Below, piece after piece: positions 1 through 64,000 of a stretch of DNA of 64,000 nucleotides. The stretch is from contig NZ_JABXKP010000038.1 of the NCBI RefSeq assembly GCF_017114985.1, positions 12,357 to 76,356 on the forward strand, given 5' to 3'. The first letter of the stretch is position 1, and each line of letters begins with the position of its first letter. The notes beneath the pieces were generated by a model that saw only the letters and a program-made list of their open reading frames with translations, made no database searches and was not told where the DNA came from. This DNA comes from Nostoc sp. JL33 (GTDB taxonomy: Bacteria > Cyanobacteriota > Cyanobacteriia > Cyanobacteriales > Nostocaceae). A program made the position numbers and the translations under genes.

Positions 1-292
1 TATGACTGAGGTAATCTCTTATGTTGCAACATCTGTCTAATCAAGTTAGAAATAGATCAACAAAAGGATAACACTTGTTATTGAATTGGGCATGGGGCAT
101 TGAGCATTGGCCAAACAGGGCATTGGGAAAAAGGAGGCAGAAGTTCTTTAATGCAAGAATTTTGAATGCGTGAATGCGTGAATTAATTTCTTCCTCATCT
201 CCCCACTCCCCACTAGATATATGAAAGCGTCAAAATAGAAGACACAGGCTTTGTACAAAAAGCCTTGCCTTGATTAACGGAGTTTATTATCA

Positions 293-3280
293 GTGGTATT
301 ACAAGTAGAAACAAGCACTTACGAAGCTAAAACCCAAGAAATTGCTAAACAACTTCTAGCAGCAACGCAGGAAAATCGTTCGTTTTTTTCTTCCCTGCGG
401 GATCAAATGCGCTGGGATGATAAATTACTAGCTTGGGCGATGAGTAATCCTGGGTTGCGGGTGCAACTATTTCGCTTTATAGATACGCTACCTGCTTTGC
501 ACAGTAAATCAGAAATTGCCTCCCATTTGCAAGAATATTTAGGTGATGAATCTGTAGAATTACCGGCAGCTTTGAAGGGAATGCTCAATTTTGCTAACCC
601 CGACTCTATGCCAGGACAAGTTGCTGCTACAACTGTTGGTACAGCAGTTGAGACTCTTGCCCATAAATATATTTCTGGGGAAAATATTAAACAAGTCATC
701 AAAACAGTTGAACGGCTGCGGAAAGAAAAAATGGCTTTCACCATCGACTTACTTGGTGAAGCCGTGATTACCGAAGCCGAAGCGCAGTCTTATCTAGAAC
801 GCTATCTAGAATTAATCCAACAATTGGTGGAAGCCTCGAAAAATTGGACACCTATCCCAGCTATTGATCAGGCTGATGGCGAACTCATACCAAAAGTTCA
901 GGTTTCTGTGAAGTTAACGGCGTTTTATTCCCAATTTGATCCTCTAGATGCTAAAGGTAGTGAGGAGCGAGTTAGCGATCGCATTCGTATTCTCTTACGT
1001 CGTGCTAAAGAGTTAGGCGCAGCTGTCCATTTTGATATGGAACAGTATGCCTATAAAGACATAACTCTCAGCATCCTGAAAAAACTGTTACTAGAAGAAG
1101 AATTTCGCCAACGCACAGATATTGGTATTACGATTCAAGCATATCTGCGTGATAGTGAGCAAGATACCAAAGACGTAATTTCTTGGTTGAAAGAACGCGG
1201 TTATCCTCTGACAATTCGCTTGGTGAAAGGCGCATATTGGGATCAGGAAACTATCAAAGCAGCACAGAAGCATTGGCTACAGCCAGTTTATAACGAGAAA
1301 GCCGCAACTGATGCTAACTTTGAAACCATCACTCAGTTATTGCTAGAAAATCATCAATATGTGTATTCTGCCATTGGTAGCCATAATGTGCGATCGCACT
1401 CTCGCGCCATTGCGATCGCTGAAAGTTTAAATGTCCCCCGTCGTCGCTTTGAATTGCAAGTCCTATACGGTATGGGTGATAAAGTTGCAAAAGCATTAGT
1501 TGACAAGGGTTATCGCGTCAGAGTTTACTGTCCTTACGGTGAATTATTGCCTGGAATGGCGTATTTAATTCGGCGGTTGCTGGAAAATACAGCTAATAGT
1601 TCTTTTTTACGGCAAAATCTCGAAAATCGACCAATTGAAGAATTATTAGCGCCGCCGATTGTCAAAGAAGAAAAAAACGTACAGACGCGATTAATCGCGT
1701 CTCCTCACTCTCATTTCTCTGGTGCTGCTGATACCGATTACGCCGAGGAAGAGGTGAGAACGAAAACGGCGCAAGCTTTCCAAAGCGTTCGTCAGCAGTT
1801 GGGTAAAACTTATTTACCCCTAATTAATGGCGAATATGTTAATCCGCCGGAATTTGTTGATTCTCTGAATCCTTCTAATTTCAGTGAGGTAGTTGGTAAA
1901 GTTGGGTTGATTAGCGTTGAACAAGCAGAACAGGCGATGCAAGCTGCGAAAGCGGCGTTTCCTGGTTGGAAGAAAACACCAGCTAAACAACGCGCTGAGA
2001 TTTTGCGGAAAGCGGGTGATTTGATGGAACTCCGCCGCGCTGAACTTTCAGCTTGGATGGTTTTGGAAGTTGGGAAACCAGTTAAGGAAGCTGATGGAGA
2101 AGTTTCCGAAGCGATAGACTTCTGTCGGTACTACGCTGACGAGATGGAACGGTTAGATAAAGGCGTTAATTACGACATTCCTGGCGAAAATAATCGTTAT
2201 ATTTACCAGCCACGCGGTATTGTTGTGGTGATTTCTCCCTGGAATTTCCCGCTAGCGATCGCTTGTGGGATGACTGTTGCAGCTTTGGTTTCAGGCAATT
2301 GTACTCTCCTCAAACCTGCGGAAACATCTTCTGTAATTGCAGCTAAACTCACAGAAATCTTGGTAGATGCTGGTTTTCCTAAAGGTGTATTTCAATACGT
2401 ACCTGGCAAGGGTTCGCAAGTCGGCGCTTATTTGGTAAATCATTCAGATACTCATGTAATTGCTTTTACGGGTTCTCAGGAAGTCGGCTGTCGAATTTAC
2501 GCAGAGTCGGCAATTTTGAAACCTGGACAAAAGCACATGAAGCGGGTGATTGCTGAAATGGGTGGCAAAAATGCGATTATTGTCGATGAAAGTGCTGATT
2601 TAGACCAAGCTGTTGTGGGGATAGTGCAGTCGGCATTTGGTTACAGTGGACAAAAATGTTCTGCCGCCTCCAGGGTGATTGTGCTGCAACCAATTTATGA
2701 TGCCTTTGTGCAACGATTGGTAGAAGCGACAAAATCCTTGAACATTGGGGAAGCAGAGTTACCGAGTACACAAGTTGGGCCGGTAATTGATGCTAATGCC
2801 CGCGATCGCATCCGCGAGTATATTCAGAAGGGTAAGGCAGAAGCAGAAGTAGCTTTGGAATTACCAGCACCCGAACAAGGATATTTTATCGGGCCAGTCA
2901 TCTTTAGTGAAGTATCGCCAAATGCGGTAATTTCCCAGGAAGAAATTTTTGGCCCTGTGCTGGCGGTAATTCGAGTCAAAGATTTCCAGGAAGCGTTAGC
3001 AGTCGCCAACGGTACAAACTACGCTTTGACTGGCGGACTTTATTCTAGAACACCTTCGCACATTCAGCAGGCGCAAACAGATTTTGAAGTCGGGAATTTG
3101 TACATCAACCGCAATATTACAGGAGCGATCGTTGGGCGGCAACCCTTTGGTGGATTCAAACTTTCTGGAGTCGGTTCTAAAGCCGGTGGCCCTGATTATC
3201 TCTTGCAATTTTTGGAACCCCGCGCAGTGACAGAAAATATTCAGCGCCAAGGTTTTGCACCAATTGAAGGCGCAGAGTGA
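293..3280 (+). CDS. putA: Bifunctional proline dehydrogenase / P5C dehydrogenase
   Basis: PRODH motifs (VSVKLTA, FDMEQY, IRLVKGAYWD) fused to an ALDH domain (ISPWNFP, EMGGKNA, GQKCSA, EEIFGPV, QPFGG). Confidence 0.97.
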   Translation: MVLQVETSTYEAKTQEIAKQLLAATQENRSFFSSLRDQMRWDDKLLAWAMSNPGLRVQLFRFIDTLPALHSKSEIASHLQEYLGDESVELPAALKGMLNFANPDSMPGQVAATTVGTAVETLAHKYISGENIKQVIKTVERLRKEKMAFTIDLLGEAVITEAEAQSYLERYLELIQQLVEASKNWTPIPAIDQADGELIPKVQVSVKLTAFYSQFDPLDAKGSEERVSDRIRILLRRAKELGAAVHFDMEQYAYKDITLSILKKLLLEEEFRQRTDIGITIQAYLRDSEQDTKDVISWLKERGYPLTIRLVKGAYWDQETIKAAQKHWLQPVYNEKAATDANFETITQLLLENHQYVYSAIGSHNVRSHSRAIAIAESLNVPRRRFELQVLYGMGDKVAKALVDKGYRVRVYCPYGELLPGMAYLIRRLLENTANSSFLRQNLENRPIEELLAPPIVKEEKNVQTRLIASPHSHFSGAADTDYAEEEVRTKTAQAFQSVRQQLGKTYLPLINGEYVNPPEFVDSLNPSNFSEVVGKVGLISVEQAEQAMQAAKAAFPGWKKTPAKQRAEILRKAGDLMELRRAELSAWMVLEVGKPVKEADGEVSEAIDFCRYYADEMERLDKGVNYDIPGENNRYIYQPRGIVVVISPWNFPLAIACGMTVAALVSGNCTLLKPAETSSVIAAKLTEILVDAGFPKGVFQYVPGKGSQVGAYLVNHSDTHVIAFTGSQEVGCRIYAESAILKPGQKHMKRVIAEMGGKNAIIVDESADLDQAVVGIVQSAFGYSGQKCSAASRVIVLQPIYDAFVQRLVEATKSLNIGEAELPSTQVGPVIDANARDRIREYIQKGKAEAEVALELPAPEQGYFIGPVIFSEVSPNAVISQEEIFGPVLAVIRVKDFQEALAVANGTNYALTGGLYSRTPSHIQQAQTDFEVGNLYINRNITGAIVGRQPFGGFKLSGVGSKAGGPDYLLQFLEPRAVTENIQRQGFAPIEGAE

Positions 3281-3281
3281 A

Positions 3282-3317
3282 CTACAATAGGTAGGGCATA
3301 TGCCCTACCTATTGTAG
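3282..3317. terminator. Perfect 36-bp palindrome just after the putA stop
   Basis: CTACAATAGGTAGGGCAT|ATGCCCTACCTATTGTAG, 18+18 bp with no loop; the core is REP-like GTAGGGC. Confidence 0.6.
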
Positions 3318-3442
3318 CGGTTTTCGGTTGAGTAGGTACTGAACCCCACCCCCAACCCCCTACTCGCTTGCGAGGAGGGGGCTAAGATGTACCTCATGTG
3401 ATTAGGAAACGCTATATATGTAGAAAGCCTAGAGAGAATTTA

Positions 3443-3880
3443 ATGAGTAATTTAGTTATAAAAGTTGCTGAATTACCTGAAGAATTTCCGGCAATTCAAG
3501 CAATTAGGATCGCAGTATTTCAGGAAGAACAAGGGGTAGATGCCGCTTTAGAATTTGATGGTAAAGATGCAATATCTGAACATTTAATTGCTTATTTAAA
3601 TAAGGAAGTTGTGGGTACCGCCAGAATTAGATATTTAGATGATAAAACTGCCAAAATAGAACGGCTTGCTGTTTTGTCTACAGTTAGAGGACAGGGCATT
3701 GGTAAGAAAATTATGGAAAATGCCCTAGAAGTGATAGCTAACAAAAATATTCCAGAAGTAGTAATTCATGCTCAAGAATATGTGAAAGATTTATACAAAA
3801 AATTGGATTTTGTAGAAGAAGGAGAAATATTTCAAGAAGCCAGTATTCCCCATGTAAAAATGATAAAAAAATTATCGTAG
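3443..3880 (+). CDS. GNAT (ElaA-like) acetyltransferase
   Basis: IRIAVFQEEQGV, KIERLAV..VRGQGIG, HAQ motifs; ATG at 3443 preferred over GTG at 3398. Confidence 0.88.
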   Translation: MSNLVIKVAELPEEFPAIQAIRIAVFQEEQGVDAALEFDGKDAISEHLIAYLNKEVVGTARIRYLDDKTAKIERLAVLSTVRGQGIGKKIMENALEVIANKNIPEVVIHAQEYVKDLYKKLDFVEEGEIFQEASIPHVKMIKKLS

Positions 3881-3947
3881 TCAAAGAAAAAATACATAGC
3901 ATATTTTTTCACTAATTGCTCATAAAAAAATGCATTTTTATAAGCAA

Positions 3948-5582
3948 TTAACTCAAATATCGGATCAATAATGACTCTAGCTGGACTATCTGAATTGGCT
4001 TAACAAGGTAGTCATTGGCACTACCTGGCAGCATGGTAATTTCCTCTTCTAAAGGTTCGCTAGAGGTGATCATTACAATTGGCAACCCTTCCCAAGAAGG
4101 CTCTTGTCTAAGAATATTCAGCAAATTCAAGATGCTAACATCGCGGATTAACTCGAAATCAAAAAAAACTAAATCCGGTTGGAGGTTTTGCACCTATTTC
4201 AAAAAGTCATTTCCATTTTCTATCCGCTTGGCTTGGTAGCCAATTGTGTGCAGATAATCTTGCAACACTGTAGCAGTATTTTCCTCTTCTTCCACAACCA
4301 AAATGGTTTTATTTATGGGGATGACTGGGGAAGAGGAGAACAAGGCAAAATCTGCTCCCTCATCTCCCTCATCTCCCGGATGCACTGGATTTGGTAGAAA
4401 CAGAGTGAACTGACTACCTTTTCCCAAAGTCGATGTCATGGTAACATCTCCACCATGTAAACGCGCTAATTTGCGTGTTAAAGCTAAACCCAAACCAGCG
4501 CCTTCATACTGCCGATTTAACCGACTGTCAAGCTGTTTAAACGGTTGAAATAGGAATTGAAACTGATTTGAGTCTATACCAATTCCAGTATCTGAAACTG
4601 TAAACGTTATCCCTTGCGGTACTTTTTTGACTGTCAGCGATATCTGACCGGCTGGGGTGAATTTAATCGCATTGGTGAGCAAATTGAGTAGCATTTGCTT
4701 GATGCGCCGTTCATCACCAATACAAATATCCGCTTCTAGGTCAATTTCAGATGTGAGTTGCAATCCCTTTTCTAAGGCGCGATCGCGCACTGTCCATATG
4801 GCATAATTACATAAATCTAACACTGGCAAAGGTGAGAGTAACAGTTCCTCTTTGCCTGCTTCTACCTTAGATAAATCAAGGATATCGTTAATCAGTGCCA
4901 GCAGATGTTCACCACTACTATATATAGAATTTACATATTCGTTCTGCTTTTCATTGAGAGAGCCAATTCTTTCTTGTTGCAACAACTGTGACAAACCCAT
5001 AATCGCATTCAGAGGTGTCCGCAACTCATGGCTCATGGTTGCTAAAAATTCCCTTTTTGCCCGATTGCCAGCTTCTGCTGCTTCTTGACAGGCCCGCAGT
5101 TTCAACTCTGTTTGCTTTTGTTCAGTAATGTCTTCAATCATCGCTAGAAAAAACTCAGGTTCACCATTACTGCCTGGTATAACAGAAATAGAGATATGAG
5201 TCCAAACTAAGCTACCATTTTGATGTAGGCAGCGTCTTTCTATCTCAAGGCGATGTCTGGCAATAAGTTGTTCTTGATGTTCAAAGGGTTGGCAGCCGAC
5301 TCTCGAAGTTTTCTTTAAGTCTGTGCGAATTTCTGACATCAGTTGTTTGTAAAGTTTTAAATCCCCCCTTTCTGTGGGAATGTAATCTGTAAAGGGCTTG
5401 CCGTATAGTTCTTCTCTGCTGTATCCAAAAATCTCGCACAGTGCCAGATTAGTATCGACTATCTGCGCTTTCATATCTATAAGCCCAATGCCGATAGGGG
5501 AACGCTCAAAAATCGCCCGGAATTGTAAAGCCTCTTGGGCTTGCTTGTACTCTGTAATACCTCTAGCCAACATCACCTGCAT
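3948..5582 (-). pseudogene. PAS-HisKA-HATPase-REC hybrid histidine kinase with an in-frame TAG (4194-4196) inside the receiver domain
   Basis: H-box MSHELRTPL, N/G boxes (LLTNAIKF, DTGIG, GAGLGL). ORFs 4194-5582 and 3948-4193 are contiguous in one frame: NDFLK*VQNLQPDLVFFD...YLVKP. Confidence 0.8.
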
Positions 5583-5817
5583 TAGTTGCCTTCAAGAATA
5601 AATAATTTTGCCTTGCAGTTCTAAGTAAAAAGTAGAACCGTCTTTGTATAACTACAATTACGTTAGAAGTGTTTCCCTACCCGGAAGGTATAATCTTTTA
5701 ATTAAATTCTTCTTACTACTGACTAGCGAAACATCCTTGATTCCCCTAGAGAAAGATGTCTAAAGGCTTAAATTTTGCGAAAATCAGGGTAACGGCAGCT
5801 GTTGTGGAGGTAGAACG

Positions 5818-6744
5818 ATGACGGATAGTAGTGTGAGAATTGTTTCTTTAATTCCCGGTGGAACAGAGATTTTAGCAACACTAGGGTTAGTTGATGCTAT
5901 TGTGGGGCGATCGCACGAATGCGATTATCCTCCAGAAATCCAAAATCGCCCCATTTGTACCCAAGCACGTTTAAACTCCAATGCCTCCAGTAGCGAAATT
6001 AACGATCAGGTGAACAATTTATTGCAATCTGCTCTCAGTATTTATGAAATCAAAACAGATGTTTTAGAGCAGTTGCAGCCTACCCACATTCTCACTCAAG
6101 ACCAATGCGATGTTTGTGCTGTCAGCTTAGACGAAGTTGAAAAGGCAGTTGCCACACTCATTGATAGTAAACCCCAAATTATTTCTTTACAACCCAATAG
6201 TCTCAAGGATGTTTGGGCTGACATTCAGCGAGTCGGCAACACCTTTGGCGTAGACTCGGTAAAAATCTTAGAAAACTTAGAAGCTCGCGTCAAAATTTGT
6301 CAGCAAAGAATCCAAGGACTTTCTTTAAATGAAGTGCCTACTGTCGCCTGTATCGAGTGGACTGATCCTTTGATGGTTGCTGCCAATTGGATTCCGGAAT
6401 TAGTTAACTTAGCAGGAGGACACTCTCTATTTTGTACTACAGGTCAGCCTTCTCCTATCTTGCCGTGGGAAACACTATTAACAACTAATCCAGATGTAAT
6501 TGTTTTTATGCCTTGTGGCTTTGATTTAAATCGCACTCGCCAAGAAGCCAATTTGTTAACTGAACGTTCAGAGTGGGAAAAACTGCACGCTACGCAAGCT
6601 GGGAGGGTCTACATCACTGATGGCAATTCTTACTTCAATCGTCCAGGGCCGCGACTGGTAGATTCTCTAGAAATTTTAGCAGAAATTTTGCATCCAGAAA
6701 TTTTTCAATACGGCTACAAAGGAACCGATTGGCAACCTTTATAA
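5818..6744 (+). CDS. BtuF/cobalamin-binding-like ABC substrate-binding protein
   Basis: RIVSLIPGGTEIL..LG, GRSHECDYP, FNRPGPRL motifs; no permease gene nearby. Confidence 0.8.
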   Translation: MTDSSVRIVSLIPGGTEILATLGLVDAIVGRSHECDYPPEIQNRPICTQARLNSNASSSEINDQVNNLLQSALSIYEIKTDVLEQLQPTHILTQDQCDVCAVSLDEVEKAVATLIDSKPQIISLQPNSLKDVWADIQRVGNTFGVDSVKILENLEARVKICQQRIQGLSLNEVPTVACIEWTDPLMVAANWIPELVNLAGGHSLFCTTGQPSPILPWETLLTTNPDVIVFMPCGFDLNRTRQEANLLTERSEWEKLHATQAGRVYITDGNSYFNRPGPRLVDSLEILAEILHPEIFQYGYKGTDWQPL

Positions 6745-6872
6745 GAAGAATTCAGAACTCAGGAGTTAGAATTCAGCAGGAATTCAAGTCCGACTGATTA
6801 AAACCTTGGCGAGTTCCAATCCCCTACGAAGAGTAATTCTGATTCCTGGATTCTGAATTCTGAATTCTTCTT
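6743..6872. repeat. MITE-like element with 15-bp terminal inverted repeats between convergent genes
   Basis: AAGAAGAATTCAGAA (6743-6757) and TTCTGAATTCTTCTT (6858-6872); related sequence near 15840 and 54420. Confidence 0.6.
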
Positions 6873-7174
6873 TAAGGTGTTTCTTCAGAATCTGCCGATG
6901 GTTTATTGTTAAATAACAGCAGACGTGCGGCGAGGATGGCAAATCCCACAGCAGCGATCGCTTTTAACAAGCGTGTAGGTAATAATTCTGCTACTGCACC
7001 CCCTGCTAATGATCCCAACAGGCTTGTCAACAACAATGCGCCTGCTGCGCCAAAAAATACTGCACGCCCAGAATTACAACGCCCTGAAAGTGCGATCGCT
7101 GCTAGCTGACTTTTGTCACCCAATTCTGATAAAAAAACTGTAATAAAGCTCAGTCCTAAAAGATGCCAATCCAT
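6872..7174 (-). CDS. Half-size UPF0016/GDT1/TMEM165 transporter (Hmx2-like Mn transporter subunit)
   Basis: Single ELGDKSQL motif and about three hydrophobic helices. Confidence 0.88.
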   Translation of the reverse strand: MDWHLLGLSFITVFLSELGDKSQLAAIALSGRCNSGRAVFFGAAGALLLTSLLGSLAGGAVAELLPTRLLKAIAAVGFAILAARLLLFNNKPSADSEETP

Positions 7175-7274
7175 ATGATTAACGGGGATGAGGGGGATGA
7201 GGGGGATGAGGGAGAATAACTTCTAACTCCTGTACAGACAAAGATTTTTCGCGTCTCTGCTCCTAACTCCTAAC

Positions 7275-7706
7275 TTAACCTTGAAATATATCCCAAAACA
7301 GCATTAGGGAAATCACCAACAACATCACGCCTGCCGATTTTTCTACAGTTTTTGGGCTGAGTCGGGTTCCTATCCAACTACCTAAAAGCACACCTAATAA
7401 GCTGGTGGTTATCAGCGCAGTCGCAGATCCGATAAATACCACCCACGGCGAATGAGATTGTGCACTCATTAACAGCGTGGATAGCTGAGTCTTATCTCCA
7501 ATTTCTGCTAGAAAAATGGTTACAAAAGTTGTACCAAAAACTACTAGCACTGATTCCTGCTTTTGAGGACTATCGGCAACTACACGCTCAACTGGCTCAA
7601 CAGCGATCGCAGGAGTTAAGCTCAAATCAGTGCTGTCTTTCAGTTCTAGCTCAATCTCAGTCTGAGATATGCCAGAAATGTCCAAAGGAGCAGAGTCAAG
7701 TTTCAC
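7275..7706 (-). CDS. Half-size UPF0016/GDT1/TMEM165 transporter (Hmx1-like)
   Basis: Single EIGDKTQL motif, three hydrophobic helices, acidic N-terminal extension. Confidence 0.88.
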   Translation of the reverse strand: MKLDSAPLDISGISQTEIELELKDSTDLSLTPAIAVEPVERVVADSPQKQESVLVVFGTTFVTIFLAEIGDKTQLSTLLMSAQSHSPWVVFIGSATALITTSLLGVLLGSWIGTRLSPKTVEKSAGVMLLVISLMLFWDIFQG

Positions 7707-7806
7707 AGGTAATAGTTTTGTTGCTAGATTCTTTCATATTTCTATCATATTCTCAGATTGCTATAATAAATTGCAACTTTACAGAATAAAACGAGTAGTG
7801 GGAGTG

Positions 7807-8157
7807 TCACAGCCCTACAGCTTTATTGAAGCGTAGTATTTCCAGACTGCGATCGCCATATACTCCCTCTATTTGCTGGTGACAGCAGTCAATAGCAAAA
7901 TCGTTGACTTCTTCTGGTTCAACCCCATACATATCTTGAAACACTTCTGATTCCACACGGCAGAAGCGAGGACGAGTTGAGTAGATGCGACATTCTCGTG
8001 TGGTATGGTCGAAATTAATGCACCATCCTCCTTCGCCTACCATGCTGAGGTAGAGTTCTAGTTCTGGTGGTGAGAGATATTCTTCTAAGTCTGGACGCTC
8101 TGCTGGATCAAGATTACAGCAGGCTCCACATTGCTTTACACATTGCCAAGTTGACAT
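7807..8157 (-). CDS. YkgJ-family cysteine-cluster protein
   Basis: CxxxCGACC, WC, CxIYxxRPxxCR motifs. Confidence 0.88.
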   Translation of the reverse strand: MSTWQCVKQCGACCNLDPAERPDLEEYLSPPELELYLSMVGEGGWCINFDHTTRECRIYSTRPRFCRVESEVFQDMYGVEPEEVNDFAIDCCHQQIEGVYGDRSLEILRFNKAVGL

Positions 8158-8160
8158 TTT

Positions 8161-8230
8161 GGATTAGGGAGTGGGGAGTAGGGAGTGGGGATTAGGGAGT
8201 GGGGAGTAGGGAGTGGGGGAGCAGGGGAGA
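8161..8230. repeat. Short tandem heptamer repeats (GGGAGTG/GGGAGTA/GGGATTA)
   Basis: Directly visible array; similar arrays at 85-130, 8640-8750, 25148-25172, 56870-56910. Confidence 0.85.
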
Positions 8231-8397
8231 ATAATATAATGTAATGCCCAATTCCCCTATTTTACGTTTTTATATCTTTTCTTATAATTTTGTTAAGTAA
8301 ATTAAATCTAACAGTCCATAGCCAGATATGATCGATTGCAGGTTTTGTAATTAACGTTATTAAATTTTTTAAGACAATTGGAAGGAGAAAAGGAAAA

Positions 8398-8532
8398 ATG
8401 TTTGACGCTTTGTTTAACGCTTTTACCAGTATCAATTGGGAAGTTATTTTCCAATTGCTGTCAGTGGCGCTAATTGTGATTGCTGGCCCAGTGGTAATTT
8501 TTGTGCTGGCATTTCGCAACGGCAACCTATAA
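8398..8532 (+). CDS. psb30: Photosystem II protein Psb30/Ycf12 (44 aa; not in the ORF track)
   Basis: Manual translation MFDALFNAFTSINWEVIFQLLSVALIVIAGPVVIFVLAFRNGNL*; AGGA-type RBS upstream. Confidence 0.95.
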   Translation: MFDALFNAFTSINWEVIFQLLSVALIVIAGPVVIFVLAFRNGNL

Positions 8533-8730
8533 GAGTGGTGAGTGCTGATTGAGAGTTAGGAGGAGCCACTGCGTTGCGGAGGTTCCCCCCGTTGTAGCAA
8601 GTGGCGTTGAGGAGTTAGGAGTGAAGAATTAAATTTTATTCTCAACTCATAACTCATAACTTATAAATCAGCACTCGCAGTGTCAGAGTCACAAGTGAGA
8701 AGTTAATTAAAAACTCATAACTCATAACTC

Positions 8731-10830
8731 CTAACTCCTAACTCCTAACGCCTGAAGGGCAGCTTGGATAATATTGTCATACTGTGGTTGAGATATATCA
8801 ATTTCTTTGGCGTTTTGACGATTAGTGCCCAGTAAACCAATTATATGCCCTGTCTGCATGGCTAAGACTTTGCCTTCAGAATTTTTAATTCTTAATTCTG
8901 CTTCAATACCGTTTTTATAGAAACCACAAGTATAATGTCGCTGGTTGTACTCAAAAGTAGTGGTTGACGGGATAGGTGGCGAAGCAAAAAATTGTTGAAG
9001 CTGAATTGGCAGTCTGACACCGATTAACTCTAGCTCGATGGTGGTGTTACCGTTAAAGTAATTTTCTCGCAGTTTGTAAGCGACATCCACTCGCGGTGGT
9101 AGCTGGAAATAGTCGCCCCAACGCCAAGCGATCGCTTTGATTTTATACTGCTGATTATCAATAGTTTGGGCAATTGTTAGTTTAATGTGACCCTTACCAA
9201 CGATTTTTTGTTCAACCACTTGCACATTAGGTGTCCAGAAAATTGGATCGGGGTTGTCCATACCGCAGGGATGTAGAGCATTAAGCTGTTGGTAAAGCTG
9301 CTGATTGATATGATTGAGGTTGACTTCGGCATCAATTTTGAGCAGAGGTTTGAGATGCTGGGGTTCAAGACACTGGTTAGCAAACTCAATCAAACGCGAT
9401 CGCAACACCTGTAAATTCTCTGCTGGTAGAGAGAATCCCCCGGCTGCTTTGTGTCCGCCAAATTTACCCAGTAAATCGTGACAATATTCCAAAGCTTCAA
9501 ACACATGAAATTCTGGAATTCCTCGTGCTGAACCGCGTATATGTTCCTCATCCTCATAAGTACCGATGAACACGGGAACACCGTAGCGTTCTACTAAGCG
9601 GGAGGCGACAATCCCAATAACGCCATGATGCCAATTGGGTTGAACAACAACTAATACACGGTCTTTTTGTAAAGATGCAACAAATTCTGTCTCTACATAA
9701 GCGATCGCTTCTTGTTCAATTTGTTCACACATTAGCTGGCGACTAGTATTAGTTTGTTCGCACTGCTTCGCAAGTTCCAGCGCCACCCCCATATCATCTG
9801 TAGTCAGCAATTCAATCACAGTCTGGGGATTACCAATCCTACCAATAGCATTAATTCGCGGCCCCAAGCGAAACCCAATATCTTCAGGCTTTAGCGATTT
9901 TGGATTTTGGATTTTGGATTTTGGATCGGGGATTTTCTCCTCTACTCCCCCTACTCCCTGATCTCCCCTCACCTGCACGCCACCTACCTGAATTAATGCC
10001 CGCACCCCAGCTAAGTTGGATTTGGGTAAATGCTGTAAACCACGTTTCACCCAGCGCCGATTCACGCCAGTTAAGGGAGCTAAATCTGCGATCGTTCCCA
10101 GTGTAAATAGTGCTAACATCGGTTGGATCAAGCCCTTAGTCTCCCCTAGCTGTTGTGCTAGAGACACTGCCAAAATATAGGCAACACCAACACCTGCAAC
10201 ACCCCGATAAGGTGAGGATTCTGCTATTAGTTTCGGGTTGAGGATAGCGTTAGCTGGTGGTAATTTTTGGGGGATATCGTGGTGATCGGTGATAATCACT
10301 GCAAGACCAAGTTCTCTAGCTCTAGCAACTGGTTCAAACGCAGAGATGCCATTATCTACAGTCAGAATTAATCCCACACCTTCGCTATGAAATTCTTCGA
10401 CTATGCGGTTATTAATGCCGTAGCCTTCGTGCATTCGACTGGGAATAGCATAATTTACTTGTGCGCCTAAAGTGCGGAGACTACGTAAAAGTAGAGCAGT
10501 GCTAGTCATCCCATCAGCATCGTAATCACCACAAATAGCAATTTTTGTTTGAGAGGCGATCGCATTTTGCAACAACTCCAAACTAATCGCCAAATCTGGG
10601 AAATCTTCCAACGGCGAAGGTAAAACTAAAGACTCTGGATTTAAAAATCCTTGTATCTGTTCTGGTGTTTCCATACCCCGATTAATCAACAACTGGCTGA
10701 CAATCGGTGAAATGTTTGTCATAACCGCCAGATTTTGGGCAAATTCTGGTTTTTGCGGAGAAATCTGCCAGCGCTGATCAGGTAAGCGCCTGGGTTGCTT
10801 TGAGGATTCAGATACAGATCGGTCTAGCAC
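8731..10830 (-). CDS. recJ: ssDNA 5'-3' exonuclease RecJ
   Basis: GDYDADG, TVDNG, DHH, GTIAD, GPRINAIGR, GGHKAAGG motifs. Confidence 0.96.
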   Translation of the reverse strand: MLDRSVSESSKQPRRLPDQRWQISPQKPEFAQNLAVMTNISPIVSQLLINRGMETPEQIQGFLNPESLVLPSPLEDFPDLAISLELLQNAIASQTKIAICGDYDADGMTSTALLLRSLRTLGAQVNYAIPSRMHEGYGINNRIVEEFHSEGVGLILTVDNGISAFEPVARARELGLAVIITDHHDIPQKLPPANAILNPKLIAESSPYRGVAGVGVAYILAVSLAQQLGETKGLIQPMLALFTLGTIADLAPLTGVNRRWVKRGLQHLPKSNLAGVRALIQVGGVQVRGDQGVGGVEEKIPDPKSKIQNPKSLKPEDIGFRLGPRINAIGRIGNPQTVIELLTTDDMGVALELAKQCEQTNTSRQLMCEQIEQEAIAYVETEFVASLQKDRVLVVVQPNWHHGVIGIVASRLVERYGVPVFIGTYEDEEHIRGSARGIPEFHVFEALEYCHDLLGKFGGHKAAGGFSLPAENLQVLRSRLIEFANQCLEPQHLKPLLKIDAEVNLNHINQQLYQQLNALHPCGMDNPDPIFWTPNVQVVEQKIVGKGHIKLTIAQTIDNQQYKIKAIAWRWGDYFQLPPRVDVAYKLRENYFNGNTTIELELIGVRLPIQLQQFFASPPIPSTTTFEYNQRHYTCGFYKNGIEAELRIKNSEGKVLAMQTGHIIGLLGTNRQNAKEIDISQPQYDNIIQAALQALGVRS

Positions 10831-10912
10831 AGTATAAATTTAGGAGCTTTTAGTTATGAGTGTTGAATTGAAAGTTGTTTCTTAACTCATAACTAATAAC
10901 ATTATTTGCTAT

Positions 10913-11338
10913 CTAAAACACGTTGATCTTACCATCATTCATAATATATAACGAGCGATCGCCCGAAGAACGCAAAGTCGGATGGAGTTCAAGCCGCAAT
11001 GTGCCAAAATTAGGTTTCGAGACAATTGCTTGTAGTGATAAACCCGTTTCGCTCCAAAATATCAGAGATGTATTTGGCTGCGTACCCTCTATTTGTTCTA
11101 GATTTAATTTTTGCCCTGGACTCAAGGATATTGCATCAGTCCCGGAGGGTTTTTGAATTTTAATCAGGTTAGGTGTGCTATTTATAACTTCAACTCGGAT
11201 GTGTTGCCCAGGCGTAAACTGAATTGGGTGCGAACCACACTTAGAGGCACAAGTTCCAGCTAAGGTAGGACTGGGATTATTGATTGATGTAACTAGAATG
11301 GTAGATGCAACTAAAGCAAATGATAGACGCTTAAACAT
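10913..11338 (-). CDS. Hypothetical exported protein
   Basis: Sec-type N-terminus MFKRLSFALVASTILV...TLA and a CxxxC motif. Confidence 0.7.
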   Translation of the reverse strand: MFKRLSFALVASTILVTSINNPSPTLAGTCASKCGSHPIQFTPGQHIRVEVINSTPNLIKIQKPSGTDAISLSPGQKLNLEQIEGTQPNTSLIFWSETGLSLQAIVSKPNFGTLRLELHPTLRSSGDRSLYIMNDGKINVF

Positions 11339-11888
11339 AGCACGCAGTATAAATACTTAATTAAAATTTTACTTTAATTAAGTACTGTCAAGCCTCAGTA
11401 TATTTTCCCGAATTACTTTAGACATAGGAGTGAAATTAAATATGCGTTACCCAGAACCCTTGTAGAGACGTAGCAGTGCTACGTCAAAACAATTCTTTTT
11501 CACTGCGATACCTGGGGAGGTAACTGAGCCAAGCCGTTCGCCTCCGGTCTCGTAGAGAAGGCTTTACGCTACGCTATCTGTGACGCCTGGGTTAGTCTAC
11601 ACCTAACATTATGATCAAGATCAAGCGATGCCTGCGGTTCTTGCTAGCCTACGTGTGGTAATGCCTTGTATCTATTGTATCTAAGCAATAATCGTTGTAA
11701 GTTGTCATAATTACAAACGCAGACATGAGTCAACGGAGCCAAGAACACTCTTTCTGATTTCCGTTAACATAATCCCGCAGCCGACATTATTGAACTGAAA
11801 GCCTACTGCGGAGGTTTTCTATATGTCCAGGAAACGATAAAAATGGTTAGCTTTTAAACCTGAGCCGATTTTATTGGACAAGAGAAAA

Positions 11889-12797
11889 TTACTGAGAATA
11901 CTCTTTGCGCCAAGCCTGGGGAGGTAAACCGTGATGTTGGCGAAACTGGCGGGAGAAATGAGACACATCCTGATAGCCCAATGTTTTGGCTATCTTCTCG
12001 ACTGTCTGATTATTATTTTGGAGTAAAAAACGAGCACCCGCCATCCGGCGTTTAACAATCCAGCAGTTTACAGTTTGTCCTGTCTGCCTTGCGACTCGGT
12101 TAGTTAAGTAAGCAGGTGAGTAACCAACAGCAATAGCCACATCACACAAAGTAATTCCTTCATGATAATGGGCTTCGATAAAGTCGAAAACTTCTTTTAA
12201 TTGGGGAATGCAGGGAAAGATTGACGACGAATCAGGGTTCATGGCTTCTCTACCAGAGGCTTCTGTACCAGAGGCTTCTGTACCAGAGGCTTTGCCAACG
12301 CCAACGCCAACGCCAACGGCAACACCAACACCTCCAGCGATCGCTGTAGTATTATCTCTAAATACTGATTTTGCAGCTTTTTCAAATTTAATATTGCACC
12401 AGTATTGGAGACTAGCTTGCTTTTCCAAGCGAATAGCGATCGCTCTGAGCAATTCATCTAGTGTCGAGGGTTTGGTAAGATAGTCGTCTGCTCCCAATTC
12501 CATAGCTTTGCGAACATCTGCTTTGGTACTACTGCCAGTCAGAAAAATGAAGGGAATAATTGCTGTAAGAGGATCTTGGCGTAGCGTAGTTAAAACGCTA
12601 TAACCATCCATATCAGGCATCGTGATATCGCAAATCACTAAGTCGGGTATACGCTCTTGTGCTTTTTGAATACCTGCAAGACCGTTGTCAGCACCTATGG
12701 TATCAAAACCTTTAGCCTCAAGACCCTTTAAATAAAGATTGCGAGTAACCTTATCATCTTCAATGACGAGAATTTTATTTGAGGATTCGTACACCAT
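11889..12797 (-). CDS. Response regulator, REC plus AraC HTH (scytonemin regulator, NpF1278-like)
   Basis: ILVIEDD/DLVICD/TKP receiver, C-terminal AraC HTH (LGYQDVSHFSRQFR); position divergent from scyA. Confidence 0.92.
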   Translation of the reverse strand: MVYESSNKILVIEDDKVTRNLYLKGLEAKGFDTIGADNGLAGIQKAQERIPDLVICDITMPDMDGYSVLTTLRQDPLTAIIPFIFLTGSSTKADVRKAMELGADDYLTKPSTLDELLRAIAIRLEKQASLQYWCNIKFEKAAKSVFRDNTTAIAGGVGVAVGVGVGVGKASGTEASGTEASGREAMNPDSSSIFPCIPQLKEVFDFIEAHYHEGITLCDVAIAVGYSPAYLTNRVARQTGQTVNCWIVKRRMAGARFLLQNNNQTVEKIAKTLGYQDVSHFSRQFRQHHGLPPQAWRKEYSQ

Positions 12798-12935
12798 TTT
12801 CTATTACCATAACTTTTTGCAGAAGCTGCTTACTAGACTCTTTGGTGAGTATGTAAATAGCCATGAGATTAATTAGTTCGTTCCCAGAGTTATGATTGTT
12901 AAGTTGTTAATTAACAACTATCTTCATTTCAACAC

Positions 12936-14915
12936 TCATAACTCGGAGCGGGGAAACTCTGATTTGATTAATGGCAACATCACGGTAAACGTCGTGCCTA
13001 CATCAAGTTGACTTTCTACAGAGACTTGACCGTGATGTAAATCTACAAGGGTTTTAAGAATCGATAGTCCTAGTCCAGTACCAGGTATACTATCAATATT
13101 ACTACCACGGTAAAATGGCTCAAATATTCGTTGTTGATCTACTACTGAAATACCGATTCCCTGATCTTTTACCTGAAAAATTACTTGCTCATTTTGGCAA
13201 TATAATTTCAACTCAATTGCAATTTTTGAGGAAGAATACTTGATTGCATTATCGAGCAAATTCCTCAAAATAGGCTCTAAGAGTTTTTTATCTATGCAGG
13301 CTGTTAGGGACTTATCTTGACTTACAAAATTAATCGGGATTTGGCTAATACTCATCTGCATTTGTGCAACTAAATCATTACAGAACTGAACTAAATCAAG
13401 CGGTTTTGGCTCACAGTTAATTTTTGCTGATTCTGCCTTAGAGAAGAACAAAATATCATCCAACATCTGGCTGAGTTGTTCGGTAGCTTTTTCAATGTGA
13501 TCGAGTAATGGTTGTATTTTTTTCTGTGTACGTTTGTCTACTTCTTCCTTTAGTAAGCTATTAGAAAATGAAACAATATTTAGGGGAGTTCGGAATTGAT
13601 GGCAAACCATAGAAAGAAAACGCGCTCTAAGTTCGCTAAGTTGTTTTGCTTGTTCTAAAGCTTGGTTAAGACCTAATTCTGCATATTTGTAATCGGTAAT
13701 ATCGATGCCTGCAATCAGTTCGACTGGGTTTCCTCCAAAATCCAGCACTCCATCTAGCATGGCAACCGCACAGGCTAGCCAGCGCTCTGTGCCGTTTTTT
13801 GTCAAAAGATTTATCTCCTGATATTCAAAGTTACTTGCTTCACCTTGGTTGCGTACCTGCCGACGTTTTTTGCTTTTAATCAGTCGGTGCAGTCCAAAGC
13901 TTGTTAGCAGTTCCTCTTTTGTATAGCCAGTGAGTTTCTCTACTGCTGGATTTATGTAGCAAAGCCGCGTGCCTTGAATCAGAAAAGTGCTGGCATCTGT
14001 CGTTTCTGCTAAAGTCCGAAATCTAGATGCGTTCAGCCGCAATGCTTCTTCAGTCTGTTTCGATTCAGTAATGTCCCAAATACTCCACACTCTACCAATA
14101 ATTTTGCCCTCAAGCCACTGAGGTTTCGAGTAGTGTGTAAAAACTCTCCCATCTTTCAACTCCAGAATGTCGTAACTCTCGAAATCAGATTGGCTAGACA
14201 CTTCCCAAATCAGGCGACTAAAGGCTTGGGGATCTTTAAGTTGGCTCTCAAAAAAGTCTTTGCATCGAGGACATTTCTTAGATAGTATCAAGGACTCCGG
14301 GATCTGCCACATATCGATAAATTTCTGATTCAAACTCAGAATATCTCCCTCGAAGTTAACTGCAACAATACCAATGGCAGTAGATTCGAGAGTAGAACGA
14401 AGCAAAGAAAGAGATGTTTCTAATTCTACTTCTTTTGCCTTGAGTTGAGAAAATTCCTGTTGCAAATGGTCTTTAGCATCCCTTAATTCATCAGTCCACT
14501 TTTGCACGCTCAGTTCTACTATCTCATCACTTTTCTCACGAACAAAGGCACAGCCAAATTCCATATCTTGCTGTTTTACATAGCTCATCGATATTTCTAC
14601 CAGAAAGATCCGACCTGCTTTTGTCCGGTAGCGAGATTTAAAGGTAAGGGAACCCTGTGAGCTAATATCTAACCAATTGTGTAGAGAAAAGTCTACGTCT
14701 ATATCATGCAGCCTCATGGAAAGTAATTCCTCACGGGAATACTCAGTCATTAGGCAAGTGGCATCGTTGACGTAAAGAAACTGCGCGTTTGCTCCTAAAC
14801 AGAAGGCAGCATCTACAGCGTGATTTATTAGGAAGTGAGCAAACTTCATTTCTACTTCTGGTTGTGCCGTCGATTGATTGTTTGATTTAGCTAATATATA
14901 ATCGCCAGAATTCAT
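12936..14915 (-). CDS. PAS-domain sensor histidine kinase (NpF1277-like)
   Basis: Several PAS domains, H-box HQFRTPL, NAIKYS, DQGIG, GTGLGL; upstream of the response regulator. Confidence 0.92.
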   Translation of the reverse strand: MNSGDYILAKSNNQSTAQPEVEMKFAHFLINHAVDAAFCLGANAQFLYVNDATCLMTEYSREELLSMRLHDIDVDFSLHNWLDISSQGSLTFKSRYRTKAGRIFLVEISMSYVKQQDMEFGCAFVREKSDEIVELSVQKWTDELRDAKDHLQQEFSQLKAKEVELETSLSLLRSTLESTAIGIVAVNFEGDILSLNQKFIDMWQIPESLILSKKCPRCKDFFESQLKDPQAFSRLIWEVSSQSDFESYDILELKDGRVFTHYSKPQWLEGKIIGRVWSIWDITESKQTEEALRLNASRFRTLAETTDASTFLIQGTRLCYINPAVEKLTGYTKEELLTSFGLHRLIKSKKRRQVRNQGEASNFEYQEINLLTKNGTERWLACAVAMLDGVLDFGGNPVELIAGIDITDYKYAELGLNQALEQAKQLSELRARFLSMVCHQFRTPLNIVSFSNSLLKEEVDKRTQKKIQPLLDHIEKATEQLSQMLDDILFFSKAESAKINCEPKPLDLVQFCNDLVAQMQMSISQIPINFVSQDKSLTACIDKKLLEPILRNLLDNAIKYSSSKIAIELKLYCQNEQVIFQVKDQGIGISVVDQQRIFEPFYRGSNIDSIPGTGLGLSILKTLVDLHHGQVSVESQLDVGTTFTVMLPLIKSEFPRSEL

Positions 14916-15291
14916 ACTCTTACTCCCTTCTGGTAATCAATGATCACCATAGCTATTAATGAGTTAATAGTCATGACTTACTAAAATATTTCAAGCGCTG
15001 TCACGCTGTTAAAAAATAAAACTAGTTAGTAAATTAAAACTAACATAACATTCTTAACAAAACTTATCATACCAATAAACAGTGAATTATTAAACCAAAT
15101 TTTCCTAAAAAAACTAAATATTTAATTTAAAATTTATTATTGGCTTAAACAGCTTTTTATGACAGCCCAAAATTGAGACAAATCAAATCCTGATTAATCA
15201 ATAAATAGAAAATACATTTTAAATTTTAACTAGCCCTGACACCAGAGCTAACTAATGGTTCACCAACCTAAAATAGCTGGGTTTCGACTGG

Positions 15292-15333
15292 GGAAAGGTT
15301 AAAGGATAAAAATTTTTATCCTTTAACCTTTCC
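15292..15333. repeat. Perfect 42-bp palindrome
   Basis: GGAAAGGTTAAAGGATAAAAA|TTTTTATCCTTTAACCTTTCC. Confidence 0.85.
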
Positions 15334-16062
15334 TCACCAAACACTTTGGCGAACTAGTTTTGTAGAGTCGTTTGATTGTCAACATAAATGAATTTGCAGT
15401 CCTGGGCTTGCCTTAAATGAACAAATTTTACTGATCACTTCATTTTCTTAATTTATCTTAACTTACTCTCTCAGGGATTTAACTATAGATGAATATGCTT
15501 AGTCATCCGTCGTCGGGAATACATTTGTATTATAGAGATAAGTTTTATTTTACGTATGATACTATAATACATGTCATATAAAAAACCCTTGAATTGAAAA
15601 CCTACTTAGCTTCTCCGAAACCATGCCTAATAACTAATAAATTTTATCGAGAAATTACGTACTTAGTATTTTAGTCATCTCTCAAAGTAAATATAAAAAT
15701 TTAAAATAAGATGTATTTATCGTTACAAATAATTGACTCAAAGAGTTTTTGGTGGCAGTATATAGACCGCCAAACTGTTGTAGTTCGGCTCATGCTTTAA
15801 CTGGGATAATTGATGACGGCGAGTTCAAGAGTCAATAATTGAAGAAGAATACATTCGTCAGAATTCAGGAATCAGAATCAAGACGCTCGTTCCTCTCTAC
15901 AATACAAGCAAGCTACCGCAAACCCCAGTAGAGAACAGAAGACAGCCAGTCGCTCATGGGGAGCCACTTTGGAGAAGATCGGACTGTCTGATTAAGGCGC
16001 TGGCTTCCCTAAACAACTTTTAAGAAAAAATATAACAGTTGTGTAAGTCCTAAAGCAAAAGA

Positions 16063-16503
16063 ATTGACAACCACATCAAAAGATTTTCTATTGTAAATTT
16101 GGGATATGTCGTAGCAGCGATGCCGAAGGCGGGCTACGCCTACGCAGAATTTCAATCTTTCAGAATGACTAAGTTGGAAATGTCGCATTCAGGATAAAAG
16201 CGAAAGAATTGACACCCAGATCAAACGATTTTTCATTGCAAATTAGGTTTTCATCATAATAGTTAAGAACCTTCCCAGGCGGTTTAGTAGTAAGTAGGCG
16301 TAGCCCGCCGCAGGCATCGGTGCTATTAAAGCTAGCTGTATTAAGCTTTGTAAAGATTCTGAGATGTGTTTGAGTTCAGGCTAGTTGCTAGTTTATATCG
16401 CTCTGGATGATTTAGCTTTTTCCCCGTCAATCTACTTAAGTACTGTAGGCATCACCATAGAAGCGAAAAATTTGACATGCTTATCAAAAGATTTTTGATT
16501 GCA
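16063..16503 (+). promoter_or_regulatory. Three copies of a 33-bp motif WTTGACA-N5-ATCAAAAGATTTTYNATTGYA upstream of scyA
   Basis: Copies at 16063-16095, 16208-16240, 16471-16503, each preceded by AAGCRAAA. Function is inferred. Confidence 0.7.
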
Positions 16504-16743
16504 CAACGGTCTTCGTCTCCTTTATTCTGGTGACAAGAAGCACAGCCTCAACTGTTGTATGCTTTTGGTAAAAATTTTTTGGTACTGCGCTCATAAGCAT
16601 TAATCAGCAGCGATCAACCATTTCTACTATCGACCAAGCTAGGTCATAGCTGTAAGAAACTACAGAGTCGTTTGTATTAAATATGTCTAGCGCTGTGATT
16701 GTAAACTAAAAAGCCTTTCTTTTGTGTAACTTTATGTAATTAC

Positions 16744-18633
16744 GTGAAACCAATGAGTCAAAACTATACTGGTTCAAACTCTCCTCTAATCACCACTGAG
16801 CCATATAAGGAATTTCCAGCACACAGCTATGTAGAATCTACCTCTGACTCCCGTAAGCTTGATGAATCGGAGAATAACGAGGGAATTCAGCCTTTTTTAA
16901 ACGACGAGATCGCCCCAACGCTCTCAGTTGCCGATGCGATCGCTCAAATGTTGGAAAATTTGGGAGTAAGCTACGCCTTTGGTGTCGCAGGTGGTGCGAT
17001 GGCAAGCATTTGGGGTGCCCTATCAAATAGCAGTATAGAGGTATTAAACTTCCGCCATGAAGCAGGAGCCGCATTTGCAGCGACTGAGGCATACTTTGCC
17101 AATAGTCGCCCGGCTGTAGTTTTTACCACAGCCGGGCCAGGGATCACAAACGCTCTGACTGGATTATTTGCGGCTCGTGGTGAAGGTGCAAAGGTGATTT
17201 TGCTGTCGGCTTGCACCTCAGCACCGCAGCGTGGACGCTGGGCAATTCAAGAAACCAGCACTTACACATTGCCCAGTGGAGGAATGTTTACCTCAGGAGC
17301 GCTATTCAACTATGCAATCACTATTGAATCTGCGGCTCAACTCCCGCAAATTTTCCGCAAACTTGCTTTAGCTATGGCACAACCAGGCGGATTTGTTGCC
17401 CATTTGAGCATTCCCACTGCTGTGCAAACAAGTTTAGTTGAGAATATAGCTTTACCCCAACTAGATGTTTCTCAGTTTGCGATGACTGCTTCAAAAGAAG
17501 CGATCGCTAAATCTGTAGAGTTATTATCATCTGGCCCCTTTGCTATCTGGGTTGGTTTCGGTGCGCGTGACGCAGCAGACGAAATCCTCCAACTCGCAGA
17601 AAAAACCGGAGCTGCGGTGATGTGTTCACCCCGTGGTAAGGGTATCTTCCCGGAAGATCATCCCCAGTTTGTGGGTGTCACAGGTTTAGGCGGTCATGCT
17701 TCCGTCTTCACTTATATGGAACAGCAACCTCCACTACGCACACTCGTATTAGGAACCCGCCTTGGTGAACCGACTTCCTTCTGGAATTCGGCGCTAGTTC
17801 CAAAAAGAGGTTTTGTACATGTAGATATTGACCAAGAAGTGCCAGGGGTAGCGTATCCACACGTTGAAACTTTTGGGGTTCGGTCTGAAATCAAAGCCTT
17901 TGTGCAAGAGTTGTTGCAGCAATTACCAGATGCTCCTCGTTCCACAATGTCGTTACCTCGTCCAGAACACAAAGCAATCGAACCCGCACCAGATGTAGAC
18001 TATCCAGTGCGACCAGAAGTATTGATGGCAGCAATTCAAAAGATCATTGTTGAGGGTAGCGATGCGGTAGTAATGGCAGAGTGCGGTAACTCCTTTACTT
18101 GGTCAACTCATCTACTGCAATTTGCCCAAGCCAATCGTTACCGAGTCAGCACCGGAGTTGGAGCAATGGGTCACGCTGTCACTGGAGTGTTGGGTGCAGC
18201 ACTGGCGAACAATAGCAAGGCTGTAGGTATTGTTGGCGATGGAGCAATGCTGATGAATAACGAAATCAGCACAGCTGTGAAATACAAAATTCCGGCGATT
18301 TGGATTGTACTCAACGACGCGCGTTACAACATGTGCCATCAAGGGATGAAAATCTTGGGATTAAAGGGTGCAGACGCAACACTTCCACCAACAAACTTTG
18401 CGATGATTGCTCGTGGTATGGGAGCAGAAGCGATCGTCGTCGTCAGAGAGTCGGATATTGAAGCCGCATTAGAACAAGCGATCGCTTCAACTGTTCCCTT
18501 TCTGATTGATGTAGTGATTGACGCTGATCGCCCAGCACCCTCTGGTGGACGTAATAAGAGTTTAGCTGCACAAGGAGTTAAATCAAGTCCGGCGAAAAGT
18601 GCAGCCAAGCAGGTTTCATTTCCAATGGTTTGA
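16744..18633 (+). CDS. scyA: ScyA, ThDP-dependent acyloin synthase
   Basis: RHEAGAAF, TTAGPG, GDGA...N ThDP motifs; first gene of the cluster. Confidence 0.95.
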   Translation: MKPMSQNYTGSNSPLITTEPYKEFPAHSYVESTSDSRKLDESENNEGIQPFLNDEIAPTLSVADAIAQMLENLGVSYAFGVAGGAMASIWGALSNSSIEVLNFRHEAGAAFAATEAYFANSRPAVVFTTAGPGITNALTGLFAARGEGAKVILLSACTSAPQRGRWAIQETSTYTLPSGGMFTSGALFNYAITIESAAQLPQIFRKLALAMAQPGGFVAHLSIPTAVQTSLVENIALPQLDVSQFAMTASKEAIAKSVELLSSGPFAIWVGFGARDAADEILQLAEKTGAAVMCSPRGKGIFPEDHPQFVGVTGLGGHASVFTYMEQQPPLRTLVLGTRLGEPTSFWNSALVPKRGFVHVDIDQEVPGVAYPHVETFGVRSEIKAFVQELLQQLPDAPRSTMSLPRPEHKAIEPAPDVDYPVRPEVLMAAIQKIIVEGSDAVVMAECGNSFTWSTHLLQFAQANRYRVSTGVGAMGHAVTGVLGAALANNSKAVGIVGDGAMLMNNEISTAVKYKIPAIWIVLNDARYNMCHQGMKILGLKGADATLPPTNFAMIARGMGAEAIVVVRESDIEAALEQAIASTVPFLIDVVIDADRPAPSGGRNKSLAAQGVKSSPAKSAAKQVSFPMV

Positions 18634-18940
18634 TTTTAAAAGCTGGCAATCTTATCCAATTGTTATAGACACTAAAACACTCCAAGAAAGCGGAATTTAC
18701 AACGGAGTTTGGATTTGTCCATTCACCAAAAGACAAAGGATGAATTTGGAAGCAGCAAAAACTTTATTCCAGCCAAAAAACTACACCCAATCAACTGGAA
18801 TTTCAAATTTTTGATTTTTGATACCTAAGTCTTTTATTAACTCTATCCAATAATAATCTTCGAGAGTGTTTTTGTGTCTATATTTTTACATTTTGTAATG
18901 GTCATTACTTTCTCTAACCAATCCCAAACAATATCGAGAG

Positions 18941-20008
18941 GTGAAAATGCTGCTATTTGAAACTGTTAGAGAAATGGGTCACGAACAAGTTCTCTTTTGT
19001 CATGGTAAAAATCCCGAAATTAAGGCAATTATTGCTATCCATGACACGAGCTTAGGCCCAGCGATGGGAGCTACAAGACTGTTTCCTTATGTCAACGAAG
19101 AAGCTGCTTTAAAAGATGCGCTTCGTCTGAGTCGTGGTATGACATATAAAGCTGCTTGCGCCAACATTCCGGCTGGCGGCGGCAAAGCAGTGATTATCGC
19201 TAATCCTGAAAATAAAACAGATGATCTGTTGAGAGCTTATGGACGTTTTGTTGATAGCCTGAATGGACGTTTTATTACCGGGCAAGATGTCAATATTACC
19301 CCTGACGATGTACGCACAATCAGTCAAGAAACGAAACATGTTGTTGGGGTATCAGAAAAGTCTGGTGGGCCTGCTCCCATAACATCTTTAGGAGTTTTTC
19401 TCGGAATTAAAGCTGCTGTAGAGTCTCGTTGGCAGAGCAAAAGACTTGATGGGATGAAAGTTGCAGTTCAAGGCTTAGGAAATGTAGGTAAAAATCTCTG
19501 TCGGCACTTACATGAGCATGATGTCAAGCTTTTTGTTAGCGATGTAGATCCAGCAAAAGCGGAAGAGGTAAAACGGCTTTTTGGCGCAACTATTGTAGAA
19601 CCAAACGAAATTTACTCACTTGATGTAGATATCTTTGCTCCTTGTGCTTTAGGAGGAATTCTTAATAGTCATACAATTCCTTTCCTCCGAGCTTCTATTA
19701 TTGCTGGTGCAGCTAATAATCAATTGGAAAATGAGCAACTACATAGTCAAATGCTTGCCAAAAAAGGGATTCTTTACAGCCCTGATTATGTAATTAATGC
19801 CGGAGGGCTAATCAATGTTTATAACGAAATGATTGGTTATGACGAAGAAAAAGCTTTCAAGCAAGTGCATAACATTTATGACACGCTATTAGCAATTTTT
19901 GACATTGCTAAACAACAGGGAATTACTACCAACGATGCTGCTAAACGATTAGCAGAAGACCGCATTCAGGGCGTTAAGCGAAAGCAAACTAAGGCGATCG
20001 CAGCTTAA
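18941..20008 (+). CDS. scyB: ScyB, leucine dehydrogenase-like tryptophan dehydrogenase
   Basis: GPAMGATR, GGGKAVI, QGLGNVG, GAANNQL, DYVINAGG. Confidence 0.95.
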   Translation: MKMLLFETVREMGHEQVLFCHGKNPEIKAIIAIHDTSLGPAMGATRLFPYVNEEAALKDALRLSRGMTYKAACANIPAGGGKAVIIANPENKTDDLLRAYGRFVDSLNGRFITGQDVNITPDDVRTISQETKHVVGVSEKSGGPAPITSLGVFLGIKAAVESRWQSKRLDGMKVAVQGLGNVGKNLCRHLHEHDVKLFVSDVDPAKAEEVKRLFGATIVEPNEIYSLDVDIFAPCALGGILNSHTIPFLRASIIAGAANNQLENEQLHSQMLAKKGILYSPDYVINAGGLINVYNEMIGYDEEKAFKQVHNIYDTLLAIFDIAKQQGITTNDAAKRLAEDRIQGVKRKQTKAIAA

Positions 20009-20033
20009 TTCTTATTACCTTTAGGAGTGAAAA

Positions 20034-21002
20034 GTGGAAAAAAATACCTTTGCAACATCAGCTTACATTGCTACATCACCAGAGAGCGCCTTTGACTACC
20101 TTTGTAGTTTAAAAAACTTAGATGAATGGACGCTTTATAGCCGGATGAAAGAGCAAATTGACGAAGATACCTGGCTCGGAACTGCATCTGGTTATCACAA
20201 AAATCTTTATTATCACGTTAAAAAGCTAGAAAACCCGCTTTTCTACGGCATTGAGTGGCACTGCGGATTAGAGTATCAGAAATATTTTCAGGTTTACCCT
20301 GTTTTGCTGTTTCCTACAGACTACATCGAGCCGGGGACAGATGAAAAAGGTGTGTACTTTCACTGGTTGAGCTTTGTTGATCCAAAACGGCAGACTCAGA
20401 TGATTATGCAGGGAATTCATACAGTACACACTTCCGAATGTCGTTCTCTCAAAGGTAATTTGGAACGCAAGGCTGGTCTGACCGCAGCAGCCAAAGGAAG
20501 CCACTTTATCGATACGGACACCATTTATGTTGATGCCCCAATTGAAATTGGCATTGAATACTTAAAAGATTTACAAAACATAGATGAGTGGGCGCATTTA
20601 CTGCGACCAAATGGTGAGATTGGAGTTGAATCAGGTGAATTTAAAGATGAATATGACCAGAAGGTAAAAGTTTCTGTGCGTCTGCATAGTCTGAGTAAAT
20701 ACTATTTGCTTGAACAGGAACACTTTTATCCAGACTACGAATATTATCAGCGTTCTGTAGCGCTACTTATTCCAACTGCTTATGCTTTCGCTGATCCCGA
20801 AGCTTCTGGTTTTATCCTGCATAGAATCACATTCTGGAAAACAGATGGTTCTGTAAGCCACGGCAAACTTCAGATTGAAGACTTTGGCGCTGAGAGCATG
20901 AACATCAAACGTTTACTCGAAGCCAAAGCCGGCAACCTCAAATCATTTGACCGGGGAATGAGCTATCTACCAAAAACTCAAGAATCGCTAGTTACTAATT
21001 AA
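20034..21002 (+). CDS. scyC: ScyC cyclase/decarboxylase
   Basis: Two SRPBCC-like repeats (AFDYL..L.NLDEW; IEYL..LQNIDEW); position after scyB. Confidence 0.93.
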   Translation: MEKNTFATSAYIATSPESAFDYLCSLKNLDEWTLYSRMKEQIDEDTWLGTASGYHKNLYYHVKKLENPLFYGIEWHCGLEYQKYFQVYPVLLFPTDYIEPGTDEKGVYFHWLSFVDPKRQTQMIMQGIHTVHTSECRSLKGNLERKAGLTAAAKGSHFIDTDTIYVDAPIEIGIEYLKDLQNIDEWAHLLRPNGEIGVESGEFKDEYDQKVKVSVRLHSLSKYYLLEQEHFYPDYEYYQRSVALLIPTAYAFADPEASGFILHRITFWKTDGSVSHGKLQIEDFGAESMNIKRLLEAKAGNLKSFDRGMSYLPKTQESLVTN

Positions 21003-21089
21003 AACCTCTGCGCTTTCCTCAGCTACCTAAAGCGTTTAAAACTCACCCCTCAGTTCCCCACGATTTTACCTAAAGCTGTATTGCAACAC

Positions 21090-22346
21090 ATGAAACTGAA
21101 ACAACTTACTATTACCTTCCTCACTTTTTGTGTTGCCGCTTTTTCTGGAATGAAAGCTGCCTCAGCTGGATCATTTTCGGTAATTGCCGACGGTCTATAT
21201 AATGCTGGAGGTCTGAGCTTTGGCCCTGATGGTAATCTCTATGTCACAGAGGCGGGAATCGGGGGAAGTGGAGCTTGTGTTCCACCACCAAGTGGTCAAG
21301 GCGATTCTTTGTGTTACGGCACAAGTGGCGCAGTTACCAAAATTGAGAATGGTAAGAGCGAGCGGATACTTACAGGACTTCCTTCTTTAGCATTACCAGA
21401 TGGTAGTGGAGGCGCTGGGCCGCGTGATATCCAATTTGATTCTAAAGGTAAACCTTATGTTCTGATTGGGTATGGGGCTAATCCTGCCTTTCGCGATCGC
21501 AATTTAGGTAATACTGATCTCGGTAAAATCATCGCTGCCGATTTTAAGACCAATTCTTGGACGAGTGTTGCTGATTTAGCTAACTATGAACTCACCAACA
21601 ATCCCGATGGTGGTGATGTCGATAGCAATCCCTTGGGTTTTGTAATAGATGGCAAGAATTTCGTTGTATCTGATGCAGGTGCAAACGATTTACTCAGTGT
21701 TAATACTGATGGTAGTAACTTGCAAGCTATTACTACCTTTCCGCAAGACATATTAACTAATCCCGTCTTTCCACCTTCTGATACACCATCCAATGAACCT
21801 GCACAGGTGCCATCTCAAGGTGAAGTAGTGCGAGCGCAGTTTGCAAGTCAACCAGTACCCTCAAGTGTGGCAAAAGGCCCTGATGGTGCTTATTATGTCA
21901 GCCAATTTACTGGTTTTCCCTTCTCAGAAGGTGGCGCAAAAATCTATCGAGTTGGTGCTGATGGCAAACCATCAGTATATGCAGATGGTTTTACCCAACT
22001 CACAGACTTGCAATTTGATACTGCGGGCAATTTATATGCTTTGCAGTACGCCAATCAGTCAGCCTGGAAGGGTAATTTTGATGGTTCTGTAATCAAAATA
22101 GCTACCGATGGCACACGCACAACTCTTCTGAGTGGCAATGGATTAGAGTCGCCTAGCGCTCTGACTATTGGTTCTGATGGTGCAGTATACGTGACAAACC
22201 AAGGCGATCGCCCTGGAAAAGGACAAGTTCTCAGAATTGAAAATATCAAGTCTGTTCCTGAACCTGATTCTGCTTTAGGCATATTAGCGATCGGTGCTTT
22301 GGGCGTTGGTTGGTTGCACAAGAAGAGAAGCCCTTCTGACTCCTGA
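21090..22346 (+). CDS. scyD: ScyD (ScyD/ScyE beta-propeller family, PEP-CTERM)
   Basis: Signal peptide, FGPDG repeats, VPEP+TM+basic tail; gene order. Confidence 0.9.
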   Translation: MKLKQLTITFLTFCVAAFSGMKAASAGSFSVIADGLYNAGGLSFGPDGNLYVTEAGIGGSGACVPPPSGQGDSLCYGTSGAVTKIENGKSERILTGLPSLALPDGSGGAGPRDIQFDSKGKPYVLIGYGANPAFRDRNLGNTDLGKIIAADFKTNSWTSVADLANYELTNNPDGGDVDSNPLGFVIDGKNFVVSDAGANDLLSVNTDGSNLQAITTFPQDILTNPVFPPSDTPSNEPAQVPSQGEVVRAQFASQPVPSSVAKGPDGAYYVSQFTGFPFSEGGAKIYRVGADGKPSVYADGFTQLTDLQFDTAGNLYALQYANQSAWKGNFDGSVIKIATDGTRTTLLSGNGLESPSALTIGSDGAVYVTNQGDRPGKGQVLRIENIKSVPEPDSALGILAIGALGVGWLHKKRSPSDS

Positions 22347-22404
22347 ATTCTGACTTGATAAAAGTTTCCACAAACAAATTATTTAATTCTCAATCTCCAA
22401 AGGT

Positions 22405-23781
22405 ATGAAACTCAAATCATTTGCTCTTACATCTGTAACATTTTGTTTTGCTGCTATTTGTGGAACACCATCTGTACAAGCTGCAACGCTAACGACAATT
22501 GTCGATGGAGTCAGTAATGCACGGGGTGTTAGCTTTGGCCCTGACGGCAGTCTCTACGTAGCAGAGCCAGGTATCGGCGGAAACGGAAATTGCCAACCAT
22601 CTCCGAGTACGCTGTTTCAGCCTATCTGTGCTGGTAACACTAGTTCACTCGTCAAAGTTTCAGCAGACGGCACCAAACAGCGTCTACTTAATAACTTTGA
22701 GTCTCTAGCAGAACAACCTACAGGCAATCAAGGGGCCGGTATTGAAGACGTGCAATTTGACTCTAAAGGGAATGCTTATCTTCTAACTGGGTATGCTGGT
22801 TATCCAGGAAACCGTGATCTAGAAACATTTAAACTAGGTACTCAATCCCCTATCCCACAAAATCAACTTGGTAGTTTCCCGCCATCAACAGCCGATAAAG
22901 TACTGAATAGCCCGCTTTTAGCACAACTGTACAAAGTTGACTTGAAGACGGGAGCTCTCAACAGTATTTTTGACTTTGCCAAGTATGAAATCACCAAAAA
23001 TCCAGACAAAGGGGATGTGGTTACCAATCCCTATGACCTGACTATTAATGGCGATAGTGCTTATGTGGTTGACGGGGGCGGGAACGCTGCTTACAAAATT
23101 AAACTTGACGGAAGTAAGTCCGAGGCGATCGCAATTCCTAAAAACGTCATTAGTGACTCCGACTTGCCACCAGGATTACAATTACCTCCTGGGCTATTAG
23201 AGCAGCTTCCAGGAGGAAAAACAGCAATTCAAGCAGTACCCACAGGTGGCACAATTGGTCCCGATGGAGCTTTATACGTTGGTGAATATACGGGTTTTCC
23301 TTATCCAGCAGGTAAATCACGGATTTTCCGCATTGGCGATGATCTCAAACCAGAAGTTTTTCTAGATGGGTTTACGCACATCACAGACCTAACCTTTGAT
23401 AAGAAAGGCAATTTGCTGGTTTTACAGTTCAGCGACAAGTCCCAGTTAGGGGGTGACATCACAGATCTACCTGGTTCTCTGATCGAAGTTGCTCCTGATG
23501 GCACTCGCACAACACTCGTTGCAGCCGGTCAAGGGCTAGATTCGGCTGATGGAATTACTATTGGCCCTGATGGCAAGATTTATATTACCAATCAGGGTGT
23601 CGGCAAAGGACGAGGGGAGGTTGTTCGGGTGGATGGTATCGTTGCCGAAAAAGTCCCCGAACCTGGTTCAGTAGTGGGCTTATTAGCACTTGCTGGTGTA
23701 GGCGCGACTGCTGCTTTCGCCAAGCGCAAACGTCCCGAAAAGTCGGATGAAGAGTTACTAGTCAATGCAGAGACTGTCTAA
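22405..23781 (+). CDS. scyE: ScyE (ScyD/ScyE family, PEP-CTERM)
   Basis: Paralogous to the previous gene; VPEPGS+TM+KRKR tail. Confidence 0.9.
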   Translation: MKLKSFALTSVTFCFAAICGTPSVQAATLTTIVDGVSNARGVSFGPDGSLYVAEPGIGGNGNCQPSPSTLFQPICAGNTSSLVKVSADGTKQRLLNNFESLAEQPTGNQGAGIEDVQFDSKGNAYLLTGYAGYPGNRDLETFKLGTQSPIPQNQLGSFPPSTADKVLNSPLLAQLYKVDLKTGALNSIFDFAKYEITKNPDKGDVVTNPYDLTINGDSAYVVDGGGNAAYKIKLDGSKSEAIAIPKNVISDSDLPPGLQLPPGLLEQLPGGKTAIQAVPTGGTIGPDGALYVGEYTGFPYPAGKSRIFRIGDDLKPEVFLDGFTHITDLTFDKKGNLLVLQFSDKSQLGGDITDLPGSLIEVAPDGTRTTLVAAGQGLDSADGITIGPDGKIYITNQGVGKGRGEVVRVDGIVAEKVPEPGSVVGLLALAGVGATAAFAKRKRPEKSDEELLVNAETV

Positions 23782-23952
23782 TTCCTCTTTACCTCGTGTC
23801 AGGTAAAGCTTACAGAATAGGCTGCTGCCTCACACAGAAAGTTGCATTTCAAACAAGAGGCAGTAGCCCGAATTTTAGGGTTCCCGAACTGGGACGGGGA
23901 ACAAAATTAGTCTAGGAAAGAGTATACCTCATACAACTAGGACTTCAAACTC

Positions 23953-25149
23953 ATGGGATTAGTCAAAAATTTGTCAATCGGTATTCTCGGTACTGGATTC
24001 ATGGTGTTGGCAGCAGCAGCCCAAGCCAAGGCTGTAACATTAACTTACGACAGAAGTATTGGCGAAGCTGGCTTCGGACCTGGGCAGCTTTTTGTTCCCC
24101 AAGGCATAACGGTAGATAGCCAAGGGAATACCCTCATATCTAACGGACGCGGTGTTAACCCGGATGGTACTCCTAACTACAACCTCGGTAACAAAATTGA
24201 AAAATTTAGTCCAAGCGGTCAGTATATTGGAGCAATTGGCTCCGGCGGCAAAGGACCCGGACAGTTTGACGAGCCAACAACTGTAGACTTTAATCCCGTA
24301 ACAGGGGATTTGTATGCAGGTGATGTTTATAACAACCGGATCAATCAATTCGATCCTCAGGGTAAATTTATTAGATCCTTTGCAAATGGAGAATTTACCG
24401 GTCTCATACCAGGTAGGTTTTTCTTTGGACCATCTGGTGTGACATTTGACAAAGCTGGCAACGTTTACGCAGGTGATTTTAACGGCGAAAGAATCCTTAA
24501 ATTCACACCTGACGGAAAGCAAATTGGTGTCATTGGTGGCACCAATGGCACTGCACTTGGAGAATTCCAAGGTGTAGCCGGTACAAGAATTTCCCCAGTT
24601 AGTGGAAATATCTTTGTAGCTGACCAGTATAACAACCGCGTTCAAGTACTCGATCCAAATGGTAAACCTCTGTACACATTTGGTTCAGCAGGTAGCGGAC
24701 CTGGACAGCTTCTTCAGCCAATTGGCATCGAAGTGGACGACCAAGAGAATGTTTATGTAGCTGATTCTATCAACAGCCGCGTTCAGGTATTTGATAAAAA
24801 CGGTAAATTCTTGACTTCCTACGGTCAACCAGCCCTAGATGCATCAGGCAAGCCAGTCCCGCCTCCAGGATTAACTGACGGTCCCTTTGGCAATCCCCTC
24901 GACCTCACACCAGGCAAATTTAACTGGACGGGTGGCACAACCCTCAAAGATGACAAGCTGTATGTGGGCGATTTCTTCCAAGGTCGCGTCCAAGTGTTAA
25001 ACGTAGAGGGTAGAAAGCAAGTGCCAGAACCGAGTTCAACATTGGGTTTAGCATTGCTTGGATTTGGGGCTGCTACCGTCATATTGCGGAAACGTGGGCA
25101 ACAAAAGTCAGTCTTGAGTTTAGAGAAGGAACTGCAAAATAATTACTAA
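23953..25149 (+). CDS. scyF: ScyF, NHL-repeat protein, PEP-CTERM
   Basis: NHL repeats (PGQF.EP, YVAD..N.RVQVFD), signal peptide, VPEP tail. Confidence 0.92.
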   Translation: MGLVKNLSIGILGTGFMVLAAAAQAKAVTLTYDRSIGEAGFGPGQLFVPQGITVDSQGNTLISNGRGVNPDGTPNYNLGNKIEKFSPSGQYIGAIGSGGKGPGQFDEPTTVDFNPVTGDLYAGDVYNNRINQFDPQGKFIRSFANGEFTGLIPGRFFFGPSGVTFDKAGNVYAGDFNGERILKFTPDGKQIGVIGGTNGTALGEFQGVAGTRISPVSGNIFVADQYNNRVQVLDPNGKPLYTFGSAGSGPGQLLQPIGIEVDDQENVYVADSINSRVQVFDKNGKFLTSYGQPALDASGKPVPPPGLTDGPFGNPLDLTPGKFNWTGGTTLKDDKLYVGDFFQGRVQVLNVEGRKQVPEPSSTLGLALLGFGAATVILRKRGQQKSVLSLEKELQNNY

Positions 25150-25358
25150 TTCGTAATTCGTAATTCGTAATTAGAAAGTTTCGTAGGGTGCATTAGCCAA
25201 GAGCATAACACACCATCTCAATAATTTCGGTGCCGTACTCTCGGCGGAAACACACCCTACGAAAATTTCAGGTTATTAAATCCGGAACAAGGGAGATAAA
25301 AACTGGATAACACAACAAAGCCAACATTATCAAGGTGCTTTTAGGACATTAAGAGTTC

Positions 25359-26648
25359 ATGCAAATTCTGATTTATTCATACAACTATCATCCAGAACCA
25401 ATTGGTATTGCACCTTTGATGACTGAACTAGCAGAAGGGCTGGTGAAGCGAGGGCATCAAGTGCGGGTAATCACAGGTATGCCTAACTATCCTCAGCGCC
25501 AGATTTACGATCGCTATCGGGGTAAGTTATACGTTACTGAACATAAAAATGGTGTCAAAATTCAGCGTAGTTACCTGCGGATTAAGTCTAAACCTAACCT
25601 TATAGATCGGCTACTGCTAGAGTTGAGCTTTGTTTTTACGAGTTTGCCACAAGCTCTCAAGGGACAGCGACCTGATGTGATTCTCTTAACAGTGCCGCCG
25701 TTACTAGTTTGCTTACCTGCAACCTTAATAGCTTGGCTATACAACTGTCCAGTAGTGCTAAATGTGCAAGATATTCTCCCGGAAGCTGCCGTGCGTGTTG
25801 GGCTAATTAAAAATAAGTTGATGATTTCAACTCTGGAAGCTTTAGAAAAATTTGCCTACCGAACTGCACATACCATTAGCGTGATTGCGGATGGCTTTGT
25901 AGATAATTTAAAAAATAAAGGTGTACCTGCTAATAAGATTGCCTGTATTCCAAATTGGGTGAATCTAAATTTTATTCGCCCTTTACCAAAGGAGAATAAC
26001 TCTTGGAGAACTTCCCATCAACTCGATGGTAAATTTGTAGTGCTTTATTCAGGTAATATTGCCCTGACGCAAGGTTTGGAGACAGTAATCGAAGCAGCAG
26101 CTCGCTTGCGCGATCTAAAAGAAATTGTCTTTGTCGTCGCCGGTGAATCCCAAGCTCTCGAAAGGTTGCAAAAACATTGTCTCGCTTGTGGAGCAGATAA
26201 TGTTTTACTGCTACCATTGCAACCGCGAGAAAAACTACCGCAAATGTTGGCAGCCGCAGATGTCGGGTTGATTGTGCAAAAGTGGAATGTGATTTCCTTC
26301 AATATGCCTTCTAAAATACCACTGTTGTTAGCTAGTGGTCGCCCAATTGTCGGTTCAGTTCCCGGCGCTGGTACTGCTGCCAAAGCTATCAAAGAAAGTG
26401 GCGGCGGTATTATCGTTGAGCCAGAGTCAGCAGATGCTTTGGCCGCTGCTGTATGGGATTTATATAATCAACCGGAATTAGCAGCAAAATTAGGGCGTGA
26501 AGGAAGAAAGTTTGCTGTAGAAAACTATTCCTTTGAGCAAGCGCTAGATCGGTATGAAGAGTTATTTTCTGATGTGATTGCCAAAGAAGCAACAACTTTG
26601 GATATTTTGCCGGAAATGAGTTCTAAAGAATCACTTGTTGATATTTGA
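25359..26648 (+). CDS. GT4 (WcaI-like) glycosyltransferase of the scy cluster
   Basis: NYHPEPIGIA, YSGNI, PSKI..LASG motifs. Confidence 0.9.
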   Translation: MQILIYSYNYHPEPIGIAPLMTELAEGLVKRGHQVRVITGMPNYPQRQIYDRYRGKLYVTEHKNGVKIQRSYLRIKSKPNLIDRLLLELSFVFTSLPQALKGQRPDVILLTVPPLLVCLPATLIAWLYNCPVVLNVQDILPEAAVRVGLIKNKLMISTLEALEKFAYRTAHTISVIADGFVDNLKNKGVPANKIACIPNWVNLNFIRPLPKENNSWRTSHQLDGKFVVLYSGNIALTQGLETVIEAAARLRDLKEIVFVVAGESQALERLQKHCLACGADNVLLLPLQPREKLPQMLAAADVGLIVQKWNVISFNMPSKIPLLLASGRPIVGSVPGAGTAAKAIKESGGGIIVEPESADALAAAVWDLYNQPELAAKLGREGRKFAVENYSFEQALDRYEELFSDVIAKEATTLDILPEMSSKESLVDI

Positions 26649-26666
26649 AAATTGGGGAAAGGAAAA

Positions 26667-27749
26667 ATGCCTTTGAAATCCTCTTATTCAGATCAGCTTA
26701 AAAAAACTGACCAAAGCTTGATCGCCTTACTGAGCGATCGCATATCATTATTAGCAGCATCAGAACCTCCTTCTTTAGATGAACAACTGGCTGATGTGGC
26801 TCCCCTACTTGCTCAAGCTGGTATTCCTGAGTCTGTTTGGGTAGGTGTGCTGAATAGTTGTCATGCGATGATTCCTAAATATGTAGCCAATCATGTCAGT
26901 CCCCGACAAATTACGATCATCGGTGGACGCGGCAGGATGGGAAGATTATTCAAAGAGCAACTTTCGATAGTTGGTCACAATGTTAGCGTTCTCGAACACG
27001 AGGATTGGGAGTATGCAGATAAACTGTTGAATCAGGCAGAATTAGTATTAGTAAGTGTTCCCATTGAATATACAGTTGATGTTATCAAGCGTGCAGCTAA
27101 ATACCTTGCCCCAAATACAGCTTTGTGTGACATCACGAGTATTAAAACACAACCAACTCAAGCAATGCTCGAACACCATTCAGGCCCAGTCATGGGCTTA
27201 CACCCAATGTTTGGGCCAAATATCAAATCGTTTTTAGGACAAAAAGTGGTAGTGTGTCCAGGTCGGAACGATGATTCATTTCAATGGTTATTAGACTTTA
27301 TTAAAACTAAAGGTGGAGAGTTAATTGTTTGCACGCCGGAAGAACATGATAAAATAATGGTGGTTGTTCAAGCAACACAGCATTTCTGTAGATTTAGTCT
27401 TGGCGTTTTCTTGACACAAGCAAGAATTGACATAGAGCAGAGCTTAACAATGTCAACTCATAACTACCGTCAAGAAGTTGACATCGTTAAACGTTTGTTT
27501 TCTCAAGACCCCCGTTTATGTGTGGATATTATGCTAGCTACACAGGAACGATGTGATGCAATTGGCTTTTTAACTAATACTTACAGCCGTTTAGCGAAAC
27601 TGGTGGCGAGGAAAGATAGAGACGCATTAATTAAAGAATTTGAAAATACTCAAAGCTTTTTTGAAGAGAAAATCAACACTTTTCTACAGCCTTTAAACAC
27701 AACTTCTAAAACGGTTCAACGAGATTTTAAGCCAATACGGTTCAGTTAA
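26667..27749 (+). CDS. tyrA: Prephenate dehydrogenase with an N-terminal chorismate-mutase-like domain
   Basis: IIGGRGRMG, DITSIK, GLHPMFGP, HD...VVQ motifs; ATG at 26667. Confidence 0.9.
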   Translation: MPLKSSYSDQLKKTDQSLIALLSDRISLLAASEPPSLDEQLADVAPLLAQAGIPESVWVGVLNSCHAMIPKYVANHVSPRQITIIGGRGRMGRLFKEQLSIVGHNVSVLEHEDWEYADKLLNQAELVLVSVPIEYTVDVIKRAAKYLAPNTALCDITSIKTQPTQAMLEHHSGPVMGLHPMFGPNIKSFLGQKVVVCPGRNDDSFQWLLDFIKTKGGELIVCTPEEHDKIMVVVQATQHFCRFSLGVFLTQARIDIEQSLTMSTHNYRQEVDIVKRLFSQDPRLCVDIMLATQERCDAIGFLTNTYSRLAKLVARKDRDALIKEFENTQSFFEEKINTFLQPLNTTSKTVQRDFKPIRFS

Positions 27750-27763
27750 GGTTAAAAGTCTTT

Positions 27764-27955
27764 CAGGACTTATACCATTTCTTTGTAAAGCTGCGCCAAA
27801 CCCTTTTAACTTCTTTCTTTCTTTCTTTCTTTCTTTCTTCGCGTCCTTCGCGTCCTTCTCCCAAGGGGAGACGCTAACGCGAACGCGGTTCGTTTTTCTT
27901 TCTTGTACTTAAATATGGTTTAGCGCATCTTCATACAGAATTGGTATAAGTCCTG
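27764..27955. mobile_element. MITE-like element, 14-bp TIR CAGGACTTATACCA, containing a TTTC microsatellite
   Basis: TIRs at 27764-27777 and 27942-27955. Confidence 0.7.
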
Positions 27956-28093
27956 TCTTTATCAAAGTCATTTTTTTTTAACGAACCACAGAGGCGCAGA
28001 GAACACAGAGAGAGGAAAAAAATGCTTAACTGAACTGTATTGGATTTTAGGCCACAGATGCACACAAATATTAGCATTTAAAGAACAAAAACT

Positions 28094-28741
28094 ATGCTGA
28101 TAGACATCTTTCACGATACCGTATGCCCCTGGTGCAGAATTGGGAAAAAGCATCTATTTGATGCACTGACACAATGGCAAGAACAAGAAGTACATATTCG
28201 CTGGCATCCCTTTCTTCTAGATAATACTATTCCTGCTGAGGGATACGAATTTCGTAGCTTTATGCAAAAAAGAAAAGGTATCGAAAGAGAACAACTGCAA
28301 CATCTGTTTGATAGTACGCGACGCGCAGGTGAGGCGGCTGGAGTCAAGCTAGATTTTGACAAAATCGGTTTGGCTGTCAATACTAAGCTTTCTCACGAGT
28401 TGATTACACTTGCACCCGCAAAGGTAAAAAATGATGTCGTAGAAGCTATTTATAAAGCTTACTTTGAAGACGGTTTGAACATCGCAGATATTAACGTTCT
28501 TGTTGCCATCGGTACAGCATACCAAATGGATGCTAGGGAATTACGCCTGTTATTAAATGATCGTGCTGTGGCTGATGCAGTTGTGGCTGAATCCACATTC
28601 GCTCGGTTAAATGGCATCAACAGCGTGCCGTTCTTCATGATCAATAACAATGTCAAGATAGATGGTTCTTACTCGGTAGAAATCTTCCTTCAAGCTTTGA
28701 ATCGTGCAGCACTTATAGATATATCAGCAAAAATATGGTAA
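28094..28741 (+). CDS. dsbA: DsbA/FrnE-family thioredoxin-fold protein
   Basis: DTVCPWC and VPFF motifs; no signal peptide; stop overlaps the next start. Confidence 0.88.
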   Translation: MLIDIFHDTVCPWCRIGKKHLFDALTQWQEQEVHIRWHPFLLDNTIPAEGYEFRSFMQKRKGIEREQLQHLFDSTRRAGEAAGVKLDFDKIGLAVNTKLSHELITLAPAKVKNDVVEAIYKAYFEDGLNIADINVLVAIGTAYQMDARELRLLLNDRAVADAVVAESTFARLNGINSVPFFMINNNVKIDGSYSVEIFLQALNRAALIDISAKIW

Positions 28742-29943
28742 TTGACATTAAGCAAAAAAGCAGATTCAGTCTGCAACCAATTCATCAACGTGTTTCGGTT
28801 ACTTTCAACTACGAGGTTTACTTCACTCAAAATTTATTTGAGTTGAAAAACCCCACCTTAGCCCAAGTGATTGCAGCAGATGGGGAGACAAAGCCGAAGA
28901 AAGTAGTAGCGGTAGTAGACGCAGGAATATTGGAGTATCAACCTGGATTGGTTAAGCAATTAGTAGCGTATACCAAGTTTTATGCAGAAGTACTAGCGAT
29001 CGCAGCCGAACCGATGATAATTTCGGGAGGAGAAGCTGCCAAAAACGATCGCACTTTAGTAGATCAAATCCAGCAACAGATTGAAGCCGCCGGATTATGT
29101 CGCCATTCCTACATATTAGCGATCGGCGGTGGGGCGGTATTGGATTTGGTAGGATATGCTGCTGCAACTGCTCACCGAGGAATTCGCCTTATCCGCATTC
29201 CGACGACTGTGTTAGCACAAAATGATTCCGGGGTTGGAGTAAAAAACGGCATCAACGCCTTTGGTAAAAAGAACTTTCTTGGCACATTTGCGCCACCTTA
29301 TGCAGTTATAAATGACTCTGCCTTTTTGACAACTTTAGACGATCGCGATTGGCGTTCTGGGATCGCAGAAGCAATCAAAGTGGCGCTGATTAAGGATGCT
29401 AACTTTTTTTATTTTATCCATTTCCACAGCGCAGCCCTTGTGCAGCGAGACATGGACACTATGCAAGAAGTGATCTATCGTTGCGCTCAGTTGCACTTAG
29501 AACACATTACCAACAGTGGCGATGCTTTTGAAATGGGTTCGTCTCGTCCCCTGGATTTTGGACATTGGGCGGCTCATAAACTGGAGCATTTGACAGGTTA
29601 TCGCTTGCGTCATGGCGAAGCAGTTGCGATCGGTATCGCTTTGGATAGCACCTATTCCTATTTAGTAGGACTGCTGGATTATTCAGAATGGCAACGGATA
29701 TTAAATACTTTATCAGCGTTGGGTTTCACGTTGTATGTGCCTGAACTAGCTGAGAAGTTATCACAATTAGAACATCCTGATTGTCTGTTCGGAGGTTTAA
29801 CTGAGTTCCGCGAACACTTGGGTGGAGAATTAACTCTAATGCTGTTACAACGCATTGGAAAAGGAATTGAAGTTCATCAGGTGGATTTGTTTTTGTATAG
29901 GCAAGCAATATCGCTGTTGCGGGAATTTAGGGTGGAATTTTAA
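28735..29943 (+). CDS. aroB: 3-dehydroquinate synthase-family sugar-phosphate cyclase (scy-cluster AroB)
   Basis: GGGAVLD, IPTT.LAQ.D, GVKN, AEAIK, HGEAV; atypical PLDFGHWAAH. Confidence 0.85.
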   Translation: MVIDIKQKSRFSLQPIHQRVSVTFNYEVYFTQNLFELKNPTLAQVIAADGETKPKKVVAVVDAGILEYQPGLVKQLVAYTKFYAEVLAIAAEPMIISGGEAAKNDRTLVDQIQQQIEAAGLCRHSYILAIGGGAVLDLVGYAAATAHRGIRLIRIPTTVLAQNDSGVGVKNGINAFGKKNFLGTFAPPYAVINDSAFLTTLDDRDWRSGIAEAIKVALIKDANFFYFIHFHSAALVQRDMDTMQEVIYRCAQLHLEHITNSGDAFEMGSSRPLDFGHWAAHKLEHLTGYRLRHGEAVAIGIALDSTYSYLVGLLDYSEWQRILNTLSALGFTLYVPELAEKLSQLEHPDCLFGGLTEFREHLGGELTLMLLQRIGKGIEVHQVDLFLYRQAISLLREFRVEF

Positions 29944-30088
29944 ACGCTCCAGGTAGCTGAGGGAAGCGCAGAGGAACGCTGAGGTTTAATGAGAATTTAT
30001 GAGATAATTTACTACTTTTGAGGGAGGCGGAGATTTTTAAATAGGCTATCAGGAAATGTACTAGGAAAGCAGTATAAAAAGCGAATAA

Positions 30089-30120
30089 ATTGACACCTAA
30101 TCGAAAAATTGTTCAGCGTA
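30089..30120 (+). promoter_or_regulatory. Fourth copy of the scyA-type motif, upstream of trpE
   Basis: AAAGCGAATAA-ATTGACA-CCTA-ATCGAAAAATTGTTCAGCGTA; 4-nt spacer. Confidence 0.6.
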
Positions 30121-30325
30121 TTATCTGCTTGATATCTAGTACTCTTAAATAAGAAGCAAAAAGTTTTTCATTACATCTTTTAAAAAAAAACACACAAGTT
30201 TGGATAATTTCAATTAGATTGACATCGAATTATCTTGAGTCGTTTTTATTTTGAAGATAGTTATCAATAATAATTAATGGCTTTTGGCTAATGACTGGCT
30301 AATAAATATTCCAGAGAGATTACCT

Positions 30326-32533
30326 ATGATTTTTGATTCCCGTTCCTACAAAACCCTTGGTGGTGTAAACGTTTCTCGCTCCATCACAGAAGTGAAGATG
30401 GACACCGCCCTGGAAGAAATACTTTTCTATCTAAATTCTCAGCGTGGAGGTTTGCTAAGAAGCAGCTACGAATATCCAGGGAGATACAAAAGATGGGCGA
30501 TCGGATTTGTAAATCCACCGCTAGAATTGAGTACACAGGAAAATGCTTTCACATTGATAGCGTTGAATGAACGCGGACAAGTACTTTTACCATTACTCTT
30601 AGAGCGGTTATCTAAATCAAAACAACTTGAAAAAGTTACCCAAGAGAATAACCATATTGTAGGGTTTGTTAAACCTACAAAAAACCTATTTGCTGAAGAA
30701 GAACGTAGTAAACAACCTTCAGCATTTACTATTGTCCGCGAAATCTTATATACTTTTTCTAGTCAAGAAGACGAGCATTTAGGATTGTATGGTGCGTTTG
30801 GTTATGACTTAGTTTTCCAATTTGAACCAATTACCCAACGCTTAGAACGTCCTACAGATCAGCGAGATTTAGTGCTTTATCTGCCTGATGAATTGATAGT
30901 TGTTGACTACTATCAACAACGTGCATTTCGTCTAAAATATGAATTTGAAACAGCGCACGGCAATACAAAGAATCTTCCTCGAACAGGTGAGTCTATAGAT
31001 TATCGCGGAAAACATCTTCTACAGAATCAAACTGCTGACCATAAAGTAGGCGAGTATGCGAAAAAAGTTGAGGTTGCACTCGATTATTTCCGCCGAGGCG
31101 ATTTATTTGAAGTTGTTCCTAGTCAAAACTTTTTTGAGGGCTTTGAAGACCAACCTAGCAAATTGTTTGAAACCTTAAAAGAAATCAACCCTAGTCCCTA
31201 TGGATTTATTTTTAATTTAGGTGGAGAATATCTAATTGGTGCATCTCCAGAAATGTTTGTGCGGGTTGAAGGTAGGCGGGTAGAAACCTGTCCCATTAGT
31301 GGGACTATTAGCCGGGGACAAGATGCTCTTGACGATGCGGTGCAAATTCGTCAGTTACTCAACTCACACAAAGATGAAGCTGAGTTGACCATGTGTACTG
31401 ATGTCGATCGCAATGACAAATCCCGGATTTGCGAACCTGGTTCAGTACGAGTCATTGGTCGTCGCCAAATAGAATTATACAGCCACTTAATTCATACAGT
31501 AGATCATGTTGAAGGTACACTGCGATCGCAATTTGATGCTTTAGATGCCTTTCTCTCGCATACATGGGCAGTTACAGTCACCGGCGCACCCAAAAGAGCC
31601 GCAATAGATTTTATTGAACAGCATGAAAAGAGCGCTCGACGTTGGTATGGTGGAGCAGTTGGTTATTTAAATTTCAATGGCAATTTAAATACTGGATTAA
31701 TTCTGCGGACAATTCGATTAAAAGACTGCATCGCCGAAGTGCGAGTTGGTGCTACTGTCCTTTATGACTCCATACCACAAGCAGAAGAACAAGAAACAAT
31801 TACCAAAGCTGCTGCTTTATTTGAGACGATTCGCCGTGTTAAGCAAACTAGTCAGATTGATCAGTCCAGTTCGATAAAATTAACTAAAATCTTACCTTGT
31901 GCAGAAGCTGGCAAACGCGTCTTACTAATAGACTATGAAGACTCATTTGTTCATACCCTAGCCAATTACATTCGCCAAACTGGTGCAAGTGTCACCACAC
32001 TACGTCATGGTTTTTCAGAATCGCTATTCGATACAGAACGCCCTGACTTAGTTGTTTTATCTCCTGGCCCTGGTAGACCAAGTGATTTTGGTGTTCCCCA
32101 GACAGTCGGCGCCCTTCTTCATCGCCAAATTCCTATTTTCGGAGTTTGTCTGGGACTGCAAGGCATTGTTGAAGCTTTTGATGGAGAATTGGGAGTTCTC
32201 AACTATCCCCAACATGGTAAATCCTCACGGATTTTCGTCACCGATTCTAATTCTGTTACCTTCAAAAACTTAGCACAATCTTTTATGGTGGGTAGATATC
32301 ACTCATTGTTTGCCCTACCGCAACGTTTGCCAAAAGAACTGAAGGTGACAGCGATTTCTGATGACGACGTAATTATGGGTATTGAACATCAGACACTTCC
32401 CATCGCCGCCGTTCAGTTTCATCCAGAATCAATCATGACTTTAGCGGGAGAAGTCGGTTTGGAAATTATTAAAAATGTGGTGTCTGCATATACGCAAACC
32501 AAAGAGTCATTAGGCATTGGTCATAGGGCATGA
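30326..32533 (+). CDS. trpE: Fused anthranilate synthase TrpE-TrpG
   Basis: GDLFEVV, NPSPY, TCPISGT, ELTMCTDVDRND, then a GATase domain (DSFV, SPGPG, GVCLG, QFHPES); ATG at 30326. Confidence 0.95.
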   Translation: MIFDSRSYKTLGGVNVSRSITEVKMDTALEEILFYLNSQRGGLLRSSYEYPGRYKRWAIGFVNPPLELSTQENAFTLIALNERGQVLLPLLLERLSKSKQLEKVTQENNHIVGFVKPTKNLFAEEERSKQPSAFTIVREILYTFSSQEDEHLGLYGAFGYDLVFQFEPITQRLERPTDQRDLVLYLPDELIVVDYYQQRAFRLKYEFETAHGNTKNLPRTGESIDYRGKHLLQNQTADHKVGEYAKKVEVALDYFRRGDLFEVVPSQNFFEGFEDQPSKLFETLKEINPSPYGFIFNLGGEYLIGASPEMFVRVEGRRVETCPISGTISRGQDALDDAVQIRQLLNSHKDEAELTMCTDVDRNDKSRICEPGSVRVIGRRQIELYSHLIHTVDHVEGTLRSQFDALDAFLSHTWAVTVTGAPKRAAIDFIEQHEKSARRWYGGAVGYLNFNGNLNTGLILRTIRLKDCIAEVRVGATVLYDSIPQAEEQETITKAAALFETIRRVKQTSQIDQSSSIKLTKILPCAEAGKRVLLIDYEDSFVHTLANYIRQTGASVTTLRHGFSESLFDTERPDLVVLSPGPGRPSDFGVPQTVGALLHRQIPIFGVCLGLQGIVEAFDGELGVLNYPQHGKSSRIFVTDSNSVTFKNLAQSFMVGRYHSLFALPQRLPKELKVTAISDDDVIMGIEHQTLPIAAVQFHPESIMTLAGEVGLEIIKNVVSAYTQTKESLGIGHRA

Positions 32534-32663
32534 TATCATGTCCGCCAAATTAAGAACCCCACCCCCAACCCCTCCCCGCAGGCGGGGAGGGGAGCTAAAG
32601 CGCAGCTTTGGCGGGGTGGGGTTCCGGGCCGAGTATTATGCTTAATTGCCCGGACATCGTATA
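32533..32663. mobile_element. MITE-like element, imperfect ~22-bp TIR around a GC-rich hairpin
   Basis: ATATCATGTCCGCCAAATTAAG ... CTTAATTGCCCGGACATCGTAT. Confidence 0.65.
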
Positions 32664-32701
32664 AGTTATTCTCCTTGTCTCTCCACTCCCTCTAGCAGTT
32701 T

Positions 32702-33526
32702 ATGATTAACCAAGTTGTCACTTCCCGCCATATTCTCGAAGAAATTGTGTTGCATAAAAAGAAAGAAGTCGCACAAATGCAGCAAGAATTGCCTTTAGCC
32801 TCCTTGCAAAAACAGTTAAATGCAGCCCCGAATGTGCGAAATTTCTTGAATGCTTTGCAAGAAAATCCCAACCAACCTAGCTTAATTGCCGAGGTAAAAA
32901 AAGCATCACCTAGTCGTGGGATTATCCGCGCAGATTTTGACCCAATAGCTGTTGCTCAAGCTTATGAACGAGGTGGTGCAGCTTGTTTATCAGTCCTGAC
33001 TGACCAAAAGTTTTTTCAGGGCAGTTTTGATAATCTGCGGGCTGTGCGATTACAAGTAGCATTACCCCTACTGTGTAAGGAGTTCATCATTAACCGCTAT
33101 CAAATTTATTTAGCACGGACAGCAGGTGCAGATGCAGTCTTGTTGATTGCTGCGATTTTATCAGATCAAGAACTCCAAGATTTTTTGCGACTGATTCACG
33201 ATTTGGGCATGAATGCACTGGTAGAAGTTCATACCTTGGCTGAACTAGATCGAGTGCTAAAGCTTGACGACTTACATTTAGTAGGAATCAACAATCGCAA
33301 TTTAGAAGATTTTACCCTTGATTTAGGAACAACACAGCAACTTTTAGCACAGCGTCAACAACAATTACAAAGTTTAGATATCACCGTCGTCAGTGAGTCT
33401 GGACTGTTTACACCTGCTGATTTATCTCTTGTAGCTGAAGCTGGTGCGCGTGCAGTTTTGATCGGAGAGTCTTTAGTTAAACAAAGCGATGTAGAACAAG
33501 CTGTGCGTAGTCTTTTAAAGCTCTGA
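32702..33526 (+). CDS. trpC: Indole-3-glycerol phosphate synthase
   Basis: [35 protein letters not shown]. Confidence 0.96.
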
Positions 33527-33527
33527 T

Positions 33528-33583
33528 ACTCATTAACGGAGCTAAAAGACTCGTTAACGGAGCTAAAAGACTCGTTAACGGAG
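33528..33583. repeat. 21-bp tandem repeat (~2.7 copies)
   Basis: ACTCGTTAACGGAGCTAAAAG unit, no spacers. Confidence 0.8.
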
Positions 33584-33612
33584 TTCCAAATAAAAAAATA
33601 TCCAATTATTTA

Positions 33613-33673
33613 TTGTGGGGTGGGCATCTTGCCCGCCCAATAACCAAAGGCGGGCAAGATGCCCACCCCACAA
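33613..33673. repeat. REP-like perfect 25-bp stem-loop between trpC and trpA
   Basis: TTGTGGGGTGGGCATCTTGCCCGCC-N11-GGCGGGCAAGATGCCCACCCCACAA. Confidence 0.85.
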
Positions 33674-33746
33674 GAGTTAGGTTTAATTGGGTTATGCAAT
33701 TTAGATGTTTTTCAGCTTATTAACCAATTATTAACTATTTTTCGGC

Positions 33747-34580
33747 ATGACTTCTATCTCCACTTCCTTTCAAACTTTACGCGATCGCCAACAGTGTGCT
33801 TTAATTCCTTTTATCACAGCAGGCGATCCTAACTTAGAAACCACTGCCGAAGCTTTACGCATCTTAGATCGCAACGGCGCTGACTTCATCGAGTTGGGCG
33901 TTCCCTACTCCGATCCTCTAGCAGATGGGCCTGTGATTCAAGCAGCAGCAACCCGCGCTTTGCAAAAAGGCACTAAATTAGAGCAAGTGCTAGAGATGTT
34001 ACAAACGGTGAGTCCGAGCTTAAAAGCGCCGATAATTCTATTTACTTACTACAATCCCATTTTGCACCGGGGTATTAAACCATTTTTGGGAGAAATTGCT
34101 GCTGCTGGGGTGCGAGGGCTGGTAGTGCCAGACTTACCCTTAGAAGAGGCAGGAGAATTAATCCAAACCGCCGCATCTTTCGGAATTGAGGTAATTTTAC
34201 TCGTAGCTCCCACCAGTTCTAAAGATAGGATTGAAGCGATCGCACGTCAATCTCAGGGTTTTATCTACCTTGTTAGTGTGACTGGAGTTACAGGTATCCG
34301 CTCTCAACTCCAAAACCGCGTAAAACATTTAATTACAGATTTGCGAAGCGTCACCGATAAACCCATTGGCGTTGGTTTTGGCATCTCAGATTCAGAACAA
34401 GCACATCAGGTAAAAGAATGGGGTGCAGATGCAGTGATTGTTGGTAGTGCCTTTGTTAAACGATTAGCTGAAAGTAGCCCAACAGAAGGACTGCAAGCAG
34501 TAGAAAAACTCTGTCAAGAACTTAAAACAGCGATTACAGAAACTCGGCGCGAAAGTCCATCTCTTCAAGAAGTGAGATAA
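33747..34580 (+). CDS. trpA: Tryptophan synthase alpha
   Basis: [30 protein letters not shown]. Confidence 0.97.
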
Positions 34581-34739
34581 ATTCACCCCCCAACTTAGGG
34601 AGTTCTGAATTCTGACTCCTAAATTCTGACTCCTAAATTCTGACTTCTTCATTTCTCTCTCTTCCTCCTTTCTCCGTGCCCTCTGCGCCTCTGTGGTTCG
34701 TTTTCTTGGATAATTTATTTCTTGCAAATTCCTTAGACA

Positions 34740-35993
34740 ATGAAACTCCTGCTGAAATCCGTCAAAATATTAATTTATAGCGTACTTCTAGTTAGCGCCT
34801 GCGCCCTTACAGTCTTTGCTCATAATCCCGTTGACCACGGACAATACAAATACCATTGGGATTACAATTTTCTAGGACAACAGGCTCACCTAGCTGTAAG
34901 AAAGAACGTAACTGACCTGACACCAGCAGAAAAAACAGCCTTTGTCAAGGCTATAAAAACCTTAAAAACGACAATTCCCGTAGGTAGCAAGCTTAGTATT
35001 TACGACCAATTCGTTGCCATACATCTAGGGGCAACACGCTTGATTCATAATCATAAAGGGCATTCCGATAGTTCCGTCCAAGAACTTGCTCATGAAAATG
35101 CCGCCTTTTTCCCTTGGCATCGAGAATATATCCGCAGATTTGAACAAGCTCTGCAAGCAGTAGACCCAACTGTTAGTCTCCCATACTGGGATTGGACTGA
35201 CCCTAAAGCACTTGATGTGATTTTTAACGATGACTTTCTTGGCTCTAACGGCCAAGGAGTAACCATCAAAATTCCAAATCAGGGAAATTTTACAGGCGGC
35301 CCTGTGCCTGGGGCTTTTGCTGCTGCAAATGGCTGGGTTATGAATCCAGTATTAAACATTGACCCAGATACCAACACATCATTAGGTACATCACTTGTCC
35401 GGTTTCTACGACTACCTCCTGCCAGTGATTACCCTGTGCCCAAAAAAGATATTGAGCGTGCCCTTGCTCTTAATAACTATTCTCTATTTCGCCCTGCTTT
35501 GGAAGGATTTATCTCTGTAGATGAGCAGGGTAAAGTTACCCCAGGAGGATTCATACACAACTACATTCATGGTTTAGTCGGTGGGGTACAAATAGACGCG
35601 AGTACGACACCCATAAAGTTTAAGCCTTTAGGTACTATGAGCAATATCCCAAGTTCGCCCTATGACCCAGTATTTTGGTTGCATCATGCGAACGCAGACC
35701 GCCTCTGGGCCCAATGGCAAGAAAACGGTCATAAAGGTAGCGATTTTTATCCTCCCGATGGTCATAGTCAGCCTTATGGACACAATCTTAAAGACCTAAT
35801 GTGGCCTTGGGATGGCGGGATGTCTACCCCTAAAGCTACGGGCTTAGGAGATTTACTATCCCTATTACCAAATTTTGACTCTGACGATTTGGTGCGCCCT
35901 CTAGACGTTTTGAATCACAGGAAACTAGGTTATACCTACGAAACCTCTGAAAAGAAAACGCGAAGAGAATTTTATCTGTGGAATAAGTTCTAA
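34740..35993 (+). CDS. Tyrosinase with N-terminal signal peptide (scy-cluster TyrP)
   Basis: CuA (IH...AH...FFPWHR) and CuB (HNYIH...DPVFWLHH) motifs. Confidence 0.92.
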   Translation: MKLLLKSVKILIYSVLLVSACALTVFAHNPVDHGQYKYHWDYNFLGQQAHLAVRKNVTDLTPAEKTAFVKAIKTLKTTIPVGSKLSIYDQFVAIHLGATRLIHNHKGHSDSSVQELAHENAAFFPWHREYIRRFEQALQAVDPTVSLPYWDWTDPKALDVIFNDDFLGSNGQGVTIKIPNQGNFTGGPVPGAFAAANGWVMNPVLNIDPDTNTSLGTSLVRFLRLPPASDYPVPKKDIERALALNNYSLFRPALEGFISVDEQGKVTPGGFIHNYIHGLVGGVQIDASTTPIKFKPLGTMSNIPSSPYDPVFWLHHANADRLWAQWQENGHKGSDFYPPDGHSQPYGHNLKDLMWPWDGGMSTPKATGLGDLLSLLPNFDSDDLVRPLDVLNHRKLGYTYETSEKKTRREFYLWNKF

Positions 35994-36043
35994 AAACTTA
36001 GAACAAAAGTAAAAAATACTTGAACGTAAAAGGATTTTAACCA

Positions 36044-37285
36044 ATGGTAAGTATACAAGACATCAACACTACGATTTCGGCTGCAACTGTCCAACCAGAT
36101 TCTTTGGGCAGGTTTGGAAAATTCGGCGGTAAATACGTTCCCGAAACCTTAATGCCTGCATTAAGTGAGTTGGAAGCGGCGTTTCATCAATATCGCAACG
36201 AGCCAAGTTTCCAAGCGGAACTGCAAAACTTACTGCGTGACTATGTGGGACGACCCAGCCCATTATATTTTGCTGAACGCCTGACAACAAACTACGCTAG
36301 ACCAGATGGCACGGGAGCGCAAATCTACTTAAAGCGTGAGGATTTAAATCATACAGGCGCTCACAAAATCAATAATGCTTTAGCTCAGGTGCTGCTAGCT
36401 AAACGCATGGGTAAGCAACGGGTTATTGCAGAGACAGGCGCAGGCCAACACGGCGTAGCGACTGCAACTGTATGTGCGCGGTTTGGTTTGAAATGTGTGA
36501 TTTACATGGGCGTTCATGATATGGAACGCCAAGCCCTCAACGTGTTTCGCATGAAGTTAATGGGGGCAGAAGTTCGCCCAGTGTCAGCAGGTACGGGAAC
36601 TCTCAAGGATGCAACTTCGGAAGCAATTCGGGATTGGGTGACGAATGTGGAAACAACTCATTACATCCTCGGTTCCGTTGCCGGGCCTCATCCCTACCCG
36701 ATGATTGTGCGTGATTTCCACACTGTAATTGGTGTAGAAACTCGCGCTCAGTCTCAGGAGAAATGGGGAGGATTACCAGATATTTTACTGGCTTGCGTGG
36801 GTGGAGGTTCCAATGCGATCGGCTTGTTCTATGAGTTTGTGGATGAACCTTCAGTTCGCCTAATCGGAGTAGAGGCGGCGGGTGAAGGTGTAAATACAGA
36901 AAAGCACGCTGCTACCTTGACAAAAGGAAAAATAGGTGTATTGCACGGCGCGATGAGCTATTTATTGCAAGATGATGATGGTCAAGTCATCGAAGCCCAT
37001 TCAATTAGTGCCGGACTGGATTATCCCGGCGTTGGCCCTGAGCATAGTTATTTAAAGGATCTTGGTCGCGCCGAATATTACAGTGTTACCGATAAACAGG
37101 CGTTAGAAGCGTTTCAGAGGCTTTCGCAACTAGAAGGAATTATTCCCGCCTTAGAAACTGCTCATGCGATCGCATATCTCGAAACCCTTTGTCCTCAGTT
37201 AGAAGGCAACCCCCGCATCGTGATCAATTGTTCCGGCAGAGGTGACAAAGATGTGCAAACCGTCGCCAAAGTCCTTATTCCTTAA
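36044..37285 (+). CDS. trpB: Tryptophan synthase beta
   Basis: [38 protein letters not shown]. Confidence 0.98.
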
Positions 37286-37322
37286 TCTTCTCTTCTTGTC
37301 GTTTGCTAATGACAAGTGACAA

Positions 37323-38429
37323 ATGACCAATATGATAGCTGTAACTAAAACTCCACCCGATAACATCCCCGTTACTCCTGAGTTCTACAACTGGCCAGTT
37401 TTATTGCAACAGTTGCTGAATCGGCAATCGTTGACGGTTTCCCAAGCTGCGGATCTGATGCAGGGTTGGCTCACAGATGCCATTCCCCATGTATTATCAG
37501 GAGCGATTTTAGCCGCAATTCAAGCTAAAGGCGTATCTGCACAAGAATTAGTAGGGATGGCTAGCGTCTTACAATCCCAATCCCCACCCCCCGTACAAAC
37601 GCGATTAATCGCGTCTCCCCTAATTGACACTTGCGGAACTGGTGGAGATGGTGCTTCAACTTTTAATATTTCTACTGCTGTCGCCTTTGTTGCCGCCGCC
37701 GCCGGGGTAAAAGTTGCCAAACATGGCAATCGTTCCGCATCTAGCAAGGCTGGTTCTGCTGACGTGTTGGAAGCTTTGGGCATAAATCTCAACGCCACCC
37801 CGGAGAAAGTACAAGCCGCAGTGGGCGAGGTCGGAATCACCTTTTTGTTTGCTCCAGGCTGGCATCCTGCACTTAAGGCGATCGCTACTTTGCGAAAAAC
37901 TTTGAAAGTGCGGACTGTTTTTAATTTGCTCGGCCCGCTAGTAAATCCCATGCGACCGACAGGGCAAATTATTGGTGTGAATGACCCGCTTTTACTAGAG
38001 GAGATTGTTCAAGCTTTATCCCAATTGGGATGTCAGCAAGCGATCGCACTCCACGGACGGGAACGTTTAGATGAGGCGGGTTTGGCAGATGTCACTGACT
38101 TGGCTGTACTCCAAGATAAAAAAGTGCGTTCTCTAACGCTCAATCCTCAAGAACTTGGTTTGAGTTTTGCACCGACTGCGGCGTTGCACGGTGGAGATGT
38201 CGAAGAAAATGCCGAAATCTTGAAGGCAGTTTTACAAGGTAAAGGCACTCAAGCGCAGCAAGATGTAGTTGCTTTAAATACAGCCCTCGCACTCCAAGTT
38301 GGTGAAGCCATTGATGGAGAAACTGATGTTTTAGCCGGTTGTGTTAAAGGTATTGCCCTTGCTAAGGAAATTCTGCAAAGCGGCGCTGCTTGGACGAAGT
38401 TAGAACAACTTGCTGAATTTTTGCGCTAA
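37323..38429 (+). CDS. trpD: Anthranilate phosphoribosyltransferase
   Basis: [32 protein letters not shown]. Confidence 0.97.
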
Positions 38430-38708
38430 TTGCTATTAGCCACTAAGTTATAGCGATTCTCGTTTGGATGGACATGCTGTAGGGTCACACATTTGTCATT
38501 GGCATCAACTAAGCCTTTAAATACTCTCGTTTCCAGGTTCCACCTGGAAATGCACCTCATTGCGGCTCTGCCGCTAATCAAATTAAGGAGGCAGAGCCTC
38601 CCTATGGCATTCCCAGCCTGAGGCTAGGAACGAGGCAATCTCTCAAAGCGGCTTTTAGACTAGGTTTCAGTTTAGGTTAATTACACCCAAAAACAAAAGG
38701 AAAAACAG

Positions 38709-39770
38709 ATGATTATCATACTTAAGAGCGGTACACCTGTTGAGGAAATTACTCGGATTAGCCAAGAACTGAGTGACACTTGGGGAGTCACGGTAGAAAA
38801 AAGCATTGGCACTCATAAAGTTGTGCTGGGGCTAATTGGTGATACCACTAGCATCGATAAATTACAGGTTCAGGAGTTCAGCCCTTGGATTGAGCAAGTA
38901 TTACGAGTGCAACAACCTTTCAAGCGGGTTAGCCGAGAATTCCGACATGGAGAAGCCAGCGAGGTTGTTGTACCCACGCCTAACGGTGATGTCTATTTCG
39001 GCGAACGTCACCCGATCGTGGTGGTAGCCGGGCCTTGTTCCGTTGAAAATGAAGCGATGATTGTGGAGACAGCAAAGCGGGTGAAGGCAGCAGGAGCACA
39101 GTTTCTGCGTGGCGGAGCTTACAAACCTCGCACTTCACCTTATGCCTTTCAAGGTTATGGCGAAAGCGCTTTAGATTTATTAGCCGCAGCGCGGGAAGCT
39201 ACTGGTTTGGGCATCATCACAGAACTGATGGATGCTGCGGATTTATCAGCAGTGGCGAGAGTCGCTGACGTGATCCAAATCGGAGCGCGAAATATGCATA
39301 ACTTTTCGCTGCTCAAAAAGGTAGGCGCTCAAGATAAACCTGTGCTGCTGAAGCGGGGGATGTCTGCAACAATTGATGAGTGGCTGATGGCGGCAGAATA
39401 TATTTTGGCATCAGGAAATCCGAATGTGATTCTTTGTGAGCGGGGAATTAGAACCTTTGATGGTAAATATGCCCGCAATACTTTAGATTTATCGGTGCTT
39501 CCGGTGTTGCGATCGCTTACCCATTTACCGATTATGATTGATCCTAGTCACGGTACGGGTAGGTCTGAATATGTTCCATCAATGGCAATGGCTGCGATCG
39601 CAGCTGGTACAGATGCCTTGATGATTGAAGTTCACCCCAATCCAGCTAAGGCTTTATCCGATGGCCCCCAATCTCTCACTCCTGATAAATTTGACCGTTT
39701 AGTTGAAGAAATGTCAGTTCTGGGCAAAGTAGTCGATCGCTGGTCTACACCTGCATTTGCCTGCATTTGA
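38709..39770 (+). CDS. aroG: DAHP synthase (type I-beta with N-terminal regulatory domain)
   Basis: AGPCSVE, GGAYKPRTSPY, QIGARN, LKRG, CERGIR, DPSHG. Confidence 0.95.
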   Translation: MIIILKSGTPVEEITRISQELSDTWGVTVEKSIGTHKVVLGLIGDTTSIDKLQVQEFSPWIEQVLRVQQPFKRVSREFRHGEASEVVVPTPNGDVYFGERHPIVVVAGPCSVENEAMIVETAKRVKAAGAQFLRGGAYKPRTSPYAFQGYGESALDLLAAAREATGLGIITELMDAADLSAVARVADVIQIGARNMHNFSLLKKVGAQDKPVLLKRGMSATIDEWLMAAEYILASGNPNVILCERGIRTFDGKYARNTLDLSVLPVLRSLTHLPIMIDPSHGTGRSEYVPSMAMAAIAAGTDALMIEVHPNPAKALSDGPQSLTPDKFDRLVEEMSVLGKVVDRWSTPAFACI

Positions 39771-40070
39771 GCGCATTGGTGAAAGCCACATTCTCCTCAC
39801 CGAATTTTAGATTTTAAATTTTGGATTTTGGATTCTTGGGCGTTGCCTAAGAAGAGAAGATTCTTGCATCCAAAATTTAAAATTAAATGACTTGCCCCTG
39901 ACTTGATTGCTCTTTTTAATTCTTCAATTCTTCAATCCAAAATCCTTGCATTGTTTGACACCAGAACTCTCAAGGTAGATAGACCCTCAAACCGATTTTT
40001 TGCAAACGGCTAAAACTGATTAACAGATTCTTTCCTTGGAAAAAATCCGTTGATCAGTTTTTCTTACACT

Positions 40071-40104
40071 ACCCCGCCCTGCTGACACTGAGAGCGGGGT
40101 TTTT
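40071..40104 (+). terminator. Putative intrinsic terminator downstream of aroG
   Basis: ACCCCGC...GCGGGGT stem followed by a T-run; flanked by two further hairpins (about 40012-40061 and 40104-40139). Confidence 0.5.
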
Positions 40105-40165
40105 AGCTGGATTTCTCAGTTGTGAAAAATCCGGGCTAGAAGGGTAGTGATTGCAGCGTCTGTAA

Positions 40166-40280
40166 TAGACCTCTTGTAAAAATCCCTAACACCCCAACCC
40201 CTCCTCGCTTGCTCTTAGGGGAGACAAAGCGTAGCTTTGGCGGGGTGGGGTTCTTATTTTTTATTTATACAAGAGGTCTA
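40166..40280. mobile_element. MITE-like element, TIR TAGACCTCTTGTA
   Basis: Perfect 13-bp TIR at 40166-40178 and 40268-40280. Confidence 0.75.
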
Positions 40281-40355
40281 ATGAATTTTATTACTTTGGA
40301 TGTTTTTGGATTAAATAATCTGAATTTTCATACCTTTTCAAACACCCTCTAAAGA

Positions 40356-40503
40356 TTTGACAAATTTATCAAAAGATTATTCATTGCAATATAATTCTTA
40401 ATTAAAATATAACCTTATTACACACTATTGAGTCAAATGTTCTATCTTCTCCTTTAAAAATATCTAATATTTTGATAGATTTATCAAAACATTTTTCATT
40501 GTC
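40356..40503 (+). promoter_or_regulatory. Fifth and sixth copies of the scyA-type 33-bp motif
   Basis: TTTGACA-AATTT-ATCAAAAGATTATTCATTGCA (40356-40388); TTTGATA-GATTT-ATCAAAACATTTTTCATTGTC (40471-40503). Confidence 0.7.
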
Positions 40504-40717
40504 CTTAGAAGTGAAATAGCATAAATTAGAGATGTAAGTAGCATTAACTAACAATTGATTATCTTCACTTGATAAGGTAATCAATTAAACTTAGAGCTAC
40601 TAACTAGTTGTGCTAACAAAAAAACAACATAAAAGTCATAATCAAGACTTAATTTGTCTGTTTTATGTTGCTATGCTAGCAAGATTTTTATTCTAAGAAC
40701 TAGGAGGATTAGTCCTG

Positions 40718-41401
40718 ATGGCAGATTTAAATAATAGTGGTACCGGGAACTCTTCTAGTGCCGCCGACAAGTTGAGAGATTCACCCTTCGGTCGCTTAAA
40801 TGAAGTTCTGAGTGATAAAGAACTCTCCAATATATTCAGTGGTACCGGTAATAAAGAAGGTAGCGGTAATCCATTTGGTGCTAGTGGCACTGGCACTGGT
40901 AGTGGCACTGGCACTGGTAGTGGTAGTAAGCCTGATTTAGCCTATGGTGGTAATCCTTTCGCCGGTGACAACTTTTGGAATATCTTTGCAGGCGGTGTAA
41001 ATCCATCCGCAGGCGGTGCTAACCAGGGTACTGGCAAAGACCCTTTGACTGGTGCTGGCAGCCAGGGCAGTAGTATTAGCACAACTAAAATACCAGACGG
41101 ATTGGGTTTGAGAGTTACTATTGATAACCTAGTTAACTCCAGGCTTAAAGAGGCACAGGGTGGCGGCGGCATCCCCTCATCTGGAAGTGGCGGCATCCCC
41201 TCATTTGGAAGTGGCGGCATCCCCTCATTTGGAAGTGGCGGCACCCCGTCATCTGGAAGTGGCGGTATCCCGTCATTTGGTGGTGACGGCATCACATCAT
41301 TTGGAAGCGGGGGCATCCCATCATCTGGAAGTGGCGGCATCCCCTCATTTGGTGGTGGCAACATCCCCTCATTTGGTGGTGGCGGCATCCCGTCCACTTA
41401 G
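40718..41401 (+). CDS. Gly/Ser-rich repeat protein, unknown function
   Basis: GGAGG RBS; ten 8-aa GGIPS(F/S)G(S/G) repeats (24-bp unit, about 41165-41398). Confidence 0.75.
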   Translation: MADLNNSGTGNSSSAADKLRDSPFGRLNEVLSDKELSNIFSGTGNKEGSGNPFGASGTGTGSGTGTGSGSKPDLAYGGNPFAGDNFWNIFAGGVNPSAGGANQGTGKDPLTGAGSQGSSISTTKIPDGLGLRVTIDNLVNSRLKEAQGGGGIPSSGSGGIPSFGSGGIPSFGSGGTPSSGSGGIPSFGGDGITSFGSGGIPSSGSGGIPSFGGGNIPSFGGGGIPST

Positions 41402-41646
41402 TAGCTAGAATCATTAGAATCTTTGGAACAATAATGAGTCTTTCAGTACATACATACTATGCTAGTTGACTATGTTATGCACTGAAACTCTTTATTAGTA
41501 AAAACTTTAGGCGAGATTTTCTGTCAGGTTGACAGTGAAGATGATTAAAGCTTTTATTTAGATAGAAAGATTTTGGGTTCAGCAAATTCATACCTGGCAT
41601 AACGGGTACTGAAAACCCCAAAATTTTTTAACTAAAAATAGGAGAA

Positions 41647-42933
41647 TTGGTACTAATGGAAGCATCTGCTGTCAATCCGATTAATGGTGAGGTTAACACT
41701 TTTAGTGCCACTGGCGATCGCAACCTGTATAGCGGTAGTTCCTTTGCTACCAATGGCAGTTTATATCCTGAAGGCAGCTTGTTGACAGGTGGTAGCAATC
41801 TCTTTGCAGGTAACAATCCCATTCCAGGTGGCGGTATCAACGCCTTTGCTGGCGATGGTGGCAGTAAGCTTCAGCAATTAATCTTTGATCGCTTGAAGTT
41901 AGTTCTGGGTGAAAATTTTTTCCAGCGCACTGACAACACATTAGCAGGTGGAAATAACCCATTTCTAAACGGTGGCAATCTCATTGCAGGTGGCAGTACC
42001 AACCCCTTTGCTGGCAACAGTAATCCTATAGCAGGTGCTGGAAGTCTGCTTCAACAATCGCCTTTCGATCCGTTGAGAGAAGTCCTTGGTAATAATATAC
42101 CTTTTGGTAACAGTGGCAATACGTCTAATGCTGCTATTAGTAGCCCACCCTTTAATCAGGGCAAGGCACCCGTTGGTAATAGCAACAGGAACTTTGGTAG
42201 TAACAACGCAACCATTGGTAATTTTAACTCGGATTATGGCAGCAACAGCGCAACCATTGGCAATGGGAACTGGAACTTTAATCAGGACAACGCAACTATT
42301 GGTAATGGCAACTGGCTATTTGCAAGTGATAACACAACCCTTGGTAACGGTAATTGGTATTGGGACAAGGGAAATAATAATGCAACATTAGGTAATGGTA
42401 ATTGGAACTTCAGGAGTAACAACGCAACCATTGGAAATGGCAATTGGGACTTCGGTAAGAACAACACAATTATTGGTAATGGTAACTGGGTTTTTACAAA
42501 TGGAAATACAATCATTGGTAATGCCAATTGGCTAGCGGATAGTGACAACATAACCATTGGAAACATCAATAACCCCAGCATTTTAGGGTTATTTCCGCAA
42601 GGAATCAAGACTAATGTTAACAATCTGATTGACTCCCTTATAGGTAAAATAGGTCAAGATTTTGTTGGGTTAACAGGAGATTTTGATCTATCAAGTAGCC
42701 AGACATTTAACCGACTCATTTCTTCTAAAAGTGCTGGTATTAATGACACTAATTATCTTAAGGATATTGGGCAACTTTTGGCATCACTCAGCAAAATTCA
42801 AGGGAATGTGATTAATTATCAGCCTGTGCAAAACCCTCAGCCTGTTCCAGAACCTGCTTCTTCAGTGCCTCTGGTAGTAATGGGACTTGTATGTTTGCTG
42901 TTATCAGTCTTCAAAAAACAACAACGCTGTTAA
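41647..42933 (+). CDS. PEP-CTERM protein with nine 14-aa NATIGNGNW repeats
   Basis: AGGAG RBS before TTG 41647 / ATG 41656; C-terminal VPEP+TM+KKQQR. Confidence 0.85.
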   Translation: MVLMEASAVNPINGEVNTFSATGDRNLYSGSSFATNGSLYPEGSLLTGGSNLFAGNNPIPGGGINAFAGDGGSKLQQLIFDRLKLVLGENFFQRTDNTLAGGNNPFLNGGNLIAGGSTNPFAGNSNPIAGAGSLLQQSPFDPLREVLGNNIPFGNSGNTSNAAISSPPFNQGKAPVGNSNRNFGSNNATIGNFNSDYGSNSATIGNGNWNFNQDNATIGNGNWLFASDNTTLGNGNWYWDKGNNNATLGNGNWNFRSNNATIGNGNWDFGKNNTIIGNGNWVFTNGNTIIGNANWLADSDNITIGNINNPSILGLFPQGIKTNVNNLIDSLIGKIGQDFVGLTGDFDLSSSQTFNRLISSKSAGINDTNYLKDIGQLLASLSKIQGNVINYQPVQNPQPVPEPASSVPLVVMGLVCLLLSVFKKQQRC

Positions 42934-43192
42934 GGTAAATTTAATTCTTAAAAGCTAGTAGAAAAGGTTTTAGAGGATGGCTCGTACTTGTCGTGGATTG
43001 CTCCAGACCGCAAATCCAAAAACACTAAATTTCACCATATTGCATCTAGGGCTATTTCATTCTATACATAAACCGCCCAGAACTAAAGTTCTAGGCTATA
43101 CGGCAGTGAAACCCAACATGAACAAAGATCAATGTTGGGTTCCCCTGCGGGATCACTTGGCTTTTACCTTTCCGCTTTTGCTGTGATGTCTC

Positions 43193-44020
43193 TTAACCGA
43201 AACGTCCACTGATATAATCCTCAGCTTCTTTGGTTTGAGGAGAACTGAACATTTTAGCTGTAGGATTAAACTCTACTAATTTTCCGCGACGTTTGCCATG
43301 CTCGTCAATTTCTGTATTGAAGAAAGCCGTGAAATCTGCGACTCTGGAAGCTTGCTGCATATTGTGAGTCACCATGATGATGGTGTATTGTTGCTTGAGT
43401 TCCAAACAGAGTTCTTCTACTTGGCGGCTAGAAATTGGGTCAAGAGCAGAACATGGTTCATCCATCAATAATACATCTGGCTTCATCGCGATCGCTCTTG
43501 CTATGCAAAGCCGTTGTTGTTGTCCGCCAGATAATGCAGTACCCTTCTCTTTAAGTTTATCCTTGACTTCATCCCAGATAGCAGCGCGTCTGAGGGAATC
43601 TTCCACCAATTCATCAATGTTACCTTTGTAACCGTTAGCACGCGGGCCAAAGGAAATGTTTTCGTATATTGACTTAGGGAAAGGATTCGGTCTTTGAAAA
43701 ACCATTCCGACTTGGCGGCGTAATTTTACAGAATTGATCTTAGGATCGTAAATGTTGCGATCGCGGTAATTAAGTCTACCCTCAACCTTAGCACCAGGGA
43801 TTAAATCATTCATCCGGTTGAAGCAACGCAGTAACGTACTTTTACCACATCCTGAAGGCCCAATAAAAGCAATAATTTGTTTATCAGGAATCTTTAGGTA
43901 GACATCCAAAAGTGCCAGAAATCCCCCATAGTAGACCTTCACACCTTCAACATTAAATACGCCCTTGTCTTGGTCTATTGTGGCACTATCTGATTGACTT
44001 ATACTATTGCTATGAGTCAT
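43193..44020 (-). CDS. pstB: Phosphate ABC ATPase
   Basis: [38 protein letters not shown]. Confidence 0.96.
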
Positions 44021-44071
44021 TTTGCGTATCTCCTAATCTCCGTGAATATATCCAATTAGATATTTAATTAC

Positions 44072-44971
44072 CTAAGTTATTGAGAAGCGCTGGCGAATAT
44101 AAATTGCTACACCATTTAAAACTAAAATCAACACTAACAACGCAATAATTGTCGCTGCTGCTGCACTAGCAAAACCCGGTTCAGGACGAGTAATGTAACT
44201 GTAAATTTGAATGGGTAATGCCATAAATCTCTGAAACAAACCAGGGTTAAAGGTGAGAAAACCCACAGCACCGACAACAATTAGAGAGGCTGCATCACCA
44301 ATAGCGCGGGATACAGAGATAATCACCCCCGTCAAAATACCAGGAACAGCATAGGGTATGACATGATTGCTGATAGTTCGCCATTTTGTGACACCTAATC
44401 CGTAAGAAGCATTTCTCAGGGAATCTGGCACAGCCCGAATTGCTTCTCTAGCCGTCACAATAATTACTGGTAAAGACAACAAAGATAAAGTAAATGCACC
44501 GGAAATTAAAGCGGGGCCAAATCCAAGCAAATAATTGAAAACTCCTAAACCTAGCAATCCATAGACAATAGAAGGTACTCCCGCCAAATTACTGATATTA
44601 ATCTCAATAATCGCTGTCCACCAGGCTTTAGGTGCATACTCTTCTAGATATAAAGCTGCTCCGACACCAATTGGGACAGTCACTAAAATTACAACAGCCC
44701 CTAAAAGAATACTGCTAATAATTGCAGGACGAATACCACCTTGGTCAGGAAAACGAGAAGGAGTTTCCGTCAGAAAGCCGGGTGACAAAAATCTGCCTAA
44801 TCCGTCTCGAAAAATATCAAAAAGTAGCAACGCTAGGATAAATAAACCAATCAGCAATCCTAACAAAAAAAGTCCTTCAAATACTTTCCCTAATGTCTCC
44901 CTACTCTCAACATTATCGTTAAATTCTGCCGCAGAATCTAGAGAATCATCTTGTTGATAACTTGTAGCCAT
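44072..44971 (-). CDS. pstA: Phosphate ABC permease
   Basis: NLAGVPSIVYG, REAIRAVP..LR.AS..LG. Confidence 0.93.
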   Translation of the reverse strand: MATSYQQDDSLDSAAEFNDNVESRETLGKVFEGLFLLGLLIGLFILALLLFDIFRDGLGRFLSPGFLTETPSRFPDQGGIRPAIISSILLGAVVILVTVPIGVGAALYLEEYAPKAWWTAIIEINISNLAGVPSIVYGLLGLGVFNYLLGFGPALISGAFTLSLLSLPVIIVTAREAIRAVPDSLRNASYGLGVTKWRTISNHVIPYAVPGILTGVIISVSRAIGDAASLIVVGAVGFLTFNPGLFQRFMALPIQIYSYITRPEPGFASAAAATIIALLVLILVLNGVAIYIRQRFSIT

Positions 44972-44977
44972 ATCTAT

Positions 44978-45925
44978 TTAGTCGTATTTTTCTTTAAAGC
45001 GATTAGCAATCCAGTAACTAACAATATTCAAAATTAGGGTAAGTAGAAACAGAACAGCGCCTACAGCATATAATGTCTTGAAATTCAGACTACCGCGTGG
45101 ACTATCTCCACCAGAAATTTGTGCCATGTAAGCTGTCATTGTTTCTACTGATTCCGCAAAATTAACAGTTAGTCTTGGTTGTTGTCCGGCGGCAATCAGG
45201 ACAGTCATTGTTTCACCCACAGCGCGAGAAATACCCAATATAATTGAAGCGATGATTCCCGAAAGCGCGGCTGGTAGAACTACTTTAAAAATGGTTTCCA
45301 GTTTAGTGATACCTAAAGCATAAGATCCTTCTCGCAAAGAGCGTGGAACTGCTCGAATAGCATCTAAGCTGATAGAACCAACAGTAGGAGTAATCATTAC
45401 CCCCATCATTAACCCCGCACTCAAAGCGTTGAATATTTCCAGAGGCAGAAAATTCCGCAGCAATGGTGTAAGGAACAACAGCGCAAAGTAACCATATACT
45501 ACTGTAGGTATTCCCGCTAAAAGTTCTACTGCTGGACGTAAAATTGCTGCTACTTTGGGTTGGGCATACTCACTTAAATAAATCGCAGAAGATAAACCTA
45601 AAGGAATAGCAACTGCCATTGCAATAGCTGTAGTTAAGAAAGTGCCATTAATCAATGGCCAAACACCAAAATGTCTATTGGCAAATAAAGGCGTCCATTT
45701 AGTATCAAGAAAGAATTGGGCAAAGGAAACTTCTTGGAAAAAACCGAATGTCTCCTGAAAGATAATTACGACAATACCAAAGGTAGTCAAAACAGAGACT
45801 AAAGCACAAGCAAATAAAATTACCGCAACAATCTTTTCAGATATATCTTCAGATGCATTTTTATCCAGTGACTGCCTGGATAGTAAATAAGGAGCGTCTT
45901 GAGAATTGGTATCTTGCATAAACAA
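44978..45925 (-). CDS. pstC: Phosphate ABC permease
   Basis: ELLAGIPTVVYG, SRAVGETM. Confidence 0.93.
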   Translation of the reverse strand: MFMQDTNSQDAPYLLSRQSLDKNASEDISEKIVAVILFACALVSVLTTFGIVVIIFQETFGFFQEVSFAQFFLDTKWTPLFANRHFGVWPLINGTFLTTAIAMAVAIPLGLSSAIYLSEYAQPKVAAILRPAVELLAGIPTVVYGYFALLFLTPLLRNFLPLEIFNALSAGLMMGVMITPTVGSISLDAIRAVPRSLREGSYALGITKLETIFKVVLPAALSGIIASIILGISRAVGETMTVLIAAGQQPRLTVNFAESVETMTAYMAQISGGDSPRGSLNFKTLYAVGAVLFLLTLILNIVSYWIANRFKEKYD

Positions 45926-45968
45926 TTAACTTATCACTAAAATTAGACTACAATGCCTGAGACTTAAT

Positions 45969-46970
45969 TTAAATAAAGTTTGTGATCGGTTCACCTGGTT
46001 TTGCTTTTTTAAATTTTGTCCCAGTTTCACCAGTAGCAAATTTTTGTTTGACTTTGATGTAAGCTTCATCAGGTAATGCTACATAACCAACACTATCTAC
46101 CCACTTCCAAGAATTTTCTAGATAAAAATCTACAAATTCTTTTACTGCTGGCTTAGTATCTAAAGATTTTTTACTGACATAGATGAATAGAGGACGAGAC
46201 AAAGGTGTATAGATATTTTTAATTACATTATCCACTGGAACTGGTTTTTCACACTTTCCTTCAAGGCTTTCTACAGCAACTAGATTCAGTTTATCTTGAT
46301 TTTGAATGTAGTAAGATATCCCAACATAACCCAAAGCTGATACATCACCTGATACTCCTTGTACGAGAAGGTTTTGATTCTGAGTGGCAGTGTAGTCTGT
46401 ACGGCCATTCTTGGCTTTACCAGTCACAGCTTGAGTCATATAATCGAATGTTCCCGTATCAGAAGATGGAGCATACAGCTTCAGCTTTTGGTTAGGAAAC
46501 TTGGGATTAACTTGATTCCATGCCAATATTTTGCCGTCTGCTTTCCCGCCCCAAATCGTACCCAGTTCCTTAATAGTTAGACATTTGGCAAAGTTATTTT
46601 GACGGTTGGCAATCACGGCGATGCCATCTAAAGCTATAGGCAACTCGACAAATTCAATATTTTTACTTTTACATTTTTTGATTTCTTCATCTCTAATCGT
46701 GCGAGAAGCACCAGCTATATCAAGATCGCCATTACAAAATTTACTGAAACCCCCACCAGTACCACTTGAGGCAACGCTTACTTTCGCTTCAGGTTTGACT
46801 TTACCGTATTCTTCTGCAACTGCTAAAGAAATAGGAAAACCTACAGCTGCACCATCAATGCTCACCTGGCTTTTCTTTTCCTCATTACTGCTACAAGCAG
46901 TGATACTGCTGGCAATAATCATTAAAAATGTCAGGAAAATACTATCCTTATATCTGCTACGAAAGCTCAT
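45969..46970 (-). CDS. pstS: PstS-family substrate-binding lipoprotein
   Basis: Lipobox ITAC, SGTGGGF.KFC, ASR.I, DTGTFDY, YTPLSRPLFIY. Confidence 0.9.
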   Translation of the reverse strand: MSFRSRYKDSIFLTFLMIIASSITACSSNEEKKSQVSIDGAAVGFPISLAVAEEYGKVKPEAKVSVASSGTGGGFSKFCNGDLDIAGASRTIRDEEIKKCKSKNIEFVELPIALDGIAVIANRQNNFAKCLTIKELGTIWGGKADGKILAWNQVNPKFPNQKLKLYAPSSDTGTFDYMTQAVTGKAKNGRTDYTATQNQNLLVQGVSGDVSALGYVGISYYIQNQDKLNLVAVESLEGKCEKPVPVDNVIKNIYTPLSRPLFIYVSKKSLDTKPAVKEFVDFYLENSWKWVDSVGYVALPDEAYIKVKQKFATGETGTKFKKAKPGEPITNFI

Positions 46971-47054
46971 AAATTATCAATTGAGATAAAGTTACTGTGA
47001 ATTGCTTATGTTTGGCTATCTGCAAGTAGAGAATGCTGTATTAAAAAATAGATA

Positions 47055-48221
47055 TCATGCTTTGTTTGCAGCTTGAACTTTGTCAAAAATTGCCCCATCT
47101 GCAAAAAACTTTTTCTGGATAATATCCCAACCACCTAAATCTTGAGATGTGAATAAAGTTTGAATTGGGGGATGTTGTGATGCTACTTCTTGGGTAACAG
47201 TGGGGTTAACAGGACGATATTGCAATTTTGCAAATTCCCGTTGAGCTTCTGTCGAGTAAAGAAAATCAACAAATGCTTGTGCAACTTCTCTTGTACCGTG
47301 CTTATCAACGTTTTTATCAACTACTGCTACAGGATTATCAATGGAAATATTGACTTGGGGTACAACATAAGGCAACTTCGTCCCATTTTTACCCGCCAAA
47401 ATCACCTCATTTTCGTAGTTGATTAACACATCTCCCTGACCTTTTTGGAAGAATAAATCGCTAGCTTCACGGGCATTTTTTGTCAGAATAGGAGTATTTT
47501 TATAAACTTTGGTGACATAATCTAATGCTGTGGCATCGTTACCTCCGGTTAGACTCACCGAACCCCAAAAAGCCAAGAATTCCCAGATAGCAATACCAGA
47601 AGTTTTTGGGTTAGCCGCAACCACTTTCACGCCATCTTTTGCCAAGTCTGCCCAGGTCTGAATGCCTTTCGGATTGCCTTCGCGCGTTACGATCGCAGCA
47701 ACCGATCTACTCACAATACCACTTCTCGGTGATTTTATTTCCCAACCTGATTTAATTAAACCTGCTTGCTGAATTTTGTTGACATCCAGGGGAAGTGCCA
47801 AATGTACTATATCTGCTTCTTGCGAACCTGCAATAACAGCAGCCGTTTGAGCACCAGAACCTCCATAGCTTTGCTCAAATGTAACGTTTTGGTTGTGTCC
47901 TTGCTTCCACATTTGGACAAATTTGGGGATTATCTGGTCATGAGCGGCTTTGGTGACAGAGAAAGAAACTAGTTTGAGATTAACATCATTTTTGCTAGCT
48001 GAAGTCTTTCCAGAGCAGGAGGCAACTGCTACACTCAAAAAAGTACCTATGAGAAACAGACTCACAAAACTTTGGAGAGTGTGTCTATTCAACCAACTCT
48101 TAATTGTGTGTTGATACGAGAGTTGTATAGTTTGCAAAGCTTTCATGACATAAGCCTGCATTTTCTCACTTAGTAATTTACCCAATTGTGTCAGTTGTTG
48201 CGACTTGCTCATCAGAATCAC
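47055..48221 (-). CDS. sbp: Sulfate/thiosulfate-binding protein (start uncertain)
   Basis: QSYGGSG.Q, NPKGI.TW.DL, NPKTSG.A, INYENE. Confidence 0.9.
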   Translation of the reverse strand: MILMSKSQQLTQLGKLLSEKMQAYVMKALQTIQLSYQHTIKSWLNRHTLQSFVSLFLIGTFLSVAVASCSGKTSASKNDVNLKLVSFSVTKAAHDQIIPKFVQMWKQGHNQNVTFEQSYGGSGAQTAAVIAGSQEADIVHLALPLDVNKIQQAGLIKSGWEIKSPRSGIVSRSVAAIVTREGNPKGIQTWADLAKDGVKVVAANPKTSGIAIWEFLAFWGSVSLTGGNDATALDYVTKVYKNTPILTKNAREASDLFFQKGQGDVLINYENEVILAGKNGTKLPYVVPQVNISIDNPVAVVDKNVDKHGTREVAQAFVDFLYSTEAQREFAKLQYRPVNPTVTQEVASQHPPIQTLFTSQDLGGWDIIQKKFFADGAIFDKVQAANKA

Positions 48222-48230
48222 CCCTAAATC

Positions 48231-48256
48231 TACGGTATTTCTAGACGGATACCGTA
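48231..48256. promoter_or_regulatory. Palindrome TACGGTAT-N10-ATACCGTA upstream of sbp
   Basis: Perfect 8-bp arms, 10 bp upstream of the first possible start. Confidence 0.45.
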
Positions 48257-48715
48257 ATTATAAGGATTATAGGATATATAGAATAATATTTATCATCTGG
48301 GTTAAATTTTTTTTACCTAGTGAGCAGTTGCTCGTCGAAAGTAGCAAATAAATCTGAATTTCTCAAGGCATTTGAAAAATACGGCTTTTTTATACTGTAA
48401 AGCGAAAAAATTCCGTAACATCAATACATATAGTTGCCAAAAAATATGTGATGAGTAATACGAAATAGTCAACTTAACGTTAAAAGGGCGATTAGAAACT
48501 GCACGCCAGTCGCCTCTCACGAGAGGGAGAAGTGGAGAACGGGGGAAATAGGCACAGCGCTGGCTGGTCTAGACGAGGCAATATCTTAGCCCACGGAGGT
48601 TTAGCTCGTGTTTGTATAGCCGCAAATTATATTGCCCTAGCTCTAAGTTGACACGTATGAGCTTTTTCTGTGCCCCTACCGTATATTGCATCCAATCGTA
48701 TAGGCAATATTGCAA

Positions 48716-49966
48716 CTACTTTACGCTTAAGAAAGAAAATTTCCCATTGACACCGTTTGCTTCCATCTTCAGTTGTGCAACGTAAAACTCTTTCTGAATG
48801 ACATCACCTACTGGTGTAAAAGCAATTTCACCAAGAGGAGTTTGATACTTTCCTTTGAGTAACTCCTGATTTAATTGTGTACGCAACTGTGGCAGCAGCA
48901 ATTTGTTAATTTTACTTTTTTTATCCAAAGATCGTAAAGCTTCTATATATACTTGTAAGGCAGTAAAAGCTTGAGCGCTTACTTGGGGTGGTTCTCTACG
49001 ATATTGTTCAACGTAGGCTTTACGAAATGCAGTGTTAATTTTACTGGGATATACAGGACTGTAAGCTTGAGCAATAATCACGCCATCACAAAACGCTCTG
49101 CACACAGAAAATATATGAGATGTGTTAAAACCATTGCCACCAATAATTATTCCTTTATAACCAAGTTCGCGTAGTTGTTTAACTAAATTACCTCCATCTA
49201 CAGCTAACCCGGATATAATCACTAAGTCTGGTTTTAAATTAATCGCACCGCTAGCTTGAGCTTGAAAGTCGGTATCTGTAGTTTGAAACTTTTGTACTGT
49301 TACCAAATTCAATCCTAAATCTTTAACTGTCTTCTGAAAAATTTCTGTTTCCGACTTATTAAAAGCATCATTTTGAGCATAGAATACAGCTACTCTTTTG
49401 ATTTGAGAATTTTGCTTGAGTGCAGCTTTCACCGAATAAGGAGCGACGATAGCAACAGATGAAGAAACACGAGCAACATAATCACCGATTTCGGGAATCC
49501 CTTTAGCAGTATTTGATGCTGCAATAACTGGAACTTGATTGTGTTCTGCTATGGGGTCAGCGCTAAAAGCTTGTTGTGACAGGGTAGGGCCAACAATCGC
49601 AACAACTTTATCTTTATTAATTAAAGTTTGAAAGGCATTAATAGCTCCAACTTCATCGCCGCCAGTATCTTGATATACTAATTTAATTGGTCTACCATTA
49701 ATACCACCTTGATCATTAAAATACTTTTCGGCAATTTTTACTCCATCAGTTCCCTCTTGACCAAGTAATGCTACATTGCTTGTTTGAGCAAAAGCGATAC
49801 CGATAGGAATAGCATTAACTGCACTTTTTGCTGTTCGATTATTTGCAGAATTTGCGCCAGTACTGCCACTTTGACTACAGCCTGTTAGGAGGATAGAGCA
49901 TATAAATAATAATGCCGTTTGATGAGCGATACCAACAAAGAGCCTAAGGGCGATCGCATTTTTCAT
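48716..49966 (-). CDS. Liv/NatB-like amino-acid ABC substrate-binding lipoprotein
   Basis: Lipobox LTGC, IPIGIAFAQTSNVALLGQEG, GPTLSQQAF. Confidence 0.88.
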   Translation of the reverse strand: MKNAIALRLFVGIAHQTALLFICSILLTGCSQSGSTGANSANNRTAKSAVNAIPIGIAFAQTSNVALLGQEGTDGVKIAEKYFNDQGGINGRPIKLVYQDTGGDEVGAINAFQTLINKDKVVAIVGPTLSQQAFSADPIAEHNQVPVIAASNTAKGIPEIGDYVARVSSSVAIVAPYSVKAALKQNSQIKRVAVFYAQNDAFNKSETEIFQKTVKDLGLNLVTVQKFQTTDTDFQAQASGAINLKPDLVIISGLAVDGGNLVKQLRELGYKGIIIGGNGFNTSHIFSVCRAFCDGVIIAQAYSPVYPSKINTAFRKAYVEQYRREPPQVSAQAFTALQVYIEALRSLDKKSKINKLLLPQLRTQLNQELLKGKYQTPLGEIAFTPVGDVIQKEFYVAQLKMEANGVNGKFSFLSVK

Positions 49967-50194
49967 AGATGCATGAGTATTATGTTTATTATGATAATAC
50001 TGGCTATGTAGGCAAAGCCCACTGTCGGCATCACATTTTGTAAAAGATAGTCAATAGCCTGTTGTCTAGCCCTGTAGACCTATAGCGGTGAGGCTACTTG
50101 GAAAAAATTACTAATAATCTGACTACTTGTATCTTGATGAGACGTATCTTTAATCAGCTTAGTAGCAATACAAGCCGATACAATAATATTTAGT

Positions 50195-50515
50195 GTGAGA
50201 CATTTGGGAGAAGAAGTTTTGGCGACTATTACCGATATCGGTACACTAATCACAAGAAACCCTAAACTGCGCGGGGGTCGTCCTATTATTGCGGGGACAG
50301 GTACATCAGTCCGTCGCATAGCCGCTTTATATAAACAAAGTGACAACGCAGAAGAAATTGCAGCTGATCTGGATCATCTAACCTTAGTACAGATTTATGC
50401 AGCACTAACCTACTATCACGCGAACCGAGAGGAAATTGACGCTGATTTAGCATCAGAACAAGCAGAGTATGAACGGTTAGCAGCACTACATGCAAAGAAA
50501 GCTCAGATTCAATAA
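50195..50515 (+). CDS. DUF433 antitoxin
   Basis: GGRPII.GT...V, L...QI.AAL.YY; stop overlaps the next start. Confidence 0.9.
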   Translation: MRHLGEEVLATITDIGTLITRNPKLRGGRPIIAGTGTSVRRIAALYKQSDNAEEIAADLDHLTLVQIYAALTYYHANREEIDADLASEQAEYERLAALHAKKAQIQ

Positions 50516-50841
50516 TGAGCAATATTCGTTTGTACCTAGATGAGGATGCAAGGAGTCATAAGCTTTATTCAGCTTTACGCGCTCGTAGTGTAGATGTGAT
50601 TACTGTTGCGGAAGCGGGAATCCTATCTCGGAGTGACGAAGAACAACTGAATTGGGCATTAGAGAATCAGCGAGTAATTTACAGCTTTAATCTTAAGGAT
50701 TTTTATCAGTTGCATACAACTTTGTTGGAACGTGGAGAGTTTCATGCAGGAATTATTTTGGCACAGCAAGGTTACTCCGTAGGCGAACAAATGCGCCGCT
50801 TGCTAAAGTTAATTGCGGCTAAAGCAGCAGAGAATATGTAG
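50515..50841 (+). CDS. DUF5615 PIN-like toxin, probably truncated by about 13 aa
   Basis: YLDED, SDEEQL..A, RVIYSFN..DF, HAGII; frame continues past the TAG as NQVEFLSSWGDS* (to 50880). Confidence 0.85.
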   Translation: MSNIRLYLDEDARSHKLYSALRARSVDVITVAEAGILSRSDEEQLNWALENQRVIYSFNLKDFYQLHTTLLERGEFHAGIILAQQGYSVGEQMRRLLKLIAAKAAENM

Positions 50842-51107
50842 AATCAAGTGGAATTTTTGAGTAGTTGGGGTGATTCGTAAGATTGTCCAAGTGCGATCGC
50901 ACTTTATTATCTCGCTTAGTTGTTTAAATGTAGACTACTTGTGTTTGTAATACATTTAATAGTGCTGAGGAGTAAATTTGACGCTAAGGTGCAAAGATAC
51001 TAAGAGAAAGTTTGTGTCTAGCAGTGTCTGGAAACAAGATTTAAAATAAAAGCCTTATTATCTCGTTACAATCGACATGTGCATTAGGCATTCAAGAGTT
51101 ATCAGCC

Positions 51108-52676
51108 ATGAAATTGATTTCCGATCCACCGATTCCTGTAAAAATTCAAAAGATGAAGGAACGGGTGCGGTGGATGCATCCAAGTTTTGTGCAACGGGGA
51201 ATTGACCAAACCAGCATGGTGATTGACGATCGCAGGCAAGATAGTCCAGAATTTTCGTTTATGGTTATCGGTGATTCCGGCACCAAATCCCATTCTCGAC
51301 ACCACCCCCAACGAAAAGTTGCTGAACTAATGCTTGCTCACCAAGATGATTGCAGTTTTGTGTTGCACACAGGCGATGTAATTTATGTGGTGGGTTCCCA
51401 AGAGTATTACTCGGCAAACTTTATTGAGCCTTACCGGGAATTTCTTGTTGGTGGGAACAACCCCAAAGGCATTCCCTACGATCGCATGGTGTTTAATCTG
51501 CCATTCTTGTCAGTACTTGGTAATCATGATTACTACGATGTGCCGTTAATCTACCGTTGGCTGGCTGGAACTACGTTACCACTGCGTCGCTTGTTGCGCT
51601 ACAAAGATATCGAAATTGGCTGGCATGGATCGTATCAAGGTGATGCCTATGCACGGGCGTTTTTGGACTATACAGGGGCAATGTCTACCCCAGAATTAGA
51701 ACGTCATTTAGATCAACACTACACTGCTAAGACTGACACAGGTCGCTGTTTGCGTTACGAACCTGGACATTTTACCCGTTTACCGAATCGTTATTACACT
51801 TTCCGTTACGGCGGTATTGACTTTTTCGCTTTAGATTCCAACACCTTTAATACACCGTCGCCTTTACCTGCAACTCAAGAGGGGGAAATTTACCGCCGGG
51901 AATTGCAAAAGCGTCGTCAGGAAATAGATCAAGAAGAATTGCAGATTTTGGGAATATGCGATCGCCTCAACCCAGATAAACCCACCGACGCGGAACAACT
52001 TGATGACCTTAGTGCCAAATTAGACCAAATAAACGAGATCAAAATCGATATTGAAAAACAATTGGCATCTCATAAAATGCCTGCGATCGACTTTGAACAA
52101 CTTGAATGGTTGCGAAGCAGACTAATTGAATCTTGGAACACCTCCGAGGTGCGCGGACGTGTAATCTTTTTCCACCATCCACCCTACGTCACAGAAGCTA
52201 CTAAGTGGGATCAGGCGCAAACTTTGGCGGTTCGCCACCGCTTGCGCTGGGTGTTTGAACAAGTGGCACAAAATCTTCGTTCTCTAATTAAAGAACGTCC
52301 CATAGTGGATTTGATTTTAAATGGCCACGCTCACTGTTTCGAGCATCTTTGCACAACTGATACCGGATTTGCTGACTCTCACATTAACTGCATTATCTCT
52401 GGTGGTAGTGGTCATCGTCCCCGCTATCAACGGCAAGGGCGGACTGAATTGATGGAGACTTTTAGGGAAATTGCAGGTAAACCGATTCGGAAAGTTGCGG
52501 ATTCAATGCTTTTTGTGGGTCGTCATGACTACAATTCTCAGAACCGACTGCCTTACTCATGTGTACGGATTGATGTTCTGGATGGTAGCCCACCCAAGTT
52601 TATCATCAGACCACTGATCGCTGAACGGGTTGAAGATGAATGGTATAACCGCGAACTTGAACCATTTGTGATATAA
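51108..52676 (+). CDS. Calcineurin-like metallophosphoesterase
   Basis: GDSG, HTGD, GNHD, HHP, NGHAH motifs. Confidence 0.9.
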   Translation: MKLISDPPIPVKIQKMKERVRWMHPSFVQRGIDQTSMVIDDRRQDSPEFSFMVIGDSGTKSHSRHHPQRKVAELMLAHQDDCSFVLHTGDVIYVVGSQEYYSANFIEPYREFLVGGNNPKGIPYDRMVFNLPFLSVLGNHDYYDVPLIYRWLAGTTLPLRRLLRYKDIEIGWHGSYQGDAYARAFLDYTGAMSTPELERHLDQHYTAKTDTGRCLRYEPGHFTRLPNRYYTFRYGGIDFFALDSNTFNTPSPLPATQEGEIYRRELQKRRQEIDQEELQILGICDRLNPDKPTDAEQLDDLSAKLDQINEIKIDIEKQLASHKMPAIDFEQLEWLRSRLIESWNTSEVRGRVIFFHHPPYVTEATKWDQAQTLAVRHRLRWVFEQVAQNLRSLIKERPIVDLILNGHAHCFEHLCTTDTGFADSHINCIISGGSGHRPRYQRQGRTELMETFREIAGKPIRKVADSMLFVGRHDYNSQNRLPYSCVRIDVLDGSPPKFIIRPLIAERVEDEWYNRELEPFVI

Positions 52677-52705
52677 ACAGGATGCGATCGCTGAGTGTCT
52701 ACTTA

Positions 52706-53071
52706 TAGGACTTACGCAAAATATCTCTCAAACTCCTATTTCCACCGTTCGCGCAGCGTCTCCCCTTCTCCCAAAGGGAGAGGCTAGCGCGTGAGGGAGA
52801 GGGGGAGACGCGCAATTTCCAAGTCTCTTAACCGCAAGGGCGCACTGGCTTCTCTGCGCCTGGAGTGGTAGCCTGCGGCAAGCCCTTCGGCTTGGTGCAG
52901 TCGCTCATGGGGGAAACCCCCAACTCTTGGAGACGCTCCGCGTTCGCGGAGCGTTCCGTTGGCGCAGCCTCTCGCAGAGAAGGAAAGGCGCTAGCCTCTC
53001 CCTTTGGGAGAAGACCGCGCTGCTTCACCGCTCCGCGTCTACGTTATTCCGTAACTCTTGCGTAAGTCCTA
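52706..53071. mobile_element. Composite MITE-like element, 14-bp TIR TAGGACTTACGCAA
   Basis: TIRs at 52706-52719 and 53058-53071; GC-rich nested repeats inside, one shared with 27855-27890. Confidence 0.75.
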
Positions 53072-53767
53072 ACTTCTCTTTCGGCTTCCCTAACTAAGAA
53101 AGGTAGGACAAATTTTTCGCACATTTGAAATATGCATCAAATAAGCTGGTACTGCTATTTTTTCCAATGAGTATTAAATAGATTTTTGTCTCAAGTAAGA
53201 ATTTTGTTACGGAAAATGTAAATTTTATGTAAAGTCGAGAAAACAGATGTCTTTTTAGAGATAATCAAGGCAAAGTTTCTGAGAGGAATTGAATAAAAAG
53301 AAATAGGACTGTATATCTTTTTCTGCTCATTCAACTAGAAACTAGCGGAAAAATCATTTTTAAAGTTTCGATGAATGACGGTAATAATAGGAATAATCTA
53401 ATAATTTTAATGATACAGTTCTTTATTATCAACCTAAGCATTAATTAAGACAACGCCAACAAATTATTTTGATCATAGCCATAAGCTAGAGCGTCTGGCT
53501 GTCGAATCTACATGCCCATACAGGCTAAGGGTGTCGCTTTTTGTATGCTTAACTTTTGACGAAAATTCATTAGCGATGAGAAATTAAAAACATTAACAAT
53601 GTTCTCAAGCTAATACTTCGCGCATAGCAGCCATAAGGCTGAACTTCGGCATACTTAATACTTATTTTCAGGTGATCAAAGTATTATTAAATACGTGCCG
53701 TAGTAGATATAGAGGCGTGAATAGATATAACAATGCCAAAAATTGACTGTGTAAAAGGTTATCGTTT

Positions 53768-54268
53768 ATGGGATGCCGATTGAAAGTCTTTCTAAATGAA
53801 GAAGAAAAGCTGACTTTAGAAGAGTTAAGAAAAGCCAAAGATGTTCCTCAGCGTACAAAGGATCGTGCTCAAGTTTTACTGCTGAATGCTCGCGGCTTAA
53901 AAAATGAGCATATTGCTAAAGGCTTAAACTGGGCAATTTCAACAGTACGTCAAACCCTTCATCGCTGGGAAAAGATGGGTTTAGCAGGTCTGTGGGATGC
54001 TCCTGGCCGAGGGGGAAAACCCCGATATTCGGAATCAGACTTGGTTTATCTAGAAAATTGTTTAGCTCAAGAGCCACAGACTTATAACTCAAAACAACTG
54101 GCAAAAAAACTGGCATCTGAGCGTCAAGTAAGCTTGAGTGCAGATCGACTAAGACGGGTACTAAAAAAAAGGGGAAGGAGGTTTGGAAGCCCACGCACAC
54201 AACCCCATAAACAGAATAAACCTCTTGCAAAAATACTTGAACCGCCAGAAACTCAAGTCCCTGACTAA
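53768..54268 (+). pseudogene. IS630-family transposase remnant (N-terminal HTH only)
   Basis: RAQVLLL...TV...L.RW..GL.GL.D.P.RG.KP; slippery A8G4 at 54163-54174; no DDE domain follows. Confidence 0.82.
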
Positions 54269-54387
54269 TAGCAAAACTCCGTTGAAACGGACTCAAAATA
54301 CTGTCATTAGTCGGTTTAAACCGACTTGAGCTTATAAAAAAAGGAAATTTATTTCCAGGCGGGTGTTCGACTTTTGCAAGAGGTCTA
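54217..54387. mobile_element. MITE-like element, 16-bp TIR TA(G/A)ACCTCTTGCAAAA
   Basis: TIRs at 54217-54232 and 54372-54387; internal 18-bp palindrome at 54309-54326. Confidence 0.75.
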
Positions 54388-54581
54388 ATAATTAACTGAT
54401 TGTTGAATAGCTTGTTGAAGAAGAATACATTCGTCAGAATCAAGACGCTCGCTTCTTTACAGGAGTAGGCGGATTCGTTGGCGCAGCCCAAGGTAGAGAA
54501 CAGGCTGCGCTATCCGCCAGTCCGACTCCAATTCATTCTGAGTTCTGATTTGTGACTCGTGAATTCTGTTTAGATAAAACA

Positions 54582-54615
54582 AAATCCACCTAAACATTAA
54601 AGTGTTTGGTGGATT
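54582..54615 (-). terminator. Hairpin downstream of ssrA
   Basis: AAATCCACCTAAACA...TGTTTGGTGGATTT. Confidence 0.6.
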
Positions 54616-54628
54616 TATTACTTATTCT

Positions 54629-55018
54629 TAGTGGATCCGAGCAGAGTCGAACTGCTGTCCAAATTGGGTATTGACCCCCCGCTCATTCACAGGTTTAGCC
54701 TTTCTAACCCTCAAGGCGGGAATCGTTCATTATCCCGAACGTAGGATGCTCTGATTTAATCTTAGCTAACAAGCCAACCAGAGAACGCTTGCTAGAGCAT
54801 CCGTTGGGGTTTGGTCTTCAGTCCTTAACGGAGTCAAACTAAAGACGCTCGAACCTATAAGAGGTGTTTAGGCAGTTGCTAGAACTGGCTGACGAGCAAA
54901 GTTAACGATGTTGTTCGCATTTACTTTTTTTTCGAGCCTTTGATTTGCGAGAGGAGACTCACTCTCGACCTGAATCACAGAGCAGCGTTCGCCAACCTGT
55001 CGAAACCGTGACGGACCC
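54629..55018 (-). ncRNA. ssrA: tmRNA
   Basis: 5' GGGTCCG pairs with 3' CGGATCC-A (G3.U70 alanine identity), T-arm GTTCGACTC, tag ORF ANNIVNFARQPVLATA* (54868-54918). Confidence 0.97.
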
Positions 55019-55343
55019 ATGCGCTTCATTCTTCAATTATAATACGCGATTCTTGAAATGTGTTATGAGACAAAAAATTTTGGGAAGTTAGATTCAGGTC
55101 TTGTGTGCGATTACTCTTCAATTGCACCTAACATTTTTAAAGAAGCTTTCTCTACGTCTGTTACACCTGTAACACCAGTGATGTCCATACGCTCATACAA
55201 GTGATCGGACGTGAGTGATTGCATTCGGCTACAGGTTTACATATCCCAAAGTTGAATTTTCTGATCTTCGCTGCCACTGGGCAGTAACATCCTATTAGCC
55301 CATAAAGCTAGAAAAACATTCTGCCCTAAGTAAAGTGACTCAA

Positions 55344-55754
55344 CTATTTAGCCATCTTATCAACCGGAATTTTGCAAGCCTCCTTCTTAAGTTGAAAGTT
55401 CAAAAGAGACGAAGGAGAAGACTTGAAGTTTACTGATGCTCCGCAGTCAGATGATGCAACTACAGAAAGGGCGTACAGTCCTACTAGTCCACCAAAAATA
55501 ATGCTAACAACAAGTGAAGTTTCTTTGAAAGTTGTTCCTAGATTACTTCTGGCTCTTGAGGCAAGAGAAGCCTTTGGCTTCTCAGTCTTTGGCTGTTCAT
55601 CAGAGTTGGTCTGTTTAGAGTTGGTTTTGTTAGTCATACTGAAAGCGGATATTAGTGACTCCGTATTCAGAGACTCAGAATACAAATGTTCAACCTCAAA
55701 ATCAACCAGAAAAATTTCAATTGCTTGTTCAGCAATGTTACCAATGAGCGCCAA
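55344..55754 (-). CDS. Hypothetical small membrane protein (start possibly the internal MTNKT)
   Basis: One hydrophobic segment (LVVSIIFGGLVGLYALSVVA) and two Cys. Confidence 0.5.
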   Translation of the reverse strand: MALIGNIAEQAIEIFLVDFEVEHLYSESLNTESLISAFSMTNKTNSKQTNSDEQPKTEKPKASLASRARSNLGTTFKETSLVVSIIFGGLVGLYALSVVASSDCGASVNFKSSPSSLLNFQLKKEACKIPVDKMAK

Positions 55755-55848
55755 TAACTTCCCAATAATCTAGGGTAATGGTAGGTAGCAGTACGATTTA
55801 TAAAATCGAGTGTTACAGAATTAAATAAATCTTTTTAAAATAAATACT

Positions 55849-55897
55849 AAAAATAGCCAATTGCTAATTGTTGGAAGATTAGCAATTGGCTATTTTT
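55849..55897 (-). terminator. atp operon terminator
   Basis: 20-bp perfect stem AAAAATAGCCAATTGCTAAT, 9-nt loop, just after the gamma-subunit stop. Confidence 0.8.
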
Positions 55898-55920
55898 TAC
55901 AACTAACAATTGACAATTCC

Positions 55921-56868
55921 CTAAGTTAATGCTTCAGCACCACCTACAACCTCAAGAAGTTCTTGGGTAATTGCAGCTTGTCGAGCTTTGTTGTAAGAGA
56001 GTGTGAGGTTGTTAATCAGTTCACCGGCATTCTCGCTAGCATTACTCATAGCTGTCATCCGGGCTGCTAGTTCACTAGCTGCCGATTCTTGCAGCGCCCG
56101 CAATAACTGGTTACTCAGATACAGGGGCAACAGAGAATCGAGAATTTGCACTGGATCTTGCTCGAAAATCATGTCAGGAGCCAAAGCGCGGACTTGCTTA
56201 GTCACTTTCTCCCGTTCGACTTCAAATTTACCGCCACGGGTTGTCAAGCGGAAGATTTCATCATCAGCTGCTTCTAGACCTTGCGGATCGAGGGGCAGCA
56301 AGGTTTGCACCACAGGACGGGAGCTAACCAAGGAAAGGAATCTGGTATAAATTAACTCGATGCGCTCTACTTTTTCGGAAAGGAACAAGGAAAGTAGTTG
56401 GTCAGCAATCTCATTGGCTTCCGGTGCGGTGGGAATTTGCTCTAAGCCGCTGTAAGTAGCATCAATGGGCTGATCGCGGCGTTGAAAGTACTGTGTAGCT
56501 TTGCGTCCGACGATCACAAATTGATAGTCTAAACCTTCTGCCTTGATTTCTTTGGCGCGGTTTTCTGCACGACGGATAACGTTATTATTGTAGCCGCCGC
56601 ATAGACCGCGATCGCCTGAAATTACCAACAGTCCAACTGACTTAACTTCACGTTTTCTCAGTAGTGGTAGGTTTGCTTCTTCAAATCTTAGACGGCTTTG
56701 CAAACCATATAATACTTGTGCCAAGCGATCGGCAAAGGGACGAGTCGCTAGCACTTGTTCTTGCGCCCGACGCACTCTAGCCGCAGCTACGAGGCGCATC
56801 GCTTCTGTGATTTTTTTGGTGTTTTTGACCGACTGAATGCGATCGCGTATTGCTTTTAGATTGGCCAT
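55921..56868 (-). CDS. atpG: ATP synthase gamma (cyanobacterial atpC)
   Basis: [37 protein letters not shown]. Confidence 0.98.
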
Positions 56869-57029
56869 TTTCCGATTTTAGATTTTAGATTTTAGATTTT
56901 AGATTTGGGGTTTCGGATTTTAGATTTAATCCAAAATCCGTCTTGGAAAGTTCTGATGCCTACGGCGGGCTGCGCCAACGCCGGAAACCGGCGCTCAGAC
57001 TTTCCGCAAAATTCCAAAATCCAAAATTG

Positions 57030-58550
57030 CTACGCTGTAGCTTTGAAGGTCTTCTTGTATTCGGTGAGTGCTTCCTTCAAGGCAGCTTCTTCTGCGTCAC
57101 CTAGTGCTTTTGAGGCTTGTACTCCTTGTGCATACTGGGTTTTTCCAGTCTTTAAGTATTCCCGCAGACCTTGGGTAAAGCTGGTGACTTTATCTACAGG
57201 TAGATCATCTAAGTAACCGTTAATACCAGCGTAAAGAATTGCTACTTGCTCGTATACCGAGAGTGGCGAATTTTGTGGCTGTTTAAGGAGTTCGCGCAAC
57301 CGTTGACCCCGTGCCAACTGGTCTTGAGTGGCTTTATCCAAGTCAGAAGCAAATTGAGCAAAGGCTTGCAGGTCGTCAAATTGTGCCAGTTCCAATTTTA
57401 TCTTACCGGCAACTTTTTTCATTGCCTTGGTTTGAGCCGCAGAACCCACGCGGGATACAGAAATACCTGGGTTCACAGCTGGACGGATACCAGCATTAAA
57501 CAGGTCAGAAGAGAGGAATATCTGACCATCGGTAATAGAAATTACGTTGGTGGGGATGTATGCTGAAACGTCACCAGCTTGGGTTTCGATAATCGGTAGG
57601 GCGGTCATACTGCCTTTACCTAATTCGTCACTCAGCTTTGCGGCTCTTTCTAACAAGCGGGAGTGGATGTAGAATACATCTCCAGGGTAAGCTTCGCGTC
57701 CGGGTGGACGACGCAGCAATAGGGACATCTGCCGATAAGCTTGGGCTTGCTTGGAGAGGTCATCGTAAATTACTAGGGTAGCTTTACCCTTGTACATAAA
57801 GTACTCAGCAATACTTGCGCCTGTGTAGGGAGCTAGATATTGCAGGGTTGCTGGTTCACTGGCACTTGCAAAGACAACGACGGTGTAATCCATCGCGCCT
57901 TTTTCTTGTAATGTCTGCACCACGTTAGCAACTGTGGAAGCTTTTTGACCGATCGCAACGTAGACACAAACTACATCTTCTTCTTTTTGGTTGATGATGG
58001 TGTCAATAGCGATCGCAGTTTTACCGGTTTGGCGATCGCCAATAATCAATTCTCGCTGACCACGACCGATGGGAATCATTGAGTCAATAGCTGTGATACC
58101 CGTTTGCATGGGTTCGTGTACAGACCGACGAGCAATGATACCTGGTGCTGGAGATTCAATCAAACGGCTTTCTGAGGACTTGATGTCTCCCTTACCATCG
58201 ATGGGAAGACCCAAAGCGTTTACAACTCGTCCAATTAAGGCTTCTCCTACGGGTACTTGGGCAATTTTACCAGTGGCGGTTACAGAACTACCTTCTTGAA
58301 TTTCCAGCCCTTCACCCATAAGCACCGCGCCCACGTTGTCTTCTTCTAAGTTCTGGGCGATGCCAATTGTGCCATCTTCAAATTCTAAGAGTTCCCCAGA
58401 CATAGCCTTTTCCAGACCATAAATCCGGGCAATCCCGTCACCAACTTGTAGGACGGTACCAACGTTAGCAACTTTGACCTCTTGATCGTATTGCTCGATT
58501 TGTTGTTGGATAATGCTGCTGATTTCGTCAGGTCTAATTGATATGCTCAT
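57030..58550 (-). CDS. atpA: ATP synthase alpha
   Basis: [20 protein letters not shown]. Confidence 0.99.
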
Positions 58551-58677
58551 GTGTCTATCTTTTTTGCTTTCGAGACGGAAAAATTAATTCAGTTAGGAGT
58601 AAAAAGTTAGGAGTGATGAGTTAAAAATGCAAAAATTGCAAGTTAAAAGTCAAAATAAATTACTGTTTACTTAACTC

Positions 58678-58794
58678 CTAACTCCTGTACAGACGCGATT
58701 AATCGCGTCTCTACTTCTAACTCCTGTACAGACGCGATTAATCGCGTCTCTGCTCCTAACTCCTGTACAGACGCGATTAATCGCGTCTCTGCTC
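58678..58794. repeat. Three tandem 39-bp units, each with the palindrome AGACGCGATTAATCGCGTCT
   Basis: Units at 58678, 58717, 58756; degenerate copy at 7223-7262. Confidence 0.9.
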
Positions 58795-58802
58795 CTAACT
58801 TT

Positions 58803-59357
58803 CTAACCACTGGTTAAGCGCAATGAAAGGCGGCGCAACTGACCCCGAATACTGGCGTCAATTACCTGCGAACCTACTTTAATGATCACACCACCGATTA
58901 ACTCGCTGTCTACCTTGGTTTCTAGTTCTACCTGACGAGCATTCGTGATGGCAATGACCTTTTGGATGATTGCCTGCTGTTGAGCTTCTGTGAGGGGAAC
59001 GGCTGAAATTACTTCCGCTAATACGGTTTGATTCAGCTGCCGCAACAGCGCCAGATACTGTTGAAAAATTGATTCCAAGAATGCAATGCGCCGTTTATCT
59101 ACTAGTATTAGCAAAAAATTGCGTAAGTAGGGGTTAGCGCCTTCACCGAGTATTTGTTTGATCAGAGCTTTTTTGTTCTGAGACTCAATAAACGGGTTGC
59201 TGAAGAAGTTGTGTAGCTGTTTGTCTGCTCTCAGCAGTCCCAGGAAAGTACGCGCATCTTCCCCGAACTCTTCTGTCAAATTTTTCGATTGCGCTATTGA
59301 CAAAAGTGCCTGTGCGTAAGGTTGGGCTACTTCGGCTGCTGCTACTTGGCTTGTCAT
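58803..59357 (-). CDS. atpH: ATP synthase delta (cyanobacterial atpD)
   Basis: YAQALL, LIGG..IKVGS..IDAS. Confidence 0.96.
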
Positions 59358-59926
59358 ACATTGCCTCCCAGTTGTGCGATGCTGCGGTCAATTAAACTTT
59401 GTTGAGCATCGTCGGCAATGCCGCCTTTGAGTTGCAATTCGACTTTTTGCAATGCTAGTCTAGCAACCTGTTGCCGTAGTTGGGCGATCGCTCGCTCTGT
59501 TTCGGTGTTTAAATCTGCTGCTGCTGTTTGTTTCAAGCGTTCTACGTCTTGCACTGCCTTCGCTAACAAGGCTTCTTTCGCTTTTTGGGCGTTTTCTTCA
59601 GCAGATTTGCGGATGCGTTGTGCCTCTGCCTGAGATTGCTTCAACTGCTCTTGCGCTTGGGAAAGGGCAATCTTTGCCTCTTGCAAGCGCCCTTCTGCTT
59701 CCTGAATTGCGCTGGCAATATTGGATTGTCGCTCGTTCAGGATCTTGCTTAAAACTTTACGTCCGAAGTAGAATAATATGCCAACCAGAATCGCTAGATT
59801 TATCAGGTTGGTTTCAAAAATGTCTAAGTTTAGACCGAAACCACCTTCTGCTGCGCCTTCTGCCAATTCAGACTGAACAGCGTTCGCTTCTGCGGCAAGT
59901 AATAAGAATGTGCCCATGATACCCAT
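59354..59926 (-). CDS. atpF: ATP synthase b
   Basis: [12 protein letters not shown] followed by coiled coil. Confidence 0.96.
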
Positions 59927-59961
59927 TTACAAGTGCGCTGCTCGCTTGCTAATACGTTGTA

Positions 59962-60013
59962 TTTTCCCGAAGGGAAATGAAAGTATCTTTTCCCGAAGGG
60001 AAATGAAAGTATC
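59962..60013. repeat. 26-bp tandem duplication with hairpin TTTCCC-GAA-GGGAAA
   Basis: Two exact copies and a degenerate third, between b' and b. Confidence 0.75.
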
Positions 60014-60111
60014 TTTATCCAGTAGGGAAAAAGTGCCTTTTGACACTTAATTAAGCGCTCTGGACTAGTGCCCAGTTGCGCGTATGCTTTGACAGAACCA
60101 GTCTTGTCAGC

Positions 60112-60543
60112 TTATCTAACAGGAGTTGGCCCCAATACTTTTTCTAGAATCTGTCTGCTTAGAGCATCAACTCGTTGTTCTAAGGTATGCAAAGCTTCCT
60201 GCTTTTGTTGTTCTATTTCAACAGCAGCTTCTTCTCGTTGAGACTGAGCTTCCTTTTGAGCCTCAGCGATTTTCTCGGCAGTAATTTTCTTAGCTTCTTG
60301 TTGAGCTGCTTCTACAGTAGCTTGCGATTGTCTGCGAGCGTCTGCGAGTTGCTGCTCATATTCGGCGGCTAAACGCTCGGCTTTTGCCAAGCTTTCCTTT
60401 GCCTCAAGGGTATTCTTTCGGATGTAGTTATCGCGATCGTCCAGTACCTTGGTCAGTGGCTTATAGAAAATTACATTCAACAAAGCTGCCAATAGCAGGA
60501 ACTGCAATGCCATGAAGGGCAAGGTAGCATTGAAATCAAACAT
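60112..60543 (-). CDS. ATP synthase b' (cyanobacterial atpG)
   Basis: [14 protein letters not shown]...L...FYKP. Confidence 0.96.
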
Positions 60544-60859
60544 TTCTCTCCTCTTTGGCTGGAGTAGCAGTTTTAATGGCTAGCAACATCATCCAACCTT
60601 TCATATTTTAGAAACCCAGAGCCAACAAGGCGCAAGGGATTTTGGATTGATACCGACCGCAAGAAGCCTGCGTAGTTCAGAGATTTTAGATTGACGACTT
60701 TAGATTTGAGAGCAGGGATAGCTCAGGGGCATGTACCGAAAACTCTTGATAATCTAAAATTGGTAGTCAACTTATATCAGAACGACTTAATGCCCAAAAT
60801 CTTTTCGATTGTAGAGGCGTGATGGTTCACGTCTCCACACGAAAAAAAACTTTCAGGTC

Positions 60860-61255
<396 letters not shown>

Positions 61256-61280
61256 CTAACATTACATCAACTGAGGGACG

Positions 61281-62045
61281 CTAATGTGACTCCTCATGCT
61301 CTTCTTCACCATGTCCCTCTATGGCCTCATGAATGTATGCTCCAGCTAGGGTAGCAAAAACCAGGGCTTGAATGGCACTGGTAAATAAACCTAAAGCCAT
61401 TACGGGTAGAGGTACAAATAGAGGAACTAGCAGAACCAGCACCGCTACTACCAATTCATCCGCCAATATATTGCCAAATAGACGGAAGCTTAGGGAGAGG
61501 GGCTTGGTGAAATCTTCGAGAATTGCGATCGGCAATAAAATGGGTGTCGGCTCTATATATTTCTTAAAGTAGCCCAAACCCCGCTTGCTAAAACCTGCGT
61601 AAAAATACGCTAAAGAGGTCAGCAGTGCCAATGCAACAGTCGTATTGATGTCATTAGTGGGAGCTGCCAATTCACCCGAAGGCAGCTTGATGAGCTTCCA
61701 GGGAATTAACGCCCCTGACCAGTTCGATACGAAAATAAACAGAAACAATGTGCCAATAAATGGCACCCAAGGGCGGTAATCTTTCTCACCTAGTTGGTCT
61801 TTTGCCAAACCACGAATAAATTCTAGGGCATATTCCATCAAATTTTGGATGCCACTAGGAATTCTTTGTGCATTGCGAGTAGCTGCTATTGAAGCCACTA
61901 CTAAAATGCTAATCACAAACCATGAGGTGAGAAAAACTTGCCCATGAATTTTAAGATTGCCCAACTGCCAGTAGAAATGTTGACCTACTTCTAATGCGGC
62001 GAGGGGAAAAGAATTAAAGGCGTTTAAGACACTAAGCATTTGCAT
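61281..62045 (-). CDS. atpB: ATP synthase a (cyanobacterial atpI)
   Basis: [24 protein letters not shown]. Confidence 0.97.
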
Positions 62046-62105
62046 TCTTCAAGCATTTTCCCCAACGATCGAGGATGGGATTACTATGTTTGTGAGCCTG
62101 ACTTT

Positions 62106-62546
62106 CTAAGAATCAGGAATGAACGCAATTTGCACCATATAGACGAGCAGGGTGGCTTTGTAAGTCAGAAATCCCAAAAATATGGGCAGAATCTGTAACT
62201 CACGCCATTGAGTTGCCACGATCATTAATCCCATAAACAGAGCTAAACGAGTTTTGCTCAGACGGGTTTTTTCACTACCGAGCCGCTCAACGTCTTTAGC
62301 CAGCATTTTTAAGTAAACCACACCTGTACACGCCCCAATTAAATAATTAAGGGCAATGTTTAAGGAATAAAAAATCCACACAGAGATAAAAATAACCCCC
62401 GTCAAGACAAGCGTGATTACCAACAATCGCTGGAAGAGTTGATAGAACTCTTGCATGGAGTTACCTGATTCTGTATCTTCAGAATCAGTTTTAGCATCTT
62501 GTTGCGTTGTCGGAGTGGGCGCAATTGATTCGTCTGACAAGCTCAC
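62106..62546 (-). CDS. atpI: ATP synthase protein I (atp1)
   Basis: Four hydrophobic segments, YL..LA.DVE, GFLTYKA; GTG at 62546 preferred as start. Confidence 0.9.
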
Positions 62547-63095
62547 GGGACTTGAAACCAGTACAGTTAAACATGATGACTGCACATTCAGTCAGCTGAA
62601 TCATATCACGATCCGGTAACAATACTTTAGGAAAAAACAATTAACTTCTTGTCAACCTTAGACAGTCAGTATTGCGCTCCCAGAAGCCAGAGAGCGATCG
62701 ATGATGTCAGGGGGTGAGGGGGTGAATAATCAATAATCGCTGCCTGAAAATTCAAAATTTCTTCCAATTCCAGCTTTTTTGAGAGAACAATTGTCCTCCA
62801 AAGACGTTAGACAGCATCTTGGCGTTTGAATTAAGTCGGTGTCAATAAACTCAACTGGTGCTTGAGCAGTGTACGGGCGTACCGCAAATCAGAAATCGGA
62901 GAGTAGCGGCTTGTGATTAAACATCCCACCACTGCTGAATTCCAGAAAACTTCAACTTTTGGGATGTATAATAACCCCGTTTCTTGGGCACTTTCCTAAT
63001 TTAGATTAATTTTTTACCAAAAGTGGTGATGGGCGATCGCTCCGGAACACGAGTATAAATTCCTTCTATCAACTCAGTAGAAAGGCCCAGTCTAA

Positions 63096-64000
63096 TTACA
63101 CAGGTGTCAATAAAATCAGCTGCTGCTGAACAAGCGTTCTTACCCCATCTAATCCCAGTTGGACACCTGCCAAAATCTCCGCAACTGTTAAATTAGCATC
63201 ACACTTTTGCATAAACTCAAACTCTGCTACAGATAAATTAACAATCTGGTAATCGTAATTAAAGAAACATTGACTGGGAAATCCTTCAATACAAGGATTA
63301 AGTTCGGGAATCGCTGTCAATAGAGCGTTATCGTCTGACCAGTTGGACTTGATTAAGGGAGGACGACCAAGGAAAAACTCGTAATGAGTTACTTCTGGAT
63401 CTAGTAATTCTATCAGGCGGTAAAGCTGGCGATCGCTGAAATCTTTTGCCCGTTCTACTAACTCTGGTGCTTTGCCCAAAAGTCTCTCCAAATCCCAGAA
63501 ACTCGGATTCGAGAAACCAATAAACTCCAATCCCGAAGCATCAATTAATTCAAACAGCGTCTCAATGTTGTAATCAATTTCCTGGGGATGAACGTACATA
63601 TCAGCAAAGTTTTCATCCTTATGGTTTTCTAATGACCAACGTTGTTTATCGTATTTGACAATTCGGTTATTTTCTGGTAAAGAAGCGAATATTTGTCGTC
63701 CAACTTGGACACCATCGCGGTAGTCGCCTTTTTTGTCACCTTGAATAAGTGCGATCGCTTTTTGCATGAGTTGAATTTCCCAGCGTCCTAACTCCCCATA
63801 CACAAAAATGTGCATTAAGCCGCCTGGGGCTAACTTTTTCGCCAAAGCTTGAATACCACGAATTGGATCGGAGGTATGATGCAAAACACCAACACAGTTG
63901 ATTAAATTAAACTCACCCGGTAACTGTTCCACATCAAACAAGCTGAGGTGATGAAATTCAACGCGGGTAGCCCCTGAACGCTGACAACGTTCTTTTGCTA
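63096..64000 (-). CDS. Class I SAM-dependent methyltransferase (5' partial, runs off the window)
   Basis: INCVGVLHH, L.PGG, D.YVHPQE; frame open to the window edge. Confidence 0.88.
   Translation of the reverse strand, partial: AKERCQRSGATRVEFHHLSLFDVEQLPGEFNLINCVGVLHHTSDPIRGIQALAKKLAPGGLMHIFVYGELGRWEIQLMQKAIALIQGDKKGDYRDGVQVGRQIFASLPENNRIVKYDKQRWSLENHKDENFADMYVHPQEIDYNIETLFELIDASGLEFIGFSNPSFWDLERLLGKAPELVERAKDFSDRQLYRLIELLDPEVTHYEFFLGRPPLIKSNWSDDNALLTAIPELNPCIEGFPSQCFFNYDYQIVNLSVAEFEFMQKCDANLTVAEILAGVQLGLDGVRTLVQQQLILLTPV

Follow-up and report, generated by a model that had tools for sequence, protein, structure and literature searches.

[quoted passage not shown]

The window (the whole 64,000-nucleotide stretch of Nostoc sp. 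JL33 DNA analysed here) contains a complete gene cluster for scytonemin, the most widespread cyanobacterial UV-A sunscreen and a compound of cosmetic and biotechnological interest. scyA (16753-18633, + strand; NF035923 TPP_ScyA, 1128 bits) opens the run of scyABCDEF and aromatic amino-acid genes. It diverges from the kinase and regulator genes; downstream of it come the other scy genes, scyB to scyF, and then the aromatic genes, the last of which is aroG (38709-39770); trpE was identified by TIGR01815 (1258 bits). The ScyA model begins at residue 4 of the ORF that opens with GTG-16744, which corresponds to the ATG at 16753. On the - strand, the gene for the scytonemin sensor histidine kinase (PAS-PAS-HisKA-HATPase, 12936-14915; NCBIfam NF045595 HK_scytonemin, 1105 bits, cut-off 865) adjoins that for ScyR (11889-12797), a response regulator with a REC domain and an AraC-type HTH (Pfam Response_reg 9-120, HTH_18 221-298, HTH_AraC) that is the orthologue of Npun_F1278. 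The scytonemin regulator has been known since 2009-2016. When four scy clusters were compared, it was the only other gene common to all of them (Soule 2009, PMC2726228). In N. punctiforme it is needed for scy expression (PMC9127174; PMC7997468), and its deletion lowers expression of the scy operon ~200-fold and leaves ebo unaffected (PMC9127174).

Upstream of scyA, three copies of one motif lie on the + strand at 16064-16095, 16209-16240 and 16472-16503. All three match TTGACA-N5-ATCAAANGATTTTNNATTGNA with 0 mismatches, and the pattern had no match in 100 shuffles. A preliminary description of this DNA had reported a motif in triplicate here, preceded each time by AAGCRAAA and variable in its central 5 nt. 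The three copies are as it claimed, although its starts lie one base early since the preceding A was counted. The variable centre was confirmed, and a repeat search grouped the copies as a single 51-nt family, the AAGCRAAA 5' flank included. We found no similarity in the sequence between the copies. "Triplicate" holds for the scyA upstream region only: a pattern search adds one copy with 1 mismatch at 40357 and one with 3 mismatches at 40472, and a PWM adds a degenerate copy at 30078.

This split PWM was trained on 174 orthologous scyA sites and used with a spacer of 3-7 nt and a threshold of 8 bits. It scored the distal scyA copy (16052-16096, TTGACA at 16064, +) at 64.2 bits, the middle copy (16197-16241, TTGACA at 16209, +) at 60.9 bits and the proximal copy (16460-16504, TTGACA at 16472, +) at 64.8 bits. 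The distal class is kept in Nostoc with a signature of its own, TTTTCTATTGTAAATTTGG. The copy upstream of trpE (30078-30121, +; 24.0 bits) has a 4-nt spacer, a good left half-site and a weak right half. At the cluster end, copy 4 (40345-40389, TTGACA at 40357, +; 30.7 bits) is the upstream one of a pair, and copy 5 (40460-40504, TTGATA at 40472, +; 12.7 bits) is the promoter-proximal one.

Across the 7.1-Mb assembly, six sites reached 8 bits. Every one belongs to the scy cluster and reads along its coding (+) strand: scyA has three of them upstream, trpE one, and a pair of Gly-rich genes that follows aroG two. The reversed genome, used as a control, gave zero sites at this threshold. With up to three mismatches allowed, the pattern occurred five times assembly-wide, each time in the window and on the + strand. 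Six copies in one cluster rule out a mobile or small dispersed repeat or a MITE. The preliminary description had likewise seen a selected site rather than a mobile repeat, and the hundreds of genomic copies that it named as grounds for refutation were not found. We dropped a match to the right block only (C79:29681, 25 bits) as a chance match, because it lacks a left half and falls within a CDS of the opposite strand. The ebo cluster is also on contig C79, and its 11 kb contained no site of 8 bits or more. We excluded ebo from the regulon on this ground, in agreement with Klicki 2022. Since ebo lacks the motif here and is independent of the regulator in N. punctiforme, the distribution of the motif matches regulator dependence.

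We then compared relatives, using a panel of 151 genomes of the same family in which ScyA was called above the curated cut-off. The motif was present in 62 genomes and ScyA in 64; 57 had both, 5 the motif only, 7 ScyA only and 82 neither. The motif thus tracks ScyA (57/64 vs 5/87 genomes; Fisher p = 1.4e-27, a value that overstates independence because the phylogenetically related panel genomes share ancestry). In six of the seven ScyA-only genomes, copies diverged to 10-39 bits sit where they are expected, so that a PWM re-scan brought the count to 63/64. One motif-only genome (G134, locus L145, G134:C1:2144300-2147900) has a decayed scy locus in which the kinase and a good motif are kept and the motif is followed only by a 118-aa ORF like the ScyA N-terminus, a truncated scyA. 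ScyA-related paralogues that score 900-1000 bits, under the ScyA cut-off, are common in the panel. Many of them show one to three in-frame stops in six-frame read-through and may be pseudogenes or reflect alignment past gene ends.

The motif also keeps its position. Seventy of the 131 panel matches sit 226-660 bp 5' of scyA on the same strand, with the proximal copy ~235-250 bp ahead of the start of the ScyA model or match in nearly all genomes, and 14 lie 21-31 kb downstream of scyA, again on the same strand, at the cluster end. Among 80 named orthologous scyA upstream regions (from Nostoc, Komarekiella, Dendronalium, Cylindrospermum, Anabaena, Halotia, Cyanocohniella, Umezakia, Nodularia, Trichormus and Desmonostoc; N. 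punctiforme is not among them), 79 contain the motif, forward in all, and none has it in reverse orientation. Three scyA-upstream copies are typical of the Nostoc clade. In other families the motif was found 5' of scyA in 10/10 (f5), 2/2 (f48) and 3/3 (f60) cases, and in family f11 it lies 4.1 kb upstream of scyA on the same strand. Families f3, f8 and f61, which have ScyA and regulator orthologues of 50-63% identity, gave no motif at the thresholds used. At least five cyanobacterial families therefore keep the motif, with diverged flanks, and the conservation in orthologous scyA promoters that the preliminary description had named as a check extends to a fixed position and orientation.

What accompanies the motif across families is the regulator. 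Genomes of f5, f48 and f60 that have no full-length HK_scytonemin still carry a REC-AraC gene within ~1 kb of the motif, often ending just 5' of it on the scyA strand, and the REC-AraC protein is the only regulator that is consistently adjacent. The motif had been linked to the AraC-type regulator from the start, and its presence does track the adjacent REC-AraC gene. We considered the kinase as the main correlate and rejected it: outside Nostocaceae, full-length HK_scytonemin occurs in one genus only, the motif is wider than that, and the regulator correlates better. At L160-L162 (f60 genomes G646, G606 and G581) and L158 (G524), a second copy close to the regulator gene points the opposite way, which implies that some target is transcribed divergently.

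Motif coordinates are counted here with the first T of TTGACA as 1, and on this scale the conserved core spans ~-11 to +33. Half-site 1 (~-10 to +11) reads A(G/T)C(G/A)AAAGAATTGACA plus the variable N5, and half-site 2 (+12 to +32) reads ATCAAAAGATTTTTSATTGCA. Copies from outside the family, of the form ATCGAAAGAATTGACA-N5-ATCAAAAGATTATTCATTG, reveal a direct repeat, and the half-site consensus ATCRAAAGAwTT..CA occurs twice in the motif. The self-similarity of the information-weighted profile has its maximum at lag 21 (0.633 per column), a value reached by 31/2000 column shuffles at any lag from 6 to 29 (p about 0.016, which is moderate, the half-sites being imperfect copies). In the proximal scyA copy, this 21-bp self-similarity places half-site 1 at 16462-16482 and half-site 2 at 16483-16503 on the + strand. 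Judged by its sequence, the motif is a pair of 21-bp direct-repeat half-sites, the arrangement of an AraC/XylS class-II site. This refines the earlier picture of fixed flanks around a variable centre, which is really the two half-sites.

The motif also stands at a fixed distance from a TAnnnT box. Of the proximal scyA copies, 67/67 have a TAnnnT that begins at coordinate 52 (or 51). The box is placed in this way at 10/11 scyA sites from outside the family and at 16/20 sites of genes other than scyA, and the sequence between motif and box is unconserved. With this offset, TTGCA(A) would fall at -36..-31 as a -35 box: we assign TTGCA(A/C) at +28..+33 as the putative -35 box and +52..+57 as the -10 box, with an 18-bp spacer and a predicted start at ~+64, on the basis of conservation. 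For scyA this gives a predicted -35 box TTGCAC at 16499-16504 (+), at the 3' end of the proximal copy, a predicted -10 box TATTCT at 16523-16528 (+), which is kept in a multi-genus alignment, and a predicted transcription start at about position 16535 of the window. A generic sigma-70 scan (>=9/12 matches, 16-18 bp spacing) detected no promoter in 15950-16760, where 2.0 are expected from shuffles. TTGCAC-N18-TATTCT matches only 7/12 consensus positions, as expected of an activator-dependent promoter. This predicted geometry would agree with the suggestion of the preliminary description that a long asymmetric site of AraC type lies near -35.

TAnnnT is missing from the middle and distal scyA copies, and in the window neither the middle (16197-16241) nor the distal copy (16052-16096) has a -10 box at the canonical offset. 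Because only the proximal copy has one, the two upstream copies are probably auxiliary activator sites, a role that is conjectural. Upstream of trpE, a predicted -10 box TACTCT (30140-30145, +) accompanies the degenerate copy, which is predicted to act as a weaker internal promoter; 5/6 other genomes have an equivalent site with a correctly placed TAnnnT. The predicted -10 box of cluster-end copy 5 is TAAATT (40522-40527, +; TAnnnT at offset 39). Counting 12 nt on from the first base of TAnnnT, as for scyA, puts the predicted starts at ~30152 for trpE and ~40534 for the Gly-rich gene. A TATAAT directly after copy 4 (40390-40395) was left out of the model, as it is not kept at equivalent sites elsewhere.

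Distances between copies group at 124-125, 136-137, 145-146, 240, 250-251 and 272 bp. These are near-integer multiples of ~10.4 bp, a hint that copies may cooperate on one face of the helix. We did not rely on strict helical phasing, since variants of 121-130 bp exist and the loci are related. In the window, an inverted pair of a GC-rich element with a GGCGGGCTACGCCTAC core (16112-16143 and 16294-16325) flanks the middle motif copy, and it probably explains why the spacings here are 145 + 263 bp instead of the usual 125 + 250 bp. The GGCGGGCTACGCCTAC core has 22 genomic copies and is a small dispersed repeat. The intergenic region between the kinase gene and scyA also contains a 48-bp near-perfect palindrome (15289-15336) with 24-nt arms that are 96% complementary and no loop.

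From the predicted start, scyA would have a 218-nt leader (16535-16752, +), its 5' end placed by the promoter geometry. The leader keeps its length from genus to genus, and with it several sequence blocks, namely CAACAGAGTTGTTTGTATTA, GGAATTACGTGAAAGCAATG and, at the predicted start, AAGAAGCACAGCCT. GAAGCAC in the leader is also found in family f5. We rejected a structured RNA or riboswitch in the leader on two results: RNAalifold on 23 leaders found no consensus pairs, and Rfam returned for the region only spurious miRNA matches, on the palindrome at 15289-15336.

Beyond the biosynthetic genes, the two cluster-end copies precede an ORF for a Gly/Ser-rich protein of 227 aa (MADLNNSGTGNSS...SPFGRL...; 40718-41401, +), a predicted regulon member, and an ORF for a second, Gly/Asn-rich repeat protein of 428 aa (41647-42933, +), which is probably co-transcribed with the former. 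Neither has a Pfam or NCBIfam match. A terminator-like hairpin (40022-40051, a minus-strand call) and an inverted element rich in G and C, CCCCAACCCCTCC...GGGGTGGGG (40190-40260), lie between aroG and the cluster-end motifs, which suggests that the Gly-rich genes form a transcription unit apart from the scy operon. N-termini homologous to ORF 40718 come after the motif in at least 10 other genomes, in scy-linked or unlinked positions. The motif-preceded homologue of 40718 is usually followed by a gene like 41647, so that the pair as such recurs behind the motif in other genomes.

Taken across genomes, the cluster-end and unlinked sites precede three classes of gene, namely those for Gly/Asn-rich proteins, for a ScyD/ScyE-family propeller and for a ~220-aa protein. 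The propeller gene is unlinked to scy at L036, L037 and L041 (genomes G146, G012 and G006; NF033206, 399 bits). Its product has an N-terminal signal-like hydrophobic segment, and the motif variant ATGTCAAGCCTATCAAAAGATTATTCATTGCA with a correctly placed -10 box lies ahead of the gene. The protein of ~215-220 aa, found at L038, L040, L043 and L044 (genomes G115, G006 and G135), also unlinked to scy and with a near-perfect motif upstream, has an N-terminal signal-like segment (MQVILRSYTAKLVPVTLMLLGFGLG...AQTSYP...) and weak PEP-CTERM similarity.

Given how specific and conserved the motif is, and given its geometry and the genes to which it is linked, we consider it likely that the element is the DNA-binding site of ScyR acting as a class-II AraC-type activator, fused to a weak sigma-70-type promoter. 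The preliminary description had left a choice between the regulator's site and a regulon-specific promoter; the sequence evidence says that it would be both. In the mechanism we propose, UV-A would activate the adjacent kinase, which would phosphorylate ScyR and so allow it to dimerise. The ScyR dimer would sit on the two half-sites, from ~-74 to -32, overlapping the -35 box, and would recruit RNA polymerase as the class-II activators AraC, XylS and RhaS do. The middle and distal scyA copies, which have no -10 box, probably serve as auxiliary sites and would make induction sharper or stronger. Weaker versions of the module would provide the internal promoter before trpE and the promoter before the two Gly-rich genes at the cluster end. 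Two features of the motif count against this reading. The perfect TTGACA at +1..+6 could be the -35 box of another promoter reading, and the short TTGA-N8-TCAA dyad could be used by a dimeric regulator of another family.

The dyad raises the question of whether the motif is a genuine scy-specific operator that some other factor binds, either a CRP/FNR-like or other dimer on the TTGA-N8-TCAA and ATCAAAA-N3-TTTTGAT dyads or a repressor, with ScyR acting elsewhere or indirectly. The motif does contain these short dyads, and its profile aligns with its own inverse to a degree that is not negligible, although we read the score of this alignment as mostly A-tract against T-tract matches. Klicki 2022 proposes further unidentified repressors on the scy two-component locus, and the tie between ScyR and the motif DNA is drawn from sequence and linkage. 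A symmetric site would not be expected to keep a strict orientation, yet there was no reverse match in the 80 scyA regions, nor any reverse-strand site across seven whole clusters. The spacing of TTGA-N8-TCAA differs from that of FNR and CRP sites (TTGAT-N4-ATCAA or TGTGA-N6-TCACA). Such sites are two-fold symmetric and work in either orientation, whereas the full motif is asymmetric and occurs forward only. REC-AraC is moreover the sole regulator gene consistently adjacent across families, and its deletion abolishes scy transcription. We therefore regard a different binder as unlikely.

Somewhat less likely still is that the whole element is the promoter of a dedicated alternative sigma factor, with TTGACA as -35 box, TTSATT/TATTGT as an unusual -10 box and no activator. 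TTGACA is a perfect, nearly invariant -35 consensus with a hexamer 17-19 bp downstream, and Klicki 2022 ties scytonemin control to a partner-switching (anti-sigma) module. Against this, the TTSATT at 17-bp spacing is without the critical A at position 2, and a conserved block 12 bp 5' of TTGACA and the TAnnnT at +52 in 67/67 proximal copies would be left unexplained. Such a promoter cannot explain why copies without the TAnnnT box are equally conserved, and 45 conserved bp are far above the length of a sigma recognition element. As for the idea that local tandem duplication or a small mobile repeat left the copies behind and that they have no regulatory role, the long intergenic region does contain the dispersed GC-rich repeats (22 genomic copies) and the 48-bp palindrome, and a copy spacing of ~125 bp could represent duplication units. 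This reading is effectively refuted already and scarcely credible to us: there are six copies genome-wide in a single cluster, the sequence between them is dissimilar, the motif is kept in at least five families with diverged flanks, and specific classes of gene at unlinked loci have it upstream as well, again with the -10 offset fixed.

If the element is the ScyR site, its distribution has consequences for scytonemin biology. We tentatively propose, as possible rather than probable, that the ScyR regulon is wider than the biosynthetic operon, that the Gly/Asn-rich pair, the ScyD/ScyE paralogue and the ~220-aa protein are unrecognised parts of extracellular scytonemin maturation or sheath deposition, and that the in-phase multiple sites form a cooperative, loop-forming switch. 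Were this true, and were N. punctiforme to have it, the unlinked ScyD/ScyE paralogue might explain why a delta-scyD mutant still makes scytonemin and shows no phenotype.

Our literature search found no published ScyR site or scyA transcription start, consistent with the preliminary description, which knew of none, and a Nodularia TSS paper has nothing on scy. A review calls for precisely such an element (PMC7997468), and a 2026 engineering paper over-expresses ScyR without a known target site (PMC13707963). The present element offers a precise 45-bp candidate site with predicted half-sites, -35 and -10 boxes and transcription start, and thereby a compact candidate UV-A-inducible promoter module for synthetic biology in Nostoc. 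It also delimits a candidate direct regulon against the hundreds of genes affected indirectly in mutant transcriptomes; this predicted regulon takes in the internal trpE promoter and putatively secreted proteins and leaves out ebo.

The architecture resembles that of known proteobacterial activator sites. AraC at araI1-I2, RhaS, RhaR and XylS (at Pm) bind two direct-repeat half-sites of ~17-21 bp with a 21-bp period. Such sites span ~-75 to -32, overlapping the -35 box of a weak promoter, and extra sites for the same protein lie upstream. The scy motif is likewise a long, asymmetric, oriented direct repeat with a predicted -35 overlap and additional upstream sites. However, a phosphorylated receiver, and not a domain that binds a sugar or other effector, would activate ScyR. 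Its putative half-sites are unrelated in sequence to the proteobacterial ones and belong to a cyanobacterium, as many as three full sites occur at spacings of ~125/250 bp, and the scy binding site is a prediction. Among light-responsive systems, the CcaR G-box and the RcaC L-box are direct repeats 5' of the -35 of photoreceptor-controlled operons and are bound by the cognate response regulator. They share with the scy element the direct-repeat boxes upstream of -35 in two-component light promoters, but CcaR and RcaC are OmpR-class regulators with repeats of ~6-7 bp, whereas the scy element, at 45 bp, suits a protein of AraC type, in which each monomer has two HTH units.

The closest cyanobacterial analogue, by comparison of the systems, would be the UirS-UirR-PlsiR system of Synechocystis PCC 6803, in which a UV-A/violet sensor and an AraC-family response regulator act on the neighbouring lsiR promoter (PMC3546692). 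We found no defined UirR site in the literature for comparison. Both are UV-A-responsive two-component systems with an AraC-family regulator and an adjacent target promoter. UirS is a cyanobacteriochrome with an ethylene-binding-like membrane domain, whereas the scytonemin kinase is a soluble PAS kinase, and the output of UirS-UirR is phototaxis, whereas that of the scy system is sunscreen synthesis.

Follow-up and report, generated by a model that had tools for sequence, protein, structure and literature searches.

A shared promoter motif links a pair of repeat-protein genes to the scytonemin operon of Nostoc sp. JL33

Two neighbouring genes for repeat proteins, located behind the scytonemin (scy) operon of Nostoc sp. 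JL33, are preceded by two copies of a 33-nt motif, called here the scy box, whose only other copies in the genome lie upstream of scyA. Scytonemin is a sunscreen pigment, and comparative genomics strongly supports the placement of this gene pair in its regulon. Probably, the pair is a unit of its own, controlled by the boxes and co-activated with scyA-aroG by the same activator, and it would represent an accessory module that the scytonemin system can do without. All positions refer to the window, that is the whole stretch of 64,000 nucleotides that was analysed, with + for its forward strand.

The scy box and the scytonemin cluster

The scy operon extends over positions 16744..39770 (+) and comprises scyA-F, a glycosyltransferase gene, tyrA, dsbA, aroB, trpE, trpC, trpA, tyrP, trpB, trpD and aroG, as assigned with NCBIfam models and the ORF map; the scores of ScyA, ScyB, ScyC, the ScyD/E family, ScyF and DAHP synthase all exceed their cut-offs. 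Beside it, on the reverse strand, are found the gene of a response regulator with an AraC-type HTH (11889..12797; Pfam Response_reg, HTH_18 and HTH_AraC), orthologue of Npun_F1278 (ScyR), and, adjoining it, that of the scytonemin sensor histidine kinase (12936..14915; NCBIfam NF045595 HK_scytonemin, 1105 bits for a cut-off of 865). The regulator genes are the same as Npun_F1277/Npun_F1278 of N. punctiforme (scyTCR; ScyR in N. flagelliforme), where deletion of the response regulator or of the kinase abolishes expression of the scy operon ~200-fold, making the operon strictly regulator-dependent (PMC9127174).

The motif, TTGACA-N5-ATCAAAAGATTTTTCATTGCAA, occurs at five places in the 7,108,391-bp genome, all on the + strand of the window and found by PWM. 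Three are located upstream of scyA (16064..16096, 16209..16241 and 16472..16504, with the scyA start at 16744) and two upstream of the pair (box 1 at 40357..40389 and box 2, 115 bp further downstream, at 40472..40504), with none elsewhere. The initial annotation had placed two near-consensus copies before the pair at 40356 and 40471; both are confirmed, the noted positions having taken in one flanking base. PWM scores of the five boxes lie between 44.8 and 55.5, to be compared with 22.8 for the best genomic background, and a PWM built from 41 sites returns these five boxes only at scores >=20 over 14.2 million positions. Cross-validation gave the same picture in both directions: with a PWM derived from the three scyA copies, box 1 is the top non-training hit genome-wide (41.3 vs 19.1 for the background) and box 2 the tied second, while with a PWM derived from the two boxes of the pair, the top three non-training hits are the three scyA copies. 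The pair carries the cis element of the scyA promoter, as expected of a member of the scytonemin (scyTCR) regulon.

All five boxes are confined to two intergenic regions and point towards the downstream genes. The idea that they arose by chance or as copies of a mobile repeat, and are devoid of regulatory meaning, could draw on the AT-richness of the region and on the presence of a MITE ~75 bp upstream of box 1, but it is effectively refuted by the existence of five genomic copies only, with unrelated flanks and a fixed orientation, by a shuffling control in which the observed count was reached in none of 100 shuffles, and by the conservation of the box at orthologous positions in different genera, despite flanks that defy alignment.

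In a search of 61 genomes, the box was present only in scyC-positive Nostoc and in G048, with approximately zero hits for a reversed control pattern. N. punctiforme, G005 and G021 likewise have three copies before scyA. In N. punctiforme, further box-preceded genes are located at ~5.799 Mb of the chromosome (153-aa repeat protein) and at ~127 kb of a plasmid. In G048 a box stands immediately beside the regulator gene, ahead of both scyA and eboA-C. Genome-wide PWM searches gave no box at the ebo genes of the present genome, which agrees with the published independence of ebo from scyTCR control in N. punctiforme (PMC9127174).

These distributions suggest that the two boxes of the pair would be operator sites of the activator driving the scytonemin operon, most likely the UVA-responsive two-component system encoded beside it and formed by the histidine kinase and the AraC-type regulator Npun_F1278/ScyR. 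The only published direct target of that system is Npun_R1276-R1260, whereas here the pair appears as a second box-bearing transcription unit, which the model strain lacks. The RNA-seq published for this system is that of N. punctiforme (PMC9127174), and data set PRJNA728749 covers its wild type and the two regulator mutants. Alternatively, the boxes could be regulatory but bound by another UV or stress regulator or by an alternative sigma factor (TTGACA...CATTG), in which case the pair would share the expression of scyA but would not be directly targeted by the two-component system. This proposal, to which a small chance is given, takes its strength from the perfect sigma-70 -35 hexamer TTGACA that opens the box and from the 527 genes influenced, many of them indirectly, by the two-component system of N. 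punctiforme (PMC9127174). It is countered by the confinement of the motif to scyC-positive genomes, by the position of the G048 box, by the ~200-fold regulator dependence of the scy operon (PMC9127174) and by a conserved span of 33 nt that far exceeds a sigma-factor element. A literature search covering openly accessible papers returned no report of the pair and no operator for the regulator.

Promoter layout and retention of the boxes

Between aroG and the pair, the initial annotation had proposed a terminator and a MITE, and both are borne out. The first corresponds to an intrinsic-terminator-like hairpin at 40071..40104 (+), with a GC-rich stem followed by TTTTT (ViennaRNA dG -14.7 kcal/mol), and the second to a palindromic MITE-like element at ~40166..40280, without assigned strand (hairpin of -48.2 kcal/mol), for which blastn gives 58 genomic hits, 14 with a length of >=100 nt. 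Its distance to box 1 is ~75 bp. Downstream, box 1 overlaps the -35 region of a putative promoter whose -10 hexamer TATAAT (40390..40395, +) follows the last nucleotide of the box (40389) directly; this hexamer or a near variant is conserved after box 1 in most of 22 aligned upstream regions, and transcription is predicted to start near 40402. Such an arrangement, conserved in most Nostoc copies, conforms to the layout of class-II activator-dependent promoters of the AraC/XylS type, so that the pair would be transcribed as its own unit. The terminator and the MITE would further set it apart from aroG, and it would be switched on along with scyA-aroG, presumably upon UVA exposure. The earlier proposal of a separately promoted unit is thus supported by operator-like boxes that are the same as those of the scyA promoter. 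As for a leader RNA element, an Rfam search of 39700-43300 gave sub-threshold hairpin hits only.

Among Nostoc genomes, conservation of the two boxes reaches 8.4 and 7.9 on a 0-9 scale and that of the rest of the leader 7.3-7.6; since these are close relatives with little divergence and the whole leader is fairly conserved, this footprint is uninformative and it is the conservation of the box across genera that carries the argument. Within the genus, the strength of the observation lies elsewhere: in all 20 other Nostoc genomes possessing the pair, both boxes are found ~115 bp apart upstream of the first gene, and in all 20 the pair is located away from the scy cluster. None of the 19 loci examined in these genomes has aroG, trpD or pst within ~6 kb of the pair, and the distance to scyC amounts to 3.67 Mb in G005 and 1.58 Mb in G021. 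The latter appears to be N. flagelliforme CCNUN1, with its pair at ~2.34 Mb; a strain of it that overexpresses ScyR is available (PMC13707963).

Outside Nostoc, no fewer than eight genera have a box, with scores of 16-42, behind aroG or right ahead of the repeat gene, where chance would give about one hit of >=14 per 7 Mb. Weaker box-like sites occupy the same positions in further genera. Against this, no box scoring >=15 was detected in seven genera whose arrangement is linked and in three whose pair is unlinked; several of them have only sub-threshold sites, and L046, L050, L051, L058 and L063 show no site scoring >=5.

Linkage of the pair to scytonemin genes

A survey of co-occurrence, suggested by the initial annotation, linked the pair firmly to scy genes. 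Among 301 genomes of the family, the repeat protein is encoded in 130, and 127 of these also encode scyC; the three that do not are accounted for by one truncated fragment and two incomplete assemblies. Conversely, only these 3 of the 148 scyC-negative genomes have the repeat protein (Fisher p = 8e-54, with kinship ignored). Where both genes are on the same contig, the repeat protein is encoded 10.6-32.9 kb from scyC in 58 of 65 cases, usually at the 3' end of the cluster. Homologues are even found inside the scy cluster, in the order scyF-191aa-346aa-eboA in Synechocystis PCC 7509, trpD-303aa-724aa in Rivularia PCC 7116, aroG-box-357aa-176aa-571aa in Scytonema hofmannii PCC 7110 and scyF-fused 667aa-trpE in G048. 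The pair is present in ~83% of the scyC-positive genomes of the family and missing from 26 of these 153, including N. punctiforme; it is therefore not essential for scytonemin synthesis or deposition.

Such dispensability, together with the lack of enzyme-like domains in the two proteins and the general association of PEP-CTERM proteins with EPS (PMC12188702), could speak for a general sheath, EPS or stress module without a specific role in scytonemin biology, linkage and boxes then reflecting a common need under UV or desiccation. The chances of this explanation appear slim in view of the near-exclusive co-occurrence with scyC, the few exceptions to which are explained by the fragment and the incomplete assemblies, and of the several lineages in which the pair lies inside the operon, between scyF and ebo or trpE. 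An accessory module dedicated to scytonemin remains the preferred interpretation. The ebo cluster (eboA-F), which in N. punctiforme is a satellite locus of the scytonemin pathway, offers a parallel for such behaviour, being likewise an accessory set that is found inside scy clusters or dispersed according to lineage; it differs in encoding enzymes and transport functions rather than repeat proteins, and in having no box in this genome, whereas the dispersed pair keeps its boxes.

It had also been proposed that one gene of the pair may correspond to NpR1259 (Npun_R1259), with which the pair shares the position immediately after aroG and which closes the 18-gene cluster in its original definition. 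This identity is rejected. In N. punctiforme, aroG is followed by the gene of a 314-aa membrane protein that has a YflT domain and two transmembrane segments and is unrelated to either protein of the pair; its orthologue in the present genome was located on contig C9 (87% identity). No homologue of either protein was matched in N. punctiforme. Other scy clusters do not contain NpR1259 (PMC2726228).

The two repeat proteins and their possible role

The first gene of the pair (40718..41401, +) encodes a leaderless protein of 227 aa, defined from its ORF, composition, hydropathy and comparison with homologues, and described beforehand as Gly/Ser-rich, in line with contents of 26.9% Gly and 16.7% Ser. 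At the N-terminus it has an SPFGRLxEVL head, further on a single NPFAG unit, and at the C-terminus a series of GGIPSFGS repeats, the gene having a 24-nt repeat in 9.5 copies; a PEP-CTERM tail is missing in the protein of this genome. The N-terminus is homologous to that of the fused protein of G048 (E 2e-12). A reading of LSDKELSNIFSG in this protein as a double-glycine leader was rejected, the motif not being kept outside Nostoc.

The second gene (41656..42933, +; best start ATG 41656 behind AGGAGA) encodes a leaderless repeat protein of 425 aa, as judged from ORF, profile, model and hydropathy data. Its N-terminal part is disordered and has NPF/FAG motifs; it is followed by a beta-solenoid-like GNGNW region, with seven G(N/D)(G/A)NW units encoded by a 42-nt DNA repeat, then by a helical domain and, last, a VPEP-TM-KKQQR tail, VPEPASSVPLVVMGLVCLLLSVFKKQQRC. 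The motif previously noticed as common to both proteins (SPFGRLNEVL / SPFDPLREVL) does exist, though it is short (pairwise E 0.044).

An N-terminal Sec signal peptide is a defining feature of PEP-CTERM proteins. The initial annotation had assigned the second gene to this group, and the repeats and the VPEP-TM-basic tail on which it relied are real; however, the tail scores below the cut-off of TIGR02595 (14.5 vs 16 bits), without any Pfam hit, and the signal peptide is absent. The absence holds for both proteins and for all 57 homologues, none of which reaches 2.0 in 12-residue hydropathy. Over the N-terminal 45 aa, the top 12-residue value is 0.12 in the repeat protein and 0.19 in the Gly/Ser-rich protein, compared with 2.04-2.16 for ScyD/E/F, and start codons and N-termini of the pair proteins are conserved across genomes. 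On the tail side, a C-terminal helix is found in 55 of the 57 homologues and a strict PEP motif in 44; PF07589 is detected at E <= 0.1 in 13, one of them passing the cut-off. Given the lack of a signal peptide in the two proteins and their homologues, they are, on these sequence criteria, atypical PEP-CTERM proteins, and an extracellular location would require an export route of another kind.

ScyD, ScyE and ScyF, which are PEP-CTERM proteins and substrates of cyanoexosortase B (CrtB), itself essential for scytonemin production (PMC12188702), are the natural reference. Like the pair, they are encoded in or with scy clusters, and like the repeat protein they have a tail with VPEP, a transmembrane helix and a basic cluster. 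Unlike the pair, with its low-complexity repeats, beta-solenoid-like region and missing signal peptide, they display clear Sec signal peptides and beta-propeller/NHL folds. The genome does encode cyanoexosortase B (TIGR04156), on contig C84 (495.9 bits for a cut-off of 300).

Fold assignment of the repeat protein is tentative. Pfam and NCBIfam searches with both proteins gave nothing at E <= 0.01, and a profile search of PDB sequences a single meaningless hit (E 0.59). The AlphaFold2 model built on the 57-sequence alignment has low confidence (mean pLDDT 43.6), with paired short strands over residues 185-301 and pLDDT of 55-71 in the repeat region; Foldseek against the PDB returned nothing at E <= 0.001, the top hits being beta-helix proteins, all at E > 0.09. 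The ice-binding beta-roll of Lolium perenne (PF21300, LbR_Ice_bind) is similar in its 14-residue repeats rich in N, G, T and I, and against this model longer homologues score 51.2 and 26.8 bits (cut-off 30), with matches at E <= 0.1 in 3 of 57. The protein of the window differs in having a Trp in every repeat and gives no hit with this model, and there is no evidence of ice binding.

Taken together, the products would be two paralogous leaderless proteins rich in Gly, Asn and Phe, the first mostly disordered with its GGIPSFG repeat end, the second with its GNGNW beta-solenoid-like region, helical domain and PEP-CTERM-like membrane tail. They would act most plausibly at the envelope or sheath stage, beside the PEP-CTERM proteins ScyD/E/F and cyanoexosortase B. 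A bolder proposal, with a small though appreciable chance of being right, sees in the pair a hitherto unrecognised structural part of the scytonemin system. Having reached the envelope without a Sec signal, perhaps by means of cyanoexosortase B and the PEP-CTERM tail, disordered Phe/Gly-repeat chains and a Trp-laddered beta-solenoid would build a matrix binding or retaining the aromatic pigment or its monomer in the sheath. The scy box would then mark a wider UVA regulon of envelope proteins, to which would also belong a small box-preceded GIP-repeat protein (N. punctiforme and N. flagelliforme) and, in N. flagelliforme, a ScyE-like paralogue likewise preceded by a box.

The genetics of scytonemin has been established almost entirely in N. 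punctiforme, a strain without the pair, and the data presented here point to an overlooked, co-regulated accessory module. As candidate operator of the scytonemin response regulator, the boxes may be used in defining the direct regulon and in engineering UVA-inducible expression or greater pigment yield. A conserved family with an exosortase-type tail and no signal peptide challenges the standard picture of PEP-CTERM export. Lastly, the pair may account for missing steps between periplasmic dimerisation and sheath deposition, and may help to explain the monomer-only output of heterologous hosts.

The scytonemin locus and a box shared with the gene pair behind it

The 7.1-Mb genome is of Nostoc type and the window holds a complete scytonemin locus, in which ScyA, ScyB, ScyC, the ScyD/E family and ScyF exceed curated cut-offs. 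The scy operon (16744–39770) comprises scyA-F, a glycosyltransferase gene, tyrA, dsbA, aroB, trpE, trpC, trpA, tyrP, trpB, trpD and aroG, and divergent from it on the minus strand lie the genes of an AraC-type response regulator (11889–12797) and of the scytonemin histidine kinase (12936–14915; NF045595, 1105 bits). The order 3′ of aroG is a gene pair, namely a Gly/Ser-rich gene (the Gly gene, 40718–41401) and a repeat-protein gene (41656–42933), and then the convergent pstSCAB operon. The terminator and MITE proposed after aroG in the initial annotation are both real: the former is a hairpin at 40071–40104 (ΔG −14.7 kcal/mol, with a T-run behind it), the latter (~40166–40280) has 14 long genomic copies. 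Another short repeat, with TTTTGGATTTTGGATT / CCAAAAT-type arms, lies within the spacer at 39780–39960 and gives 110 blastn hits genome-wide.

Upstream of both scyA (16064, 16209 and 16472) and the pair (40357 and 40472, boxes 1 and 2) stands a 33-nt box, TTGACA-N5-ATCAAAAGATTTTTCATTGCAA, in most cases with AAAGA(A/T) ahead of it. The two near-consensus copies initially noticed before the pair are thereby confirmed, since a genome-wide PWM scan scores the five sites at 44.8–55.5 and the best background site at 22.8. With a PWM built from the scyA copies only, 40357 is the top other site among 14.2 million positions; reciprocally, a PWM from the two downstream copies alone ranks all three scyA copies above every other non-training site. 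A 41-site PWM yields a single chance site scoring ≥14 (at 14.2), apart from box 2 itself, which is palindromic and scores 18.7 when read on the reverse strand. Because the copies have unrelated flanks, the box is a motif, not a duplicated segment. A degenerate version, TTGACA-CCTA-ATCGAAAAATTGTTCAGCG, lies at 30090–30121 (+), ~190 bp upstream of trpE, with a spacer of 4 nt versus 5 nt and 14/19 matching downstream positions. It may act as a promoter within the operon, on weak evidence: seven other sites in the genome fit a relaxed gapped pattern.

In most copies of box 1, TATAAT or a near variant follows directly 3′, and the TATAAT of box 1 is the region's best promoter-like match. The presumed activator site thus overlaps the −35 region, the arrangement of class-II AraC-type promoters, and transcription of the pair would start near 40402. 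The leader of ~200–300 nt between boxes and start codon (here 40510–40717) is well conserved across Nostoc copies and has no Rfam family match; within it, at 40569, lies another TTGATAAGGTAATCAA palindrome. Both ORFs have strong Shine–Dalgarno sequences and N-termini conserved across genomes, the best start of the second being the ATG at 41656.

Retention of the boxes and association with scytonemin genes

Among 36 other genomes of the genus, scyC occurs in 30 and the pair in 20 of these, while none of the six scyC-negative genomes carries it. In the 19 pair-bearing genomes with fetched loci (the twentieth, G001, being covered by pattern search only), the pair does not adjoin aroG, trpD or pst, and in complete genomes scyC is 3.67 Mb (G005) or 1.58 Mb (G021) away or, in G032, 55 kb away on the other strand. 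Two boxes nevertheless stand upstream of the Gly gene in 20/20 genomes, in the same orientation and typically 115–117 bp apart. A degenerate box pattern is confined to scyC-positive Nostoc genomes and G048, a genome of another family, and a reversed control pattern gave essentially no hits. Two further Nostoc genomes (G216 and G301) have the linked layout and both boxes, as in the window.

A survey of 301 genomes of the family found the repeat protein in 130, scyC in 153 and both in 127 (Fisher p = 8e-54, without phylogenetic correction); of the three cases lacking scyC, one is a fragment of 174 aa and the others come from assemblies with a completeness of 92% and 68%. In 58 of the 65 cases with both on one contig, the repeat gene lies at the cluster's 3′ end, 10.6–32.9 kb from scyC (median 26 kb), so that the linked layout of the window is the common state. 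It is probably also ancestral, the dispersed layout of many Nostoc genomes being derived. Pair homologues occur within scy clusters in four distant genomes: Synechocystis PCC 7509 (scyF, 191 aa, 346 aa, eboA), Rivularia PCC 7116 (trpD, 303 aa, 724 aa), Scytonema hofmannii PCC 7110 (aroG, 357 aa, 176 aa, 571 aa) and G048 (scyF, a single fused 667-aa protein, trpE). The fused protein and the Gly protein have homologous N-termini (E 2e-12), hence the window's two genes correspond to modules of one protein elsewhere. A box scoring 16–42 follows aroG in six other genera and directly precedes the repeat gene in two more, with sub-threshold box-like sites at matching positions in several others. The pair is absent from the model producer, N. 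punctiforme, and from 25 further scyC-positive genomes, and is therefore accessory, not essential.

The suggestion that one of the two genes might be NpR1259 was refuted. In N. punctiforme, the gene after aroG encodes a YflT-domain protein (314 aa, two transmembrane segments), in agreement with the published description of NpR1259 (PMC2726228). This protein is unrelated to the pair, and no homologue of either pair protein was found in that genome. The Npun_R1259 orthologue of Nostoc sp. JL33 (contig C9:96354–97313, 87% identity) is unlinked to the scy cluster, and NpR1259 is thus not a conserved cluster member.

Features of the two proteins

Neither protein has a Pfam or NCBIfam match at E ≤ 0.01. 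The 227-aa Gly protein (Gly 27%, Ser 17%) combines a conserved head, which reads SPFGRLxEV followed by FSGVG, with a single GGNPFAGDNFWNIFAGG unit, a short helix motif and 9.5 repeats of GGIPSFGS. For the 425-aa repeat protein, prediction gives disorder over residues 1–180 save a helix at 66–84, GNGNW repeats as paired short strands (185–301, pLDDT 55–71), a helical domain (307–379) and a transmembrane helix (404–424), with an overall pLDDT of only 43.6. The model has no significant Foldseek match, the top hits being beta-helix proteins; among the homologues, longer ones hit PF21300, the model of the grass antifreeze beta-roll.

The description of the repeat gene as PEP-CTERM holds in part. 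Its tail, VPEP-TM-KKQQR, reaches 14.5 bits versus the TIGR02595 cut-off of 16; with the PEP-CTERM Pfam model, one homologue is above cut-off and 13/57 homologues are at E ≤ 0.1, and CrtB is encoded in the genome. However, an N-terminal hydrophobic segment, present in ScyD/E/F of the same window, was found in no member of the pair's protein family, which thus fails one defining PEP-CTERM feature. By the positive-inside rule, the bulk of the repeat protein is predicted outside the membrane, which would need a non-standard export route. The small Gly-rich partner in Synechocystis sp. PCC 7509 (P0187, 191 aa; L044, 9310–9885) has no signal peptide and bears its own PEP-CTERM tail, the anchor thus having been gained or lost within the small-protein lineage.

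Other box-bearing loci and the extent of the proposed regulon

Boxes were also observed at further loci. On the N. punctiforme chromosome (L036, G020 5791000–5803000), a single box (8085–8126 (−), score 32.7) lies ~220 nt upstream of an ORF (7410–7871 (−)) for a leaderless 153-aa protein with GIPTEGSFDPTKY repeats and a GGIPSFGG end, resembling the tail of the window's Gly protein. Box and gene recur in G021 (L038, 70% identity), and this box variant in at least 13 Nostoc genomes; no homologue of the protein was found in the JL33 genome. The gene is a candidate further regulon member in the model strain. On an N. punctiforme plasmid (L035, G020 contig C3, 120000–132000), a box at 7230–7271 (−) (score 35.2) stands ~620 nt, a long distance, upstream of genes for a group-1 glycosyltransferase, a Pyr4-like transmembrane terpene cyclase and an amino-acid-kinase-family protein, which could be a box-controlled meroterpenoid-type cassette. 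In G021, apparently N. flagelliforme (L037, chromosome 6992000–7004000), a strong box (7416–7457 (−), score 43.2) precedes three genes: one encodes a secreted protein of 214 aa whose tail is PEP-CTERM-like, another a ScyD/ScyE-like paralogue (442 aa) that has both signal peptide and PEP-CTERM tail, and the third was judged by eye to encode a UV-damage endonuclease; this suggests that the box regulon takes in further envelope proteins. In G048 (L039, C5:109000–128000), one of two boxes (4898 (−) and 6190 (+)) faces scyA; the second, immediately adjoining the regulator gene, faces an eboA-like gene, eboB (TatD), eboC (UbiA) and tyrA, so ebo may be under the box there, unlike in N. punctiforme.

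N. punctiforme mutants deleted for the response regulator or the kinase express the scy operon ~200-fold less, with ebo unaffected (PMC9127174). The three boxes at scyA in that species and the absence of boxes at ebo in JL33 match this dependence. Since neither a published operator for the regulator nor any mention of the pair was found in the searchable literature, its binding to the box is something we infer, with good motivation.

Shared boxes, co-occurrence and linkage lend independent comparative support to the regulon extension initially proposed, shorn of its NpR1259 identity: the pair is quite likely a separately promoted, co-regulated part of the scytonemin regulon, for which a role as sheath or pigment scaffold is plausible. 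What is new here is a candidate operator common to scyA and the pair, and its retention in genomes where the pair lies away from the cluster.

Follow-up and report, generated by a model that had tools for sequence, protein, structure and literature searches.

The repeat protein encoded at 41647..42933 (+) of the window, i.e., the whole 64,000-nucleotide stretch of Nostoc sp. JL33 DNA analysed here, appears to belong to the system that makes the UV-A sunscreen scytonemin. Its promoter motif, its phylogenetic profile and its position after scyF in other families give strong genomic support for this link. We see an even chance that the protein is an accessory of the scytonemin system which deposits or retains the pigment in the sheath. 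Together with the Gly-rich partner encoded directly upstream, it would belong to the scytonemin gene set as a conserved member that has gone unnoticed. The protein itself is of a known fold and a known sorting class, in a new form that is restricted to certain lineages.

The gene encodes 428 aa if read from the TTG at 41647 or 425 aa from the ATG at 41656 (MEASAVNPING), and the ATG is the conserved start; M4 (MEASA) is nearly invariant in an alignment of 75 sequences. The N-terminal Gly/Asn-rich region with its NPFAG-type motifs (aa 4–175; 41656..42171, +) has no signal peptide and contains two SPF(G/D)xLxEVL / QQLIFDRLKLVL helix modules. It is followed by a nine-repeat array predicted to form a left-handed beta-roll (aa 185–307; 42199..42567, +), by a helical domain that is conserved across the family (aa 310–385, DVNNLIDSLIGKIGQDF...QTFNRLI; 42574..42801, +), and by a PEP-CTERM-like tail consisting of VPEP, a transmembrane (TM) helix and KKQQRC (42841..42933, +, including the stop codon). 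No family in Pfam (E ≤ 0.1) or NCBIfam matched the full-length protein. More than 216 homologues were found, every one annotated as 'hypothetical' or 'PEP-CTERM sorting domain-containing', and the family is small, with 60 matches at E ≤ 1e-3 among 1.84 billion representative proteins. The missing Pfam and NCBIfam matches and the low-complexity composition would also suit a meaningless open reading frame that is no real gene. However, conservation already refutes this reading, to which we give practically no credence: the frame is kept open in more than 200 proteins with invariant columns, the synteny and the promoter motif are conserved, the protein motif is kept although the DNA repeat has diverged, and the fold is predicted confidently.

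An earlier note, made from the DNA letters and their translations, had described the array as nine units with a 14-residue period and one unit of 16 residues. The unit count bears this out for aa 185–307, where nine tandem units stand in register, eight of them 14 and one 16 residues long (DNTTLGNGNWYWDKGN), with the consensus [N/D]N[A/T]T[I/L]GNGNWxF[G/D][S/N]. The same note had reported aligned Asn, Gly and Trp residues. Trp, however, is not present in every unit: it occupies unit position 10 in seven of the nine (units 2–8) and is missing there from unit 1 (NFNSDY) and unit 9 (NINNPS). All eight Trp residues of the protein lie inside the repeats, and the N-x-T ladders are regular in seven of the nine units. 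Among the 709 units counted in 75 homologues (6–12 per protein), G6 and N7 are conserved in 100%, N9 in 97%, N2 in 89%, G8 in 87%, W10 in 77% and F12 in 59%. On the DNA, TRF detected a period of 42 nt with 7.7 copies and 66% matches (42162–42489). Because the match is just 66%, the repeat is old and diverged and does not reflect a recent DNA duplication, and its protein motif must be maintained by selection.

The AlphaFold2 model of the full-length protein had an overall pLDDT of 57, lowered by the disordered N-terminal 175 residues (pLDDT 25–40, save for an amphipathic helix at residues 70–87), which are followed in order by a beta-solenoid, the helical domain and the TM helix. After the full-length model had been diluted in this way by the disordered N-terminus, the prediction was repeated on aa 176–388 with 102 sequences, giving a pLDDT of 88.1 and a pTM of 0.86. 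In this model the repeats reach pLDDT 97–98 and contribute two short strands per unit. The repeats are thus predicted with high confidence to wind into a left-handed parallel beta-roll, each turn taking up 14 residues, as in YadA heads and the ryegrass IBP. The earlier note had likewise proposed a beta-solenoid and had made its proposal depend on such a fold being predicted; AlphaFold2 does predict one, at the high pLDDT of the repeats.

A Foldseek search of the PDB using the full-length model returned E-values no better than 0.012. Using aa 176–388, YadA-like heads ranked first (AtaA, CbpF, BoaA and BpaC; E 5e-4 to 7e-3, probability 0.98–1.0). The single matches had E 5e-4 for AtaA and 1e-3 and 2e-3 for CbpF, and BpaC superposed with an rmsd of 3.1 Å over 137 columns. 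The Lolium perenne ice-binding beta-roll (PDB ID 3ULT) ranked next, with E 0.022, probability 0.99, 24% identity and TM 0.53 on the query protein. The two analogies drawn in the earlier note, with YadA-like heads and with ice-binding proteins, are thus the best structural neighbours. A search of the PDB with the sequence profile revealed AtaA only, and weakly (E 0.13), and no structural match to the helical domain (aa 310–385) was found by Foldseek in the PDB. From a by-eye alignment to the YadA register NSVAIGxxSxAxxx, we infer only that W10 and F12 may point outward; by packing volume, a single 14-residue turn with W, F, I and A all inside would be disfavoured.

The resemblance to the Lolium protein (3ULT; PF21300, LbR_Ice_bind) extends to a monomer-sized left-handed beta-roll with 14–15 residues per turn and Asn/Gly-rich repeats. 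It raises the question of whether the protein binds ice, adsorbing to it by a flat N-x-T or aromatic face. The Foldseek match and the N-x-T ladders are in line with this function, as is the fact that many carriers are lichen or soil Nostoc. However, the PF21300 model did not match the 14-mers of the protein, and where it did match, in the long homologues P0082 and P0113, it covered another region, built of heptads. The gene also occurs in desert and marine scytonemin producers, and it is linked to the UV-A sunscreen genes and not to cold-related ones. We therefore regard an ice-binding or antifreeze protein as very improbable, with a resemblance that seems confined to the fold and draws no support from the neighbourhood.

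The VPEP motif, TM helix and basic residues noticed earlier at the C-terminus are present, and their assignment to the PEP-CTERM class is plausible, although marginal. Scanned alone, the tail VPEPASSVPLVVMGLVCLLLSVFKKQQRC scored 16.5 bits with TIGR02595 (cut-off 16) and 16.7 bits with PF07589 (cut-off 20.7), and neither model matched the full-length protein. The homologues P0034 and P0071, which are nearer to the PEP-CTERM consensus, pass. Across the 75 aligned sequences V400, P401 and E402 vary hardly or not at all, and a PEP and TM tail is recognisable in 73 of 92 homologous ORFs; it is wholly missing in the family members P0077, P0082, P0098 and P0118. The claim that the N-terminus is not hydrophobic was also confirmed. 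By a hydropathy heuristic that served as the signal-peptide test (the largest Kyte-Doolittle average of any 10 residues among the first 50), the protein reaches 1.37, against 2.1–2.3 for ScyD, ScyE and ScyF of the same window, which is typical of signal peptides. The 75 family members have a median of 0.74 and a highest value of 1.98, and none of the 92 homologous ORFs in the fetched loci reaches 2.0. A missing signal peptide is atypical for exosortase substrates, and export and a surface location are thus putative. Cyanoexosortase B is nevertheless encoded in the genome (496 bits against a cut-off of 300), as is cyanoexosortase A (220 bits against 150), on contig C84.

According to the positive-inside rule, a basic cluster after a TM helix marks the cytoplasmic side. 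The KKQQRC following the helix would thus leave the C-terminus in the cytoplasm and the body of the protein outside. Alternatively, the protein could stay on the cytoplasmic side, either tail-anchored or soluble, and organise the ScyABC / Ebo precursor hand-over at the membrane. This would agree with the lack of an N-terminal hydrophobic segment in the 92 homologues and in the partner, and with the absence of the TM tail from some homologues. We consider it improbable, however, in view of KKQQRC and the positive-inside rule, which put the body outside. Moreover, the conservation of VPEP would be explained by exosortase recognition but not by a simple anchor, and ScyD, ScyE and ScyF of the same regulon use the same tail.

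The partner, a Gly/Ser-rich protein of 227 aa, contains about ten GGIPSFGS octapeptides, and in its gene (40718..41401, +) TRF detected a 24-nt repeat. Neither a signal peptide nor a TM segment was found in the partner protein, and searches of Pfam and NCBIfam gave no match. The gene lies directly upstream of the repeat-protein gene in about 70 of 80 related loci, and the two proteins share NPFAG motifs and the SPF(G/D)xLxEVL module. They are fused into one polypeptide in locus L088 and in Chroococcidiopsis (L090/P0077), where the N-terminus of P0077 matches that of the partner with E 4e-26 and the remainder resembles the repeat protein. In Synechocystis sp. PCC 7509 (L089), both proteins have PEP-CTERM tails and no signal peptides, whereas the neighbouring ScyE and ScyF have clear signal peptides. 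Comparison of these loci shows the repeat protein and its Gly-rich partner to form a fixed two-gene module, fused in some lineages. The two are not one frameshifted gene here, as each is a conserved ORF of its own and 245 nt lie between them. The segment LSDKELSNIFSG of the partner was considered as a double-glycine leader, and this was ruled out because the module recurs inside the repeat protein (aa 135–147) and twice in P0077, as a domain module would but an N-terminal leader would not.

The scytonemin cluster of the window (scyA-F, GT, tyrA, dsbA, aroB, trpE, trpC, trpA, tyrP, trpB, trpD and aroG; 16744..39770, +) encodes ScyD, ScyE and ScyF with PEP-CTERM tails in all three. Divergent from it is a two-component system (11889..14915, −) that pairs a PAS histidine kinase with an AraC-type response regulator, the latter at 11889..12797. 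Upstream of scyA are three operator-like copies (at 16060, 16205 and 16468; 16060..16505, +), and a matrix trained on these three sites only was used to scan the 7.1-Mb genome on both strands. One strong site outside the training set was found in the whole genome. This is copy 1, AGATTTGACAAATTTATCAAAAGATTATTCATTGCAAT (40353..40390, +), which precedes the partner gene by about 330 nt and scores 35.5 bits, against 19.0 for the next best site. A second, weaker copy follows at 40468..40505 (+; 15.2 bits).

In 70 of 80 related loci the same matrix matched the + strand in front of the module, mostly at two copies spaced about 115 nt apart, and in loci without the partner gene the match sits upstream of the repeat-protein gene itself. 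For nine of the ten loci without a match, the upstream sequence at hand is shorter than 1.1 kb. Elsewhere in the 1.43 Mb of related loci, about four matches were found, all weak. The matches in related Nostoc loci represent orthologous promoters, so that independent events come only from other families: the matrix matched upstream of scyA in L087, L088 and L095 (two other families) and upstream of a stand-alone homologue of the repeat-protein gene in L092 (a further family). These matches show that the module shares an operator-like motif with scyA. A literature search for a published operator, for scyG or for a gene downstream of scyF found nothing relevant.

In the related loci, aroG lies within 10 kb upstream of the repeat-protein gene in just 7 of 80 cases. 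The neighbourhood alone is therefore insufficient to take the gene simply as the last one of the scy cluster, and both the motif and the phylogenetic profile are needed. In five loci from three other families (L086, L087, L088, L089 and L095), the gene order is scyA-B-C-D-E-F, partner, repeat protein, i.e., the module forms the seventh and eighth genes directly after scyF. For the phylogenetic profile, ScyC was counted at E ≤ 1e-30 with NF035924, which gave 23 matches for the order and 100 for the genus; of these, 23 and 99, respectively, also score above the curated cut-off. Among 301 genomes of the order, 19 have both genes, none has the repeat-protein gene only, 4 have ScyC only and 278 have neither (Fisher p 1.6e-26). 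The corresponding numbers for 121 genomes of the genus are 72, 2, 28 and 19 (Fisher p 1.2e-7), and one of the two genomes with the repeat-protein gene only is 86% complete.

The repeat-protein gene is missing in 28 of the 100 scyC-positive Nostoc genomes, including that of the scytonemin producer N. punctiforme PCC 73102 (G320), in which the scy cluster is present and no homologue was found at E ≤ 1e-10. Because scytonemin is produced by strains that lack it, the protein is not required for synthesis and would be accessory, not a biosynthetic enzyme. It might contribute little, or in a way that has nothing to do with the pigment as such. One such reading is that of a general UV-A-regulated sheath or adhesion protein, an exosortase-sorted beta-roll adhesin that makes no direct contact with scytonemin and remodels or stiffens the polysaccharide envelope or the cell–cell contacts in UV stress. 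Adhesin heads are indeed the closest folds, PEP-CTERM proteins of N. punctiforme mediate adhesion to polysaccharide (PMC12188702), and the protein is dispensable for pigment synthesis in strains without it. However, the near-perfect restriction to scyC-positive genomes and the scyA-F operon position in three families indicate a tighter link to the pigment, and we regard a general adhesin as possible but rather unlikely.

For the role in pigment deposition or retention, we propose the following mechanism. The AraC-type response regulator of the cluster would switch on the module together with scyA-F under UV-A, a step suggested by the motif only. The repeat protein would be held by its PEP-CTERM helix with the body outside the cytoplasmic membrane, and it may be processed by cyanoexosortase B (CrtB) in the same way as ScyD, ScyE and ScyF. 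Cyanoexosortase B is essential for scytonemin production (PMC12188702). The protein would then act as a structural scaffold in the periplasm or sheath, where its rigid beta-roll, with ladders of Asn/Thr and Trp/Phe, may bind scytonemin or the polysaccharide matrix, and the Gly-rich aromatic repeats of the partner may contribute to the same binding. The earlier note had suggested that a Trp ladder could stack aromatic pigment or bind polysaccharide or ice; the genomic context strongly supports the link to scytonemin and lends nothing to ice binding. It would in this way be an enhancer of pigment deposition or retention and not a biosynthetic enzyme; we call it an enhancer because N. punctiforme PCC 73102 produces scytonemin without the gene.

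In the published model, the export route of scytonemin to the sheath is called 'undefined' (PMC12188702). A bolder and, in our view, unlikely proposal is that the module supplies an extracellular half which the scytonemin system has so far been missing. The rigid beta-roll, with its aromatic and Asn/Thr ladders, and the partner as a Gly-rich aromatic elastomer would form a matrix that captures the lipophilic pigment in the sheath, and the proteins would be exported independently of a signal peptide, by a route coupled to cyanoexosortase B. If true, this would be a route of PEP-CTERM export independent of a signal peptide, a mode not described so far. The two conserved genes with a scyA operator-like motif, one of them with an exosortase-type tail, have escaped the field, since they are absent from its model strain, N. 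punctiforme PCC 73102. They are concrete candidates for knock-out or add-in experiments, which is relevant to heterologous scytonemin production, and the family of the repeat protein lends itself to the study of PEP-CTERM proteins that have no signal peptide.

Among known components of the scytonemin locus, NpR1259 (Npun_R1259) has been called the 'last gene' of the N. punctiforme cluster (PMC2726228) and, like the gene studied here, sits just downstream of aroG. However, the gene after aroG in PCC 73102 (L096, 8905..9849) encodes an unrelated Gly-rich 314-aa protein with two TM segments, in agreement with what has been published on NpR1259, which rules out that the two are the same. ScyD, ScyE and ScyF are similar in setting, being members of the same regulon or operon, carrying the same type of C-terminal tail and occurring in a genome with cyanoexosortase B. 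They are the only PEP-CTERM proteins named for the scytonemin locus in the searched literature (PMC12188702; PMC4870267). They are, however, NHL beta-propellers with hydrophobic, signal-type N-termini, whereas the repeat protein is a predicted beta-roll with a disordered N-terminus. For the N. punctiforme proteins, SignalP 4.1 predicted a signal peptide in ScyD and ScyE but not in ScyF (PMC4870267).

The YadA-like (Ylhead) heads are represented by YadA (1P9H), AtaA (3WP8), BoaA (3S6L), BpaC (7O23), CbpF (9GH4) and UspA1 (3NTN). They share with the repeat protein the repeats of about 14 residues, the xxIG core and the left-handed parallel beta-roll. The Pfam models for the head repeats, the stalk and the C-terminal YadA anchor gave no match in the protein at E ≤ 0.1. 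It also lacks the coiled-coil stalk, the C-terminal beta-barrel anchor and the signal peptide of the trimeric autotransporters, and on these grounds it was ruled out as a trimeric autotransporter itself. Its C-terminus is a single TM helix where theirs is a beta-barrel anchor, and a helical domain and a PEP-CTERM tail take the place of their type Vc secretion parts. The GNGNW signature with its Trp ladder is the protein's own in comparison with the YadA-like heads, and the family may thus represent a new form of the YadA-head beta-roll, one that has a Trp ladder and stands apart from type V secretion.

At window positions 40066-40107, 3' of aroG, lies a GC-rich hairpin with a run of T residues behind it (CCCCGCCC...GAGCGGGGTTTTT), and a palindromic repeat-like element comes next, at 40160-40260. 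The loop of this hairpin exceeds the length accepted by the terminator scan. Together, the two features set the gene pair, which encodes the Gly-rich partner and the GNGNW-repeat PEP-CTERM target, apart from the aro/trp genes, and this division fits a promoter of the pair's own. Upstream of trpE, a candidate copy of the operator-like motif (30086-30123) scored below 12 bits with the matrix built from the scyA sites only, and reached 20.3 bits only when the copy itself was included in the matrix. Two other fetched loci, L087 and L095, do have a strong copy in front of trpE, on the opposite strand (37.9 bits).

The target carries an N-x-T sequon (NAT, NTT, NNT or NIT) in seven of its nine repeat units, at residues 187, 215, 229, 245, 259, 272 and 301 (window 42205-42552), which are potential glycosylation sites of the beta-roll. 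A GT4 glycosyltransferase gene lies inside the scy cluster (25359..26648). ScyD, ScyE and ScyF of Nostoc sp. JL33 (21081..25149) all have PEP-CTERM tails that score 13-21 bits on TIGR02595. ScyF is in addition a hit to the equivalog model "scytonemin biosynthesis PEP-CTERM protein ScyF".

A paralogue of the target was found in the same genome, at 6803-7456 of contig C67 (ORF 1324..2280 of locus L002). This 318-aa protein has GNGNW repeats and NPFAG motifs and lacks both the PEP-CTERM tail and the helical domain. Because a second, weaker match of this kind was seen in most Nostoc genomes, there is a GNGNW-repeat superfamily broader than the target family. PF21300, the HMM of the grass antifreeze beta-roll, matches residues 199-285 of P0082 and 157-238 of P0113, two long members of the target family. 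The match corresponds to their N-terminal GENLVAG/GENPFAS heptad region and does not cover the 14-mers, suggesting that the "disordered" NPFAG region, once expanded, may fold as a second beta-roll.

In one Nostoc genome (G350), scyC is in two pieces and the target is frameshifted (L098, C1:3783000-3792000, and C1:49380-50313), which could reflect joint decay of both genes or, alternatively, indel errors in a long-read assembly. The pair is wholly absent from the model strain N. punctiforme PCC 73102. In that strain NpR1259, described in the literature as the "last gene" of the cluster (PMC2726228), lies on the minus strand of contig C1 (8905..9849 of locus L096) and encodes a Gly-rich, 314-aa product with two TM segments that is unrelated to the target.
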